The notes beneath the pieces are model-generated. The model did no database searches. It had not been told where the DNA came from and was given only the letters and a program-made list of their open reading frames with translations. 64,000 nt of DNA, taken from Eutreptiella sp. 'Long Island Sound 2002' (lineage: Eukaryota > Protista > Euglenida). The DNA lies in assembly GCA_964036045.1 (NCBI GenBank), contig OZ038378.1, forward strand, positions 172,794,001-172,858,000. The letters run 5' to 3'. Position numbers and translations under genes: made by a program. Shown here piece by piece: positions 1 through 64,000 of the stretch (positions are counted from its first letter, which is position 1; each line of letters starts with the position of its first letter).

Positions 1-1617
1 ATTAGAAAAAAAAGAAGTGGTGCAGTCAACCATCCTTTGGTTGGCTCAGGTCACAGCACATTGCACTGTCATTGCACTCCCCTTTTGGCTGCGCCGCAGA
101 CTCCAACAAATGGGGGCAACGGACCTCTGGGCCCTCCCTCCACAAGGTCACTCGTGTGCACAGGACGTCGTGACCACTTCGCTCTTACCCATTTGCTCTC
201 TCCTGTCGCTCCATGTGGTCGACTCTTTGCTAGTGGTGCTCAATATTTTTCACCTGGGCCCATCTGGGGGCTCCAGTCTGTCTCGGCTGCCAGCGGATCT
301 GGCTGCCCTGTCCTGAGCCGTCCAGTCCCACTGAACGTGTCTGATGGTGCACTGCATGCCACTCTTCTGGTGGCGCAATGAAGCCCCCCGCACCCTGCAA
401 ACTCCCGACCAAGATTACCAAGGACGTCAAGCGGCCACAAATTCAGATCTCAGCTGAAAGCAGTAATTTTACGATCAGCGACCAGTGTTTTGCCTTTGTG
501 TTTTAGCCGCCCCCCCCCCCCCCCTCTCCCAGATCTCCGGCGGGACTGCGTTTGTTTCCCCGGCACGTTTCAGCAGCCTCCAGGTCCTGTCACCAGCCCC
601 CACAAGTTCATGTGACCGTCACAGTCAGCAGCATCATCTTCCCAGTCAATGGAATCCAAGTGTCCAATGGCTATTTGAGGACACCATATGACAGTTGGTG
701 CTATTGTGGTGTGGCCTGTCCCCACGTCTGGCAATCAAAAGCATCAGCAGGAGCACCTCGCTTCTGGGGCATCGGTGCTTCCGGGCCAAAACATGTGCGA
801 TGGGCGCACCTGCGCAAGGGGCCATGATTGCAGGTGTTTGGTACCCAAAGCATCCCGCTCTTTAGGATCAGTCCCCACCCAGTTTCACCCATTGACACCC
901 CCGGACTGTAGTGTCTCATGGGAGCCTTGTTCTATGCGCATGAGGTCCGAAGGGCACAGCCACATGTGAAGATCCGTGACCTCGTGCTCTCGTCTGTTGC
1001 AAATGCCGAGCTGACCTCCCTCGGCTGACACACCAGTTTTGTCTCTGTTTCCCGGGTTTCACGGAGAGCAGCCCAAAGGACACCCAATGGGCCGGGGTTG
1101 ATTCTGCTTAACCACCCACCACCATCGGTTCACCGCACCGCCGCCGGCTTACTGCCTTCCGCTCAGCCAGGCCCCAGCCGTTGATAGCCGTCAGTGACCA
1201 GCCGGCGATCGGTGATTGAGTGCTGTCCAGTTCTGAAGCGCAGCACAATCGTTTTCCCCTCCCCAGACGGCTCCCCCCCAGGGGCCCGGAACCCATATTG
1301 GCGCCTTTGGCGCCTTACAAGTGGTGATTTGTGCACAGGTGAACGCCCCGCCCCTAGCCGCCCGTTTTTTTTTCCCGCAAAGTTGGCCTTTGGCCCCCTT
1401 CCCAAATATTGGCTCTTTGCGTCCACAGTGTCTACAATGAGCAAACACTGTCTACTTGGAGCAGTCAGCGTCTACAGACTACAGACCGCCACGCCTGTCT
1501 GCACGGGTAAACGATGTTAGCGGACCGTTTTTTTGGGCAAGGGGGCCCTCAAGCCCCTTCCCAAATATTGGAACTCATTAAGAACCGCCATGCCATCGGC
1601 CATCCCTTGTTCCTCAG

Positions 1618-2024
1618 TTACGCACAAATTCTCGGGCAGTCCACCTGGAAGCAAGCGGTGCACATGAAGTCGGACACGGATGGGCAGTCCATTTTCTTGA
1701 ACATGGAGCTCAAGATCCTCAAGACCGCCTCCGACGTGCGCCGCATCGAAGTCCGCTACCCCTTGACCTTCAGCTCGCGGCTGCCAGTGGACCTCTGCAT
1801 CGAGGGCTACGTTCAGCGCGGCGACAAGCTGTCCCGCATCGGTGTGGCGGTGGTCAAGCCGCACCAGCGGACCGGGGCCTTGTGGTACAACACTGACGGG
1901 CCACAGGGGCCGCTGTACTGCCGCCTGCAGCTGTCGCTGCCGGACGGCACGCACCTGATGGCCGGGCCCACGCGGCTGGACGTCTCGAAGCGGGTCGGGA
2001 CCTTTGATGCTCGAACACCGCAGG
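1618..2024 (+). CDS. VPS13: VPS13 exon 1 in window (VAB region)
   Basis: ttcctcag|TTAC acceptor, CAGG|gtatgc donor; GC3-rich; encodes RRIEVRYPLTFSSRLPVDL. Confidence 0.85.
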
Positions 2025-5000
2025 GTATGCCCCCGCCTTTGCTTCTGACACGAGGCACAGTTCTGAGTTAGAATTGCTGTGCTTGGACGCAAGCCCCCCC
2101 GTGCCCTGGACTCGTGGGGGACGGGGGGACGGGGGGACTGGGTGCTATGGCCACGTCAAAATACTCCCGAGTTCTGGTGGTGTGCGAAAGATGCCACCAA
2201 GACCAAGAGGGGAAGCTGAAGGAGCCTTTCACTCAATAGGGACAATCCACTTGCTGAGGTATTCAACCCAAACTGGTGCCGTTTTACGGCAGTCCGCGGA
2301 GTGCCAATCCATTTTTCTCGATAATGCGTCAGATACTTAGTTGGCAAACAGCACAAGGTTCAGCAGGACTAACACGGAAGAGGCGCAAAAAGGAGCCCAA
2401 AGAAGAACGCTTTGAAAGGATGTATAACACGCTGCAGGCACGGGATTCTTTGAGATGCATTCCAGGACACCTCAACGTGCGCTTACCCATGTCTTCTCCA
2501 GCAGACAAGAACTCTCGACAAGGTCCCTTGGAAGAGAGTTGTGCCCATGCGATGTTCCAGTGTCGAGCCCGAGGTCAAGCCTTGTTCTCCCCCTGAGCCT
2601 CCCTTGCACAACACTGTGTCTTTCCTTGGCACATGGCGCCCCTTGTTAGACATCTTTCCTACCGCCCTCCTCTCCCTCCCTCCCTCCCTCCTTCCTTCAC
2701 CCTGCCTCGGTCCTTGGGGGCAGTGCACATGGCAGGTAGCAATTTGCTAGAAATCAGACTTCTTGGGGATTTGAGCACAGCTAGCGCAAGTACTTCTGGC
2801 GATGGGTGCTATTCCGTTCCTCCTTATTATGGGGACCATGACACTGCAAGGGTTACGTAGACAATGGACTCCTCCCTATTTTGGGGACCCGAGTATGGAG
2901 TTATATGCCCCCTCCTTCCCGCTTTGGGGGAATCCGATGCAGTAGAGGTCATGTAGCCACATCTCCTCCCCGCTTTGGGGCTACAATACAGCAGCAGGGT
3001 AGTGAAGTAGATGGTTGTGGTGGGGATGATCCCGTATGTTGTGTGTGCATGCCAATTGTGCAGGAAATCCAATGCACATGAGTAAGTTTTGAGTTTGCCA
3101 TGTTTGTACACTCACAAGGACCGTGCACTCTAGACTGCACTAATATGATGCTTGATCGTCATTGCAAGGTCAGAGCTCTGTTCCTTAACATCTTTCTTGG
3201 CCATAGTGCCCCCCCACTTCTCGCTTCTGATGTGACCTGAATATTGCACTGGTGGATTTGGCCTGGGTCAATATTTTGGGTAGAAATGAGAAACAATTTG
3301 ATTCATGGGCAAAGGCTTCATTTTCGTCGTTATGCTCTTGCTTGGCAGGGAAGTCATGTGTGGTTAGTAACAGCATGGGTCAGCAAAGCGGATATTTTTC
3401 GAGGGGGCCTGATTTTGGGTTATTCTTTCTCAAGAAGGTTGTGCATTGTGCACAAAGTGCTGTAACTCCCACCTGTTTACCGAGCCCTACCACACCTGCA
3501 CGGCATTGCCGCTATGCCTTGGTACAGGGCATGCATTCGCGCCCCTTATCCTTCCCTCCTCCATACCATTCTTGGCACGGGTTCACTTGCTTGTGCGCTG
3601 GCAGTGGGTGCATTCTGTAACCGTACAAGGCTTCGCATTTGTGCATTCAGAGGTCACCACTAGCCTTTGCCAATTGCGCACATTTTCTGCAGGGACCTCA
3701 GGTACCGTGACGGGCAACACGCGTGTGCCCCTTTTCATCCACTACGAAATCCACGACGGCATCGCCTCCTTCTGGTGTAAACTGCTGGTCATCAACCAGA
3801 CGGAGTTCCCCCTGATTCTCGCGCCCCAGAAGGTGGTGGAGGAGGGGGAGCCGTACCACATCATTCCCTCGGAGGGCAATGGCGCGGACGCTTGCAACCC
3901 CTTCCCCATATCGCCGCGGTCCACGAAGCTTTCGGTGCGGATTGGGCACAAGAACAGCGCCTGGTGCGAGTGGCAGGTATCCATGGGGCCCAGCCCAAGC
4001 CCTAAAGTAGACTCCCCGACCCCCCTCCCTTTTGTACTTCAATTTGGAGCGCCTCAAGGAGCACCTGCCAAGCTGGTAGTTCCCGGCCAACTGACGGTCA
4101 TTGTCGGTCAAACGATGGCGGTTTCCGCCAACCGCTCTTAGGGAACCACCAACTGCTGGCTCTTCTCTTTAGTGAGCGTTGTTGGCCGAGAATTTTGTCC
4201 GTTTAGTCAGGGAGCGCTCTTTCCCCTAATCCCTGACCCACACCCGTCACTTGGTGGATTGTTGTTGAGCCTCTGCCCTCACCCCGCACGGCATTATTGC
4301 GCAGATTGACGTAGCCACCCCCAACACGTCCGTTGTGGAGTGTGCTTCGGCTGGAGGGGTCATGTTCACGGTGCTGATCCGCATTGAAGCCCCCAGTGGG
4401 CGATGGGGCAGCCGTGTGCAGGTGATGCGGATCCTGCCATTCTGCATCCTCGTGAACCACACGCCCTGGCGCATGGAGGTGTGTGGCAGAGCCTGCAATG
4501 AGCAGTGTGCACAGGCGCTGTGCTACAGTGAGACACGCAAACAGGGCGCGGGACCAAGCTTTTGCTTCAGGGCGGGGATTCCATTGAGGGGGCAGGAGGC
4601 TGAAGGGGGGTTTCAAAGGTGGCCACCAAAGCGGGTACTGGTGGTTGGAGAAGTTCTTGATGGGCGAGATCCGACGGTTACGAAACGGTTTATGGAGCGT
4701 TGGGGGCGGCCGCAACCCCGAAGGGGGTTTACGCTCGCTCCGTGACCTTTAAGACTTGGTGATCCGGACACCCCTCGTCCTGTGTTGAAATTTCGCACAT
4801 CAGACGTGGTAGAGAGCACCGTCCGAACTCCAAGTGTGACAGATGTCCCCCTCCCGCCTTGCAAAACCCATGCGACATTGAGGCCCTTGGTACTTGAACT
4901 CAGGTAAGTGTTTCAGTCAACATAACGGTTGCATTTGCAGTGGCTGGTTGCTGTCGAGATGGCCCAACGGGGACAGGCTGGGGCTGGGACTGGCAGAGGC

Positions 5001-8000
5001 GCACAGCCGGGCCTCCGAGGACGCAGCCCATTGCGAGCCGAGGGGGGCCCTTGTGCATTTGGCCAGGGAAGGTGAACGTTGCCAGCAGCCGATGACCCCC
5101 AGTTACAGCCCCCAGTCATTAAGGCCCGAGCCCAGGGCTCCTTTTAACGACTCGGCACCACTGGTGTGCCCCCCCCCCCCCCCCCCGCCTTAAACGATTG
5201 GGCCAAATTTTTTTCCGGGCCTTTGGCCATCAAAAATTTTCTCTAGCAGCTTCGGCACCTCTAAAAACTCAGCACCACTGGGGGGGCTGGAACCCCCCCC
5301 CCCCCCAAAAGGAGCCCTGCGCAAGGGCAGGCAGGTCAACACGGCAGCCTGCCCTGCCACCGGGTTTCAGGCATAGTTTTTTCGGTATCCGGACCCACCC
5401 GTCTACCAGTTCCCATTGGTGCGACATCCTGGCCATTGCCTTTTGGTGGCAGCGCCTTTGGCGCATACACACAGACAGTCGCGCGCGCGCACGCACGCAC
5501 GCACTGCATTCCCTCCTGTTGTTGCAAGGTTCTCCCAAGGGAGGGTACCCCATTCAACTCCCAGGCTCCAGCATCGCCTCACCGTGAGACTGTCTTGCCC
5601 GGCCTCCCCGCTCCTCCCTTCATGACTGAGGGTCCGTTCTGCCCCAAGTGCTTGCGTCTCCCAAACGCCCGGTTCTGTTCCAAGCCGCTTAGTGGCCGCT
5701 TCTGCCGCCGCGCCTGTTCTCCCTCACCTTCGAGCACAGGCCCAGTCTGCCCCCCCTTCCGGACCCTCAACCGTTCCAGTCCTGTCAGGCTCTGAGATCC
5801 GAACCCCCCGTTGTCCTCTTCACCTTCGTCTGCCATGTTACCACCTGCCCTTCGTCCTTTCAGATCCGGACGGGGGTGGACGTGCAGGTGGGGTCGTCCA
5901 ACGTCGTGCCCGCACGGCAGATGGAGGTCGAGCCCGGGGCCCAGTGGCACCTCTGCGTCACAAAGAACAGCAAGATGTACTTCCAGATCCGCTGCCCCGA
6001 CCTCGACAGCCGCTGGTCGGCGTACTGCAACGTGGGGGAGATCAGCGAGACGGTGCTGAAGATCCAGTATCCCAAGCAGCAGGTCTCCAAGCACTGCAGC
6101 GCCGTGAGCCTGCGGGAACTCAAGCAACGGCTGATGGTGCTCGGTGTCGACTACAAAGACCGCATGTACACCCCGTCAGATCTTCTCGGTCTGTTTTGCG
6201 GCTCGGGTTCACGGGATAAGGGCATTGTTGCGGATTCGCATCCCCCCCCCCCCCTCTTCCCCCGTCCATCTGGTTGGTGCAGATGGGTGGGACCTGTCCG
6301 CACAAAAAAACAAAAAAGGGGGCGATGGAGAAGTGAATCTGACTGCCCTGACTGGGGGAGGGGAAGCAGGCCCAGAAACCGGGATTCACAGCCGGATGCC
6401 CGGGAAGTGACCCCACAAGTGGACATCCCACGGCCCAACAGCCTCGTTGGGGAGTCGTTGGGGAGGGCTGCCCCACCCCCGGCATTGGGTGTCCGTTTGG
6501 ACACACCTGGCCAATGCCGAGGGTCGTTGCCCCCCTGTGTGTGGACGCCAGGCGCCCGGGCAACGCCCAGGGAGTGAAAGGCAGTGAAACAGGGACAGTC
6601 CGAGGGCTCCGTTGGCACAACCTACCAAGGGAAGCAGGGAGGTGAGGATAGGCCAGACCAGGAGATCAAGGGCACTAGGCGGTGAGAGGCCAATGGGCAC
6701 CGCTTCCTGCGGAGGGAGAGGGTTCAAGGAAAGGATAAGGGTAAGTAGCGAGGGGCCAATAGGCGCCACCAGCTTCAGACAGCAATCCACCCCGGCGTCA
6801 TGGGCAAGAGCCCGTTTGCCCGACACTCCTCATGTCAACTGCGCCTGCATCAGTAGATCCGGGCCTCGTCTGCATCCCGTTGCTGTCACACACTGCACAA
6901 GCGAAACAACAAGCAGCCAAATGCCTGGCAATGCAGCGCACCCCTGATGGGTCACACTCGGTGATCCGGAACCCCCTGGCCCTGTGCCACACTTCCCACA
7001 TTGGTGGTGTTGAGTGTTGTCCTGTTTGCTTCCTCCCTTCCTCTGCCTTCAGACCCCTGGTCATCCCCCCCCTCCTGCAGGCACGTACCAGCAGCTACTG
7101 CGGAGTGCGGAGGAGGAGGCCCCAAAGCTCAGTAACTGGGCTCTGAAGCGGTGCCTGCAACGTGTGGGGGTGCCTCTGGATGGCACGGAGGACGCCGGCA
7201 TGCTGCAGGCCAAGTACTACGCCTTCATCCAAGAGTGGCAGGAGGTGCAGCTGTCAGAGTACATGGACTGGCTGACGCCTGTGGATTGCGACCTGTTGTG
7301 CGTACAGGTGCGTCGTCGGCCAATGAGGGAGGCTCGGTAGTGATGCGCGCGGCAAAGGGGCCCGTCCAATCCATAACCCACGGGGCCATCGCTCTGTCCG
7401 CGGGGGGCCCGTTCAAAGAAGCATACATATGCCAAAGGGCCGCGCGCTTCTGCCCCCCCCGCCCCCATTCCTCGAGAACAAAGGCCCTGTCGGTGCACCT
7501 GCTCCCCCGAGGATGTATTAGAACAACTGCAAACCACAGGAGGAGGGACCCCCTACTCCCCCTGGACCCCCTCCTGGACCAAGATTTTGCATCGGCAAAA
7601 AATGAACGGAACCATGAATTTGAGCAGTTTCAGATACACAAAAATTTTCGGTTCCGGACCCCCCCCCCCTTCGTTGCTTCTAATACATGCTTGCCTGGAT
7701 CTCTTTCGGTGCATGCTTCATCCCCTCTATCCCCCCCCCCCCCTTGTCTATACAATGTACCCCCCCCTCCCCCCACACATGGCCCGCACTCGTACACACG
7801 GTGCAACCCGTGTGCTAACATGTGGCGCTGACCTGCTCCGCCCCAGAATTGAGCTATGACCCCATGGGCCAGCATCGGTAGATCCGGTCCGCCCTTGACA
7901 GAGGTCACGAGGCTGTGGCCTCGTCTGCATTCCGTTGCTGTCACGAGTGAAACAAAAAACAGCCAAATGCCTGGAAATGCAGCCCACCACCGATGGGTTA

Positions 8001-11000
8001 CACTTGCTGATCCGGAACCCCCTGGCCCTGTGCCACACGTCCCACATCGGTGGTCGAGAGCACCCTCTAAAGTTTACGGTCACGGGAATGACTGCGTGTG
8101 GAGCATAGACGCCAAGGGACAGAAGCAGCCGTTGTGAGCAGAGGTACTTACAACTGTCCACTGTCACCGAATACACGTAGTTTCCCCCACTGGCTTGCAT
8201 CAATTTTCTTCTGAAATCTCAAACCAGTGCGCACACCCTCTGAGTGCCCACCGGCATACGTACTTAGCGTTTCTGGCAACACACCCGCAAATCCCCTAAT
8301 GACTTGCACCAAAACCAGTGCCACGGGATAGTGAGCGTTGGGCAACAGGAGATGGTTTGGGAAAGGAGGAACTGTCCCCTGTCTTGCTCTCACTCGAGCC
8401 CGTGCAAGAACACGAAAGCATGCACCTCGGCACGTTTCCGGAGTTGAACTGAGGGCAATGAAGGTTGTGGAGGGCAGGCGCAACACGTTGCTCTATACTG
8501 TTGCTCTATACTGTTGCTGTATACTGTTGCTGTATACTGTTGCTGTACACTGTTGCTCTATACTGTTGCTCTATACTGTTGCTGTATACTGTTGCTGTAT
8601 ACTGTTGCTCTATACTGTTGCTCTATACTGTTGCTGTATACTGTTGCTGTATACTGTTGCTCTATACTGTTGCTGTATACTGTTGCTCTATACTGTTGCT
8701 CTATACTGTTGCTGTATACTGTTGCTCTATACTGTTGCTCTATACTGTTGCTCTATACTGTTGCTGTATACTGTTGCTCTATACTGTTGCTCTATACTGT
8801 TGCTCTATACTGTTGCTCTATACTGTTGCTCTATACTGTTGCTGTATACTGTTGCTGTATACTGTTGCTCTATACTGTTGCTCTATACTGTTGCTGTATA
8901 CTGTTGCTCTATACTGTTGCTCTATACTGTTGCTGTATACTGTTGCTCTATACTGTTGCTCTATACTGTTGCTCTATACTGTTGCTCTATACTGTTGCTC
9001 TATACCGTTGCTCTATACTGTTGCTGTATACTGTTGCTCTATACTGTTGCTGTATACTATTGCTCTATACTGTTGCTCTATACTGTTGCTGTATACTGTT
9101 GCTCTATACTGTTGCTGTATACTGTTGCTCTATACTGTTGCTCTATACTGTTGCTCTATACTGTTGCTGTATACTGTTGCTGTATACTGTTGCTCTATAC
9201 TGTTGCTCTATACTGTTGCTCTATACTGTTGCTCTATACTGTTGCTCTATACTGTTGCTCTATACTGTTGCTGTATACTGTTGCTCTATACTGTTGCTCT
9301 ATACTGTTGCTGTATACTGTTGCTCTATACTGTTGCTCTATACTGTTGCTGTATACTGTTGCTCTATACTGTTGCTCTATACTGTTGCTCTATACTGTTG
9401 CTGTATACTGTTGCTGTATACTGTTGCTCTATACTGTTGCTCTATACTGTTGCTGTATACTGTTGCTCTATACTGTTGCTCTATACCGTTGCTGTATACT
9501 GTTGCTCTATACTGTTGCTCTATACTGTTGCTCTATACTGTTGCTCTATACTGTTGCTCTATACTGTTGCTCTATACCGTTGCTGTATACTGTTGCTCTA
9601 TACTGTTGCTCTATACTGTTGCTGTATACTGTTGCTCTATACTGTTGCTCTATACTGTTGCTCTATACTGTTGCTGTATACTGTTGCTCTATACTGTTGC
9701 TCTATACTGTTGCTCTATACCGTTGCTGTATACTGTTGCTCTATACTGTTGCTGTATACTGTTGCTGTATACTGTTGCTCTATACTGTTGCTCTATACTG
9801 TTGCTCTATACTGTTGCTCTATACCGTTGCTGTATACTGTTGCTCTATACTGTTGCTCTATACTGTTGCTGTATACTGTTGCTCTATACTGTTGCTCTAT
9901 ACTGTTGCTCTATACTGTTGCTCTATACTGTTGCTCTATACTGTTGCTGTATACTGTTGCTCTATAGTGTTGCTCTATACTGTTGCTCTATACTGTTGCT
10001 CTATACTGTTGCTCTATACTGTTGCTGTATAATGTTGCTCTATACTGTTGCTCTATACTGTTGCTCTATACTGTTGCTCTATACTGTTGCTCTATACCGT
10101 TGCTCTATACTGTTGCTGTATACTGTTGCTCTATACTGTTGCTGTATACTGTTGCTGTATACTGTTGCTCTATACTGTTGCTCTATACTGTTGCTCTATA
10201 CTGTTGCTGTATACTGTTGCTCTATACTGTTGCTCTATACTGTTGCTCTATACTGTTGCTGTATACTGTTGCTCTATACTGTTGCTGTATACTGTTGCTG
10301 TATACTGTTGCTGTATACTGTTGCTCTATACTGTTGCTCTATACTGTTGCTCTATACTGTTGCTCTATACTGTTGCTGTATACTGTTGCTGTATACTGTT
10401 GCTCTATACTGTTACTCTATACTGTTGCTCTATACTGTTGCTGTATACTGTTGCTCTATACTGTTGCTCTATACTGTTGCTCTATACTGTTGCTGTATAC
10501 TGTTGCTCTATACTGTTGCTGTATACTGTTGCTGTATACTGTTGCTGTATACTGTTGCTCTATACTGTTGCTCTATACTGTTGCTCTATACTGTTGCTCT
10601 ATACTGTTGCTCTATACTGTTGCTGTATACTGTTGCTCTATAATGTTGTATACTGTTGCTCTATACTGTTGCTCTATAGTGTTGCTCTATACTGTTGCTC
10701 TATACTGTTGCTCTATACTGTTGCTCTATACTGTTGCTCTATACTGTTGCTGTATACTGTTGCTCTATACTGTTGCCGTATACTGTTGCTCTATACTGTT
10801 GCTCTATACTGTTGCTCTATACTGTTGCTCTATACTGTTGCTCTATACTGTTGCTGTATACTGTTGCTCTATACTGTTGCTCTATACTGTTGCTCTATAC
10901 TGTTGCTCTATACTGTTGCTCTATACTGTTGCTCTATACTGTTGCTCTATACTGTTGCTGTATACTGTTGCTCTATACTGTTGCTCTATACTGTTGCTCT

Positions 11001-14000
11001 ATACTGTTGCTCTATACTGTTGCTCTATACTGTTGCTCTATACTGTTGCTCTATACTGTTGCTCTATACTGTTGCTGTATACTGTTGCTCTATACTGTTG
11101 CTCTATACTATTGCTCTATACTGTTGCTGTATACTGTTGCTCTATACTATTGCTCTATACTATTGCTCTATACTGTTGCTCTATACTGTTGCTGTATACT
11201 GTTGCTCTGTGCTGTTACTCTGTACCGTCATCGACACTGTTACTCTGTACTGTTGGTCTTTCATATCACTGACAGGCATCCCAAGCATGGTTTTTACTTC
11301 TCACCCCCCACAAAGCCTGCCACTCTTTTGCAAAGGTGGCTGTCGCGCAGCCCAAAGACATCAGATACGCGTCCATCAGCAGTCTGCCCGGGGACAGTCC
11401 CCCTTACCTGCTCGAGAACCGCACCATCTACCCCTTCCTCGTGAGCCAACGGCGCCTGAGCGAACAGTACCGCCTGCCCCCCCAGTCCACGCGAGGTTTC
11501 TGCTGGGAGAGCCCCACGGCAGAGTGGGTGTTGGTGCTCTTGGTGGACACCGCCTCGGATCAGCGGATGAAGGCTTTGAAGGGGATGTCGTACTACATCG
11601 ACCTAAAAGAGGTCGCCACGGGCAAACACTTGAGGTGCGTGTTGGCGACTTGAGCATGGAGCGGGGTGCGGGGGTGGCCTGGCCGGACCCGGTGGAATGC
11701 AACACCCAGGGCCGGTGGGTGGGTCCATGACCAGTAGCTTAAATCGCGCACCCTGCGCATCACCGCGACGTTCCAGATGCTGACGCTGGGGATTGTGGGG
11801 TTCCAGCCGCATGATGCGGGAGGGCGGGTCGGTAGCATAATGACGCCGTCAGCTGATGATGAACAAAATGCGCAAGCAGTAGTGACGTGTCACGCGAGTG
11901 GGAAAAAAAAGAAATATATTTATGTATTTGTTTCGAGTGTCACACGAGCGCTCCCATGATACTCAAAAAAAAAGAAAAAATAGAAATGCATTCTACATCC
12001 CTCTCCCCTACTCTCGATGGCTCCCCAGCATGGCTCTCGGGTAGATCACACGCCTACAATGCGGAAATGGTGCTGAAGGACGTTTGGAGGGCTAGGGCTT
12101 GGGTTCGACGAACCAAAATGGGCCTAAAAGGGCTGCGCATGGGCACAATTCACCTTTCTTCCTTTAGCGCTCGCGCTGGCTCGCACTGACGCCCTGCCCC
12201 CAAAAAAAGAAAGAAAAAAATAATTTTGTCCTAATTTTTTCCTGGGTGACATGCGAGTGCCCCAGGACACTTCTCAATGCTTCTGTGAAACTTACCCCCA
12301 CAAACACCGACAAAGCGCACATTCCACATTTTTTTGGCATTGCCCCCTTGCGAGATCATGCAGTGTTTTGTCCCTTTTGAAGAAAAATTTGGCCTCGCCT
12401 TCGACGCCCAAACTTGCTTCCCCCCGTTGATTCATCCCGTAGACTCAGCGAAAAAAAAAGCGGAAAAATGCGGACCACAACGAAGGTCATCACAAGGCCC
12501 TGACTAGCTGCCCATTCCTGTCAAGATGCCTTGCCGTTGGTGCCCACGCCGGTGCCCGGCTCCGGGCCGGTCCCCAGCGCTGTGGGCAGCACATACCCCT
12601 TTGCTTGGCCATGGCACGCGGGCCCTCACACGCCACGTGGTTCATGGTCCCGGAGGAGGTCTGCACCCTTGCCCGCCCCCCCCCCCCACGATAGTGTCGG
12701 GTGTCGGTGTCAACCAGAGCCGACCATCGTAGTGTCAAGAATCGTCCACAAGTGACGGCCCACCGTTTGCAGACCGCTTCCTTGTTTGGGGCGGGAGGTG
12801 CACAAGCGCGCAGGAGCCGTCCATCGAAGGAGGTGGGGCTGCTGCATTTGACAGTGGGGCTTCAATCTTTGGAGCCCCTGAGGCACTAGAGAATCGCACC
12901 GCTGTACCGTTGCTCTCGGAGTGTTTTTTTTTTTTGTGGTTTCCATGGCCCATTGACAACGCCCTGCCGTGCACCTGCGACCATCGGCTTGAGCCCCACG
13001 GCTGCCTCACTGCCCGTGGGCCCTGAGACCAGGACGGCGTGCCCACGATGGAGCCGACCGCCAGAGACGTCGAGTACCTCGTGACGGAAAAGCCCCCGGA
13101 GCTGCTGGACTTCGTCGAGGGGTGTGAGATCCCCGGCATCCGCTTCAGCCTGCATCCCCCCAACATCTACTGCTGGATCAAGGCGCAGTACCGCTGCGAC
13201 CGCAACGCTTACCGCCTGACGTCGATGCACTTCGACCCGACCATCATCCGCAGCCTGCTCATGGCCGGCAGCCACGTGCCGATCGGGTTCGATGCCAGCG
13301 GCAACGCGATGCTGTTGGTCATCGACCCCCCGTGCCCCTCCAACAAAGTGACGTGGCATTACGTCAGTTGTGATCTTGAGACTGGGACGAGGGTGTGTCT
13401 CAGCCAACCCCTGGGGGAGTGCTTGTGCCGCGGTGTGCGGGCTATCCAGGGAATGGCTGGATCCTTTCCCGCGATGCTCTTTCCACTGTTGCCGCATGGC
13501 CTCTCGTTGCGCTGATAGTTCCGCCGCGCATGCCGCATCATCCCTATGCTACCCCTTGATTCGCTCCCCCGCACTTGTGCATTCGAGGGGCCTCGGTTTT
13601 GCTGGTGTACTTGCCCCCAAGCCCTATCCTCAGCCCCAACCGCACCCCCACTTCCGAGGAAGCATCTGTGTAAGTGGCTGCATCAATGACCTTCCCGCCC
13701 AGACCTCAGCACACTGGGGCATGACGAACACAATATCCGGTCCCGGTTCCAAACGCAATTGCATTGTTGTGTATGCAGACGAGGAGAACGTCCGGGGGGG
13801 GATGGCGTACAGGGGCTGGTCAGGAGGAGAGCCCAAAGGGCGCACAACGTCTGACCCTCTCTGGTCCTGCGCACGATCTTCCACATCAGATGCGGTGCAG
13901 AGCACCCGCCATTTCACGGTCTGGGGATGACTGAATCTGAAGCCTGTCTGGCAGGGGGAGCAGAGGCCACGGGACCCACCTGTCCTCATTGCCCCACACG

Positions 14001-17000
14001 CGTGCTCCCCCACAACTGACCTCCATCAACAAGCTCCATGCACAAGATGCGTCATGCAGTGCGCCTGATCTCGTGCCCCGCCGCGTTGTACTGTCCGCCA
14101 ACCCAATGGCGTTCTGCCCCGCGGGTGCACCTCCCATTTTCAAGCCAACGCAAGTGCTTCAGCATTGCGACCGTTTCACCAAAACGAGCCTCCCCCCCCC
14201 TCCCCCACACCAACAAATACACTGTGGATTTGCATGGAGCACTTAGACGAGCGAGTTTTGTGTATTCCCGTGTATTGGGGCTTGTGGTCGCTGGGGATTC
14301 AGTGACTTACTGTTCAAGAATTTTCCATTGAAAAGAATTCAGTTAAAGGATGGGGACGCACTTTAGGGGCAGAACACCGTTGTGGCCGTGGATACTGTTG
14401 TGCGACCCCCGGTCTTCCCCGTTGTTCGTTGCCCCGTTGGCCTCTCAGGACTTGTCGCAATGGCTCGATGAGGTCGGGCCACTGCCGCTGGGGATCCGCG
14501 GGATTGTGGACTACGAGACGCTGCACATGTGGGTCCCCGTGCCCGTGGAGCCGCTGCAGCGCCGCAACACGTACTGCGTGAAGCAGTTCAAGTGCGACGG
14601 CCCGCAGTCGGCCCTGAGCCAAGTCGCACAGGCGGCGGCGGACGGGAACGTGTTCCTGGACTTCGGCGAGGACCTCGTGGCCACGTACATCGAGATCACG
14701 CCGGTGGAGGATGCGGCGGAGACCGTCCCCGACACGGCGGACACCCTGGCCTCGCCGGAGCATGCGCTATGGACGCAGGTCCGGGACGCGCCGTCGGTGG
14801 GGGTTGGGTGACCCGGAGGCTGGGGCATGCAGGACCCGCCCGGGGGGTCCAAAAGGGACATATTGCAGCCTTTGTTGGGGGTGTTCAAACCCCACACTAG
14901 CCCCGCCTGCAGAGATGGACCTAATTTTCGCGCCACTCGGGGGGTGGGGGAGGGGCGGGGGGTAGTGAATCGTGACACGTCACGAGATAGAGAAAGTGCC
15001 ATAGTGGGAAACCGTTGGTTCCGAAAATATTGTGACGTCCAAAGGGCTTCGCGGTACTTTTTTGGGACGGATATCGTGACGCTCTGTCACAATATGTGGG
15101 GGGGTGGGGAGGGGGAAGGGGGACCCACACACCCCAGTTATATCCATTCCTGCCCCGCATTCTTTTCTTTCTGGGGAGCGGCACCCAATTTGGCGGGAGG
15201 GTGTTGAGTGTTGAGTTTCCAGACTTCCCATCAGCGTCCGGCAAGACAACCGGGTTTCGCTGGGATTCAGCCCCCCCCCCCCCCCAAGGAGCCCCCTTGA
15301 GACAGGATCTCCCTCCTCAAGGGGAAGGAGGGGGCAGGGAGAGACGAACCCACTCCCACTCCCCGTCCCCCGCCCCCTCCTCTACCCCCTCCCTACAGCA
15401 ACACGCACCCCCGCCACCCAATGCCCCCCGAGGGCAGAAAGAATGGAGAGGGCGGGGAAGAAACAGGGCAGGGGGAAAGGGACGAACCAAGGAGGGTAAC
15501 AGGACAGGGCAGACCGCGCTCGCCGAAAACGGTGCAGAGCGCAGAAGGAGAACAAGGAAAGGAAAAACGGGAAAGAATCATTGTGGTTGTTAGAAGCCCC
15601 TGTCAGGAAAATTATCCTGCAGATGCACACCCCAGCGCGCTCAAGTCAGTGCTGGAGTCGGCAAACCCCGCATGGACTTGGAGTGTGCATCTGGATGCAC
15701 CTGGTCAACGGCACGGGCAACAGCCCGTCTCCGGGACAGCCAACCCTGCAGTAGTCAAACAGGACAAGTCATCCAGGGGCTCCGTTGACACAACCAAAAC
15801 ACGTTCGGGCCCACAGAGGGTCAGAATGAGCAGTGGCGAGAGGCCAATAGGCGCCGCCAAAGGCAAACAATCAGATACCGAGGCCTTGTGCCAACCCCCC
15901 CCCCCCCCCCACGCACACATGCCACTCGCAATACCAGCCCCTGTCACATTCAGAACTGAGTCGGAACCTGCTGCATCCGATGCACGGCTCAGCACGGCAC
16001 AGTCGTGCCGACCCCCGTCCGGTGTGGCGGACGGTATGTCTCGTTTCCACACGACTGCGCACCAAAACGGTTGGCCCAACCCCCAAAACGCCCTCAGCAA
16101 TACGCAGATCGGTGTCTGCAAAGCACGTTCCCGCCGCCGCCGCCGAGGCCTTCGCTTGCTGCCTGCCGCCCTGCTCCCTTGCCCGCAGGTCGCCGACGCG
16201 ATAAGCCCCGCTGCAGAGGCGCAGCCCCCCCCCGCCGGCCCATCGGCCCCCGCATCGGGTGCGGCACTCGACGCGGTGGAGGCCGAGCTGTGGACGAGGA
16301 TGGCAGCCACGCAGGATCTGCCCCCTGCGCCGCCGCCGCAGCCGGAGGGCGCCGCCCAAGTGCCCGCCGGGAATGTGGCGCCGACGCCGCCTGAGCGGAG
16401 GAGCCCTCCTCGAGTACCGAAATGGAGCAACGGCACCGTCCTCCAAGACAACGAGGATCACTTTCTGGAGGAGGCCCCCGCTGCCCCGAAGGCGGCCCAC
16501 GAGGTGGCGGCGGCCGTGACGGCTCCTGCTGCTGTTGCTGCCCCCGAGGGGGCCTCAGAGGCTGCGGCCGCGGGTTCTGAGCGGAAAACGGAGGTGGCGG
16601 CTCCAGAGGAGGTCGCGGAGGCTGTGGTTGCTCCTGAGGCTCAGCATCAGGTGCCCCAAGAGCTGCTGCTTCTCAGACAGCTGCTGCAGGAGCAGCCTCC
16701 TGTTGCTGCTGCTCCTGCTGCGCCTGAGGCAGCCCCCCAGGCTGAGGCCGCTGCTGAGAAGGCGATGCAGGCGCCTGTTCCCCCTCCCAAGGCAGCCGCC
16801 CCCGTTGCTGCCGCCGAGGCCGCCGCCCGCCGCAGCAGCCCCAGAGCGGCGCACCTCATGTCGGGCTTAACCTCCGCATTCTCCGACGGGCTGTACGTGC
16901 CCCCGGGCTCGCCCGAGTGGGACATCGACGGCGCGGCGGAGCACCGGATGAAGGTCGCGGGCGGACCGTTGATCCGCAACGCGGGCGCCGGGCGGGACGG

Positions 17001-18757
17001 TGGCCGCGACGCCAAGGTCCCGATGCGCCCCGAGCCTCTGAAGGCCGCGGACGTGCAGCCGCAGGGGTTCTCGCCCTCGGTGGCGCACTCCATATCACAC
17101 TCGTCGCCCAGCATGGACGGCTTCGAGGACCAACTGTTTGCGGAGGTGCGTCTGGCAGGCCCCCTCAACCCTCTGCAAACCCCCTAACAGCTCCACCCCC
17201 ACCACCAAATCCAACTCCACCAAATCTTCCACAAATCTCAGCACCCCCGCCACGTGTGCCTGGCCCAACGGGGACTGTGGCCCCCCCAAAGCGCACGCGA
17301 CACGAGGCGGCTGCTGGGCCGGTGGTGTGCATTGCAGAAGGAATGGTGGCATGAGACCGGGGTTGGCACCCGACCCCCGGAGGATTGAAACAAACCCCCC
17401 GAACGACGGAAAGCAAGGCTGTCGCGCGAATTTTGCTGCCAACCCCGCACGCCAACTGTGGGGTAGTATGAAGGGTCGTGTGGGCCTCAGCCACCGGGCT
17501 CCTTTTAACAACTCGGCACCACTTGGGGGGGGCACCCCCTTCAAAAGATTGGGCCAAGTTTTCTTCCGTACCTTTTGGTCAATCAAAAAATTTCTCTGGG
17601 GCCTTCGGTGCCAATTAGTTTAGACCAAAAAATTTCTTTCGCGCCTTCGGTGCCTCTACAAACTCAGCACCGCTGGTGGTGGTGGTTTTGGGGGGGGGGG
17701 GGGTGCTGAACACCCCCCCCCTCCCCTAAAAGGAGCCCTGCTCAGCAACCATGTGCTACCCTCCAGGACCCTCAAGACCATCCTTTCGCAGAATTCTTGA
17801 CTCAGATTAGTGTGATCAATGTTCAACAATGTTCACAGGCTTCTTCTTCTCCGCAGCCATGACCCTGACCCTGTCCAACAATGCCATGCATCAGTGGTCC
17901 ACAATCATTTCCAACCCTGGAGATCTCTCCCCGCACCGTCTGCCCAGATGCTTCTCGGATAGACCGGGCCTGGGGGCGACTGTATTGACACCCGACGCTG
18001 TAGACCGGAACGCGTTGTAGATGTCATATGCCGCGTTGCGCATGCGGGTGAGATTGTCAAATACCGTGGCTGTTCAGGCCTCAACGCACTCGCCCGTTGA
18101 ATCGCGCACGCGTCCCTGGCTCCTTGCGCCCTCTAAAGGGGGCGGGTAAATGTGTCAGTCGGTTTGCAGGGCAGTGCTGGCAGAGCAACCAGTTGTTCAA
18201 GGGAACAGTGGCAATTTACAAAGGGTACAAAACCTCCAAACTCCGACACAGACTCCCAACCCTCTAGAACCTTCTGTAACCCTGGCACAATCGCACGTAA
18301 ATTCTGCAACCGTCTTCATCCGGCCACACCCCAATGCCACAACCCATGCTAATCCTCCCTAGCCCAACAAGACCCGCCATGTAATCTTTGTACAAGGTCA
18401 TGGGTGAGTTCGAGAAGTACCGATTGGCGCCCGCTGCGCGACAAGAGTCCACATTCCGCCGCCAGAAGGCGTTGCCCAAGCAGACCGGCCCCACCGCAGT
18501 GGCGGTGGGTAACTCAACCCCCGACACCGGCCCGAAGACCAAGAATTATTTCAAGGCCATGGCCGCGATCAAGATCCCCAAATCGGATATGCACGCATTG
18601 CATAAGATGGATATCGAGCTGCAGGATGCTGCAGGCATCCCAGGCGGAGGCGTGGCCCAGCAGGTGCTCCTGCACTTGTCTTCTGCGCACTCCTATGCCT
18701 CTGCAATGCCTGTGCTCGTGCCTGTGTCTGTGCCTGCATGCGCCTGTGCATATGCCC

Positions 18758-18796
<39 letters not shown>

Positions 18797-21700
18797 GCCG
18801 GCCTCCGTGATTGCTGCTCGCTGCCTTGACTGCTGCCCGTTTGTTACGTATATCGTGTGTGTGTGTGTGTGTGTGTTTGTGTGTGTCTTTATATCTCCGG
18901 TGACTGGACATTTTGCATACCCTTTCAACTCCTTGACAGAACGAAAGACGTCTAGGGCTGCTCTGCAGCTCCTGGGGATTTCTCTCCGACCTGTTTCCTT
19001 GTGCTTTTGTTTGTTCGTTTGTCATTGCGGTTACCAATGTGCGCGCATGTGTGCCGGATTTGTGTTGCTGGATTTGCTCGACGGTGGTGCATGCCACATC
19101 TATGCGTACACCTAATTTGATGGATGTGCTTGTGCCTGTGCCCCTGCCTGCGCCTTTGCCTGTGCCCGTGCCTCTGTTGGTGCTTGTGCTTGTGCTTGTG
19201 CAGTGGATGCAGCAATGGTCAGCGAAAGGCAAGCCCAACGGAGACGGAAAGCTGCACACCGCCATCGCGGCGCACGCGGAGATCTGGGGCCGGGCCAAGC
19301 TTCCCACATTTGATGGGGAGGCGGCGCTGGACCGGGACCAGTTCGGCGCAATGTACGAGCGGCTGTACGGCCGTGCGCTGACGGAGCAGCAGCTGGAGGC
19401 CACGTTTCGGTTGGCAGAGGCCGAGGGGCAGGGCCCGCGCGCTTTCATGGACCTGCTGAAGTATTTGGAGAAGGTGACGGCGCAGCGCAAGGGCGACCTG
19501 GCCCATTTCTAAGTGGAGAGACGAGCGGCGGGGCAAGTCGGCCATGCAATTGCGGGGAGGGGGGGGCGGGCAGGGGGGGCCATTCGAGCCATAGGCCTTG
19601 CCCCGAGGGTTGAAAGGGTAGAGGGCCACTTACCGCTGCTGCCGTTGTGAAGACCGCAGTGGGCGGTGCACCAGCGGCGATTGATGCTGAATCGACGGAT
19701 GATGGTCCACCAGCGGCACTTGGCAGTCGACAGAATGGGTTTTCTTGAGGCTCTGATAATGGAGCACAGCGTTTGCTTTTTGCGAGATCATCTACCACTT
19801 TTATGTGTGGGGGTGTTTTGACCTCATATTTGCCTCAGGGAACGGGCTTTCTGGCATCAGTGGGTGGGGCTCCGTCTTACTGAGTCACACCTCTTGTGTT
19901 GGCTGGGCTCGAGCTGGGGGCTGTCGAGTGGTGGCTGCCCTGTCGTGTCGCAGTTTGCGAGATGCGCACGGGATTTGTTTAGTGTTACACGTTCTTCTTC
20001 GCTTCGCAGGGTTGGGGGCGTTGGGGTTGGGGCAAGGTCGAAAGAGACCAGCAGTGCTTTTCTGTTTGTGCTCCAAGGGCAGTTGTGCATGTAGGAGATG
20101 TGTACTGCCGTGGAGTGGCATTGGAATCCAATTTCCTCTTCTTTTCTTTAACGCGGCCAGCATCCCGGTCATGATTCACGGCCAAACGGACACCAGCACC
20201 CAAACGTCCGCGGGGTCGCCCCCTCTATTCATCTCCGCTTCTTGTTGAAGCGTAGGTGCCTATGCCTTCCATTTTGGTGCCTGACATGGAAAAATGGGGG
20301 TCTTCTAACGTCTTTGTATTGGCAGAGCAGCCTCCTTAGCATGATTGCCGTTGGCTGGGGGTCAACCGCCGGCAGTCGCCGTGCCACATGTCATGGGACA
20401 AAGCGATGTCTCTGTGCTTGTAATTCGTGACGCCCACTTGTACCACAGGCAGCTGGACAACCGAGGGCCATCCCGTTGCTAGTCCGTGCGGGGTAAAGTG
20501 GCGCAGGTTGTCCACCCCTCGCAAGGCAGTCTCTGGTTGACATATGCGCCTCATTGCATGTAGGTAGCCCTGCGACGCACAGACACTGGGTGCCTTTGCC
20601 TGCCCACTCACCGTATGGACAGCACAAGCGGAAACTTGTGGTGAGTTTGATGCGCAGCGCAACAATGTCGACAAACACTAACAAGTGCACCCGAACACTG
20701 CCATTCTCTGGTAGCCTCAAAGCAATGACGCGATTTGGCCTCCCCACCCCCTCTTCTTGTGCTCGTGGGTGGATCAGGCCGTTTGGCTACTGTAACTCCC
20801 CTCGCGTTCCCCTAGTGCCATCATCAGCCGCAAGACAATGATAACATAGTGTCTTGTCAGAAGTCCCCGCACTCTCCTCGGCAGGTTTTTTTTTTTTGTC
20901 TCTTGTCATACCCGTCCACCCATTCCTCAGTCAGTAATGCCGTAGGTGCGCTTGAGCCCAGACCCAAGTAACGCAGGAGCCTCTTCCCTCCAGGGAGCTT
21001 GTCCCTGTCGAGACAATCCTCCAGTGCTAGCACCAGTGTTGAGATTTTTTGTTGAGTACAGTTTGGGGCAGAGAGGACCCTCGGCTGCGGGAGCACCAGG
21101 CCCAATAGGGAGCCACAGGGCAGTGGGTGCACTGTGACAGTACCCGAGTTGCATGCCACAGCCATGGAGCCTCTTGTTCTGTCGGCGTCGAAGGCACCCT
21201 GCCACGTGACCCTCAGGGAAGCAGCGGTGGGACTAAGTGCCCTTCAAGCCCAAGGGCTTTGCTCCTAAATATGCACTCTCTCTCATGCCACAGCCATGAA
21301 ACGAACGCCCCTCTCCACTTGCACAAATACGGCTCTGTCCAAACAGTAGGTGCTGTCTTCGCAGCTTTTCGTGCTTTTCCCCGTTGTTTGCGCAAGGGTG
21401 GCGTTCATTTTGCATGCAAACAATTGTCCCATTGCCATGTCTTGCACCAGTCTTCGCAGCCTTGCCCCATTTCTCTGTGCATCAATGGGCAACTGTGGTG
21501 CAGTGGGGGCGTCAAGCCCGACTTGCTTCAAGTCTTGTAGCCACATCATACAACAGCGTATTTCCTGTCTCAAGGTTGATGCTGGATGCGGCATGTATTT
21601 ACTTAATGTGCGCTCATCATAGCCATGCGACTCCCTCGGCTCCCTTCCCCCTGCTTTCCTGCCTCTCCACCTCCACATCCACGTACACCTCACAGTACTC

Positions 21701-22980
21701 CTCCACAGAGCATTCCATTCTTCACGGTACTCCCTTCCCTTGCACCACGGCTGCAGTGCAGGCCTTGTTTCTGTGTTACCTAAAAGTGGGGAAGGCGCAG
21801 GGCGATCTTCGGGGATGGATGTCCTTTTCCCATTTCTTTTTCTTTTTTTAAATTTTTGAATTTGCATTTTGATAAACGAAGCCTGGTCAGTGCAGACAAC
21901 ACAGCACATGCATTCTCCAGTTGAGACAGACAAAGCAGTGGCACGCCTCACGAAAGGCTGCTGTGTCCACCAAAGGCACAATCATGCAGGCACACTGATG
22001 TGGATGCACGCTTAGTACTTTTGGTATGCAAGGCACTATTTCAGTGAATATCGCTTTGGTTGTCTGTGCCGCTTCTTCTTCGCCGACGCAAGGGCAACTG
22101 CTTTTCCCTGAAAAGGCACAGAGCGTCCCCGCAGAAGCCGTCTCCGACGGTGCGGCACACTGAAGTCGCATGCAGCTGAGCTCCAACCACCTGATGATAT
22201 CCCCTTGGGACTCATGGGGAGGGTCAAGTACCCTGGAACCTAACAAGCCACACTCCCTTCGATCGGCAGAAAAGTCGATTTCCGCATTTGCTGCTTTGTT
22301 GGGGGGTAGAGAGTGGAGGGAGCTTTGCATCACAATGCAGCATCACGAGAGCGTCGTAGCTTTCAGAGAACGCCAGTGAACACGTCTTTTTTTTTCTGAT
22401 GGTAGGGGACTCTGCATCATTTTTTGAACTGAATGCCGTTTCAGATGGGTGCCGTGTGCCCACCGTTTCCATTTTCGCTGTCATTAGCACCTATCCACAT
22501 GCTTCAAACCACGCTGACAGAACACACCTGCAAGGGCAGCCACAGGCACATGCAAGAAAACGCCGACTGTCCTGCCTACTGCCCACTGACCTACTAACTT
22601 CTGATGTCCCTCCATAACATGGTGTGGCACGCCCTGCACATGCATATGCACACTCACATGCACGATAGGTACAGATCCCCCATCATTGTCCCAAGCCAAC
22701 AAATGTACATAGCAACAGAGCAAACTACTTTTTGCATCCTGCTCATTTCATGTATGGATATGGAGATGATTTCATGGCAACACAGTATCCGTTTGTGTGC
22801 CACCGTGTGCGTCGCTGTATGTGCATTATTATATTGGAGGCCCGAAGAATCATTTCTGTCCACCATTGCTGTGTGTGCCATTTATTGTGTGGCTATACCA
22901 TTGCCATGTGTGCACCCACTGTATTTGCCCTCGCTGTTTGTGCCATTGCTGTGTACATTTTTGCTAATATGATTGCCATA

Positions 22981-23019
<39 letters not shown>

Positions 23020-26000
23020 CGAGTCCCCTGGAATCCAAGCTGTACTATTTGCATCAACCTTTTGTGTCTACAACCTCAAGCAAATTGTGATATCATTGGA
23101 TGGTGAAGCAAGACCATGGTCATCTATCTTGGGAGTGCTGTGGGAACATGATTTGGAAATGAGAAGTATTTCAAATTCGTACAGAGAAACAGGGGAACAT
23201 CAAGGATGAATGGCCAACCAACTCATTTTCACCAAGATTCAGAGTACCGGGGGGGGGGGGGGAATTAGGGAGTGATAAAATTGATTTGGACAAAATTCGA
23301 AGCCCTCCCCGTACCAAATTTTTCCTTCAATTTTAAGGATTCTCTGTGCCATGCTGTGTACATCAAACACGGGCTGCAGGGAGGGTTTCCTGTGTGCTGC
23401 ATGCAGTGTGAATGCCTAACATAGAGATGAGACACAGGGAATCGAATGGGAATGGAAATCGAAAAATGGAAATCCAGGAAATAACAGTAACCATCCAGAG
23501 CCCACCCGGAATCCACAATGAACATCCACTAGCAAGCAGCAACAATGGGCCTCGGACCAAATTTTTCCTTCATTTCTTGGAGCAATACCAATTTTTTACC
23601 CCCTTAATTTTGGTCATCCCAAAAAAAACCCTCTTAAAATCCCCCCCCCCCCCCGGTAGGGGGGAGTTGTAAACTGGAAGGGTAGGTTGTGAGGGTGACA
23701 TGGGCGTGGTGCGGCGCGCCCTAACCTAGAGGGTTGTGGGCAAAACGGATGATGTGCATGTGTGTATGGGTGACATGCTTGAAGTCCAGCTTTAGAGGCA
23801 ACCCATGTGTGCACCCAATTGTTGTGGTTCTTGTCCATCTGCTGCTCTAATACCCACATTGCATCCCAATATCCATGGCTTGTGCTGCAACGTGACATGA
23901 AAGGAATTTCCCGTGAAGATTCTTCAGCCCACTAGATAAACATCTTCAAAGACACCTTCCATGATGAAGTGGGGAAAAACTGTGAGAAATGGGGAACATG
24001 AGGCCGGGGAAGTACGCAGGAATGTGGGAGAGTTACATACTAGCTTTTGCAAAGCACGCATTGCGCGGGAAGCGTGCCCCATCAGAGGATAGCTATAATG
24101 AATTAATTTGCATGCATTTGGCGACAGTGGAATGGGCAAAGCGACCACCCTACATATTCTTTATTACCATTACAAAGTACTAGAGCTAATTTGGGTTCCA
24201 ACCTGAATCTTTGCAGTAGCAACTTGTTGGCTAATCACCATAGACAGTTCACTGAAGTGTTCCTTTGTGGTGCCTTGCAGATAAAAGAAGGTGCTGCCTA
24301 GTTGTGAGAATTCGTTGGCATGGTAACCGTAGAGGTAACACATTGCCATAATGACCTTTGGTCCATATGCATGCGTTAGAATATGCCCACCTGCCCTCAA
24401 GGGGTTCTTCATGCTTGTACCTTGGGTTTGGGAACTGCTGGGACGCTTGGGCTTAGTGTTGTAACTGTTGTTGCTGCAACATGGGCTTCTTTGGGAGCTA
24501 TTTTTGTGTGCATCTGGAGGGGGGGGAGGGGAGAGGCTTCTTTGGCAAATTGTGTTCCAAAAGTAGCGTGCAGTGCAGGGACCCCCCTCAAATCTGTCAG
24601 CAAGACTGGATGCCATATTGATGTTGTGCAAGGGTGGGTATGGGTACCCAGCACACTTACGAATATCATCCTAATGGCGGTTGCGGTGTTTAGCACAAAT
24701 TTTTTTTCCAGAAAATTTGCATTGCTGTTGTCATGGGACCTTTGTCATAAGGGCAAAAGGGGGCGTACCGTGCGCTGTGCGCGCGCTGTGCGAAAAGTTG
24801 GCTGTTCTCCACCACCGGGAGTTCGGTAAGTTCAGAAGATTGAAAGGACGTCATTGAATGGCTGCTGCAGTAGACGGGGCTATAGGGGGCAAAATGTGGG
24901 TCCCTGGGACCCATGGCAAGCATTAGATGTTTGAATTTTTGGGTTTTGAATTGATTGTGCATGAATCCGCAGGTGGGTGATTTTCAGGGTTGTTACCTGG
25001 ATAATCACCGTAATAATTGGCGCTGTGCCCGCGCTGTGCGAAAACGCCCCCAAAGCATGGTATTGCACCTCCCCCCCCCCCCCCCCCCGACCCGCCTTTG
25101 CTGTCTGAGAAACTGAGAAAGTCTGGCATGAGGTCAGGGTCATGCTGGTTGCTTCAAAACCTGACAGGAAGCCGGTGATTTCAGCGCGTGCTGGTAGCAG
25201 GTCTCAAACAAACCACATACCAGTGGAGGTTCTCACCAACTTGAGGGGCCAGGTCCAGGGACATGGGCCTTTTGAAGGCCTTGGCCGCCAGACTCAGCAT
25301 GGTCTGTGCTTCTGCGCGCGAGCTGACCCGCTAATCCATGCTGGTGTCCCTCCGTAATTTGGTTCTTCCCGCTGCAAACATACCCCCCCCCCCCCCCCGC
25401 CCCCTGCCACACACGCACAGCCTTGCCCAAGCACGACGTTGTCCAAGCACGGCGACCTTGTCTGACCATTGTGTTTCTGGTGGCAGAGTTTGTGGTCAAG
25501 AATGCACGATGATGGTGTGTGTTTGGGTGACGGCTGATGCCCACCCCTCTCCCTTGAAGAACCAATTGTTTTGCGTTGACGTGGCGTTGTCTAAGCATGG
25601 AATCTTCGTCTAAAAGTCGTTTTTGCTGATTTCGCGCGTTCTTCCACAGCGGGGCAGGGTATACCAGTCCGCAGCTGAAATGGTCCCTCAAAATGGACCT
25701 TTCTACATGCACTCAACATTGCATTGGGCCCTCTGGCGTCATGTTATTTTGCCGCATTTTGTGTTTTGTGTTTTGTGTTTTGTGCCCACCCTTTGACCCC
25801 AACCTTCCCCAACCCAACCAGAATCCTGTTCAAGAGACTCTATGCATTCCCGCCATTTCACAGCCTCAAGCCCCTGTCCGCCAGCCTCCCGGGCCAAGGC
25901 CGCCACCCTGAAATCTACTGCAAGATGCGGCATGGCAGAGGCGGCTCCATTGCCATATCCCTCTACGAGCGCCACTCCGAGGTCACAGTTGTCAGCCGAA

Positions 26001-29000
26001 GCCCCATCAATGGCCCCGTCTTCGAGTCTGTCATCCACGTCGAGCGCCTAGCAGTGTCCCTGATCCAGACCAGCCCGAAGCTGCGGGAGCTTGCGTACCT
26101 GTCCTGTAACACCATCCAGCTCATGCTCAAGATGACTCCTGTGGGGCTCAGGTATGTGTAATCGCAGCTTCGGTGATTGTGGGTAAACTGCAACCTCCCA
26201 AACAGGGGACAATTTCCTCGATGGACTTCGGTTTGCGCTTTCCCAAGATTTTTCGGACCCAGTCAAAAATGCAGTGTTTATAGTGTTGTTGGTGTTGTGC
26301 TTTCTGTACAACTTGTTGTGCATTTTGCACGACACCATCCTGAATTTTCAACTTGTGCACTATTCTGTCCAGTGTGTATACATTACACTCACGCACATAT
26401 TGTGGAATGTTAGGGATGGGACTCCCTGGCAGACCTCTTCTGAAATGACCCAGAGAAGGCCTCCGGTTGGTTGCCCTGGTTTGGGAGCATAAAAAACAAG
26501 AGACGAAGTACATGTGTGCCTGCCCACGGTTGCCCTAGGCGGTGTCCAGCACGTGCTCGCTTTTGTTGTGTTGTTTGCTTTCATTTTCCTTCCTTTCCAT
26601 TTTGACCATATGATGCCACATGGGTGGATTTTGTAGAAACTATGTCCCGTATGTACTGTCGAACATGGCAGTGGGTCGGGCTGGTGGGAGCCACCACCAG
26701 CCCGCATCCCCTGAGCAATCTAAACTAGCCCCCCTGGGTATCCTATTCCACCAGGAACCTGTGTTGCCAGTCAGCCGCGTGTGCTAGAGCATGAAGCGCT
26801 GGGCATTCAGTCTGACCAGCCTCAACCCCGCTCTGCGTCTTTGTTGAGGGGAAATACTCTGGCTGTTCGCGGGACAATCGCCGCAAAAGGTGTGTGCGGC
26901 ACAGGTACTCCCCAGCCATCGCACAACCAGCTAGTGAATGGTCGTGGCTTGCAAACAATCGTCATTGTAGCCTCGAACCAGAAAATGGGAGCAATTCTCC
27001 TTTTGCCTTTGTGGACCCGCACCCCCAAACTTGTGAGCAGAGGGAGAACTGTCCCCTCTCACCGACCAAAACACGTTTGCCCAGCGTCTCAGGACAATCA
27101 AGTGGACAGTTTCCTCCCCAAAACTCGACCAAGTGCGCATATTCCGAACTGGCACACTTTCTCAGCCTTCATGGCAACCTCACCCCCCACCCAGCTCCTC
27201 CTCCTGCCACCACCGCCGCAGCAGCCAAGGTGACAGCACCAGTTTGATCATGAACTTACTCCCGGCCAGTAGAAGTGGGCCAGCAGACGCAAGTGGCCAA
27301 ATCCCCATCACCTACGACAACACCAATCGCCACCCATCGCCCCGGGTGGCACATGTGCTGCACGATGGGATGGACAGACAGTACGTACACCATGGAGATA
27401 GGGGGTTGGGGTAAGGGGTGGGGTGCGGCATGATGTGCTCCCCACATGGACGTCCAAGCGTGGGAAAGGGCTGGTCTAAGGCTGTTGTGTGCCTCTGTAT
27501 GGAAGGTAAGAAGGTAAGAAGGTAAGGTATGGAAGGTAGGGGGAGTAACACGGTGCGCGCGCGGTGCACACGCGGTGCGTATACCGGGGGGTGTTGTGTG
27601 GACCGTTTCAGCTACTTTAGAGGCGACGTGCTGTTGGAGCCTATGCTTTTGCCCAGAACTGTACCTGACACTGCAGCAGGGCAGTGTTGCCACATGCGAA
27701 ATAGGGATTGGTGTGCAATAGTCTGTCATCTTTCAGCCTGTTGCTGCACTGGTTGCTTGTGAACTCGCCCAAGGGGGCCCTCACACCCGTCATAGCTCTT
27801 CCCCCAGCAACTTCCACGAAGGGACAGTATTTACAAGGGCTTCAAAGGTAGACCATTTCCTGGAGAAGCTGTTCAACGACCTGACGCAGTGCGCGCGCAG
27901 TGCATGCTTGACGTGTGAACTCCCTCGTAAGAAGGTAACGCAAGTGGACATCCTAGGGCCCAACAGCTGCTCTTGGAGAGGGTTCCTAGACCGCTGGTAC
28001 GGGTGTGTCTGCCTGGATTCACCTGGCCAATGCTGAGGGCCAGGGAAAGTCTGGGGGCCCCGGTGGCACATCCTACTGAGGGAAAGGAAGGGAGTGCAGG
28101 GAGGTGAGGATAGGCAAGACCGGTCGATCAACGGCACTAGGTGATGAGAGGCCAATGGATACCGCCGCCCATCGGGGGAAAGGGCTCAGGGAAAGGACAA
28201 GGGTCAGTAGCGAGAGGCCAATAAGCGCCGCCAGCTTCAGAGAGCAATCCACTGAGGCGTCATGCCATACGCCCCCCCCGCTCCTGTACACGGCAATGGA
28301 AAATCCCTTCACGCCTTTCTATCTCTGCCTCTACCTACAGTGCGCAGTTTTGGATGCAGTCAGTGCAGCTGGACGACCAAAGCGACCTAACACCCCACTT
28401 CCAAGTCGTCTTCACCAATGACCCCGAAAGCCCCGAGGGCTTCCAGGTGCACGTGAATCTGGAGCGCGGCGGTTACGGGGGGTTGATCCTACTGAAGTCC
28501 CTGACACTGAAATGTCCACCCCTGAACGTACAGCTGCACGAGGACTTCGTGGAGAAGCTTGTGCAGTGGTATGTGTCCCTCGAGGGCGCGCTGCAATGGT
28601 TCGTGCCTCTTGGGGACCTTGCACGGATGGTGCCCCTTGGGCATCTGGCGAACACGCTGAAGAGTTCGTCCGCTCTGGGGGATTCGCGGGTGCACAACCC
28701 GGACTTGGCGGTGCCGGAGGTGCACATCGATCTGACGCTCATCCGTGCGGCGCAGCGGGGTCAGGTATGTGCCGATGTGTGCTTCGGTTAGAATGCAATG
28801 GCGTGGCGCCCTTGTTCCCATTGGTATTTTGTGCCAGTCTACGAAAAAATGCGTTTTCTGCAACCATCTATCACCTCCTTCCTTGAACGCCTTCAGTATT
28901 CCTCTTCTTAGCTGCTCCCTCACCTCTGCAACCTTTACCCACATCCCTCAACTTGGCCACAGCTCCCGTCCGGGTAGATTTTGCCAACCTGCAGTACAAG

Positions 29001-32000
29001 GTTTGATCCCTGGCCCAGCCATGCATGCAGCAAATAAGAAAGATTTGGCAAAACTGCATGTAACCCACTTGGGTACCCTGTATTTTCGGGCGGGACGCTT
29101 GTCTATGCCACGGCATAGGGCTGAGGGTGTGTGTGCGTGTGGGGGGTTGCAGGGTTGCAGGTTTACAGAGGTTGTGGGGCGTTGTGAAGGGTCTTTGCAA
29201 GGGATCTCGGAGGGGCGTGCAGGGCTGTGAATGCGTGCCCTTGCAGGTATGTGGAGGAGTATGGATCATGGAGAGTCGTGAATAATTGTGGAGAATTGAG
29301 AAGGCCATTGTCAAATGTCGGGGAGGGTAGTGGATTGGATGGAGAGGATGGCAGGAGGGCGGGGTTTGGGATTGGGGGGGCTAAACAGTGTTGTTGAGTA
29401 TCATGGTGGCTTGCAGGTGGAGGACCGTGGAGTATTGCATCCCTAGGCACTCGCTTCAAGCTACAGAGTCCGGCACGTGTTGGCAGGGGCCCCAATGGGC
29501 AAGACTGCATTGCATTACACTGCACAAAACAATCATGGTCAATGAACGTCAAGCTCCGTTAGCATCACTGGCATGGAGCCTGCCCCACAAGATTTCGGAG
29601 GGACATTTTCACTACCCCTCGTGACGGCGAGCCTTTCCTCTGGCAACCCCCCCCTCCCTCGCCAAGCCAATTTACCCCCGAGCTCGGAGCGTAACGGTAT
29701 GTGGCCCGGCATGCACGTCGAGACCCACTTCTCAGTTCAACAGAAGTTTTGGGAGTCCACGTGCCACACCAGTACGACTGGAATGACGACGGCGTACGAG
29801 AACTGGTGGGCACGACAAGGCAAAGCTGTGAACCCGGCGAGGGAGGTTCGGGAAGAGACCTCAGCCTGACACAGTCTGGCACGAACTGAGAGGTACGGTT
29901 GCGAATTGGGGTTGCAGTGAGGGCCGTTTGAAGGCAGGCGCAGCTGGAGCAAAGTGGCGGGTCCACACCTGACCTTTCGTGCCCCCGCTGCGGAAGTACA
30001 CCCGGAAGTACCAACCTGCATTCTCAATCAGCCTCTATAGCAGGCACCCCCCCCCCCCGCCCACCTAATGCAGACAAACCTTCACCTCTCAAGTGGAAAA
30101 CTGCCCTAACCGCCTCCCCTGTCCCCCCTTTCTCCCTTCTACACGTGATCCCGCTCAACAGAACCAGGTCAAACGAAGACGTGGCCAAGCTAGTGCAGCC
30201 GCAGCATGCCGCAGCATGCCGCAGCATGCCGTAGCATGCCGCAGCATGCCGCAGCACCTTTTTTTTTGGAGCTGCACATGGGGGTTTTGAAGCATGCCGC
30301 AGCATGCCGCAGCATGCCGCAGCGAGCCAAAATTTTCACATGGCGGACCTTTTTTTTCATAACATGTCGAAGCTCTGAACCCTTTGTTGCACAGGTGTCT
30401 CAGAACTGGATGGTAGCTCGGTGGTCAATGTACCACGTCCCAATTTGCAGAGTCCCGGGGTCCATCCCTGCAAAGGGTAATTCTTTGCCTGTCAGTTCCT
30501 CTCTATTGTTGCACAGATCTTCGCCTTTTTGGTGTATTGGGAAGGTATTGGGGACCACATCAGCCTGTCTGCCTTGTCTGTCTGCTCCCATAGAAGTGTA
30601 GGTACCCACATGTGCAGGCAGAAGCATGCCGCAGCATGCCGCAGCATGCCGCAGCACAAGAAATTTTTCCGAGGGACCGCACTAGCTTGGACGTGGCACT
30701 GGGCAACGGTGGTACAACATGGTGCCCAACCCGTCATTGTGGAACTAGAGTTATGCAAATATCTTTAGTTTTGCCACGGTGACTGGGATAGTGAGCAAAT
30801 TATGTGTACTGCATAATATATCGCTTTCTGGCAGTATCAGTACGTCTTGTCCGATCAGCCACCCTTTTCCATCTGTACATATTCTCTTCAGTTGATGATA
30901 GTTCAGACCCACAACATGGCGCCCACCAAACGTCACCGGTTGACGGGCGCAGCCATGCTTATGGCTACATCTTACAGGGTGAACCCACATTCCCATCGGT
31001 GCAGTATCATTGCTGATTGACTTTGGAGGACGGTCAAGGGACCTTTGTACTGTGCTGTGTCCAGAACTGAGGCCGGAGGAGGGTCAGACAATACATGCCC
31101 GCCCCCCCCCAAACACCCTCCACTGGCTGAAGTATGCCTGCAAAATACTCGACAAAACCCTTGTATGTCATAATCCCTTTCTGCAATCCACAGCTCGTGC
31201 AGCAGTACCTTGGGGCCGCCTCCCACTTCATCTTCTCCGTGAGCCACGCGAAGCTGAAATTGCCGGAGTTCAAGTACCCCAAGAGCACACAGCCCGTGTC
31301 CCAGCATTTGTCCCGCATCAGCGCCTTCTACACGAGCCACGCGATGATGCTCGCGTTGACCCTTGTCGGGTCCTCGCACTTCGTGGGCAACCCTATTGGC
31401 CTGCTGAAGAACATCAGCGGTGGTGTCGCCGGGATATTTGTCAAGCCGCCGTGGGAGAGCGTGCCTGATCTACTGGGACGCACGGTGTCAGGTATCCTTC
31501 AGGGGTCTCCATGGCACTGGTCGCTGGGTTCTAATGGTTTTGCACAGGCTTGCCCCACGTGAAGCACCGCCCTGTTTCCCCTCGGTCACCCTGCAACTCC
31601 CAGTGGTCTACCCTCCAATCGCCGACCGGTGACCGACTCCGCGTGGTCGAGAGGGTAGAGCACATGGTCCTGGGTAGGACCCTCACGGTTCGACGTAGCT
31701 GCTCAACCGCCGCCGGGTGTACAGCCGCGGGCTCCAAACCAGGAGGGGCACCCTGATTCAGCACCCGCACTCCCCCCCCCCCCCCCCCCACCCACACTCC
31801 AGACCCCTAGAACCCGCCTTTGGCCAATTTCAGATTTTTGCTGGAAACCTGGGCACCGAAGGTGCCGAAATTTTGTTGTTGTTGCACGGCAGGGGGTAAA
31901 AAATGGTTGAAACAAATTTCCCCCTCCAGAGGAGGGGCCAGGTTGGGTTGGAGTGAGGGTGGGGGTCAAGTTTATGTTTTTCATGCATATTTGAATCCAT

Positions 32001-35000
32001 AAAACTCTGAGGATTTTGAGTGTACACACATATCTGGCAAAATATTCGGCCCCACGCACTGATCAGTGTGAGGTATGTATGTTGGGGTAAAAATTTTCTG
32101 GGCCTGGCCAGTCCCCCAGCCAGACCCCTCTCCAGCCCCCCCTCCCCCCAGAACAGTTGGGTGTCTATATTCAAACGCGTTGCCGCCCTTGCCCCAAATG
32201 CTGTGCCTGTGCCTCTGCCTGTACTCATGCCTGTGCCTGTGCCTGCTGTGCCTGTGCCCATGCCTGTGCCTGTGCCTGTGCCTGTGCCCATGCCGGTGGC
32301 TGTTATGCTTCTGCCCATGCCTCTGCCGATGCCTCACCAACCATGTCGGCCAACCGCGTGTACTGGATACAAGAGGTTGTTGTTGCTGCCACAGACCACC
32401 CTACCCCCTCGGCTCTCTTTCTCTTCTCTTATAGGATCCCTAGAGACGGTCAGCAAACTCAGTGGGACCGTAGGTGAAAATTTCAGTCGTGCGCTGCCGA
32501 AGGATTACAGGCACAAGCTGCAGAAGGCTCAGAAGACGAAGCCCGGCGGCATGTTCTTCTCTGGAGTGGCGGATGGCATCAAAGGTCCGACCAGCATTCC
32601 ATTCTCACCCACACAATTACAAGCCCCCCACCCCCCATTTCTCCCCCGAATTCCCTGATTGAGTACAGGGGGGGATTTCTTGGGCAGTAAACTTCCCGTG
32701 GGAACTTTGGCTTTCAAATTGGCCGCAAAATTTCCCACACTAAATCCAGGGGCTTCCGCGAAATTTTCCACGCACTCGCCGCACCTGGTTGCCAAGGATA
32801 GGTGTACGAAGGTTGCCAGCAGTGTCAGTGACAGTTCTACGGATAGTTCTAGCGATACCTCCATAGAAACCCCCCCTCCAAAAAAAAAGGCAGAAACCAA
32901 AGTTCTCGCCTGGAGCTCCTTTGCAGGGGGTTACAGTTGCCCTTGCCTGGTTTGTAGGTCGAACCCCAACGTCAAAGGCTGAATACATGTCAGGACCTGA
33001 GACCAACTTGACCCTCATCACTGGCAGAGTCTGGCAGATGGATCTCCCCTGCATTGTGAGTGGCACCTGTGGCTCAGGTCCACCGAGCCCGCAAAGCCCT
33101 ACACACCACAACATTTCTGGGAGTGTCTGCAAAATTTGTCACACAAAATCCAGGGGTCTCCGCGAAATTTCCCGCAGCAACATTTACCACCGTGGAATCG
33201 ACTCGGCAACCCCCCCCCCCCCCTGTAGGTTCCAAGATTGGACACCCGAAATAGGCACCGTATTTGACGTTGACAGTTTTCGAAGGGATGTGGCCTTGTG
33301 CATTTGTCTTGTTTATTCACATATTAAACATATGAACACATTAAGAGCTGAAAGATATTTCTCTGACAAAGTGTGCTTTTTTGTACAGCAAGGGGTCAGA
33401 GTTGACAGCAGTCACAGACCTTGGTGGGCCTGATCAAGCCCTCTTTGCAGCACGACACGACACCCTGACGTTTCAATGGAGGCAAAGCTGCGTTCACTAT
33501 GTGTGCATTACCCCTTTCTTTGCCACAACAACACCAACAGCATTGACTGCAACACCAGTGGTATCCCAGTCAAACACTAACGTTACCCCTGCCAGGAGAA
33601 CCACACCTATGAAGCCAAGACACCCTCGTCGCGCACGAACATGCTGTGGGTGGTCACCTGTGTGGGACAAACCAAGGTGAATCACATGTTCAACCAACTG
33701 TCATCAAGCAAGAACGAAAAACTGTTCTAGCCAAGTTGCGTGAAGAGGTCCAAGAGCCCTCGCAATATCCAGGATATGATGCTCCACCTGCAGCCCCCTG
33801 ATTGAAGTCTATTGTCCTCAAGTTGTCCCCCCCCCCCCCAATTCATTGCCCCATTCAGAGAAAATGCAATAACCCCACGACGGCCACATTACCCCAGAAC
33901 GTCAACCAACAAGTAGGTGACACACAAGACATGACACTGGTCACCAATTTCCTGAAGAGGGCACTAAGACCTTGTGTTGAAAATACAGAAAAATGCCAGA
34001 CTCCTTTGCACCCTTGCTTTTCTTTTTCTTTCTTTTTTTTGCTGTACCCTTAGTACCCAGAAGGGGGCCAGCAGGAAGGGGGACTAGTGGGAGTGCTCCA
34101 GTCCGAGCCGCCACTTCCTGCTGCTATGCAGAGTCAGGAATCAAGAGTGCATCTTTGGATCTTTGCATCATTGCATCTTTGCATCTTTGCATCTTTGCAT
34201 CTTTGCATCTTTGCATCATTGCATCTTTGCATCATTGCATCTTCGCATCTTTGCATCTTTGCATCATTGCATCTTTGCATCTTTGCATCATTGCATCTTT
34301 GCATCATTGCATCATTACATCTTTGCATCATTGCATCATTGCATCTTTGCATCATTGCATCTTCGCATCTTTGCATCTTTGCATCATTGCATCTTTGCAT
34401 CTTTGCATCATTGCATCTTTGCATTATTGCATCTTTGCATCTTTGCATCTTTGCATCTTCGCATCTTTGCATCTTTGCATCTTTGCATCTTTGCATCTTC
34501 GCATCATTGCATCATTGCATCTTTGCAACATTGCATCATTGCATCTTTGCATCTTTGCATCTTTGCATCTTTGCATCATTGCATCATTGCATCTTTGCAT
34601 CTTTGCATCTTTGCATCATTGCATCTTTGCATCATTGCATCTTTGCATCTTTGCATCTTTGCATCTTTGCATCTTCGCATCATTGCATCTTTGCATCTTT
34701 GCAACATTGCATCTTTGCATCTTTGCATCTTTGCATCATTGCATCTTTGCATCATTGCATCTTTGCATCATTGCATCTTCGCATCTTTGCATCTTTGCAT
34801 CATTGCATCTTTGCATCTTTGCATCTTTGCATCTTTGCATCGTTGCATCTTTGCATCATTGCATCATTGCATCATTGCATCTTTGCATCTTTGCATCATT
34901 GCATCTTTGCATCTTTGCATCTTTGCATTTTTGCATCTTTGCATCATTGCATCATTGCATCTTTGCATCTTTGCATCTTTGCATCATTGCATCTTTGCAT

Positions 35001-38000
35001 CTTTGCATCATTGCATCTTTGCATCTTTGCATCATTGCATCTTTGCATCTTTGCAACATTGCATCTTTGCATCTTTGCATCTTTGCATCTTTGCATCATT
35101 GCATCATTGCATCCTCGCATCTTTGCATCTTTGCATCTTTGCATCATTGCATCTTTGCATCCTCGCATCTTTGCATCTTTGCATCTTTGCATCTTTGCAT
35201 CATTGCATCTTTGCATCTTTGCATCTTTGCATCTTTGCATCTTTGCATCATTGCATCTTCGCATCATTGCATCATTGCATCTTTGCAACTTTGCCTCTTT
35301 GCATTATTGTATCATTGCATCTTTGCATCTTTGCATCATTGCATCTTTGCATCATTGCATCTTTGCCTCACTGCATCTTTGCATCTTTGCATCATTGCAT
35401 CATTGCATCTTTGCATCTTTGCATCGTTGCATCTTTGCATCTTCGCATCTTTGCATCTTTGCATCATTGCATCATTGCATCTTTGCATCATTGCATCTTT
35501 GCATCTTCGCATCTTTGCATCTTCGCATCTTTGCATCTTTGCATCTTTGCATCATTGCATTGCATCTTTGCATCATTGCATCTTTGCATCTTTGCATCAT
35601 TGCATCTTTGCATCTTTGCATCTTTGCAACTTTGCCTCTTTGCATTATTGTATCATTGCATCTTTGCATTCTTGCATCTTTGCATCATTGCATCTTTGCC
35701 TCACTGCATCTTTGCATCTTTGCATCATTGCATCATTGCATCTTTGCATCTTTGCATCTTTGCATCATTGCATCATTGCATCTTCGCATCTTTGCATCTT
35801 TGCATTTTTGCATCTTTGCGTCATTGCATCATTGCATCATTGCATCATTGCATCTTTGCATCTTTGCATCTTTGCATCTTTGCATCATTGCATCTTTGCA
35901 TCTTTGCATCTTTGCATCTTTGCATCATTGCATCATTGCATCTTTGCATCATTGCATCTTTGCATCTTTGCATCTTTGCATCTTTGATATCTGAGCTGAC
36001 ACAAGACAACCAGTGCACACCAGCTCTTGGGCACTACTCCTGTCAGCATAGAATAGGCCAGGCCCGATGCACAGACCTGGCAGGATTCGGACCGCCTCTG
36101 ACCGAGAAAGGACCGCACGGAGTGGACATCGGCAGGAGGGAGTGCATGAGCAAGCGCAAAGTAGACGTGGCGCCCCCTGGAACGTTGAAGGACACAACGG
36201 GGGAATGAACACTTGGTTTTTATGGGAAATGTTTGGGGATTCCCACGCAACCAAAAGCCACTGCCAGCGCAGTCCAACACACCCAATGAGGCAAACAAGC
36301 GGATTGCCCAGCTCACTGGCTTCCAGGCATTGTCACAGACTCACAAAGTTTGTCACAGACTCCTGGTGGCATTTCTGTGCTCCCTCCCTGGGAATGGAAC
36401 CTGGGCTTTCGGTTGTAGACGCACCAACAGTTTGCACATTTCAAGCGTATTCAACCATTCATGACACTGTACCCAGTGGGCCAAACAGGGCTTGTTACTG
36501 TGGTCAATGCATGAGGGTTGATTCCAGGACAACAACTATGCTCTGTTGAGAAAAAGCCAACAAAGGCGCTTCGGGCACATGCAAAATTCTATTGAATGCC
36601 CAAGTCCCCATGAGGAACATTCTGCTTTTTGGCATTCTGGTGCGGTGTACACAAGCAAACAAACGGTGCTCTGGTGCAGGACATGGCAAACGTGCTGATC
36701 GCTGCACCACCAGGACCCATGTATCTTGTGAATAGTGCCCCAATTTGTGGGGGACGGTGCAATGACGGATGAATACTAGGCGCAGCACGGTGGAGGTAGG
36801 ACGGCGGTACTCATCCAGGGGTTCAAGCGAAGCCCCAAAGTTGGGAATGTATGCGGAGGACAGAGGACCAAAAGACCGCCCCCCCCTCCAAACCTACGCC
36901 CATGGGAAGCAGTAGCAACGCCACGACGGCTCGTTGGGTGCTTTGTGCTCTTCATTGATGCGTCTGCCGGAATTCTTCCTTTTTTTCCACTTTTGGTGAG
37001 CGGTCAAGGGTTTTTTCACCGCCCACTTATGGAGTAATTTCTTGGGGGCTCCAGCATGCCAACAAAAAAAAATCTTCCTTAATTTAATTTAACTTGATTT
37101 TTTGTATCCCCCTCCCTATCCGAAAAACTACTGCCTCAGCCTTTATGGCAAACACCCCCGAACACTATACTGAACCCCCCGGTCCCCGAGACGCTCGCAT
37201 GGGCTCCGCAGGTGTTGTGCAAGACCCATATTCTGAAGTCAAGAAGCACGGAGCCCTTGGTCTGGCCCCGGGCCTCATGAAGGGCCTCGTGGGACTCGTG
37301 ATGAAGCCCAGCGTGGGACTGGCCTACGAAGTGTCCAATGATACGTCGAATGTCAGGAAATTGATGAAGTGTGCTTCATGCGCGTCATTCTGCCCACGGC
37401 CCTCGGCACGCGTGGTTTGCGTGGGAACCCGGACACTCCCCCGTCCAGAACCCCACACCTACGCCCCTGCGGAGCAGCAATTGTGTCCCCTACACACTGG
37501 GGCTGACACCAACATTACAACTCGTGGTGCTTTGGGGGATTCATTTGTGTGTGTCTGCCATCCTATTTTCCTGTTTTCCTGTTTTCACCTCTGGTGAGTA
37601 GTCAATGATTTTTTTTCTAGCCCCACTTATGTGCAGCTCTGAATTTCTGGGGGGGGGGGCTTCCAGTATGCCTACCACAGGAACCATGGAAGAAATGATC
37701 CCCCCTCATACTGGATTTTGTTGGCGTCCAAATCTACACTGAAATGCCTCCCATGCTCTCGGGCTTGCTGTCTGTACCTGGGGCCGTTGGGTCTTCAGCC
37801 TCTGCGGGTGAGGGGTTACACCTTCCAACGCATGGGCGGGGCTCAACGGGCTGGGCCGTCAACCAATCAAACATTTCTGAAAAGTGTTTTCAGCAAACAC
37901 AAGGCAAACGATGATTTCTCCGAATCCCTTTGCCGCGATGATTCCCAACACACCAGCCTCACGTTTTCTGCGTGTGTGTTTCTGCATGCGCGCAGTGCGT

Positions 38001-40777
38001 AGTGTGTAGTATGTAGTGTGTAGTGTGTAGTGTGTAGTGTTTAGTGTGTAGTGTGGTGTAGTGTGTAGTGTGGTGTAGTGTGTAGTGTGTAGTGTGTAGT
38101 GTGTAGTGTGTAGTGTGTAGTGTGTAGTGTGTAGTGTGTAGTGTGTAGTGTGTAGTGTGTAGTGTGTAGTGTGTAGTGTGTAGTGTGTAGTGTGTAGTGT
38201 GTAGTGTGTAGTGTGTAGTGTGTAGTGTGTAGTGTAGTGTAGGCTCCGTCATCAATGATCTACTTATGCTGCCGGATCCCAGAGCGAAAACAGATGAAAT
38301 GGGTGCAGTGCAGTACAGTGCAGCACAGTGCAGCGGATGGTCTTTATAGTTTCTCATCAAAAACCAACAGCTGAACCGCCGTCCGTTCAGCATCATTCAC
38401 TATCCGCTGACCATCAGCCGTCGGTTGAACATCAAGCGCCGTCGCTTAATCACCCACATTAGTTGCCAAGCTCAGGGGGCTTTGCCTTCACCAGTGCGAT
38501 TGTGCGATGGTGAGCAGTGTTGGCGATTGTGAGCAGCAGGACCAACATTGCACTCTGACCCACAACAGTACACTTTTCCTCCCCGAATCCTGATAGTCAC
38601 CAACAAACTTGAGCAATCAGAGCACACCACACAAAAACAAAGCATTATGGTACGCCCCCTGCCCCGTGCCCCCTGCCCCCTGCGCAAGGCTGCCTACACC
38701 CACCCATCTCTCGACAGGGACGATCAGCCGGATGAATTTCACCGCCTGCGCCCTCCACGGCAGTTCCTGGGCCCCTGTGTCACCCCGGCCGGCGAGTCCA
38801 AGTACGAGACGAGCTACGAGAACCAGCGCTTTTATGTGGGCTCCGGGTGGAGGGGAAAGCTACACCCGACGGACCGGTACCAGTGGAGCGATGCTTCAGG
38901 GATGCAATACCGGCCTTTGAAGAGGATTGTCCCACCACAAGGATGGCACTGGGAAGGTGTGTTTCAATGCACACGAGGAAGGAAGGAGGCAGCGAGGCCC
39001 GGACCAGACATGCCAGGAGCAGGCGGCAGGAGAAATGAGTTTCTTCAGGAATCAGTCCCGTGCCACGTGCCACTCCCCGCATCCGACTCAGCAGGGCCCA
39101 GCTCTTTTCTATCACGTCTGATCTGACGGACAGTCGTGGCACGTCTGGCCCGAACGCACTGAGGATAGGTAAATAGAGTGGACGTTTGAGTGAGGAGCGG
39201 AGAGGGCGTGGGATCCGAGGAGGAAAGGGGGCGGAAGCAACGTAAGGATGGACAGCTGAAGGGCAGGGAGACCGGGAGGCAGGGAGGCGGTGAGGGAGGG
39301 AGAGCGAAGGAGGAGGAGCAGAAGGAGCAGGAGGAGCAGGAGGAGCAGGAGCTTTTGGTTTATCGGGGCTGGACTGAGTAGCAGCGCCAGCTGTGACTTC
39401 AGCCCACATTCTGTTGTGCTCCACCGCATAGGAATCTTATCCTCAGGCGTACAGAGCAGACGTGCTCTCCCAGCCAAAGAGACAGCCAAGTGGGACAATC
39501 ACCTGGTAGGTTGTGGCGAGGCCGCTCCAAAGTTGAGGCTCCCCATTCGGCCGGAGTCCGTGACCCACACCTGACTGACATGCCCACAGATGAGATGGGC
39601 ATAGGGCATGAGGAACTGAGCGTAGCCAGATGAATGACGAAGGCCGACTCAGTGCTCAGTGAGTATGATGTTGCCAAATGCCCGCATCCGTTGTGCGAGG
39701 CAAATGTCCTGCGAAGCACAAGGCCTCAGTGAAAAAGCATGTGCAGAGGCACCGCTGCATTCCCCATGGCTGGGAGAGCTGACGCAGGCAGACCACTACA
39801 GGGCTGCGCCCCCACGCTGCGGTGCACTCAGGGGCACAAGAGGATGGCACATCACCAGACATTTGCAGACACTTGACGGCTGTTGCAATCCAGCCTCCAA
39901 AGGCAGAGCATGCCTCACTCCATGTACACCTCTGGACGAGGGCACTGTGCAGGCCAGGCACGAGAAGGTGGGGGAAGGCAGAGGAGGGAGTGCCTAGCTA
40001 ACGTTCCGAAGGCAAAGGGGCCGTCCCCCAATCATGTGCCCAACGAGCGGACGGCCAAAACAGTGCCAGCCACAGCACGGCAACAGGGCAACGGTGCAAA
40101 ATGCAGAGCTCGAACAGACGCGGAGAGGACGGACCGCCAGGATGGGGCCCACTCGTTCCCAAATCGTGCGCGACGGAGAATGTGCCCTGGCCCTCCCCTC
40201 CCCTCCCTCCCTCCCCCCCTCCCTCCCTCTTTTCTGCCGCTCCTCCATTGCCTCAGGGGACTGGGAGGTAGAGATCTCTGCCAGCACGGACCCGGAGGGT
40301 TGGACCTACGCTATGGACTTCTTCGGCCGCTACCACGCCGAGCGCCTCGCCCACCATTTTGTGCGACGGCGGAAGTGGAAGCGGCGGTGCGTCCCCACGA
40401 CGCAGGGCACTGGGGTGGCCGCAGCATCCTCATCCTCGTCCTCCTCCTCCTCCTCCTCTGCCGCCGCCTCTGCCTCATCTTCCGGGTACTACCTGTCGCC
40501 CCTACACTCAGCCGGGCCCTCCTCCCGTGAGGTCTCCCCTTTGAGTGTCTCGCCGCTGCCGGGCAGCCCCTTACCCCCGTTTCTGAGCAGCGCACAGCCC
40601 CTTCCCACGGGCACGCTCTCACGGGGGTCGTCGAGGGCGTCGTCCCAGTTCGAGCTGGACGGGGACGAGTTCCTGACCGTGTCCCCGCTGGAGCCCCAGG
40701 CTGCGTGGAACGCCGCCACGGCCGCCACGCCGACGCATGGAGGGCAGTCGGAGTCTGCCAGCACGCAGCCGCAATGA
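1618..40777 (+). CDS. VPS13: VPS13-family bridge-like lipid transfer protein, 3' partial model. Exons: 1618-2024, 3693-3976, 4305-4478, 5864-6188, 7081-7307, 11336-11634, 25864-26151, 28341-28764, 31194-31491, 32435-32584, 37212-37368, 38718-38956, 40257-40777. About 1263 aa: VAB repeats, APT1/ATG2_C-like region, DysF, Ser-rich tail
   Basis: All 12 introns are GT-AG and phase-compatible (1,0,0,1,0,2,2,0,1,1,2,1), ending in TGA at 40775-40777. The joined protein shows VPS13 motifs in the expected order: ILVNHTPWRMEI, PPYLLENRT, AVSLIQ..RELAYLS, VQLDDQS, VGNPIGLLKNISGGV, KGLVGLVMKPSVG, RLRPPR. Confidence 0.93.
3693..3976 (+). CDS. VPS13: VPS13 exon 2 (VAB region)
   Basis: ttttctgcag| acceptor, phase 1 matches exon 1; TGGCAG|gtatcc donor; encodes KLLVINQTEFPL and LSVRIGHKNSAW. 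Confidence 0.87.
4305..4478 (+). CDS. VPS13: VPS13 exon 3 (VAB region)
   Basis: ttgcgcag|ATTGAC, GAG|gtgtgt; phase 0/0; encodes QVMRILPFCILVNHTPWRME. Confidence 0.87.
5133..5319. mobile_element. hAT-like MITE (CAGGGCTCCTTTT family)
   Basis: Perfect 13-bp TIR; interior shared with 17494-17740; no TSD recognisable. Confidence 0.68.
5864..6188 (+). CDS. VPS13: VPS13 exon 4 (VAB plus first SAP/HeH-like motif)
   Basis: cctttcag|ATCCGG, CTCG|gtctgt (phase 1, matches exon 5); encodes MYFQIRCPDLDSRWSAYCNVGEI and SLRELKQRLMVLGVDY. Confidence 0.82.
6400..6790 (+). repeat. Interspersed repeat family; homologue at about 27935-28280, and related 90-bp near-identical pieces at 15815-15905 and 55568-55656
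   Basis: Shared blocks CAAGTGGACATCC..GGCCCAACAGC, CACCTGGCCAATGC, GGCACTAGG..GAGAGGCCAATGG, GGCCAATA(G/A)GCGCC. Confidence 0.7.
6853..8054 (+). repeat. Two direct copies (6853-7008 and 7878-8054) of a roughly 160-bp repeat flanking VPS13 exon 5
   Basis: Shared GGCCTCGTCTGCAT..CGTTGCTGTCAC, CAGCCAAATGCCTGG, TGATCCGGAACCCCCTGGCCCTGTGCCACAC. Confidence 0.85.
7081..7307 (+). CDS. VPS13: VPS13 exon 5 (second SAP/HeH-like motif)
   Basis: ctcctgcag|GCAC, CAG|gtgcgt; phase 1 in and 0 out, bridging exons 4 and 6; GC3-rich. Confidence 0.8.
8488..11208. repeat. 13-bp minisatellite (TATACTGTTGCTC/G)n, about 209 units
   Basis: Direct reading of the sequence; degenerate tail extends to about 11255. Confidence 0.97.
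11336..11634 (+). CDS. VPS13: VPS13 exon 6 (last VAB repeat, PPYLLENRT)
   Basis: ttttgcaaag|GTGGCT, TTGAG|gtgcgt (phase 2); encodes PPYLLENRTIYPFLVSQ and FCWESP. Confidence 0.9.
13048..13362 (+). CDS. Nested gene exon A
   Basis: ATG start, TAC|gtcagt donor; strongly GC3-biased. Confidence 0.78.
13048..19512 (+). CDS. Hypothetical protein gene nested in VPS13 intron 6. Exons: 13048-13362, 14449-14778, 16189-17145, 18397-18663, 19204-19512. About 725 aa: two repeats of an unrecognised domain, Ala/Pro/Glu linker, degenerate EF-hand pair
   Basis: ATG at 13048 (acgATGG) with an in-frame TGA at 13024 upstream. Four GT-AG introns, all phase 0, join into one open frame ending in TAA at 19510-19512. 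Codon usage is GC3-rich like the VPS13 exons, and no VPS13 motifs were seen. Confidence 0.78.
14449..14778 (+). CDS. Nested gene exon B
   Basis: cctctcag|GAC, CAG|gtccgg; phase 0/0. Confidence 0.8.
16189..17145 (+). CDS. Nested gene exon C (Ala/Pro/Glu-rich)
   Basis: ttgcccgcag|GTC, GAG|gtgcgt; phase 0/0. Confidence 0.78.
17494..17740. mobile_element. hAT-like MITE (CAGGGCTCCTTTT family)
   Basis: TIR C(C/A)GGGCTCCTTTT; 8-bp TSD CTCAGCCA / CTCAGCAA; interior homologous to 5133-5319. Confidence 0.75.
18397..18663 (+). CDS. Nested gene exon D
   Basis: ctttgtacaag|GTC, CAG|gtgctc; phase 0/0. Confidence 0.7.
18690..23017. repeat. Scattered (TG)n and (TGTGCC)n microsatellites at about 18690-18795, 18857-18885, 19130-19200 and 22985-23017; also 32200-32330 and 40853-40890
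   Basis: Direct reading of the sequence. Confidence 0.85.
19204..19512 (+). CDS. Nested gene terminal exon E (EF-hand-like pair, stop)
   Basis: cttgtgcag|TGG; encodes LDRDQFGAMYERLYGRALTEQQLEATFRLAEAEGQGPRAFMDLLKYL; TAA at 19510. Confidence 0.78.
   Translation, partial: WMQQWSAKGKPNGDGKLHTAIAAHAEIWGRAKLPTFDGEAALDRDQFGAMYERLYGRALTEQQLEATFRLAEAEGQGPRAFMDLLKYLEKVTAQRKGDLAHF
23247..23656. mobile_element. TA-flanked (Tc1/mariner-like) MITE
   Basis: TA|CCGGGGGGGG ... CCCCCCCCGG|TA. Confidence 0.55.
24759..25051. mobile_element. GGGGG-ended MITE with 3-bp TSD
   Basis: TIR GGGGGCGT / ACGCCCCC; AAA on both flanks; GCGCTGTGC-type repeats in direct orientation at both ends. Confidence 0.65.
25864..26151 (+). 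CDS. VPS13: VPS13 exon 7
   Basis: atttcacag|C acceptor, phase 2 matches the exon 6 donor; CTCAG|gtatgt; encodes LAVSLIQTSPKLRELAYLS. Confidence 0.9.
27539..27926. mobile_element. GGGGG-ended MITE with 3-bp TSD
   Basis: [11 protein letters not shown] / ACTCCCTC (7 of 8); TSD GTA; interrupts an AAGGTAAG simple repeat that rejoins when the element is removed. Confidence 0.65.
28341..28764 (+). CDS. VPS13: VPS13 exon 8 (APT1/C-terminal region)
   Basis: ctacctacag|T phase 2, CAG|gtatgt; encodes VQLDDQSDLTPHFQVVF and PLNVQLHEDFVEKL. Confidence 0.9.
30186..30689. mobile_element. hAT-like MITE
   Basis: Perfect 11-bp TIR CAAGCTAGTGC; perfect 8-bp TSD GACGTGGC; internal (GCAGCATGCC)n clusters at about 30200, 30292 and 30623. 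Confidence 0.85.
31194..31491 (+). CDS. VPS13: VPS13 exon 9
   Basis: aatccacag|CTC, TCAG|gtatcc; encodes LVGSSHFVGNPIGLLKNISGGVAGIFVKP. Confidence 0.92.
32435..32584 (+). CDS. VPS13: VPS13 exon 10 (ATG2_C-like)
   Basis: ctcttatag|GA, AAAG|gtccga; phase 1/1; encodes FFSGVADGIKG. Confidence 0.85.
32666..33225. mobile_element. TA-flanked MITE
   Basis: TA|CAGGGGGGG ... CCCCCCCTG|TA; internal duplicated AATCCAGGGG..TCCGCGAAATTT motif. Confidence 0.6.
34148..35986. repeat. 8-bp satellite (TGCATCTT/TGCATCAT)n, about 230 units
   Basis: Direct reading of the sequence. Confidence 0.97.
37212..37368 (+). CDS. VPS13: VPS13 exon 11 (ATG2_C-like)
   Basis: ctccgcag|GT, GAA|gtgtgc; phase 1/2; encodes GLMKGLVGLVMKPSVG. 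Confidence 0.88.
37994..38242. repeat. 7-bp tandem repeat (TAGTGTG)n, about 35 units
   Basis: Direct reading of the sequence. Confidence 0.95.
38718..38956 (+). CDS. VPS13: VPS13 exon 12 (RPPR motif plus DysF N-half)
   Basis: ctcgacag|G, GAAG|gtgtgt; encodes YENQRFYVGSGWRGKLHPTDRYQWSD and PPQGWHW. Confidence 0.9.
40257..40777 (+). CDS. VPS13: VPS13 terminal exon (DysF C-half plus Ser-rich tail, stop)
   Basis: ttgcctcag|GG phase 1; encodes DPEGWTYAMDF and VRRRKWKR; TGA at 40775-40777. Confidence 0.9.
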
Positions 40778-40849
40778 CGATACGGGACTTTGGGGCGGAG
40801 GAATATCCAAGCCAGCCTTCGAACAGGCCAAAGGGGGATTGGGTGCTAC

Positions 40850-40894
<45 letters not shown>

Positions 40895-43800
40895 ATCTCG
40901 ACATCGCTTGGTCCGGCAGTTGGGATCGGCGGTTAGCTAACCGCGCTTGGTGGTCAAGCTGATGGTTAACAGATAGTGAATGATACTCAATGGACGGCGG
41001 TTGGGCGGTTGACGGTAGTTGATGCTCCAATGCGCGTTCTTGAGGTCCTCGCGCACGGTTTTTTTTTTTGTTGAAGACCGTCCTGTGAAGAGGCTGCTTG
41101 GGTACCACACCAAAAAATGTTCGGTTTCTGCGGTCATCTTCAACCACCAAATCTTGTTATATATTTGTGGATAGAATCGAACCCCATCAACAATGGCACA
41201 GCAATACAGAAATGTATTTGACACATGCATAAACCAAGTGGTACGTCATACCGGATCACACAGACAGTTGAATCCCCGCCCCCTGCCCCGCCCTCCCACA
41301 CACCCCACCATTGTCCAGTCTTTTTCAGCACAAGAGCCACAGATAAGAACGGCAGCACAAACCAGGTCCGATGCACCCACGACCCACACTGATCTTTTGT
41401 TCAAGCCACAATTAGATTTGATGGATCACATCGCTTTGTAATTGCTCACTGTCGAACCTGTAAGTATGTGATAGTTTCCAAACATGTCGCCGAAAGCGTG
41501 CAATGTGCTTGTTCATTGGGAGCTGGGACCCGCTGTGGGTCGGATTCAGTAGGCAGCACCCTCCACTCCACGTGGATGGCCAATCTTCCCACTTTGTCGC
41601 ACAATGGCCATCACGCGGATCAGGATACGCAAGGGCCTAACCAACGGGACACATCCCAGAAATGGGTGCCAATGACCCAAACCACCAGCGACGACAGTGG
41701 CTTGGGGAGGTGGGTGTGCAGAAAGTCTGCCAGGACACTACATTGTCGCTGGACGATGGCATGAAATGCTGGGCAGCAAATCCACACTAATGGCAGGGAG
41801 CGTCATATGGCAGGGATAACCAGAGTCAACTGCATGGTGACACACCTGGCAAATGCACAATCTGAAATGGCCCCTGTTGTCTGAGTGGAGCATACTCAAG
41901 CCTGTGGCTTCATGAGCTGTAGATGAACAGGGGGGCTGCATTAATGAGTGCTGGATGGGACAGGTGACAGGACACTGCAAGGGGCCACATTCCACGCACA
42001 CCCCCCCCCCCCTTCCCCGCTGCTGCCCTTGTGCAGGCCCTCAACCCTGGCACAGCTCATCATGCGGGTGCACGGAAGTTGGTCTCCCGCTGACTCCTTT
42101 GGAGCACGCACTGCGCGCATTGTGTACAATATATCCTCGGAATGCTCTCCTAACCACTGATGACCACGGGGCACCCGTTGCTTCAGTGCTCTTCAGTACT
42201 CACCCCTTTCAGTCCTGCCCGCCATTGTATATCTGTTGCCATTGCATCACATTTCGGTTGTGTCGCCTTGGTGCAGCGCACGATGTATCTTTATGCTTTG
42301 CAGCCTGACACAATGCCTTTTGCACTGCTATCTAAACACTCTGAGGCTCTCTAACTTGGGCCACTGATCTGAGGTCTCGAACACTGGTAGTCGAGACTGT
42401 TGGACGAATGGCACATGTCCTGGATGTCAATGAATCCTGATCCTGCCCATGACCCCCAAGGTTTTTGCTTGAAAGGGGGACAAACGCCCCCCTCCCCCCC
42501 CTCCCGCCCCCTAGGCACGTTGTCAATTCCCGTGCAATCCCCCATAAGTGTCCTCCAGCCGTTCTGTGACCGCCAAGATTTGTGCCCCAACTGCTTTGTC
42601 AATGGCGAGTAACCACTTAATATTGGGTATTGAGACACCCCAGCAACGTCTTTTTGATTCAAGTGCAGTGCTGCCCTGCCACCTTAGGTGCCATGTGTGC
42701 TAGCCATAAATTTTGTCTAAAAAGGGAGTAAGCACCCTGTGTGCGCCATTTCTGGGGTTGCTGTGTGCACTACGTGCTCTGTTTCCAAACCTCCGTTTTC
42801 CTATCTGTAGATATATGCATATCATGTGTTCCTCCTTTTCCATGCGTTTGTGGGTCCCCATCTGGCAAGGATTATGCGGGGGAATATTTGACGCAGTGCA
42901 CATGGAAATCAAAGTGCGGAAGACCGTGCACAACCACGGCCTATTTTCAAGCCTTTTCAATACTCCACTGAAAAGTATCTTACGGGGCTGCCTAATTCCG
43001 AGGTTATCTCATGACCCCCCCCCCCCCCTGTCTCAGCTACAGCCTTGTCTAAGCTACAGTAGGTGTAGGGACCATATTGATTGCGTACTTTTGCGTAGCT
43101 TAGACAGGGAGGCGGGGGACTGTTGCCAAACCATGGCAAATTCATCAAAAAAAGTGTCGAGCTCTCCCAGAGCAATTGGTTGGTTGGTGGTCACCATGCA
43201 CAAATGTTGGAGAAATGGCTACTGTTGGAATCATGAATTTTTCGTGGTTCCTTGCAGCAAACGAGGCTCTTGGCGGTGTGGTTTGGGCCAAGCAGCCCCA
43301 CCAGAACAATACCTGTGGAACACCAGATTGCCCCCTGCATCCAACCCCTGCCTTGCACTCAAGAAATTGAAGGTTGCATATGCCCTGGAATGGAGGGCTG
43401 TGTTTTTTCCCAGTTGCCTGGCCCTTTCTACTCATGCATCCAGGCTGCACCTGTGCACCTATTGGCCCTGGTGCTTGCACCTCAGTGGACCAAATTGGAA
43501 ACCGCCAATGACAGTGTCAAACACGTTCCCTCTGTATGCCTAGGTAGATAGCAGGAGGGAGGGCAGGAGGAAAAGATGTCAGGCAATGTACAGTAGGCAT
43601 TAGTGAAGATTTGTTTTTGCAAGCCCCTGACCACCGTACCATCTAATGTTGGTTGCTGACGTCACAGCCCAGGGTACACATTGCGTAAGAGGGAGTGAGG
43701 AGAGGAGGGAGTCAGGGAAATCGTGATGGAGGGAAAGAAGGGGGTGAGGAAGGGAGGCAGGTGTGTGGATGTGGATGGTGTTTCGTGCCGTGCTCGACCT

Positions 43801-45152
43801 GCTTGTTTTCTGGGTCTCATTGGGCCCTTGTTGTCAAAGGGATCACAGGGAGACAACCCCTTTTGTACAATCACCCCCCCCCCCCGCCAGTCGGTGCTTT
43901 TTTGCTCGTCACTCTGAGGAACCCAGTGTTAGATCCAGGCTGTTCAACGACCATCCCTTGGAACACAGTTTTTTGGCCCTAAAGGATTTCCTATAGACCA
44001 CCAATGGCGCACTGATTGAATTTTTGGATGCTTGAAAAATGCCCCTCCCCTCAGGCTATGCATACTGACTGGGTTCATGTTGTTGGACGCCCCCTTCCCC
44101 CCATTGCCCAAGCACAGCCTTGTCCAAAGCACGGCAACTGCACCTACGTAGTTTTTTCCTGACCGCTGTTGTTGTGGTCGAGAAGTGAGAAGTGTATGTA
44201 AGCTCACAACAACATTTTGCCTCGGGATGCAACCAATGCTGCGCATGCTGAGGTGAACCGCCCTGAGTCCCCATTCCACTTGAACCCTGTGGCAAAGCGG
44301 CTCTTTGTTGCGCATCAGCACGGCCTTGTCCAAGCCAGTGATACCCGTCTGACCCTTTTGACCCTGACTTTCGCCTGCCTCCACAAGGGGGGGGGGGGGG
44401 CTTCAGTGACATGGAGAGGCGGTTCTGGAGGGCACCTGAACAGCGGGTGCCTATCTGTTGTGCACGGGTAACTGATGTGGGTCTGTCACTCCTCAGATCC
44501 CTCTTTTGACACTTGTGTCTGACCAAACTGTGGCAAAGCTGCTTGAGGGTGTCGGGTGCATGCGTCTTGCATTAGCAAGTTGTGTCTGGGCAAGGATAAC
44601 CTGGAGGCCCACACATGCCACCTCTGTTGCATCCCGCCTGCCTGGGGCAACAAGCAACCTGCGAAAATGGCACACCCATTGCTGCGTCACATAAGAAACC
44701 AAAAATCGGCATCCTTCATAAAGATGGTCCGTGTATGTTGTGGGACGCAGGCTTGAACAGTTACGCCGGTTGAACAGTTGTGCCATGTGCATCCTTCAAT
44801 GGCCATGCAGCAGCCATTGACACCTTGTTGCAAGGGGTAGCAGAAGTACAGGCTGCCGGATGTGATCGCAGAACAGCTTTAATGCTTTGGCCTAGGGGAA
44901 AAGGTTTGCTAGGGTGGGGGGGTTCATTTGAGCCCCCCTACCCCCCCTGACAGTGTGGTGATTGGACATCGCAGTACTGTTGGACTAATGGCTGGAATTG
45001 TCTATGGCGGGGACATTCAGTCTATCGGAACTGACCATTGATCCCCTGACAGTGTGGCAGTCTGAGGACCAGTCCAGGCTGGAAGTGACCCTGGTCCCAT
45101 CACCAGAAGGGTGGACAACACAAAGGTCATCAATGAAACGCAGAAATGCATA

Positions 45153-45679
45153 CCCTCCCCCCCCCCCTTGTCGTTCCCCACCCCTTGTCGTTCCCCGGGG
45201 GGGGGGGGGGGTGGGGGACCGTCACTTGGTCAACCCAAAATTTTTCGTTGCAGCTCATTGTGTTGTTGTTGGGTGACTGTGTTGTGGGTCACTACCACTT
45301 GCATCCCTTGCACTCATGGCAGGACATTTTGCTCACTTTCGCTGAAATGGAACTTGATAGCACAACCATGTTTCCCCCTGGGACAAATGTGATGTTCATC
45401 CGCTCCAACGGGGAACCTGTTTTGGCGCGGGTCGTTGGACATTCAGAGCACGGTGATGCATATCGCCGCATCACTTATGACCGTGATGGCAAGACCGTCT
45501 TGCACGACCGTGCGTCTGTTCGGCGCCTCTCACTGCCATGTGCTCCCTCTCCGCCCCGCCCTGCCCTGGGGGTGTGGTCCCCCAGGGGGGGGTGGGGGAC
45601 CGTCACTTGGTGACCATCCCCCAGGGGGTGGTGGGGGACCGTCTTCCCTGGGGTGGGGAACGACAAGGGGGGGGGAGGG
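45153..45679. mobile_element. TA-flanked MITE with long TIRs and a captured coding module
   Basis: About 28-bp TIR CCCTC(C)nTTGTCGTTCCCCACCC; TA on both sides; repeated GGGGGACCGTCACTTGGT motifs. Confidence 0.8.
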
Positions 45680-47676
45680 TAATTTAACAACATACCGTGG
45701 GTGCATTAATTCATAATTAATTCATAGGATCCCAGAATGAGATTTGCCCATGGCAGGACGCAATTGGTGCCCATGGCGAAGCCGTGGTGTTGACGCTAAA
45801 TGCCCCTGCTTCTGGCCTGAAAAATGACATGTGTGCAAATTTAATTCAGTAGAATTTCGCCCCTGGACATCAAGGGATGGTGCAACACCGTAGCAAATGG
45901 GAAATGCATCAGTAGCAAATGGGAAATGCATCAGCAGCGCTGTGAATGCATCCTCATTGATAGGAGCAATCAGCCAGTCAACAAATTCCACTTCGCTCGG
46001 TGTGAAAATACCGTGATGTTTGCTGTGATTGCACCAAAAATTTCCCCAAAACGTAAATGCCTGAGAGACATCAGACCAAAGAAAAATTGAAAATTGTGTA
46101 TAGTGCAGTGACGTGGATGGATGTAGCTGCCCAGGCAGTGCCTGAGTTTTGTGAATCATGTGAGCACATTTGTAGGCGGGTTCCAAAATCTAGTGTTGGA
46201 AAGGGGCGTCGCGAGTGGATGGATCTTGGCATCTAATTTTAGGTACAGGGTGCCCAATACATTGAGGACACTGGATGCGGATGTTGTGCACCAAGGTGTT
46301 AAGCCCACAATTGGGCGCGAGGCCCAGCGGTCATTGCGGGTTCAGAACCTCCTTCCTTGTGGCTTTTAGCCGAAAATAAAAATTTGCCAAATTTGGTGGT
46401 GGTGGTGGTGGTGGTGGTGGTGCAATAAATTTTCATATGACGTGCGCAAGACTCGGCGGGATGAAAGTGAGAATGAAAATTTGCAATTTAGACTGCCGAG
46501 ACAAGGCTTGGGCCTCCCATAAATCTCGTGTGTCCCTGATAGCTCGGGGTCCTGTTCGGTGATTTTTCAACTCCCAAGATCACAACACCCCAATCGCCTT
46601 CCAAAACGCTGGGTTGTATCTCCACGGTCAACACGCAGGCGCACAAGGAGAGAACGCAGAAGTGGTGTCGAAGGAGAGAGTGGAGAGAGAGCGGCGTCGA
46701 AGGAAGAATGGCCGTGAGAACACTTGATCATTCAAATATGTTTTTTGACATGAATGAATTGCATGATACAAAATCCCCGAACCGTCCCATCAAAACACCA
46801 CAAGGGGATGTTTTAGAGCCCGCTTCCAAATAGTTAGAGTTGTTGATCAATTGTGGTCCAAGCCACAAAAATCAAAGCGTGTGGCGACAGGGGTGGGGCA
46901 AGGCGCAGGACTCGTTCCTCCCCTACCGCAGCTGCCTTGGTAGGGGTAGGTCATACCTAACCCACACCCAAAGCCGGCCCTGTCACTGACCCATGACCTG
47001 CTATGTGCACTCTCGATGGACACTTGGTGGAACGAGTTAAAAAACAACAAAAACAAAAATCAAAGCGTGTGGTGTTGCAAAGACTTGTTATTGCTGGCAA
47101 TCAATGATAGACAGATCTTGTCCGGCGTGGCATTGCGTGGCATCCGCATTTCTTGTTCTTTACCCCCTTCTTGTGTAAATTTGTGGTGATAAGTACGGAT
47201 AAGGACTCCAATTTCATGCTCATGTCCATAGACGCGTATTTGAAAGAATTAGATGGTAACATGAGAGGTATGCACAAGACCGGAGGTCCAATCAATGAAT
47301 GTTTGGCATCACGGGTGCAAAATTTTGGTGGGGTTGGGGGGTAGGTAGGTGGTGTGGCTATTTGGCACTTAGTGATAGATGGAGAGTGACAGATGGAGCT
47401 GATGGCCAAGTGCCGTAGTGCAGCGCATGTTTGTAATGGACAGTAACAGATGGAGATGGCACTGGCACTGACAGTGATGGTAACAGTTACAGGTTTAGTG
47501 ACAGTGGCAATTTGTTGCAAATTGGAATGTGTGTTTCCATGTTTTTGTCTTTCGCTCTCCTGCTCTCCTGCTATAGACCTCCCTTTGTTCTTGGTTGTAC
47601 ACAAAGGGGGAACGTTAGCGCGCCGGGCGCGCGCCGGGCGCGCGCCGGGCATCTTTTGTGACCCGTGCCCTACCGG

Positions 47677-47976
47677 TGGATTGTTGCCGTTGATATGTTG
47701 GGCAACATTATATGGATTTGCCCCTTGGCCCCCGGGACATCAGCAGATGTTTTGATTTGGGATGGGTATGGACCTTCTCGTACCCGAGGTGATTTCTTTG
47801 ATTTTGAAGTTGGGGGCCATGATGGTGCTTATAAGGGCCGGATTCATGTCATTGTGCCATTCATTGGAAGAAAGAATGGCGCTTTGACAGCCCGCCAACA
47901 ATGTTACAATGACGAGCACGGGTGGTATAGGGCACGCATTGAGCAGCTGTTTGCTCGGTTGTGGCACGCAAGATGA
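47677..47976 (+). pseudogene. Harbinger/IS5-family DDE transposase C-terminal fragment
   Basis: IVAVDMLGNIIWICPLAPGTSADVLIW..HDGAYKG..VPF..LTARQQCYNDEHGWYRARIEQLFARL matches the PGSxHD / D-x-GY / YN..R..IE..F..L pattern of DDE_Tnp_4. Confidence 0.82.
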
Positions 47977-48105
47977 GGCAGAGGATGAGGCATAAGTGTG
48001 TGTGTTGTGTTGCCAGAACGCTCCACCGTCGCAGTTTGTGATGAGTGTAAGGAGCACTATTGTACTGAATGTATTGACACCCACACTTGTGGGACCAATG
48101 TTATG

Positions 48106-48260
48106 ATGCAGCTCCACTGTTCGCGATACCTCAATAACGCCTATCGCTTCTACTGGAGATCGATGCGGTTGTGCTATCCTAACCCCCCATTCTCCCAACT
48201 TGCTAAGGTGTTGACCAAGATTGCCCTTAAAGGAGCGAGAGTGGTCTCGTGTACCCCAGT
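48106..48260 (+). pseudogene. Dam-like N6-adenine methyltransferase fragment (DIRS-type MT domain)
   Basis: HCSRYLNNAYRFYW..LCYPNPPFSQLAKVLTKIALKGARVVSCTP; NPPF at 48181-48192. Confidence 0.65.
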
Positions 48261-49061
48261 TTGCAACTTTCTTGAGCTGGGGCAGTTTGGGTCACCTAAT
48301 TCTAAGGGCGTTTCCAAGGGGTGTGCTTGGGGGCTCTTCGGGGGGAACATAGTCTAAAAGTAGCGCGCCGGGCGCGCGCCGGGCAAACATTCCCCCAAAG
48401 CCTAGTCGGCAAGTGCGTTGCACAACTGAGTTCGGGCACTCCTCTCCCCTCCCCTCCCCTCCCAGAGTGGTCCATTAGTTTGCTTCATGTACTGTGACTC
48501 ACAGCCATGCGACGAGCGATGGCTTGGCTCCGCTTGCTCCAAATGGCACATGACTTCCACCTCCGTCACACCGAAAGATTTTCTCTGATGTGTTGTCTGT
48601 GGATAGCTGAGCGAGTCAAACACCTCCGCCAACAATGTCCAAGCGCCAAGAAAGCATGCCGTCATCGCCCAGGCCTGCTTTGGAAGCAACCCTGCATTGA
48701 CACACATGTGCGCTAAGCGGCACCATGTGACGCCATGGCCATGCATTTCCTCTGGGAAAGTGCCAGCCAACGTTAATGGGTTTGAGTACCCACATCTGAT
48801 TTCCTTTGTACCTCCAAATAGGTTTTGCCATTAAGGTGCGGTGGTTGCCTGCCACACCAGAGAGCGTCTCCTCTTTCGTTGTATGTCAGCTATGGGTCTG
48901 CGCCTTGGGGTGCCCCGTCTACCAGGGATCCAGTGTATTACATACTTGAGTCGCCCAATTTCCAAGAACTATGTTGAGTATTCATGAACACTTCAAGTCA
49001 GCCCCCCCAAAAAAGATTGTTTGTTCCCTGTTTCTGGATCCTCAACGATACTGTTGTTGGA

Positions 49062-49232
49062 CATTGTGGAACCTGTTGGCTGGTTGAGACGGTTGTACCT
49101 GGTGGTTGGTTCACATTGTTGTACCTGGTGGTTGATTGGCATTATTTTACCTGGTGGTTGGTTGGCATTATTTTACCTGGTGGTTGGTTGGCATTATTGT
49201 TCCTTGTGGCTGGTTGACAATCTTGTACCTGA
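49062..49232. repeat. 26-bp tandem repeat (ACCTGGTGGTTGGTTGGCATTATTTT), about 6 degenerate units
   Basis: Head-to-tail units with no unique spacers. Confidence 0.85.
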
Positions 49233-49668
49233 TGGTAAGGAGCATTCTGGCCCCTACAACAGATTCCGCCAGGGGTACCAGAGGTCAGGCGCATTAAAGG
49301 ATGTTTCTGATGCTGAACTGGGTGAACCAATCACTTTCCAGGTGCTGCGATGGAGGAAGGGACACCCTAGTCAACGAGCTATCTGTCACATCTTTGTACT
49401 CCTTCTGTCCAATGTGTGGGCCCTGGACAGTTTTCCTGCTGGTTGACCACCAGTGGTCACTGGTCAACCACCATTCATCAATCACCAACCGCCGTGGGTT
49501 GAGCTCCCAACAGCATTAAGTGACCATTGCGCACTGGCCAACCGCCAGTCCGCAGAGTTTTACCTGCTGTGCCCTGAGGCCCGACATTGTACCAGACCAG
49601 CACCCTTTCTTTAAATTCTTTGAATTCTTAAAAAGTCTTGGTCTTTGGTTGTACAGACCGATTTTGCA

Positions 49669-50133
49669 ATGGGAGCAGGATTACTTGAAGACCCAATTGC
49701 GCCTCAGGAGGAGCCGCTGTACCAAGCAGCGGAGGACCAGATCCCTGAGGAACAAGTGGTGTACCAGGAGAGCGCCGTGTACGAGGAGAGGGCCGCCTCT
49801 GCCTACGACAACTATGAGGAGCAGGAGCAACAGGCGATTGTGGCTGCGCAAAGGTCGCTGGTCCCATCGATCCCGGAGGACGCGCCTGTGTTCACCGGAC
49901 CTGTGTACAACTTGGAGTCGTATGACAATCTCCCGGCCCCCTTGGAGAGTCATCAGCACATGGAGCAGATTGAGGGGAACCCGGACGACCCGTTTGCCCC
50001 AACGCGGTACCGCCTGGTCACGACCCACATTCTGCCCCCGCTCATGGTCTACGCCCCACCCACCAATCCGATCCGAGAGCGGCCCATCAGGAAGCGAGTG
50101 GCGAAAAAGGCCTGGGATGCGCCACTGGGGGAG
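49669..50133 (+). CDS. Putative first coding exon (acidic Q/E/Y-rich)
   Basis: U-rich tract then gtacag| at 49656, ATG at 49669, GAG|gtgtgc donor in phase 0 matching the acceptor at 51118. Confidence 0.62.
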
Positions 50134-53100
50134 GTGTGCGCGGCTGTCCCCGGCCTTCGGTATTGGTTGCCCCAGGACGTGCATCTCTCTGGTTTGTTCT
50201 GCAATGGTCATGAGGTCTTGAGACCCAAGTTCGTGGTCCATTGGCAGTGGACCGCGGACGGTGGGTGATTGGTGGACGGCGGTTGTTATTTGGAGTGAGG
50301 GAAAGTCTGTTGCCGCCTGGTGGTGAGTGGGTAGCGTTTGCTTGGAGCTCAGAGACTGCCGACAGATTGTGGTAGGCCACCACAGAGCCAGCCCTTTTTC
50401 TGCGGGCAGCCAAGGTCAGTCAGGCAGGGCTACCACGAACGAACCAGTGCTTGTCCTTTCCAGGATGCCCTCGTGACAGCCATGACAGAACATGGCCACC
50501 AGGCCAAAGTTGTGTACCCCCCCCCCCTCTTGTGCAAGCACCGCCTTGTCTAAGCACCAGGACCCAGTCTGACTGTCACTTTTACCGAATTTTCTGACCT
50601 CGGCTTTTACGGTCAGAAAGTAGGCAAAGCGTGATTGTGTGCCAATTGTAGAGGGAGAGAGGGGCTGTTTCATGTTTGTGATGTGTCCTCCTGCTCATAA
50701 CAACATTCTGCTTGGTACCGCACCCCACTGCTCTTTGTTTTGGTGTGATTTTCAGCCATGACTAATGTCGTTAGCCCTGGCTTGGCTGTCACGTACGTCC
50801 GGTCCACCGGTGAGCATGCGCCTGCCACTATCATTGGTCGCTCTACTCGTGGGGAAGATTGCACAACCGAGGAATTACAACTTGGGAGCGCCGCCCCACC
50901 AAAACCGCCCTGTTACGACTATTGTGCTTAGGGTGAGGTATGGGCAGGTTTTCGGGACATGCTTTCTTTGGTACCGCGCGTCACGCGGTTGCACCGCCTT
51001 GTCTAAGCACCAGGATCTGACCGTCACTTTCCTGACCTGGCTGGTGCTTGCGCAAGGGGGGGGGGGTATTACAGCGCACTTTTTCCTGATCACTTTGTGT
51101 GAGACCGGGACGGTGCAGATCCGACGATTTGCATCGGGAGTATTGCTCGAGTCACACGCAATGTCTCCCGTTGCCTCGCATCGCCCTTTGCAGTTGGTGC
51201 TGGATCCCCTGGCTCCCGATGGCATTGCTGTCAAACTGCTGTTGCTGGAGGCGCAGGCTCCGTTCGTGATCCACGAGGTGGATCCCTCCCGCGAGAGCTG
51301 CGTTTCTGTCGCCAACCCGCAAGGCAAGCTTCCGTGCTGGCTGGATGCAGACGCCACATGCATCTGGGAGGCCAACGCCATCATGCGGTACGTTTGCGAC
51401 AAGCACGACCTGGACCCACAGTTCTACTTCTCGGACGACGACAATCTGAAGTGGCGGACAGACATGGTCTCCACAATCTTTCATGACCCTCTGCAGTTTT
51501 CCCCCTCACCCTAGCTCGTGTGTACACCCTCACAATTACCATCTGTCCGTTCTGGGGGGACTGTCCAAGGGGTCGGGGTAGTGCCTGGTTGATCCTTGAT
51601 TTTCAACTGCAATAAGTATCTACCTCCCTCACACCCTTGTCACTGTTCCTTCCCAGATCTTTGTGGGCTGAGTCGGGATATAGGCTCACAGTTGTACAAG
51701 AGCACGCTTGTGCAATATGTTCTTCCCTTTATCTACAAACCGTGGACAAAGCAACGGGTATTAGGGGGGGTTTCTACATACAATTGATTTCGGACATCCT
51801 CCACCAAAGTTTCATCACTGAGGGGTGCACCCCCTCGAAAAAGGCACCGGATGGTGCTAGGGCTACTATTCGTGCCGAAGTTATGAAATATGGCTGGGAA
51901 GAGAATAAGTCTGGGCAATGGCGTTTTTGTACTTGATTGGGAAGAGGAAACGTTTGTCCAAGGGGAAGGTGCTCTGGGGGGGGATTGCCACTCTCCCGAA
52001 ACCATTTTTACCAAAACATATTCACAGCTTGATGCCCGTGCTGATGCTGCCTTCCTACGGACGTCGTTTGCAGATATGCCCTATGCTTTTCTTGCCCATT
52101 CAATCAACAATGTGTCCTTTTGGTTCCACTGGTTAGACAGCCTTGATTGCAGATATATCACTGAGGTGAGTTGCGAAGATACTTTCATAGGAAGGAAATC
52201 ATATTAAGGAGCAATAGTCCATGGGGCTTCTACCCATTCCAGCCCCCAGACTCACCCAAGGGGCAAGTCGCGCGGGTTTCTGGAGAGCTGCCGCCCTGTA
52301 TGACTTCTACCCATTCCAGCCCCCAGACTCACCCAAGGGGCAAGTCGCGCGGGTTTCTGGAGAGCATGCGAAGATACTTTCATAACGTTGACCCTGCTGA
52401 CGTTAAGCACCATTTCCAAGAGGCCAGCATGTGGTTGTTCACACGCAAGCGGTGGGGCATGCTGGCATATGCAACATCGAGTGGTCTATTCACTGGGAGT
52501 GTCAGTGTGCGTGCCGCACTGGTGGGTTAATGCTACAAATTTCCAGTACATTTTCCATGATTGAATGACAGAGATAGTTGCATTTGAAATGGTCAGTAGT
52601 ACCCACATCGTTGTTGTGGGGGGTCTGTGGGAGTGGGCGGGGTGCATCCCACTGGGAGGTGCCTCTTCTGCTCAGGCTGATCTGCAATAATTGTGCACAG
52701 TTCCGCCGCCTAGAGACTCTCTGCATCTCAGACTCAAGGGTCATCCAATGGGAAAATGCAAGTGGAAAATGCCTTTCAAAGTGCTGCCGTCTGTTCTCCT
52801 CCTGCGTGGCACATGTGCTCTAGCGTTATGACTGCATGTGCAGAAGTCTGGGCCTGCATTTCAAGTTTGGCAAGGAGTATGCGGCAATCAATTAATGGCT
52901 CCAACATGTGGCAAGGCAGTTTTGCTACGTGATATGAGAAACCATGCACGAAAAATATGGAAAAAAGAGAGCCGGCCCTCAAAGCCCCCTCCCAGGGGGG
53001 GGGGGGGGGTTGGAAAAGGGGCTCAAGGCCCCCCACCCCCAAGTAAATTTTCCGGAAGTCCAATGGAGTCTCACCAGTGGAACCAAATTGTGGAATGAAT

Positions 53101-56100
53101 GAGCAAGAAAAGCATAGGGTTGATACATGATCCAGAGCACCGTGACTCTGTTACTACAACTGCCCATCTGGGTGCTGGAGAGCACCCTCCAAGCTTCATG
53201 GTGTGGGAACGACTGAATGTGCACCCTGTCAGTGCTGGCAGGGGAGCGGATGCCGCAGATGCAGTAGCTGCAATTGAGCAGTACAACGTACGACAGATAT
53301 TCCACTGTCACCCAGAAAACTACATCACCCATTCCTCCCTTCCACACAGACACTTCCCCACCACACACAGCCCAGAAGCGCACCGCCACAAAACACGAAT
53401 AAGCGTGTCAGACTGGAAGTACCAACCAGCACACTTGCACCACCTGAATGCCCCCCCCCCCCCCATGAGGGTGGGGCATTATTGGGCCCTTGGTTTATCC
53501 CAAAGCCTGGGTGGTGAGTCCCAGCAACCCACCAACCCACAACCCCCTCTAGCCTGGTTCAGCACACTGCTGATGACTGCCATCAGCAGCCCTCTAAAAA
53601 CCCTTCCAGACCCCCCCCCCCCCATTTTCTTCCCAGCACGCCACCTGTTGCTTGCATACTCGCCCCCCCTTGCTTGTGCGCTTGTCTGCTTGTTTCAGCA
53701 CCTGATGCTGGCAGGCTCACCTTCTTATGCAGCCTTTGGTCACTAGAACCCCTGTGCAGCCCTTTGCGACCCCCCCACAACCCTGTCCCACTCTGTGCAG
53801 GCGCTGGACTGGTGCCACACGTCCCTGACGAGCCATATTCGGCACGTGCTTGACCCCGAGGCGCACGAGTACGAAGATCTGTCGGACATGCCTGGCGGTC
53901 GGTACGCGCTTGAAACGGTACGCTCCCCGATGCGGTGCGGTCTGTGCGCGGGGCAGATAGCGAGGGATTGTGCGTCATCGTCGGACTATGAATGCGGGGT
54001 CCGCCCCCCCCCCCCCCCGGCGATTGGGGCAACGAACCCACAGCGGATCGGGATGGCGGACCGCGGCAGACCTGGTCCTCCGGGTCGAAACGTACACAAG
54101 GCGTGTCCTGAAGGAACGGGTGTCCTCGAGGACGTCCCTCTTGGCTCGCGGTCACTGGCCGACCTCCGGCGCTCAACCGGCAAGCGCCGGCGGTTGACTG
54201 CCAACCGCTCGTGGTCACGAGCGAAAATCTGTCGGTTACCACCGGACGCCGGCTCGTATTTGCCAACTGCTGTCGGCTAAACACCAGCGGCCATTGGCAG
54301 AGATGTATCAGAAGAGGGGGCGGGGGGAGGGGGTCTGGAACCCAAAAGTTTGTGTACAAATATGGCCCGAATCATTTTACGAAGAGGTAATCCCCAATCA
54401 GTCTTACAATCTCCTGTGCACGTGCCGCCAACAGCCGTGTTTGCGCAACTGGTCGGGAACGTAGCTGTCGAATGCTTTGGCACAAAGGTGTGGCTTTGAA
54501 TTGGAGGTCCTGGTTTGTTACACATCGTGTCTACTGCACCACCTCAGACCCTCTTTGACAGCAGATTGACCTGGGCACGGGAAGGATGGTTTGGGCCCGG
54601 CGGTGTTGGTTGACTGTCGCCGCACGCGTTCCTTTGTACGTCCCGTGCAGAAGTATCACGGGGCATTATCCCCCCCCCCCCCCCTCTTGAGGACGCTGCT
54701 GGATGTCAGCGAGGCTTTTGGAAACCAGCGGATTTTTTCGGTTAGGGCGCTGGCTCCCCGTCATCGCTCAACAGCCAACCGCCGGTGGTCAGCGTTACGT
54801 ATTCGACCGGCCAAACTTTCTCGGTTGGCCACCAACCGCCGTCAGTTGACCCCCCGTCTGCCGCTGGTCCGCGCTACATTTCCTGCCGAAGCGTTGTGCC
54901 CCATGCCCCCGCACGTCGCAGCGCCGGGGGTTGATTTTCCTGAATGGAAGCCGCATCTGCTTCTCCACCGGGTCGCCTCATCTTCAGGACTACCGCGTGC
55001 TGTCGGACTTCTTCCTGCGCGAGACCCCGTTCATCGGCGGAGAGGAGCCCAACATCGCAGACTACGCCATCTGCCTGCAGCTTCTGATTCTGTACTCGAC
55101 CAGCCATCCCCCTCCCGACCGCATCCGGCAGTACCTGCACAACGCGGCGGAGCACGTTGGCAACTGGAACGAGATCACGCTCCCCATCCGCGAGTTTTGC
55201 ATGTTCCGGCAGAAGGAGCTGCGGCAGGTGCGGAGGACCGGGGGCGGAGGGGTTTGTGAGGGGGGCCCAGGAGGACAGCGAGGGCGGGCTCTGGTGGAGG
55301 GGGGAGTCTTGGGTGTAAGCCATCCACCGCCCCCCCCTTTATCCGACACTGATTGCTGATGTCTGACTGACAGCTACTGACTGTGATTGTCTGACTGATG
55401 TAGTCAGACATGATGTTCTGTTTTCTGTTTCAGACACAGTGTGTGTCTTGAGGTTTAACCAGGTTTGGCATAGAGAATAAAGATGCACTTATGCCTGACT
55501 GTGGAGTGCATTACCTTTGGTTTGCATTTGTCTGCTTTTTAATTAGGTCCCCCCCCCCCCCGGAGAGAGAGGGTCAGAATGAGCAGTGGCGAGAGGCCAA
55601 TAGGCGCCGCCAAAGGCAAACAACCTAATACCGAGGCTTTGTGCCAACCCCCCCCCACCCCGGTACACTGTAAGGCACCGGTCTTGAGGGCCCCCCTTCC
55701 CCCTCCTCTGAGGCCCAAAATGGTGGTGTGGTTCAGGCCGTTCCTTAGGCGGGGGGGGGGGGGGATTTAGTATGGGAAAAATACCGCCTGGAAAAATTTA
55801 GCACGCCCAAGTGTAGCGCAATTTTTCTCATCACTTTTAAGGATTGTGGCGATTTTTTCCGTTCTTTTTTCTGGACATCAAGTTCAAGCTTTGTACCCTC
55901 TGCTAAACAGTAATGACAGGATGTGCTGGTTGCTCAGTTGTGGATGCACCGTCCAAGAAACGGCGGACCTGAGTTGCCTTTTTTTTTTTGAAGGTGCCTA
56001 TGATTATCTGTGTCTGTAGGCGCAGATTTGTGGCAATGATGTATTTGATCTCTTTTCCACCGTTCAAGAAACAGTGGACCTGAGAGCCAACCTGGGGCAT

Positions 56101-59100
56101 TGCCCTTCACCATGGAAAACTGTAGCGCAATTTTTCCCATCACTTTTAGGATCGCAGCGGAATTTTTCCCGTATCAAATTTTTCAGGACAAAAAGTTTCC
56201 CTTACTAAATTTTTGCCCCCCCCTCGAGGCCGGAAGAGGTATAATTTCCCTCCACTACAGGACAAGGGGTATCTTATGGAAATGCACCTTGGGAGGTGTG
56301 GGGTCGGGCAAGACAGAGGGATGTTTACACAGGTCCTGTACCCACGGGTTTGCTCTTCTTTGGGGGCACTTTGGGAGGGGGTGAAAGGCAAAACCCATTC
56401 CAAGTAAACCCGCGGAAAAAGTAGCGCGCACCGCGCGGCGCAGATACTCCCATTTAAGGGCCTCCACGGTTTCCTTTTCTTTGCTGTTGCTGCTTTGCCT
56501 CAAGGACCGCCTCCAGAGACCGCTCGAGTCACCGTCAAACTGCCGCCGGTTGCCGTCCGACCCTCGAGTGGCATTGGGCGGACGCCAGCCGGCACCCCCG
56601 TCCGCAGGGGAGGCCAAAGCACTAAGCACAGCCCTGGGACGGGCTCCAGGCTTTCCAACCCATGCCCGGATGACAGACACGAACCGAACAGTGAGGCCGT
56701 GCACATGCAACACAATGCAGGGCTGAAGTCACGCACACATCTGGGAGGGGGTTTTCACAGCCAAACGATGTGGCACTGGGTGCACCAGCCAGTGTTTGCC
56801 ACTGCAAAGTTTGTAAAATTCCAGGGGTCATATGGACCCCTCTCCAACCGCAATGTACCCCCCATTTTGAACCCCCCCCCCCCAACCAAGTTCAGTGCCG
56901 AAGTGGTTTCAGGTGGGTGGGTGGCTCGGCCTGGGGGAGGGGGGGGTCCTTCGGACCCTCCCCCCCCCTCCCCTTCTGTGGTTAAGCAAATCCGCCTGCC
57001 CCATACATCCGCACGTGCCGCTTGAGTCGGACTGGTATGGGAAAGATAGTCGTCATCGTCATCGGAGGGGGCGGGGCTCCGGGGAGAATGGGTGACACCA
57101 GCGGCTCGGGGGAAAGGGGAAGTGGGTGCGACACTCGGGCAGTCGGTATGCGCGCATCCGCTGCCCGTGCACCAACGCAGGCGCAAGTCGACATGGAGCG
57201 CCTGAAGTATGAGGACGACATCGCCCGCCGCCATCAAATGGCCGAGCAGATGACGGCGGACACGATCCAGCGGCGCCAAGAGAGCGAGGATCAGATGCGG
57301 GCTCAGTGGGAGGCGGACGCGCGGCGGCGGGAGGAGGAGGACCGCCGATGGCGCGAGGACCAGGTCGCTGCACGTGGAGTGTATGCCCGTGGGGGAGGGG
57401 GTGCTGATACGTGCGGTGGACGCCGCCCCCGGTGTCCAGGTCCCCCGCGCCCGGCGCTGGCCCGGTCCGTAGCTGGTACACCACAACCCCCACAATCTCC
57501 AGATCCACTCATCCGTAAGTGATCGTCATCACTGCGCCGCAGCAGCAGTGGCACGTGGCTGCCTGTCGCCCCTACGGCCGACTGCTGGCAGATCAGCCTC
57601 TGCAAACGGGAAGTCACTCAACATGGCCCCAGAGGCCAGTAAAACATCGATGGCCTCGGTGAGCCAGAGACCCCGCCCCCACCCCCACTCCACGGCTTAG
57701 TGGCGACTGTGACCTATCAGGGGGGGGGGGTCACAGGCCCACAACAAAGTTTTGGTACCTACAATCGACCTCCAATTCTGGGCCCCTTTGATAAATTTCA
57801 TTTTTGTCCTGAGGAAAAATTTTCTGATGTGGGTGGGTGGGTGGGTGGGTGGGTCAGGCGGAGGAGCCCAGGCTGCCATTTCGCCCGCCCCCCCCCCCCC
57901 TCCCCGGGCCTGTACTGCGGTGCAGAGCTACAGACACCACCCGATTCGCCACCCGGGATGCATGCGTGGCCGTGGTGCCTGTGGGATGAGAGAGTACGAC
58001 GGCCCCCATCCAGCCCCATCTCTGAGGTGGAGAATACGGGAGACGGACTTGGGACCTGCAGACAGCAGCTCTCTTGGCCTAATGACCGAGAGTCACAGCT
58101 CGTCCTCCTCCCCACAAAAAAGAATCAGAAAAAATGAAACGGCTCCACAGGATTCTGTCCCGTCCCTCGCTGCGCCATTCCATGCCATTCCATACTCCTG
58201 ACATTCCCAACCCACACCACACCACCTCACGGCATCCCACGTCGATCCTGCGTCCCCCATCCTCAATTCCAACTGCAGTCTGCACAATCTGGGGGTCCTG
58301 CAATGTGTCGCGTTACACTGTGTAATTCCAAGAAGTGGACATGGTGCATCACCTCTGCGCTCTTAGGACACGGGTGCCAGCTCAAGTTTTAGGCAGAAGG
58401 ACAGCACGTAGCCATTTCTTAGAAGGTAGCGGTGAGACGTAGAATTCTGCTCATTCTTAGTGGTAAATTTCGTAAATTGTTCTTTGCTTCGCCACTTGGG
58501 GTCACAAGGCCCAAGCAACCTATCTTCACACTAAATTCTTGTGTGTTGGGTTTTTTGTTTGGTTGAGCTGTTGAGTGACACCGTCCTTTCTTTGATTTTA
58601 CACCATTTTCTGAGGGATCTTGCGCCGTTTTTTTTGAAAGGAAATTTACTCCATTTTTTGGGGAAATTTACACCAATTTGTGTAATCTGCGGGCCGAGGG
58701 CTGAAAGCCCTATAAACCTCCGTAAATAATAGGCGTGAGTGTACGTCATGGGGAAGAAAATGTTCCATTCCGCTTTGCAGCTCAAGCACTGGGGGCTGCC
58801 CTTTTGCACAGCCTTTGTCCCGAGAGCAGTTTTAGCAGACCTTCGCCCATCCCCTCTTTTTTTGGAGGGGCTCAAGCATCCCCCCCCCCCCCCGAGGAAT
58901 GCCTTGGAAAAGGGGGAGGTATAGTCCCCTGCAAACCCTTCTGTAGGCCCTGTGGTTCAACCCCCTTTCTGTGGGCTGAGTAAGTGAACCAGCCCCCCCC
59001 CCCCCCCGCCGGCATCGGCATCGGCATCGGCATTTGTCACCAACAGCAATTCCTCCCAACCCCATCCAACCACTTTCTAACCGCTCCTAACACCCGTGCT

Positions 59101-62100
59101 TGGCTCCCTGGCCCCGTATGTAACTGATTCAGCTTGTCGCTGGCCAAGCACAACCCCCGCCCCGCCCCCCAAACCTGGGCCCAATTTCCTCGATTTGCCC
59201 CGATTTTGTGCCCTGATTTGTTGGAATTTAGGGGCCCTGGTAATGATTGACGTTTCTTAGTGTCCAGGTATCTTATTTCTGGCTGCTTTTACCTCCATGG
59301 TTGCCTGTCATATTTGTGGTTGCAAACGCTCCCGCTGATGGTGCTGATTAAAAAAAAACGGTACTGGACGAAGCCCTTTGACATGCTTCACCAGCAGCCA
59401 GTGATCATCCATCTGCAGGCCACCTCTTGTACTGCGTTCAGCAAGCCCATGAACCAGTTTTTGACAGGATTGCAGGTGAACATTGTCCCGAAGGATAAGA
59501 AGCAAACCTCTCGGATTGGCTATTTGTTGGCAATGGTCAATACCAGTGTTCTTGAATGGGCAAAGTCATTACATAGAAAATGTCTATATGTGCAATGCTC
59601 TGTGCGTAGGAACGGGCATTGGGTCCCCCCACAGATTCTTGGAGTAGGAATGCAATAGGGAAAGGCTGCACGTCTGAAAACCTGCTGAAAGTGGTCCCCC
59701 AAATTATTGCCCCGATTTGGTGGAGAATCCCCCCTCATTTGGAGGGCTGGGGTTGCAAGCCTGGCCGCCCTTGGTATGAGGTCATTTAGGGTGCTTCTTG
59801 GCCCCTGCAGAGTTCACCTGGGGTCATTCCTCAGGAGCTATGTTTTTGTTGTATTTATTTGAATGACGGCTTGAGGCCTATGGGGTCAGTGGGTGACAGC
59901 TAGTGGTTGGACAGTACCCTCCAACCTCCGGAGGTTGGCTGTGACAAAGGATGCCATCTGAAAGACAGCCGACAGGGTTTTGCGGCTCATCAGTAGAGTC
60001 GGATGCTGGTTGACAACGGCTTTGCATCCGCTGGGAAGGTGCTTTCTTGCTGTGAAGGACAGCACTGTCTTGACCTGCCCCTGTGCACAATGCACGGGAG
60101 GCACCCTCTGTGGGCTGCGGGCGGGATATGTTTGGCATCCGCTCCCCCCCCCCCTGTGTTGCACAGGATGCGAAGGTACGCGCAGATTGGGAAGCCAAGC
60201 GGCGTGCGGACGCAGACAAGCGCAAGGGCTGGGAGGCAGACCAGGTGGGGACTTTGGAAGCAGAGCAGAAGCGGTTGATGGAGGAGCGTCGCAAGCGTCT
60301 TGAGGCAGAGCAAGCGTATGTTCACTGTAGCCCCGACATGTGGTTTGGCAGGGACCATGGAGTTAAGGCGGTTTTGCCGTCGCGCTGGTGAGGAGCTCGG
60401 CCGGTGGTAGTGGTCCGGTTGCCGTTTCCGGTGGTATGGCTGGGGAAGTAGAGTTTCTGGTGGCTTCGCCGGAAGCAGGGCGTGCCCGGCACCTTGTGGC
60501 CGCGGTCCTGGTGCTCATTGCGCTTTGGATGCGAGGCTGGACGGTTCGCTATGCCCGAAACTGTTGTGGCTGCGATTTTGTGTGTGTTGTGTTTCACGGT
60601 CGTTGTCATTGTTGTCGACGTCGTCGCCGTCGTTCATTGTTGTTGTCGTTATTGTTTTTTGTTGCGGTGGTGGTTGTGATCGTGGTGGTGGTAGTTGTTG
60701 TCGTGGTTGTCGTTGTTGCGGTCGTATTGGTGGTTGTAGTTGTGGTTGTGGTTGTGGTTGTGGTGATCGTTGTGGTTGTGGTTGTGGTTGTGGTGATCGT
60801 TGTGGTTGTGGTTGTGGTTGTGGTGATCGTTGTGGTTGTGGTTGTGGTTGTGGTGATCGTTGTGGTTGTGGTTGTGGTTGTGGTGATCGTTGTGGTTGTG
60901 GTTGTGGTTGTGGTGATCGTTGTGGTTGTGGTTGTGGTTCTGGTTGTGGTCAAAGCACTAAGCAATACAACCCTCTCCGGGTCCAGGGCCTCGGCCCCAT
61001 CCCCATTGTCTCACTGGGCCAATCGTCCACTCGTGTGAATGGGGGGTCCGGCTTTGACAAGGCGGGGGGTGCGTCCTGCAATCGGCGTGGCCCACCCTCC
61101 AGGTGGCAGGAGGAGTACTTCGAGAGGATGCGCAAGCTGCGTGAGGAGGATGAGATGAGGAGGGCTGAGATGTCACGGAAGGCATCCACGATCAGCACTG
61201 CCTCGACTGCTACTACTCAGTTGCGGCCACAGGTATTGTCGCGTGCGGCGGTTGTGTTGCTTGACATCCATTTCTGTACTTCACGATTCTTTCAGTGGAG
61301 GATCTTGCTGTGGCACCGCCCGACCGTGGGGGGGGGGGGGGCTCATGTGGTCAGGCCTGAATTAGAATTTTTTTTGGCAGTGCCCCCCCCCCCCCCCCGA
61401 CCAAAGGGACATCATGAGAAAAAACGAAATTTAACATCGGGAAAATCTGGTCGGGCCATTTTTGGTACACAAACTTTTGGGTCCAGACCCCCCCCCCCCA
61501 CACAACACCCCCTTTTAATTCAGGTGTTGGCCAACACTTCGGGTTTCTGCATTTGGGTCTGTGTCATGGAGGCGTGCCAGGCTGTGTGTGGTGCTGGGGG
61601 AGCGTGTGTGTTGTGGGGGGGGGGGGGGGGCATATGGTGGACGTGGAGGGAGTGGGCAGCGAACACCGTAGACCGACCCCCGCAACAACCGGCACAGCCC
61701 CCGTGCGCCAACTACCGGGTCCCGCTACCGCAGCAACGACACCACAAGGAACACCGGCCGCAGCGGCCGTCAGAAAGCGTTGACCCGAAGCAGCACGCGA
61801 AGAGATGAACGGGTGGCTGCCCAGGGCCCCGTAAAGGCACCGCAACCCGACGAAATGTCACAAAAGGGGGGGGGGGGGCAAAAACAGTCAAACGACCCCG
61901 GCAACAACCAGCACAACCCCAATACGCCAACTACTGGGCGCCGCTGACGCACAAACGGCGCAGCATGCCACATCCAGCACAGCCCCAGCACACCAACCAC
62001 TGGGCTCCGCGAACATGGAAACGACATCAGTGAGGGCACCGGCCGCAGCGGCCGACAGAAAGCAGCGACCCGACGCAACATGCGAAGGGAAGAACGGGTG

Positions 62101-63530
62101 ACTGTCCAGGGCCCCGTAAAGAAACAACAACCCGACGGAATGTCACACGGGGGGGGGGGGGGGGGATTGAGGGTGGAATGTTGTGTCACGGCCGTGCCCT
62201 TGTGCAGTTGGGCGTCGAGATCAAGATGCTGGACGACAGCAAGGGGAACAAGGACTGCGTGGTGGCCGTGGAGCGGGTGGTGTCTGGCGGACCGTGCGAC
62301 AAGGCGGGGCTGAAGGATGAGGACGTCATTGACCGCTGGAACGGGGAGCGGATCTACTCCAAGGCGGCGTGGACTGACAAGGTGTGTGACGGCAAGACGG
62401 CCACCCCATCCCCCCTCCCTCCTCCCCGGGAAATTCAGATATTCCAAAAAGCCAACCGTAAAAAAAATACCCCTCCGGAAGCCCGTGCCCCTTCACGCCG
62501 CGGGTTTGGGGTCCTGAACTACACCGACCCCCCCCCCCCCCCCCCCAATGGCAGGGCGCCACTTCGTCAGCTGTGGAGTCCGAGATGGTGCACAGCCCTA
62601 AGTCCCAGACCCCGGCAGGGGGCCGACAGGCAGAGTTTTGGCATTGCAGAGGCTGGGCATTGCCACGAAGGAGAGGCACGGGGATGCTATTATTTGGCTC
62701 CCAAAAGAAGGGCTTCCGGGGCTCTTTGTGTTGAGGCTGAACACCCACCGAATAGTGGAGGGCAGTGGGCAGTCGCGTGCAGGCCCTTGCCTGCTGCACA
62801 CGGACCCACCCACCCCCGTCCTGCCAACCGGCACACTCCCCCCTGCCGTGCCGTGCACAGGATCCCGCCTGCCGTGCGTGGGACCCCTGCATCAGGGCTG
62901 TCCTTAAGAAGCCAGTTTTTTTTCTTTTGGTTAAGGACAGCCCTTGAGGACAGCCCCCAGGGACCGCCAACCGCCAACCGCCACCAATCACCAACCGCCG
63001 CCAACTGCCAACCACCAACTGCCAACCTTTGAAGTAGAGAAGGTCCCATGACCATGAAGTGGCCGGGGATGGACCGGGCGCTGTTTGTGCCGCGAGGCCT
63101 CTCCCCTGGCGGCTTCAGAGTGCCAATGGAACCCTCCCACACCCACTCCTCCGTCTCGGGCGGGCGGGGGTGGGGCCCCGGGTGGGGGAGATCAGAGCGG
63201 GGAGTCCGGGGGGTACAGGCGCAGGGACCGGGACCAGGGGCCGCAGGGCGATGGTGTGCCTTGGGTGGGCCCAGTCGCCCGCTTGCCATCCGCCTCCTCC
63301 TCGCGCCCCGTTTCCAGGCGAAGCACGCCAAGATCGGGGAGGTCGTCACGCTGACGGTGTACCGCGACGGGGAGGCCCAGGACATGCAAGTCACCGTCGG
63401 GGGCACTACGAAGACCCTGGGCTCCACGCACAAGGTCAAGAGCCGTGGGTCCGTGTCCCACAACATCCGATACCAGAAGCCCTCCATGCGACAGCCCTCC
63501 ATGGCCTCCAAGCCTTCGATGAAGCGGTAG
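49669..63530 (+). CDS. GST-fold / coiled-coil / PDZ fusion protein. Exons: 49669-50133, 51119-51466, 53801-53917, 54988-55227, 57181-57363, 60167-60315, 61103-61232, 62208-62381, 63318-63530. About 672 aa
   Basis: All 8 introns are GT-AG and phase-compatible (0,0,0,0,0,2,0,0), ending in TAG at 63528-63530. GST-N: [20 protein letters not shown]: [14 protein letters not shown]-rich coiled coil. PDZ: [45 protein letters not shown]. The link to the first exon is the least certain part. Confidence 0.82.
50517..51066. mobile_element. TA-flanked MITE with a captured coding module
   Basis: TIR (C)n..CTTG(T/C)GCAAGCACC; TA flanks; GCACCGCCTTGTCTAAGCACCAGGA repeated near both ends. Confidence 0.72.
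51119..51466 (+). CDS. GST N-terminal (thioredoxin-fold) domain exon
   Basis: Encodes [18 protein letters not shown] and [31 protein letters not shown]; ATG|gtctcc donor. Confidence 0.88.
53801..53917 (+). CDS. GST C-domain exon (part 1)
   Basis: ctgtgcag|GCG, ACG|gtacgc; encodes ALDWCHTSL. Confidence 0.82.
54988..55227 (+). CDS. GST C-domain exon (part 2)
   Basis: atcttcag|GAC, CAG|gtgcgg; encodes [24 protein letters not shown]. Confidence 0.88.
57181..57363 (+). CDS. Coiled-coil exon
   Basis: aacgcag|GCG, CAG|gtcgct; E/R/Q-rich. Confidence 0.8.
60167..60315 (+). CDS. Coiled-coil exon
   Basis: ttgcacag|GAT, AAGC|gtatgt (phase 2). Confidence 0.8.
60600..60950. repeat. (GTT/GTG)-rich microsatellite with a 30-bp higher-order unit TGTGGTTGTGGTTGTGGTTGTGGTGATCGT
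   Basis: Direct reading; about 6 copies of the 30-mer at about 60742-60921. Confidence 0.92.
61103..61232 (+). CDS. Coiled-coil/linker exon
   Basis: ccctccag|G phase 2 matches the previous exon; CAG|gtattg. Confidence 0.8.
61661..62165 (+). repeat. Two tandem diverged copies of a G-tailed interspersed repeat (61661-61878 and 61879-62165)
   Basis: Shared CACCGGCCGCAGCGGCCG, CCAGGGCCCCGTAAAG, CAACCCGACG..AATGTCAC followed by a G-run. Confidence 0.8.
62208..62381 (+). CDS. PDZ domain exon (part 1)
   Basis: ttgtgcag|TTG, AAG|gtgtgt; encodes [26 protein letters not shown]. Confidence 0.87.
63318..63530 (+). CDS. PDZ domain exon (part 2), terminal
   Basis: gtttccag|GCG; encodes [24 protein letters not shown]; TAG stop. 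Confidence 0.87.
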   Translation, partial: AKHAKIGEVVTLTVYRDGEAQDMQVTVGGTTKTLGSTHKVKSRGSVSHNIRYQKPSMRQPSMASKPSMKR

Positions 63531-64000
63531 GCGAGCCCGGCCGGGGGCCGAGGGCATGCGGAGCAGGGGACCCAACGTGAGACGGAGGGGCTGAGGGTGT
63601 TGGGCGCAGGCGAGCCCATGCAAGGCCCTAGGGCTGGTGGGCACAGAGGAGCCAGTGCAAGGGCTGAGTTTTCCTCTTTCTTTTCATTAAGAACAGCCGC
63701 AGATTTCAGGTGGAAGAACTGCAGTTAGCCGACAGCGGTTGGCAGTGAACGGTACGTCGCAGGTACTCGGCGGCGGCGGGTGGTTAAGCGACGCCATTGG
63801 CGGGCAACCGACAGCAGTGGTTGGTCCGCCGGCTGGCCCTCTGTGGAGGCTCAGGCACAACGGAGTCCAGCCGTTTCCCGTTCTGTGGCGCCACGGACAT
63901 CCCTGGCTCCATCGGAAGCAGTGCCCTCTCCGATCATATTCATACATCAGAAGTATGCCACACCCGCGTGTCCTCACCACACCCTCTGCCGCGTGCATCA

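Follow-up and report, generated by a model that had tools for sequence, protein, structure and literature searches.

Comparison with related sequences confirms that an intron of a VPS13-like gene in a euglenid alga contains a complete, predicted five-exon gene of an EF-hand protein family, nested on the same strand. The window, meaning the whole 64,000-nucleotide stretch of DNA that we analyzed, very probably carries on its plus strand a VPS13-like gene whose intron at 11635-25863 holds an entire gene, selectively maintained and oriented like its host (13048-19512, a 735-amino-acid model). An earlier sequence-only reading had placed the host donor at 11634, the host acceptor at 25864, and the start codon, preceding in-frame stop, and terminal stop of the inner gene at ATG 13048, TGA 13024, and TAA 19510; every one of these coordinates is borne out in the sequence. 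Candidate splice junctions were tested by frame arithmetic, counting the codons to the next stop across each join, and database searches were run exon by exon.

The inner gene and its family

The inner gene (exons A-E) lies wholly between 11634 and 25864, in the same orientation as the host. Its features are listed below, with a slash marking each splice border.

13027-13047, plus strand: candidate 5′ untranslated stretch, with two putative spliced-leader acceptors after the in-frame TGA at 13024-13026
13048-13392, plus strand: exon A, 115 amino acids from ATG 13048, donor AGG/gtgtgt; 60% identity to paralog residues 5-115
14449-14778, plus strand: exon B, 110 amino acids, borders ctctcag/ and CAG/gtccgg; 60% identity to paralog residues 116-220
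16189-17145, plus strand: exon C, 319 amino acids, Ala/Pro-rich, borders cccgcag/ and GAG/gtgcgt; patchy matches to the paralog
18397-18663, plus strand: exon D, 89 amino acids; 53% identity to paralog residues 415-507
19204-19512, plus strand: exon E, 102 amino acids plus TAA (19510-19512); 51% identity to paralog residues 511-640

The description of five phase-0, GC3-rich exons with their own ATG and TAA held up. All five are stop-free and phase 0 with GT-AG borders (the coding part of exon E is 19204-19509), eight of eight internal splice sites are canonical, and GC3 is 0.76-0.92. Coding-like composition within the host intron is limited to 13.0-19.5 kb, and total GC of the surrounding intron is 0.52-0.61. 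Splice sites in the window fit the pattern described for euglenid conventional introns, which have GTG-type donors, C-rich tracts, and CAG acceptors (PMC11170887). A different donor for exon A, TAC/gtcagt at 13362, was rejected, as homology favors 13392/13393 (AGG/gtgtgt).

Two homologs mark where the inner gene begins and ends. P0007 is an intronless paralog in the same genome (contig C15, L025:5062-7002, minus strand) with a 646-amino-acid ORF, and P0008 is a 614-amino-acid Eutreptiella gymnastica EF-hand domain-containing protein (UniRef A0A6U7XH9...). Exons A-E are collinear with both from start codon to stop codon. Three of the four junctions (A-B, C-D, and D-E) adjoin exactly on the paralog, and the end of exon A is the exact starting point of exon B on P0008 as well as on the paralog. 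Unlike these three, the B-C junction lacks homology validation. Exon C matches the paralog in a WSNGT motif, an SGL..AF motif, and an acidic end in ..LF; its middle is poorly conserved. In the inner gene, P0007, and P0008 alike, an LEK/LDK/LEQ motif is followed by the stop 10-13 residues on. The Met-to-stop matches to P0007 and P0008 support the earlier claim that A-E is a gene of its own and, judged by homology, it is a free-standing autonomous gene rather than host coding sequence.

The inner gene is a member of a small euglenid protein family. Its proteins have a conserved N-terminal domain of ~220 residues and a C-terminal EF-hand pair, with a disordered Pro/Ala-rich stretch between the two; in the nested copy the EF-hand pair is degenerate. 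Domain order is the same as in P0008 and P0007, and exons A and B share 62-65% identity with P0008 and 59-67% with the paralog. The nested copy differs from both in being longer in the middle and in lacking ~34 residues, including the first EF-hand, in the region homologous to the EF-hand pair (exon E). Whereas an EF-hand was detected in P0007 (30.7 bits versus a cut-off of 25.4), the matches in P0008 were sub-threshold (26.8 versus 30 and 24.8 versus 25.4), and Pfam searches with the inner exons singly gave no match, exon E having no hit of any kind at E ≤ 1. The predicted product is a homolog of EF-hand proteins in which no recognizable Ca-binding loop was found. AlphaFold2 modeling of the family N-terminal domain from a 4-row alignment gave a pLDDT of 46, and an ESM Atlas search with the paralog N-terminal domain found nothing.

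P0008 is roughly as far from one copy as from the other, so the duplication is old. Between the nested copy and the paralog, dN is 0.30-0.38 in the conserved exons and dS is saturated, so that dN/dS is not computable. The split from the E. gymnastica homolog is of about the same age, yet the nested copy has stayed intact. In the N-terminal domain it carries 29 unique substitutions versus 17 in the paralog, ~1.7 times as many, an excess that could reflect relaxed constraint.

This excess also speaks for a reading in which the nested copy is a silent or decaying duplicate, a relic in the intron that yields no functional mRNA. The shortened EF-hand region, unrecognized by Pfam, points the same way, as do word-index protein searches with exon C (candidates of 345-1099 amino acids) and exon A (candidates of 89-283 amino acids), which returned only the window's own ORFs and thus no transcript-derived protein. 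These blank searches were, however, restricted to narrow length ranges. A relic this old should carry stops or frameshifts, yet the five exons are open, with intact splice sites and high GC3, and dN is well under the saturated dS. We consider a relic unlikely.

The host gene across the intron

The flanking host exons, the intron, and two repeats within it are as follows.

11336-11634, plus strand: host exon ("exon 6"), the end of the VPS13 VAB-like domain, ending in phase 2 at donor TTGAG/gtgcgt
11635-25863, plus strand: host intron with the entire inner gene, read from the sequence; the ortholog P0003 lacks residues that would need extra host exons here
23240-23660, unstranded: dispersed repeat of ~415 bp, at least 10 copies at 89-95% identity on other chromosomes
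24755-25055, unstranded: short, young, many-copy dispersed repeat of ~300 bp, at least 29 scored copies at 93-97% identity
25864-26152, plus strand: host exon ("exon 7"), from acceptor tttcacag/ to donor CTCAG/gtatgt; 57% identity to P0003 residues 228-304

Exon 6 starts at 11336 after caaAG/ and ends in ...CACTTGAG/gtgcgt (11634/11635), and exon 7 begins after tttcacag/CCTCAAG (25863/25864). The GT...AG intron between them is 14,229 bases long, and the phases across 11634/25864 are compatible, AG + C forming a Ser codon. It had been called intron 6; that number counts in-window introns only, as the start of the gene lies 35 kb or more upstream.

The ortholog P0003, from contigs L026/L027 of another organism, reads through this junction without an insert, in agreement with the earlier claim of an uninterrupted host frame. 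It is a single frame collinear with window 5996-6148, 7086-7310, 11330-11626, and 25907-26137, the equivalents of four window exons. Exon 6 is 56% identical to P0003 residues 109-209 and adjoins the preceding exon there. LKP follows directly on the acceptor at 25863 and has the same offset in P0003, and the linker over the junction measures 18 amino acids in P0003 versus 17 in the 11634-25864 join. The flanking exons are thus joined in P0003 in one frame with a matching linker, as consecutive exons would be. As the related contig lacks the intron, there are hints that the intron, or its cargo, may be lineage-specific.

The identity of the host as a VPS13-like gene was examined with three kinds of match. 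VPS13_N (PF12624, positions 642-730) matched L031:4122-5000, on the plus strand 35 kb upstream, with E = 4e-4 and 18.7 bits (cut-off 80), and VPS13_VAB (PF25036, positions 509-569 of 570) matched exon 6 with E = 0.033 and 13.1 bits (cut-off 22.6). In the PDB, window 37088-37594, tested as an ATG2_C-like region, matched only human VPS13C (residues 3531-3585, E = 0.012) and VPS13A (E = 0.02). These three weak matches are independent and lie on the plus strand in N-to-C order. When all ORFs of the window were compared by BLAST with an intronless VPS13 of contig C390, the output was mostly noise, and only two weak collinear C-terminal matches emerged. In the exon-by-exon Pfam searches, most host exons, including those upstream of exon 6, had no match. 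A DysF/Pex24p-like segment lies close to the host C terminus. Like VPS13 and other bridge-like lipid transfer proteins, the host, through weak collinear matches, resembles VPS13_N, the VAB end, and the C-terminal region of human VPS13C/VPS13A, and it is very long, covering >75 kb of plus strand; it differs in that its matches fall under the curated cut-offs and most of its exons belong to no Pfam family. With all matches below the Pfam cut-offs, a divergent VPS13-like gene is weakly indicated.

In an organism that trans-splices, the acceptor at 25863 could take a leader instead of donor 11634. The host would then be two units, an N-terminal VPS13-like gene ending after exon 6, where read-through past the donor reaches a TGA after 5 codons, and a C-terminal gene trans-spliced at 25863, with A-E un-nested between them. 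We give this reading little credence. Exon 7 does not open with an ATG, and the ortholog has both sides in one frame on one contig. Donor and acceptor agree in phase, and joining them yields the linker length and LKP of the ortholog. The intron also separates the VAB-like segment from the C-terminal VPS13-like segment, which follow one another as they do in VPS13 proteins.

Exons A-E might also serve the host itself, as a cassette inserting ~720 amino acids into VPS13 (11611 to 13033 and 19473 to 25871) or as an alternative 3′ end. The named sites exist and the 11611-to-13033 join is in frame. The insert is contradicted by P0003, which has none, and by the family's conserved start and stop: the paralog and the E. 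gymnastica protein share the Met, and their stop falls 10-13 residues past the supposed exit at 19473. From the strong donor at 11634, all nested acceptors give a frameshift and an early stop, so that the truncated VPS13 isoform that had been proposed, ending in A-E, runs out of frame and stops after 5-144 codons. We regard host use of A-E as very improbable, and an assembly artefact that mis-joined the 13-19.5 kb block into the VPS13 intron as scarcely credible: although the genome is 2.28 Gb and repeat-rich, with dispersed repeats in the intron itself and a satellite array of 2.8 kb just upstream, the window has 0 N and no gaps, the block would have had to fall precisely within the intron on the same strand with no exon touched, and the second copy elsewhere, only ~60% identical, is too different for the window copy to be a collapsed duplicate.

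Transcript processing and known nested genes

The paralog has an mRNA contig to itself (L028), which matches the genome at 99.97% identity apart from four bases at its 5′ end, TTTC; with the next G these form TTTCG, the end of the spliced leader. The leader tail is joined at a genomic ...ttgaAG/ acceptor, and non-genomic leader was seen for the paralog only. A Euglena-type spliced-leader pattern had 7,703 matches in the genome (≤3 mismatches) versus 8 for a control. A human or animal origin of the window was rejected, and the genome is that of a euglenid and carries Euglena-type spliced-leader RNA genes. The putative acceptors of the inner gene, ctgAG/ACC (13027/13028) and accAG/GAC (13032/13033), have pyrimidine-rich sequence and no ATG upstream. 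Rfam searches of 11.0-26.5 kb found nothing. In JGI metagenome contigs, an exact 30-mer of exon 6 had no match, and a profile built from exon A and the paralog found nothing, missing even the known paralog transcript L028; since L028 was missed by a profile of its own family, the collection may not contain that sample, and both blanks are uninformative on expression.

The likeliest arrangement, we infer, is that trans-splicing and polyadenylation separate the two mRNAs. The inner mRNA would receive a spliced leader at an AG near the ATG (13027 or 13032) and be polyadenylated downstream of 19512, and the VPS13 mRNA would arise by cis-splicing of donor 11634 to acceptor 25863, removing the entire inner gene. 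This scheme would allow the inner gene either its own promoter or processing out of the host pre-mRNA. The narrower proposal that the inner mRNA is promoterless and cut from the VPS13 pre-mRNA, by trans-splicing at ~13030 and polyadenylation after 19512, is possible but rather unlikely.

Same-strand nesting is common and familiar in animals, but protists reportedly have few cases. Parallel nested intronic genes have been catalogued in human, mouse, Drosophila, and the ctenophore Hormiphora (PMC11694760, PMC3192792, PMC8527503), H13/Mcts2 being one animal nested-gene locus (PMC13309782), and in a survey of 1058 genomes the nested-gene share was negligible in protists (PMC8527503). The earlier statement that nested genes are usually antisense to the host was too strong: among nested genes in human, the opposite-strand share is ~63% (PMC3192792), and mouse and human are "broadly similar" as to orientation (PMC11694760).

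As in the animal cases, one long intron of a larger host encloses a whole protein-coding gene that is oriented like the host, this intron far exceeds its neighbors in length, and transposon-like repeats flank the nested gene. The locus differs in its host organism, a euglenid protist, and in that spliced-leader trans-splicing is available for the inner 5′ end. It also reverses the common retrogene-in-intron case: here the nested gene is multi-exonic and the free-standing paralog is intronless. With kinetoplastid polycistrons, nematode operons, and Euglena trans-splicing (Tessier et al., 1991, as cited in PMC6366073) it shares the thousands of Euglena-type leader-pattern matches in the genome, a leader tail at an AG in the paralog mRNA, and candidate AGs 15-20 nt before the ATG of the nested gene. 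In contrast to spliced-leader polycistrons, the downstream unit is proposed to lie inside an intron of the upstream unit, not past its 3′ end.

Same-strand nesting poses a processing problem, as the host RNA machinery must bypass a full set of splice and 3′-end signals. It also carries an annotation risk: an ab initio predictor could merge A-E into VPS13 or break VPS13 in two. Because the inner unit lies within the host intron, cis-splicing would compete with trans-splicing and polyadenylation on one precursor. If the inner mRNA were promoterless, each primary transcript would give one message or the other, VPS13 or inner. In such an "operon inside an intron," competition between cis- and trans-splicing would couple the output of both genes. 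As a homology-validated case in a euglenid, an organism with both cis-splicing and spliced-leader trans-splicing, the locus is suited to asking if nested units are resolved through trans-splicing and if the host and the inner gene compete in expression.

The host intron and the exons within it

The sequence-only reading described a complete gene lying, on the same strand, within a long intron of a VPS13-like host. Both borders of this intron were found, the donor CACTTGAG/gtgcgt at 11634/11635 and the acceptor tttcacag/CCTCAAG at 25863/25864 (slashes, splice points); 14,229 bases separate them, and their phases are compatible. Its label as intron 6 is valid as a count within the window only. 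The window (C1:172,794,001-172,858,000), from a 2.28-Gb assembly, has a GC content of ~55% and zero N. Inside the 14.2-kb interval, coding-like composition on either strand is limited to 13.0-19.5 kb, and an Rfam search of the interval gave zero matches. Between the host splice sites we located the five proposed exons, all stop-free:

13048-13392, + strand, inner exon A, phase 0, GT-AG
14449-14778, + strand, inner exon B, phase 0, GT-AG
16189-17145, + strand, inner exon C, phase 0, GT-AG
18397-18663, + strand, inner exon D, phase 0, GT-AG
19204-19509, + strand, inner exon E, phase 0, GT-AG, followed by TAA at 19510-19512

As claimed, the start ATG at 13048 is preceded by an in-frame TGA at 13024, and the exons are GC3-rich (GC3 0.76-0.92, vs a total GC of 0.52-0.61 in introns). 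The protein family begins with a conserved N-terminal domain of ~220 residues, which has no Pfam or Atlas match and gave no usable AlphaFold result. A Pro/Ala-rich middle follows. In the paralogs, the C-terminal region then forms an EF-hand pair (Pfam). This region is ~34 residues shorter in the nested copy, where a Pfam scan no longer recognises an EF-hand.

A truncated VPS13 isoform ending in exons A-E had been offered as an alternative. Whichever nested acceptor the strong donor at 11634 is joined to, the frame changes and a stop follows after 5-144 codons; therefore, such a chimeric isoform would consist of a truncated VPS13 and a junk tail.

The host gene and its reading frame

Matches of the host to VPS13 are weak yet consistent, and collinear on the + strand. 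A VPS13_N match lies 35 kb upstream of the window on the + strand (E=4e-4), exon 6 matches the final 60 positions of the VAB-domain profile (E=0.033), and the only two PDB matches for window 37088-37594 are human VPS13C residues 3531-3585 and VPS13A (E=0.012 and 0.02). A Pex24p/DysF-like match at 38533-39123, near the host 3′ end, passes the Pfam cut-off (E=2.7e-7). On this evidence, the host is very probably VPS13-like.

Four small contigs (C390, C1264, C1548 and C1903) contain VPS13 open frames of 1,620-3,531 codons that are free of introns and clearly match VPS13_N or VAB in Pfam, whereas the window copy is divergent and rich in introns. These frames may be intron-poor paralogs or another organism's DNA within the assembly. 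The DysF/Pex24p-like segment also matches part of the VPS13 on C390.

When 1.84 billion representative proteins were scanned in full by HMMER with exon 6 alone, the one informative relative was P0003 (355 aa, 59% identity to exon 6), encoded on two ENA assembly contigs of 1.3 kb each, L026 (ERZ28668933; positions 1-1323) and L027 (ERZ28668937). A single frame of the ortholog contig matches window 5996-6148, 7086-7310, 11330-11626 and 25907-26137, segments that occupy different frames in the window. The linker between the last two blocks has 18 residues in P0003 vs 17 from the 11634/25864 join, and an LKP tripeptide, coded in the window directly after the acceptor, sits at equal offset in both. 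The uninterrupted host frame proposed across the join is borne out by this agreement, and the predicted join needs neither an insert nor an additional exon. The ortholog and the phase match between donor and acceptor also argue against a host made of two genes, the second trans-spliced at 25863.

The ends of the ortholog contig look like intron sequence, with a pyrimidine tract plus TAG/ at the 5′ end and a loss of GC3 past position 1035. We infer that the contig derives from the genome of a relative where the four window exons are one exon of ~1 kb; the 14.2-kb intron would be wholly absent from that relative. In the window three introns interrupt what is a single exon there, suggesting that introns were gained in this lineage or lost in the relative.

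The host introns also contain repeats. Two tandem arrays in VPS13-like introns are long, very regular and low in GC, with a strong T-over-A skew:

8487-11259, tandem array, 13-bp unit, 214 copies, 94% match
34148-35986, tandem array, 8-bp unit, 230 copies, 89% match

A 300-bp dispersed repeat at ~24755-25055 is found on many chromosomes, with dozens of scored copies at 93-97% identity, suggesting a SINE- or MITE-like family with recent activity, and a 415-bp dispersed repeat at ~23240-23660 has at least 10 copies at 89-95%. An older family (11881-12153 and 12320-12510) looks MITE-like; its copies show 69-88% identity in both orientations, some of them adjacent and inverted. Here, one 190-bp segment recurs with 97% identity at just one other site, C1:144321574-144321766.

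A free-standing paralog of the inner gene

Exon-by-exon searches of the same genome revealed a second copy on contig C15, where exons A and B match at 58-62% identity within one 647-codon open frame:

L025:5062-7002 (G000:C15:44493061-44495001), minus strand, intronless paralog ORF, 646 aa

This paralog is collinear with A-E from Met through stop, and P0008, a 614-aa Eutreptiella gymnastica "EF-hand domain-containing protein", has the same architecture; the proposal that A-E form a gene of their own is thereby upheld. Exon A corresponds to paralog residues 5-115, exon B to 116-220, exon D to 415-507 and exon E to residues from 511, the 3 unaligned residues that end D filling the gap exactly. 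The C/D join ..LFAE/VMGEFEKYRL is matched by ..LFGKVSEEFEKYRL in the paralog. Because the alignment blocks abut on the paralog, three of the four inner junctions are validated to the residue, and homology places the predicted exon A donor at 13392/13393. The B/C junction, which lies in unconserved sequence, is a predicted one.

Identical columns in exons A and B number 65/111 and 57/85 between the nested copy and the paralog, 69/111 and 55/85 between the nested copy and E. gymnastica, and 77/111 and 59/85 between the paralog and E. gymnastica. The three N-terminal domains are thus roughly equidistant, which makes the duplication an old one. Zero stops and zero frameshifts occur in the nested copy, and its splice sites remain canonical; in the conserved exons dN is 0.30-0.38, with dS saturated. 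We read this as long-term purifying selection on the nested copy, and its intact structure argues against a decaying relic. The paralog has a GC3 of 0.59, much below the 0.76-0.92 of the nested copy, and for several kb around it there is no further segment of coding-like composition. The paralog may have arisen long ago as a retrocopy from an ancestor with introns, in which case the nested copy would be the parental type.

The sequence-only reading had set against its own proposal the case in which A-E are an insert within VPS13, spliced from 11611 to 13033 and from 19473 to 25871. Such an insert is in frame, but the sequence comparisons contradict it: the ortholog has no insert, the Met is conserved in the family and a stop lies just past the exit splice point. 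Misassembly of the inner block into the intron would demand a precise, exon-sparing, same-strand insertion and is very improbable. The nested arrangement is real and well delimited.

Trans-splicing of the paralog and a proposed route for the nested gene

Spliced-leader trans-splicing is part of mRNA maturation in euglenids. The paralog protein is identical to JGI protein P0007, encoded on a 2,997-nt contig (L028). The first four bases of L028, TTTC, differ from the genome, to which the contig is otherwise 99.97% identical. At their position the genome has a pyrimidine-rich tract, then a ...ttgaAG/ acceptor. With the next base, G, they read TTTCG, which we take to be the 3′ end of the Euglena spliced leader. 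Thus, the paralog has a separate mRNA that is trans-spliced. A 23-nt pattern (leader plus GT), which serves as a lead and not as a reference, had 7,703 genomic matches with ≤3 mismatches vs 8 for the reversed control, and among the matches listed all were exact; therefore, the organism is a euglenid with Euglena-type spliced-leader RNA genes. The matches suggest an organism similar to Euglena, and the window itself is not of human origin. Matches are spread over the genome (e.g., L035-L037), many of them regularly spaced on contig C2 (C2:22678-1731220), and the spliced-leader RNA gene family is very large and partly arrayed.

For the inner gene, two candidate AG acceptors lie 15-20 nt before the ATG, with no upstream ATG. 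The leader would be joined at one of these AGs, and the mRNA would be polyadenylated after 19512. Transcription could start from an intronic promoter, or the mRNA could be processed out of the host precursor, in which case its maturation would compete with intron removal. Protein searches with exons A and C, over limited length ranges, gave the window's own ORFs only. Two scans of JGI metagenome contigs, one with an exon 6 30-mer and one with a profile of exon A and the paralog, were blank; the profile scan missed the known paralog transcript L028, and both blanks are therefore uninformative. In euglenids, conventional introns combine GTG-type donors with C-rich tracts and CAG acceptors (PMC11170887), and the introns at this locus show the same features.

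Same-strand nested genes are already well documented in animals: ~37% of human nested genes share the strand of their host (PMC3192792), mouse and human are "broadly similar" in orientation (PMC11694760), and a ctenophore that uses trans-spliced leaders has many parallel nested genes (PMC8527503). The ctenophore paper puts the share of nested genes in protists as negligible, and nested genes go unmentioned in two Euglena gracilis papers on genome and introns (PMC6366073, PMC11170887). The locus matters chiefly to annotation, and it offers a site for testing how cis- and trans-splicing interact.

Follow-up and report, generated by a model that had tools for sequence, protein, structure and literature searches.

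We have characterized a locus that is a real, transcribed, single gene of a marine euglenid alga, and its product joins a GST fold, a long charged helix and a PDZ domain in one polypeptide. The window, by which we mean the whole stretch of 64,000 nucleotides that was analysed, comes from Eutreptiella sp. 'Long Island Sound 2002'. Based on the homologues collected, this GST-charged helix-PDZ architecture is conserved and has so far been found only in euglenids. On balance, we lean towards the reading that the protein is an adaptor built on a dimeric, non-canonical GST fold and bearing two PDZ arms, in which the GST hub would no longer be a standard transferase. In such an adaptor, the GST fold would have lost the standard glutathione transferase work and would serve as a dimerising hub. 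A stiff helical spacer, about 20 nm long if fully helical, may extend from each of the two C-termini of this hub and carry a PDZ domain at its tip. With a PDZ domain on each arm, the dimer would act as a bivalent adaptor, holding its clients, or bridging them, via their C-terminal peptides.

The gene spans positions 49669-63530 on the forward strand and consists of nine exons (Table 1). All introns are of the GT-AG type, the phases agree, and the coding sequence of 1944 nt encodes a product of about 647 aa. The sequence-only reading of this DNA had proposed a phase-consistent nine-exon model, and this model holds, since its positions 49669, 55227, 57181 and 63530 all match the present borders. 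The parts that it had claimed, namely an acidic N-terminus, the GST N and C domains, an E/R-rich stretch of about 150 aa and a PDZ domain, were all found where it had placed them.

Table 1. Exons of the GST-charged helix-PDZ gene (positions in the window)
Exon	Position	Strand	Length	Content and borders
1	49669..50133	+	155 aa	Start codon, variable acidic stretch, conserved N-terminal block, end L-G-E
2	51194..51466	+	91 aa	GST N-terminal thioredoxin-like domain; acceptor AG/TTG, donor ATG/GT
3	53801..53917	+	39 aa	GST C-terminal domain begins, helix alpha4, A-L-D-W-C-H...
4	54988..55227	+	80 aa	Remainder of GST C-terminal domain, ...N-W-N-E-I-T
5	57181..57363	+	61 aa	E/R-rich helix, first part
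6	60167..60315	+	149 nt	Charged helix, second part; phase 2 end
7	61103..61232	+	130 nt	Helix end W-Q-E-E-Y-F-E-R-M, then Ser/Thr-rich hinge to R-P-Q
8	62208..62381	+	58 aa	PDZ first part including L-G-V-E; borders by GT-AG and homology
9	63318..63530	+	70 aa + stop	PDZ second part, post-PDZ motif, short basic tail

The start of exon 1 is the first ATG downstream of an in-frame stop. The conserved block of this exon reads P-V-F-x-G-P-V-Y-N-L-E-S ... T-T-H-I-L-P-P, and orthologues match positions 49840-50139 at 53-57% identity (tblastn). No Pfam family matched the block, and a word-index search, which has limited sensitivity, found it nowhere outside its own protein family. The donor of exon 1 (GAG/GT at 50133/50134) was picked from homology, as L-G-E-L runs without an insert in 10 homologues; the same L-G-E/L junction ruled out a donor at 50214 and the 27 extra aa that it implies. 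An acceptor of exon 4 at 54922, with 22 additional aa, was also ruled out because the exon begins at 54988 in all RNA contigs, and the insert implied by this in-frame AG is absent from all homologues. By tblastn, the identity to orthologues is 62-74% for exon 3, 60-73% for exon 8 and 52-56% for exon 9. The exon 7 junction, W-Q-E-E-Y ... R-P-Q/x-G-V-E-I-K, is identical in layout to that of the orthologues, and the post-PDZ motif in exon 9, G-G-T-x-K ... H-N-I-R-Y, is conserved. The junctions of exon 1 with 2, 2 with 3, 7 with 8 and 8 with 9 are based on GT-AG borders, phase, homology and the length of the RNA contigs. Eight long open reading frames on both strands of the introns have no Pfam family, so that no nested gene or transposon frame was seen, and a search of 49000-64000 against Rfam gave no structured RNA at the gathering score.

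Whole-protein work was performed with the orthologue P0002, and the exons of the window were handled singly. Exon 2 matched Pfam GST_N_2 (E 9.8e-8), and in the ESM Atlas it found only generic GST_N clusters. Among PDB entries, the best match of the family profile is human GSTT1 (2c3n; E 2.5e-15). Because the GST part of a first full-length AF2 model was badly packed (rmsd 8-10 A in Foldseek), the fold was taken from a separate domain model built on a deeper alignment; for the GST part of P0002 (residues 104-312), this model has a pLDDT of 90.4 and a pTM of 0.89. This domain model contains beta1-alpha1-beta2-beta3-beta4-alpha3, and the alpha2 helix is absent. In Foldseek, its top match is again 2c3n (TMq 0.80), with the delta-class 3vk9 at TMq 0.84, over about 210 columns. 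The Pfam GST_C models gave no match in the window or in the orthologues; the all-helical GST C-domain is supported by the P0002 fold model and the profile alignment. The GST part is a complete, theta-like fold that resembles theta, delta and epsilon GSTs in its beta-alpha N-domain with a cis-Pro and its all-helical C-domain; an alpha3/alpha4 dimer interface like theirs is predicted for it, and human GSTT1-1 (2c3n/2c3q) is its closest likeness in profile and fold. None of the solved GSTs that matched carries the N-terminal block, the 150-aa charged helix or the PDZ domain of the euglenid protein.

As judged from the alignment with GSTT1, the canonical glutathione site is altered in the GST part. 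The sequence-only reading had placed Ala at the catalytic Ser and Glu-Ala at the glutathione-binding Glu-Ser, with the cis-Pro kept, and the codons and the profile alignment confirm all three. Codon 51212 is GCT (Ala) within L-D-P-L-A-P-D-G and aligns with the catalytic Ser11 of GSTT1. Codon 51371 is GCC (Ala) within W-E-A-N-A-I, where Glu-Ala aligns with Glu66-Ser67, so that Ser67 of GSTT1 is also replaced by Ala. K-L-P lies on the K-V-P of GSTT1 that holds its cis-Pro. In addition, the alpha2 loop lacks four residues relative to GSTT1 in the profile alignment, including the position of His40, and no alpha2 helix is predicted. Based on these changes, we infer that the GST part may be a pseudo-enzyme. 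An Ala at the catalytic position, on its own, is no proof of inactivity.

We consider it unlikely, yet worth weighing, that the GST domain retains enzymatic activity, or works as a thiol-dependent redox protein, through a non-canonical site, with the PDZ domain bringing it to certain clients. Such an enzyme might use trypanothione or glutathionylspermidine, which are thiols of Euglenozoa, or another activating residue. On the one hand, the pocket is strictly conserved, with A-P-D-G and W-E-A invariant in the six type-1 orthologue sequences; exon 4 is the most conserved exon, with 74-76% identity to Euglena-type orthologues; and the type-2 paralogues retain the Ser. The alpha2 loop is also shortened at the place where canonical GSTs grip the glycine end of glutathione, and in trypanothione this glycine end is amide-linked. 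On the other hand, Ala is unable to stabilise a thiolate, and no lineage with the charged helix combines the Ser, the full loop and the Glu-Ser pair, all of which (the last as W-E-S) are kept in the nearest canonical GSTs. At the Ser and Glu-Ser sites, the lineages of the family read A/EA, S/GA, A/ES and A/GS. The glutathione-site residues that were lost thus differ between paralogue lineages, which looks like a relaxed constraint on glutathione chemistry. Since the pocket of the type-1 orthologues is invariant, it is under constraint and not in decay, and it may accommodate a different ligand. For the preferred adaptor, this invariance is a counterpoint, as is the Ser kept by the type-2 paralogues, because it points to retained ligand binding rather than a purely structural hub.

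Returning to the adaptor reading, its dimeric hub is in line with a complex prediction. Two copies of P0002 residues 100-440 scored 0.65 against 0.02 for the best control, a score that may echo the memory of the model for solved GST dimers and whose calibration is weak for eukaryotic proteins without an older solved relative. Among solved structures, 21 of 30 paired proteins and none of 23 single-chain proteins reach the mark for a dimer. The dimer runs shared at least 40% of contacts, and the pLDDT of the partner was at least 72. The predicted interface sets alpha3 (169-182, with interface residues from 167) against alpha4 (195-214), which is the classical GST interface. Such a predicted dimer would fit a scaffold role, in line with the idea of a dimerising scaffold put forward from the sequence.

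Non-catalytic GST folds are known as assembly modules in the translation machinery and in yeast nitrogen control, and in Ure2p the catalytic position is likewise Ala. By analogy with eEF1B-gamma, AIMP2/AIMP3, MARS/EPRS and Ure2p, the GST fold of the euglenid protein was probably kept for assembly and not for conjugation. The GST-like domain of eEF1B-gamma is among the fold matches (5dqs, 5jpo). However, theta, delta and epsilon GSTs outscore the scaffolds of the eEF1B-gamma/AIMP type in the profile and fold searches, so the likeness is functional only, and the euglenid protein is not a member of the eEF1B-gamma, AIMP, MARS/EPRS or Ure2p families. To our knowledge, neither a PDZ domain nor an ER/K helix occurs in any GST-fold scaffold of this group.

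The linker of about 150 aa between the GST and PDZ parts contains 51-60% charged residues, 16-21% core hydrophobics and 0-4% Gly plus Pro. The sequence-only reading had labelled it a coiled coil, and the scoring did not support this label, since no heptad periodicity was found and charge pairing favours an ER/K single alpha-helix (SAH). At 0.28, the best single-phase a/d occupancy of the linker does not exceed that of shuffled sequences (mean 0.28 +/- 0.04); exons 5 and 6 of the window give 0.28 and 0.21. In contrast, opposite charges at i/i+3 and i/i+4 score 0.53 against 0.17 +/- 0.05 in shuffles, about 7 SD above, on a home-made measure that is not a validated predictor of SAHs or coiled coils. 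ER/K SAH spacers are known from myosin VI and X and from caldesmon. The linker looks more like such a helix than like a heptad coiled coil: more than 50% of its residues are E, D, R or K, opposite charges are densely paired at i/i+4, and a heptad pattern is lacking, a likeness that is at the level of composition only. Compared with classic E/K SAHs, the euglenid helix has more R and Q.

If the linker were instead a true parallel two-stranded coiled coil, the protein would be a rod-shaped dimer zipped lengthwise without free arms. The linker runs without interruption over a long stretch and contains few helix breakers, the monomer model shows one unbroken helix (302-438), some windows of 28 residues reach an a/d occupancy of 0.5-0.62, and a dimeric GST hub would place both helices near each other. 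Nevertheless, the occupancy of the whole linker equals the shuffled expectation, and the small share of core hydrophobics together with the excess of charge pairs speaks against the zipped rod. Residues 302-440 also contribute nothing to the confident dimer interface, although this is a weak observation and not evidence of absence. We therefore regard the coiled coil as improbable, and the arms of the favoured adaptor would be free.

At the C-terminus, the two halves of the PDZ domain in the window each remain under the Pfam PDZ_2 gathering score (E 1.3e-5 for exon 8 and 2.2e-3 for exon 9) because an intron splits the domain. The orthologues pass the PDZ_2 cut-off of 27 bits, with scores of 36-57. 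The closest likeness is to PDZ domains of the HtrA/DegP type (Pfam PDZ_2, PDZ_6): the best sequence matches are PDZ1 of DegP and DegQ (E 3.6e-7), and by fold the domain matches those of AlgW and DegP (rmsd 2.9-4.6 A). The motif L-G-V-E at 62208-62219 is kept as V/L-G-V/L-E in every PDZ-bearing member, and G-V-E-I-K-M-L-D-D is almost invariant in the family. Considering its position at the start of the domain and its hydrophobic-Gly-hydrophobic pattern, L-G-V-E is the putative carboxylate-binding loop. Unlike HtrA and DegP, the euglenid protein has no protease domain, and its PDZ domain lies at the end of the helix and is followed by the family-specific motif. The C-termini of the Euglena orthologues are hydrophobic.

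These parts could also be combined in another way. The pocket may be retooled and not dead, binding a non-glutathione ligand such as glutathionylspermidine, trypanothione or a peptide. That would make the protein a thiol sensor or transferase specific to euglenids, with the SAH as a ruler that sets a fixed distance to the PDZ-bound clients. We give this proposal a low probability. The sequence-only suggestion of a cytoskeletal or flagellar role found no evidence in its support.

GST_N and PDZ_2 occur together in eight homologous proteins (P0002, P0039, P0040, P0041, P0042, P0043, P0005 and P0037), all of which align to each exon of the window. Among them, P0002 is a complete open reading frame of 665 aa from Euglena longa, P0042 is from Eutreptiella gymnastica, and P0005 and P0037 are from E. 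longa and E. gracilis. The same architecture is thus present in full-length cDNA-derived proteins of Euglena longa, E. gracilis and Eutreptiella and also in metatranscriptomes, and a fragment from Rhabdomonas contains the GST and helix parts. The layout is repeated at two paralogous loci of the same genome (C4 and C12), where the PDZ exons lie 13.2 kb and 11.8 kb, respectively, downstream of the GST exons on the same strand. The GST-helix-PDZ family forms one clade with 100/100 support and a long stem, and the closest relatives of its GST part are short canonical euglenid GSTs. A search with the PDZ part, by a word index of limited sensitivity, found only the family itself, and full-length P0002 gave no usable match in the ESM Atlas.

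From the sequence alone, no known GST-helix-PDZ architecture had been recognized; in agreement with this, it was described in no paper that we searched. No paper combined Euglena, 'PDZ domain' and 'glutathione S-transferase', and searches on euglenid PDZ domains and on a GST-like domain with PDZ and pseudoenzyme returned nothing relevant. The epiplastin paper mentions PDZ for cryptophytes only (PMC6212826). On the question of cellular location, EG_transcript_3472, the type-2 member of E. gracilis, appears in no main text and was not found in the supplements of PMC6366073 and PMC7403612, whose files may be incomplete.

Spliced RNA contigs from four runs (X1, X2, X3 and X5, from three studies) match the locus with zero mismatches. 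Their joints are 55227>57181 and 57363>60167, both GT..AG, and their loose ends yield 53917>54988 and 60315>61103: the loose end at 54987 carries the last 30 bases of exon 3, and the one behind 60317 is the beginning of exon 7. Pieces of the contigs cover exon 4 (54987-55223, in four runs) and exon 6 (60164-60317). The contigs reach 754-792 nt past exon 6, while exons 7-9 total 517 nt, which leaves room for these exons and a 3' UTR; the size of one contig of 2204 nt matches the coding sequence plus UTRs. The sequence-only reading had allowed that transcripts might end between 55227 and 57181, which would make two genes; instead, the RNA is spliced across this interval and ties the GST exons to the helix exons, and the homologous cDNA proteins hold GST, helix and PDZ in one open reading frame. 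Although the introns, at 1.0 to 2.8 kb, are both long and repeat-rich and the single-exon Pfam matches are weak, a GST gene and a following PDZ gene wrongly merged in the model can be dismissed with near certainty, because RNA contigs of four runs are spliced from exon 3 through 4, 5 and 6 to 7, eight cDNA-derived homologues have both domains in one frame, and homology is unbroken over every junction.

In summary, the GST-helix-PDZ family opens no long-standing question, and its gene model, now corrected and backed by RNA, is useful in genome annotation. The family presents a new use of the GST fold, which a long charged helix connects to a PDZ domain of bacterial type. It is conserved in phototrophic euglenids and in Euglena longa, which has secondarily lost photosynthesis, and the primary osmotroph Rhabdomonas has a fragment with the GST and helix parts; there are several paralogues per genome, and expression is seen in estuary communities. 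As its lineages differ in the glutathione-site residues that they lost, the family offers a natural series that could serve as a model for the change from enzyme to pseudo-enzyme. Our study indicates a candidate dimeric adaptor for euglenid cell biology, where few adaptors are known for the pellicle, the flagellar apparatus and plastid traffic.

By fold and sequence, the protein encoded on the + strand by the gene at 49669-63530 is a theta-like member of the GST superfamily. In a search of the PDB with a family profile, the top match was human GSTT1 (2c3n, E 2.5e-15). Pfam detected the N-terminal domain in its second exon, e2, whereas the GST_C models gave no score on single window exons or orthologues. 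The AlphaFold2 model of the GST part of P0002, the Euglena longa orthologue standing in for the window protein, showed every GST element except helix alpha2 (pLDDT 90.4, pTM 0.89). Over ~210 columns, this model superposes on GSTT1 with a TMq of 0.80, and with delta-class GSTs the TMq reaches 0.84. Therefore, the N and C domains are both complete despite the silent GST_C models, as the sequence-only reading had proposed.

In the profile alignment, Ala (codon 51212) occupies the position of GSTT1 Ser11, Glu-Ala (Ala codon 51371) that of Glu66-Ser67, and K-L-P that of the cis-Pro motif K-V-P, which agrees with the earlier claim of Ala at the catalytic Ser, E-A for E-S and a retained cis-Pro. A four-residue gap in the alpha2 loop lies opposite GSTT1 G-Q-H-L. 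Compared with catalytic GSTs, the window protein fails two residue-level features; the nearest canonical GSTs keep the Ser, the full alpha2 loop and W-E-S. Written as the residue at the catalytic Ser position and the pair at Glu66-Ser67, the site is A/EA in type 1 (including the window), S/GA in type 2, A/ES in P0038 from Eutreptiella gymnastica and A/GS in Rhabdomonas, and the shortened alpha2 loop is common to all family lineages. Such loss of different residues in different lineages is what would be expected if constraint on glutathione chemistry had relaxed. On the other hand, type 1 shows no variation in the altered turn A-P-D-G or in W-E-A, and e4 is the most conserved exon (74-76% identity); the GST domain, and perhaps the pocket, is therefore still under selection. 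This invariance would suit a site that is still active or retooled for thiol binding, such as that of the spermidine-linked thiols of Euglenozoa, but considering the lineage-specific losses, we regard such a site as unlikely.

The linker (e5-e7 and the matching orthologue part) contained 51-60% charged and 16-21% core hydrophobic residues by a home-made measure that is not a validated predictor, and Gly and Pro were nearly absent. Opposite-charge pairs at i+3/i+4 reached 0.53 versus 0.17 ± 0.05 in shuffles, ~7 SD above, whereas the best single heptad phase filled a/d at 0.28, no better than shuffles (0.28 ± 0.04). In the full-length model, residues 302-438 form one helix. Accordingly, for the linker we favour a spacer resembling an ER/K single alpha-helix over a classical coiled coil. 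Of the E/R-rich coiled coil suggested earlier, the charged helix stands, with no heptad repeat apparent by this measure; in terms of shape, a true coiled-coil rod is doubtful with a/d filling at the shuffled level.

The C-terminal PDZ domain was recovered by Pfam in the window and in eight relatives. By sequence its nearest matches are DegP and DegQ PDZ1, and by fold the PDZ domains of AlgW and DegP. Its start, G-V-E-I-K-M-L-D-D, contains the hydrophobic-Gly-hydrophobic carboxylate-binding loop and hardly varies across the family. The domain is likely a working peptide-binding module. The N-terminus is acidic, with no targeting signal obvious by eye, and the findings speak neither for nor against the cytoskeletal or flagellar placement suggested earlier. 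P0002 and the metatranscriptome or run-assembly proteins P0039 and P0040 carry long Ser-rich disordered tails, absent from the window protein and Eutreptiella members, with hydrophobic Met/Leu C-termini (…M-M-M-M, …E-M-L, …H-M-M). These ends resemble PDZ ligands, and self-binding or chains could be possible.

When 1.84 billion representatives were searched exhaustively with e2 (HMMER), no more than 36 matches had E < 1e-3, indicating that this GST domain is far from ordinary GSTs. The close matches are euglenid: P0002 (complete ORF, 665 aa), P0005 and P0037 (E. longa and E. gracilis), P0006 (Rhabdomonas costata, partial), P0038 and P0042 (E. gymnastica), P0039, P0040 and P0041 (metatranscriptomes or run assemblies) and P0043 (MMETSP). 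GST_N and PDZ_2 occur together in eight of them, and these eight align along all window exons, with the N-terminal block, the helix end W-Q-E-E-Y and a conserved post-PDZ motif included in the match. In P0038, the charged helix accompanies the GST part and there is no PDZ domain. The window e2 (type 1) is 64-72% identical to P0002 and P0039-P0042. Judging by how closely same-genome paralogues match P0038 and P0043, the source is probably a Eutreptiella-like marine euglenid. Maximum-likelihood analysis of the GST part placed the helix-bearing family in a single clade (100/100) with a long stem, adjoining short canonical GSTs, one from the euglenid Dinema. Database entries for the relatives are unnamed or only 'GST N-terminal domain-containing', and no paper linking euglenids, PDZ and GST was found in the literature searched. 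The architecture, found only in euglenids, is thus not common.

The nine exons total 1944 coding nt (647 aa) in a genome of 2.28 Gb. Three studies supplied RNA contigs from four runs (two of a cultured organism, two estuary metatranscriptomes); aligned to 54900-60400, these contigs showed no mismatches and were confined to e4, e5 and e6, with spliced GT..AG joints 55227>57181 and 57363>60167. Their loose ends before 54987 and behind 60317 match e3 and e7. The remaining four junctions are based on GT-AG borders, phase and a homology to cDNA-derived proteins that continues without a break. A 2204-nt contig has 875 nt upstream of e4 (855 nt for e1-e3) and 754 nt downstream of e6 (517 nt for e7-e9), which fits a full-length mRNA. 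The nine-exon model therefore holds, the first joint rejects a transcript end within 55227-57181, and 49669-63530 is one gene. A GST gene with a separate downstream PDZ gene is highly improbable, since spliced RNA links e3 through e4, e5 and e6 to e7.

Exons (all with GT-AG borders, consistent phase and sequence read), repeats and same-genome paralogues
Feature	Position	Strand	Remarks
e1	49669-50133	+	
e2	51194-51466	+	GST_N_2, E 9.8e-8 (single-exon search)
e3	53801-53917	+	last bases match RNA loose end
e4	54988-55227	+	RNA contigs
e5	57181-57363	+	RNA contigs
e6	60167-60315	+	RNA contigs
e7	61103-61232	+	first bases match RNA loose end
e8	62208-62381	+	PDZ_2 first half, E 1.3e-5 (single-exon search)
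e9	63318-63530	+	PDZ_2 second half, E 2.2e-3 (single-exon search)
Upstream tandem repeat	49071-49236		periods 26 and 52 nt (ACCTGGTGGTTGG...), 83% matches, ~430 nt upstream of ATG
Intron 2 direct duplication	~52170-52390		~90-100 nt; identical 19-letter peptide string twice in one frame
Intron 4 element	55350-55561		212 nt
Intron 6 minisatellite	60661-60950		GTTGTG-type, 6.4 copies of 30-nt unit, 99% identity
C15 run	54670-54684		
G17 run	62149-62165		
Contig C13 (L002)	4891995-4892243		type 3; encodes P0038 at 98.8% identity
Contig C4 (L003, L010)	18652585-18666102		type 2; encodes P0043 at 98% identity; unsplit PDZ exon 13.2 kb downstream of GST exon, same strand
Contig C12 (L004, L009)	24892110-24904142		type 2; unsplit PDZ exon 11.8 kb downstream of GST exon, same strand

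Euglenids also have non-conventional introns; introns 1-8 of this gene (50134-63317) are all conventional. The intron 4 element has many genomic copies (2866 first-look candidates, of which the 40 scored were mostly 98% identical) and an RNA contig depth of 100-800 versus 5-15 on the gene's exons. It had no match in Rfam and appears to be a short SINE- or MITE-like repeat that is young, abundant and transcribed. The intron 6 minisatellite is embedded in a less strict array (periods 12 and 18 nt), which accounts for long spurious V-rich and C/G-rich ORFs there. Homopolymer G or C runs of 10-17 occur in most introns and in none of the exons.

Two copies of P0002 residues 100-440 gave a predicted pair score of 0.65 versus at most 0.02 in three controls; of proteins with solved structures, 21 of 30 pairs attained the score mark and none of 23 single chains did. 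Contacts agreed between runs by at least 40%, with partner pLDDT of at least 72. The confident interface, alpha3 (169-182) against alpha4 (195-214) and 242-250, is the classical GST interface and includes no charged-helix residues. As solved structures include many GST dimers, the score indicates likeness rather than proof of such a dimer. In their working, the non-catalytic GST-fold scaffolds eEF1B-gamma, AIMP2/3 and Ure2p may be similar, but the window family is not their relative. We consider, with somewhat better than even confidence, that the window protein is a homodimeric adaptor. In this adaptor, the GST fold would have given up standard Ser-activated glutathione conjugation and been retained as a dimerising hub, possibly also binding a ligand. 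A stiff charged helix would project from each subunit, and the PDZ domain at its tip may bind the C-terminal peptides of client proteins.
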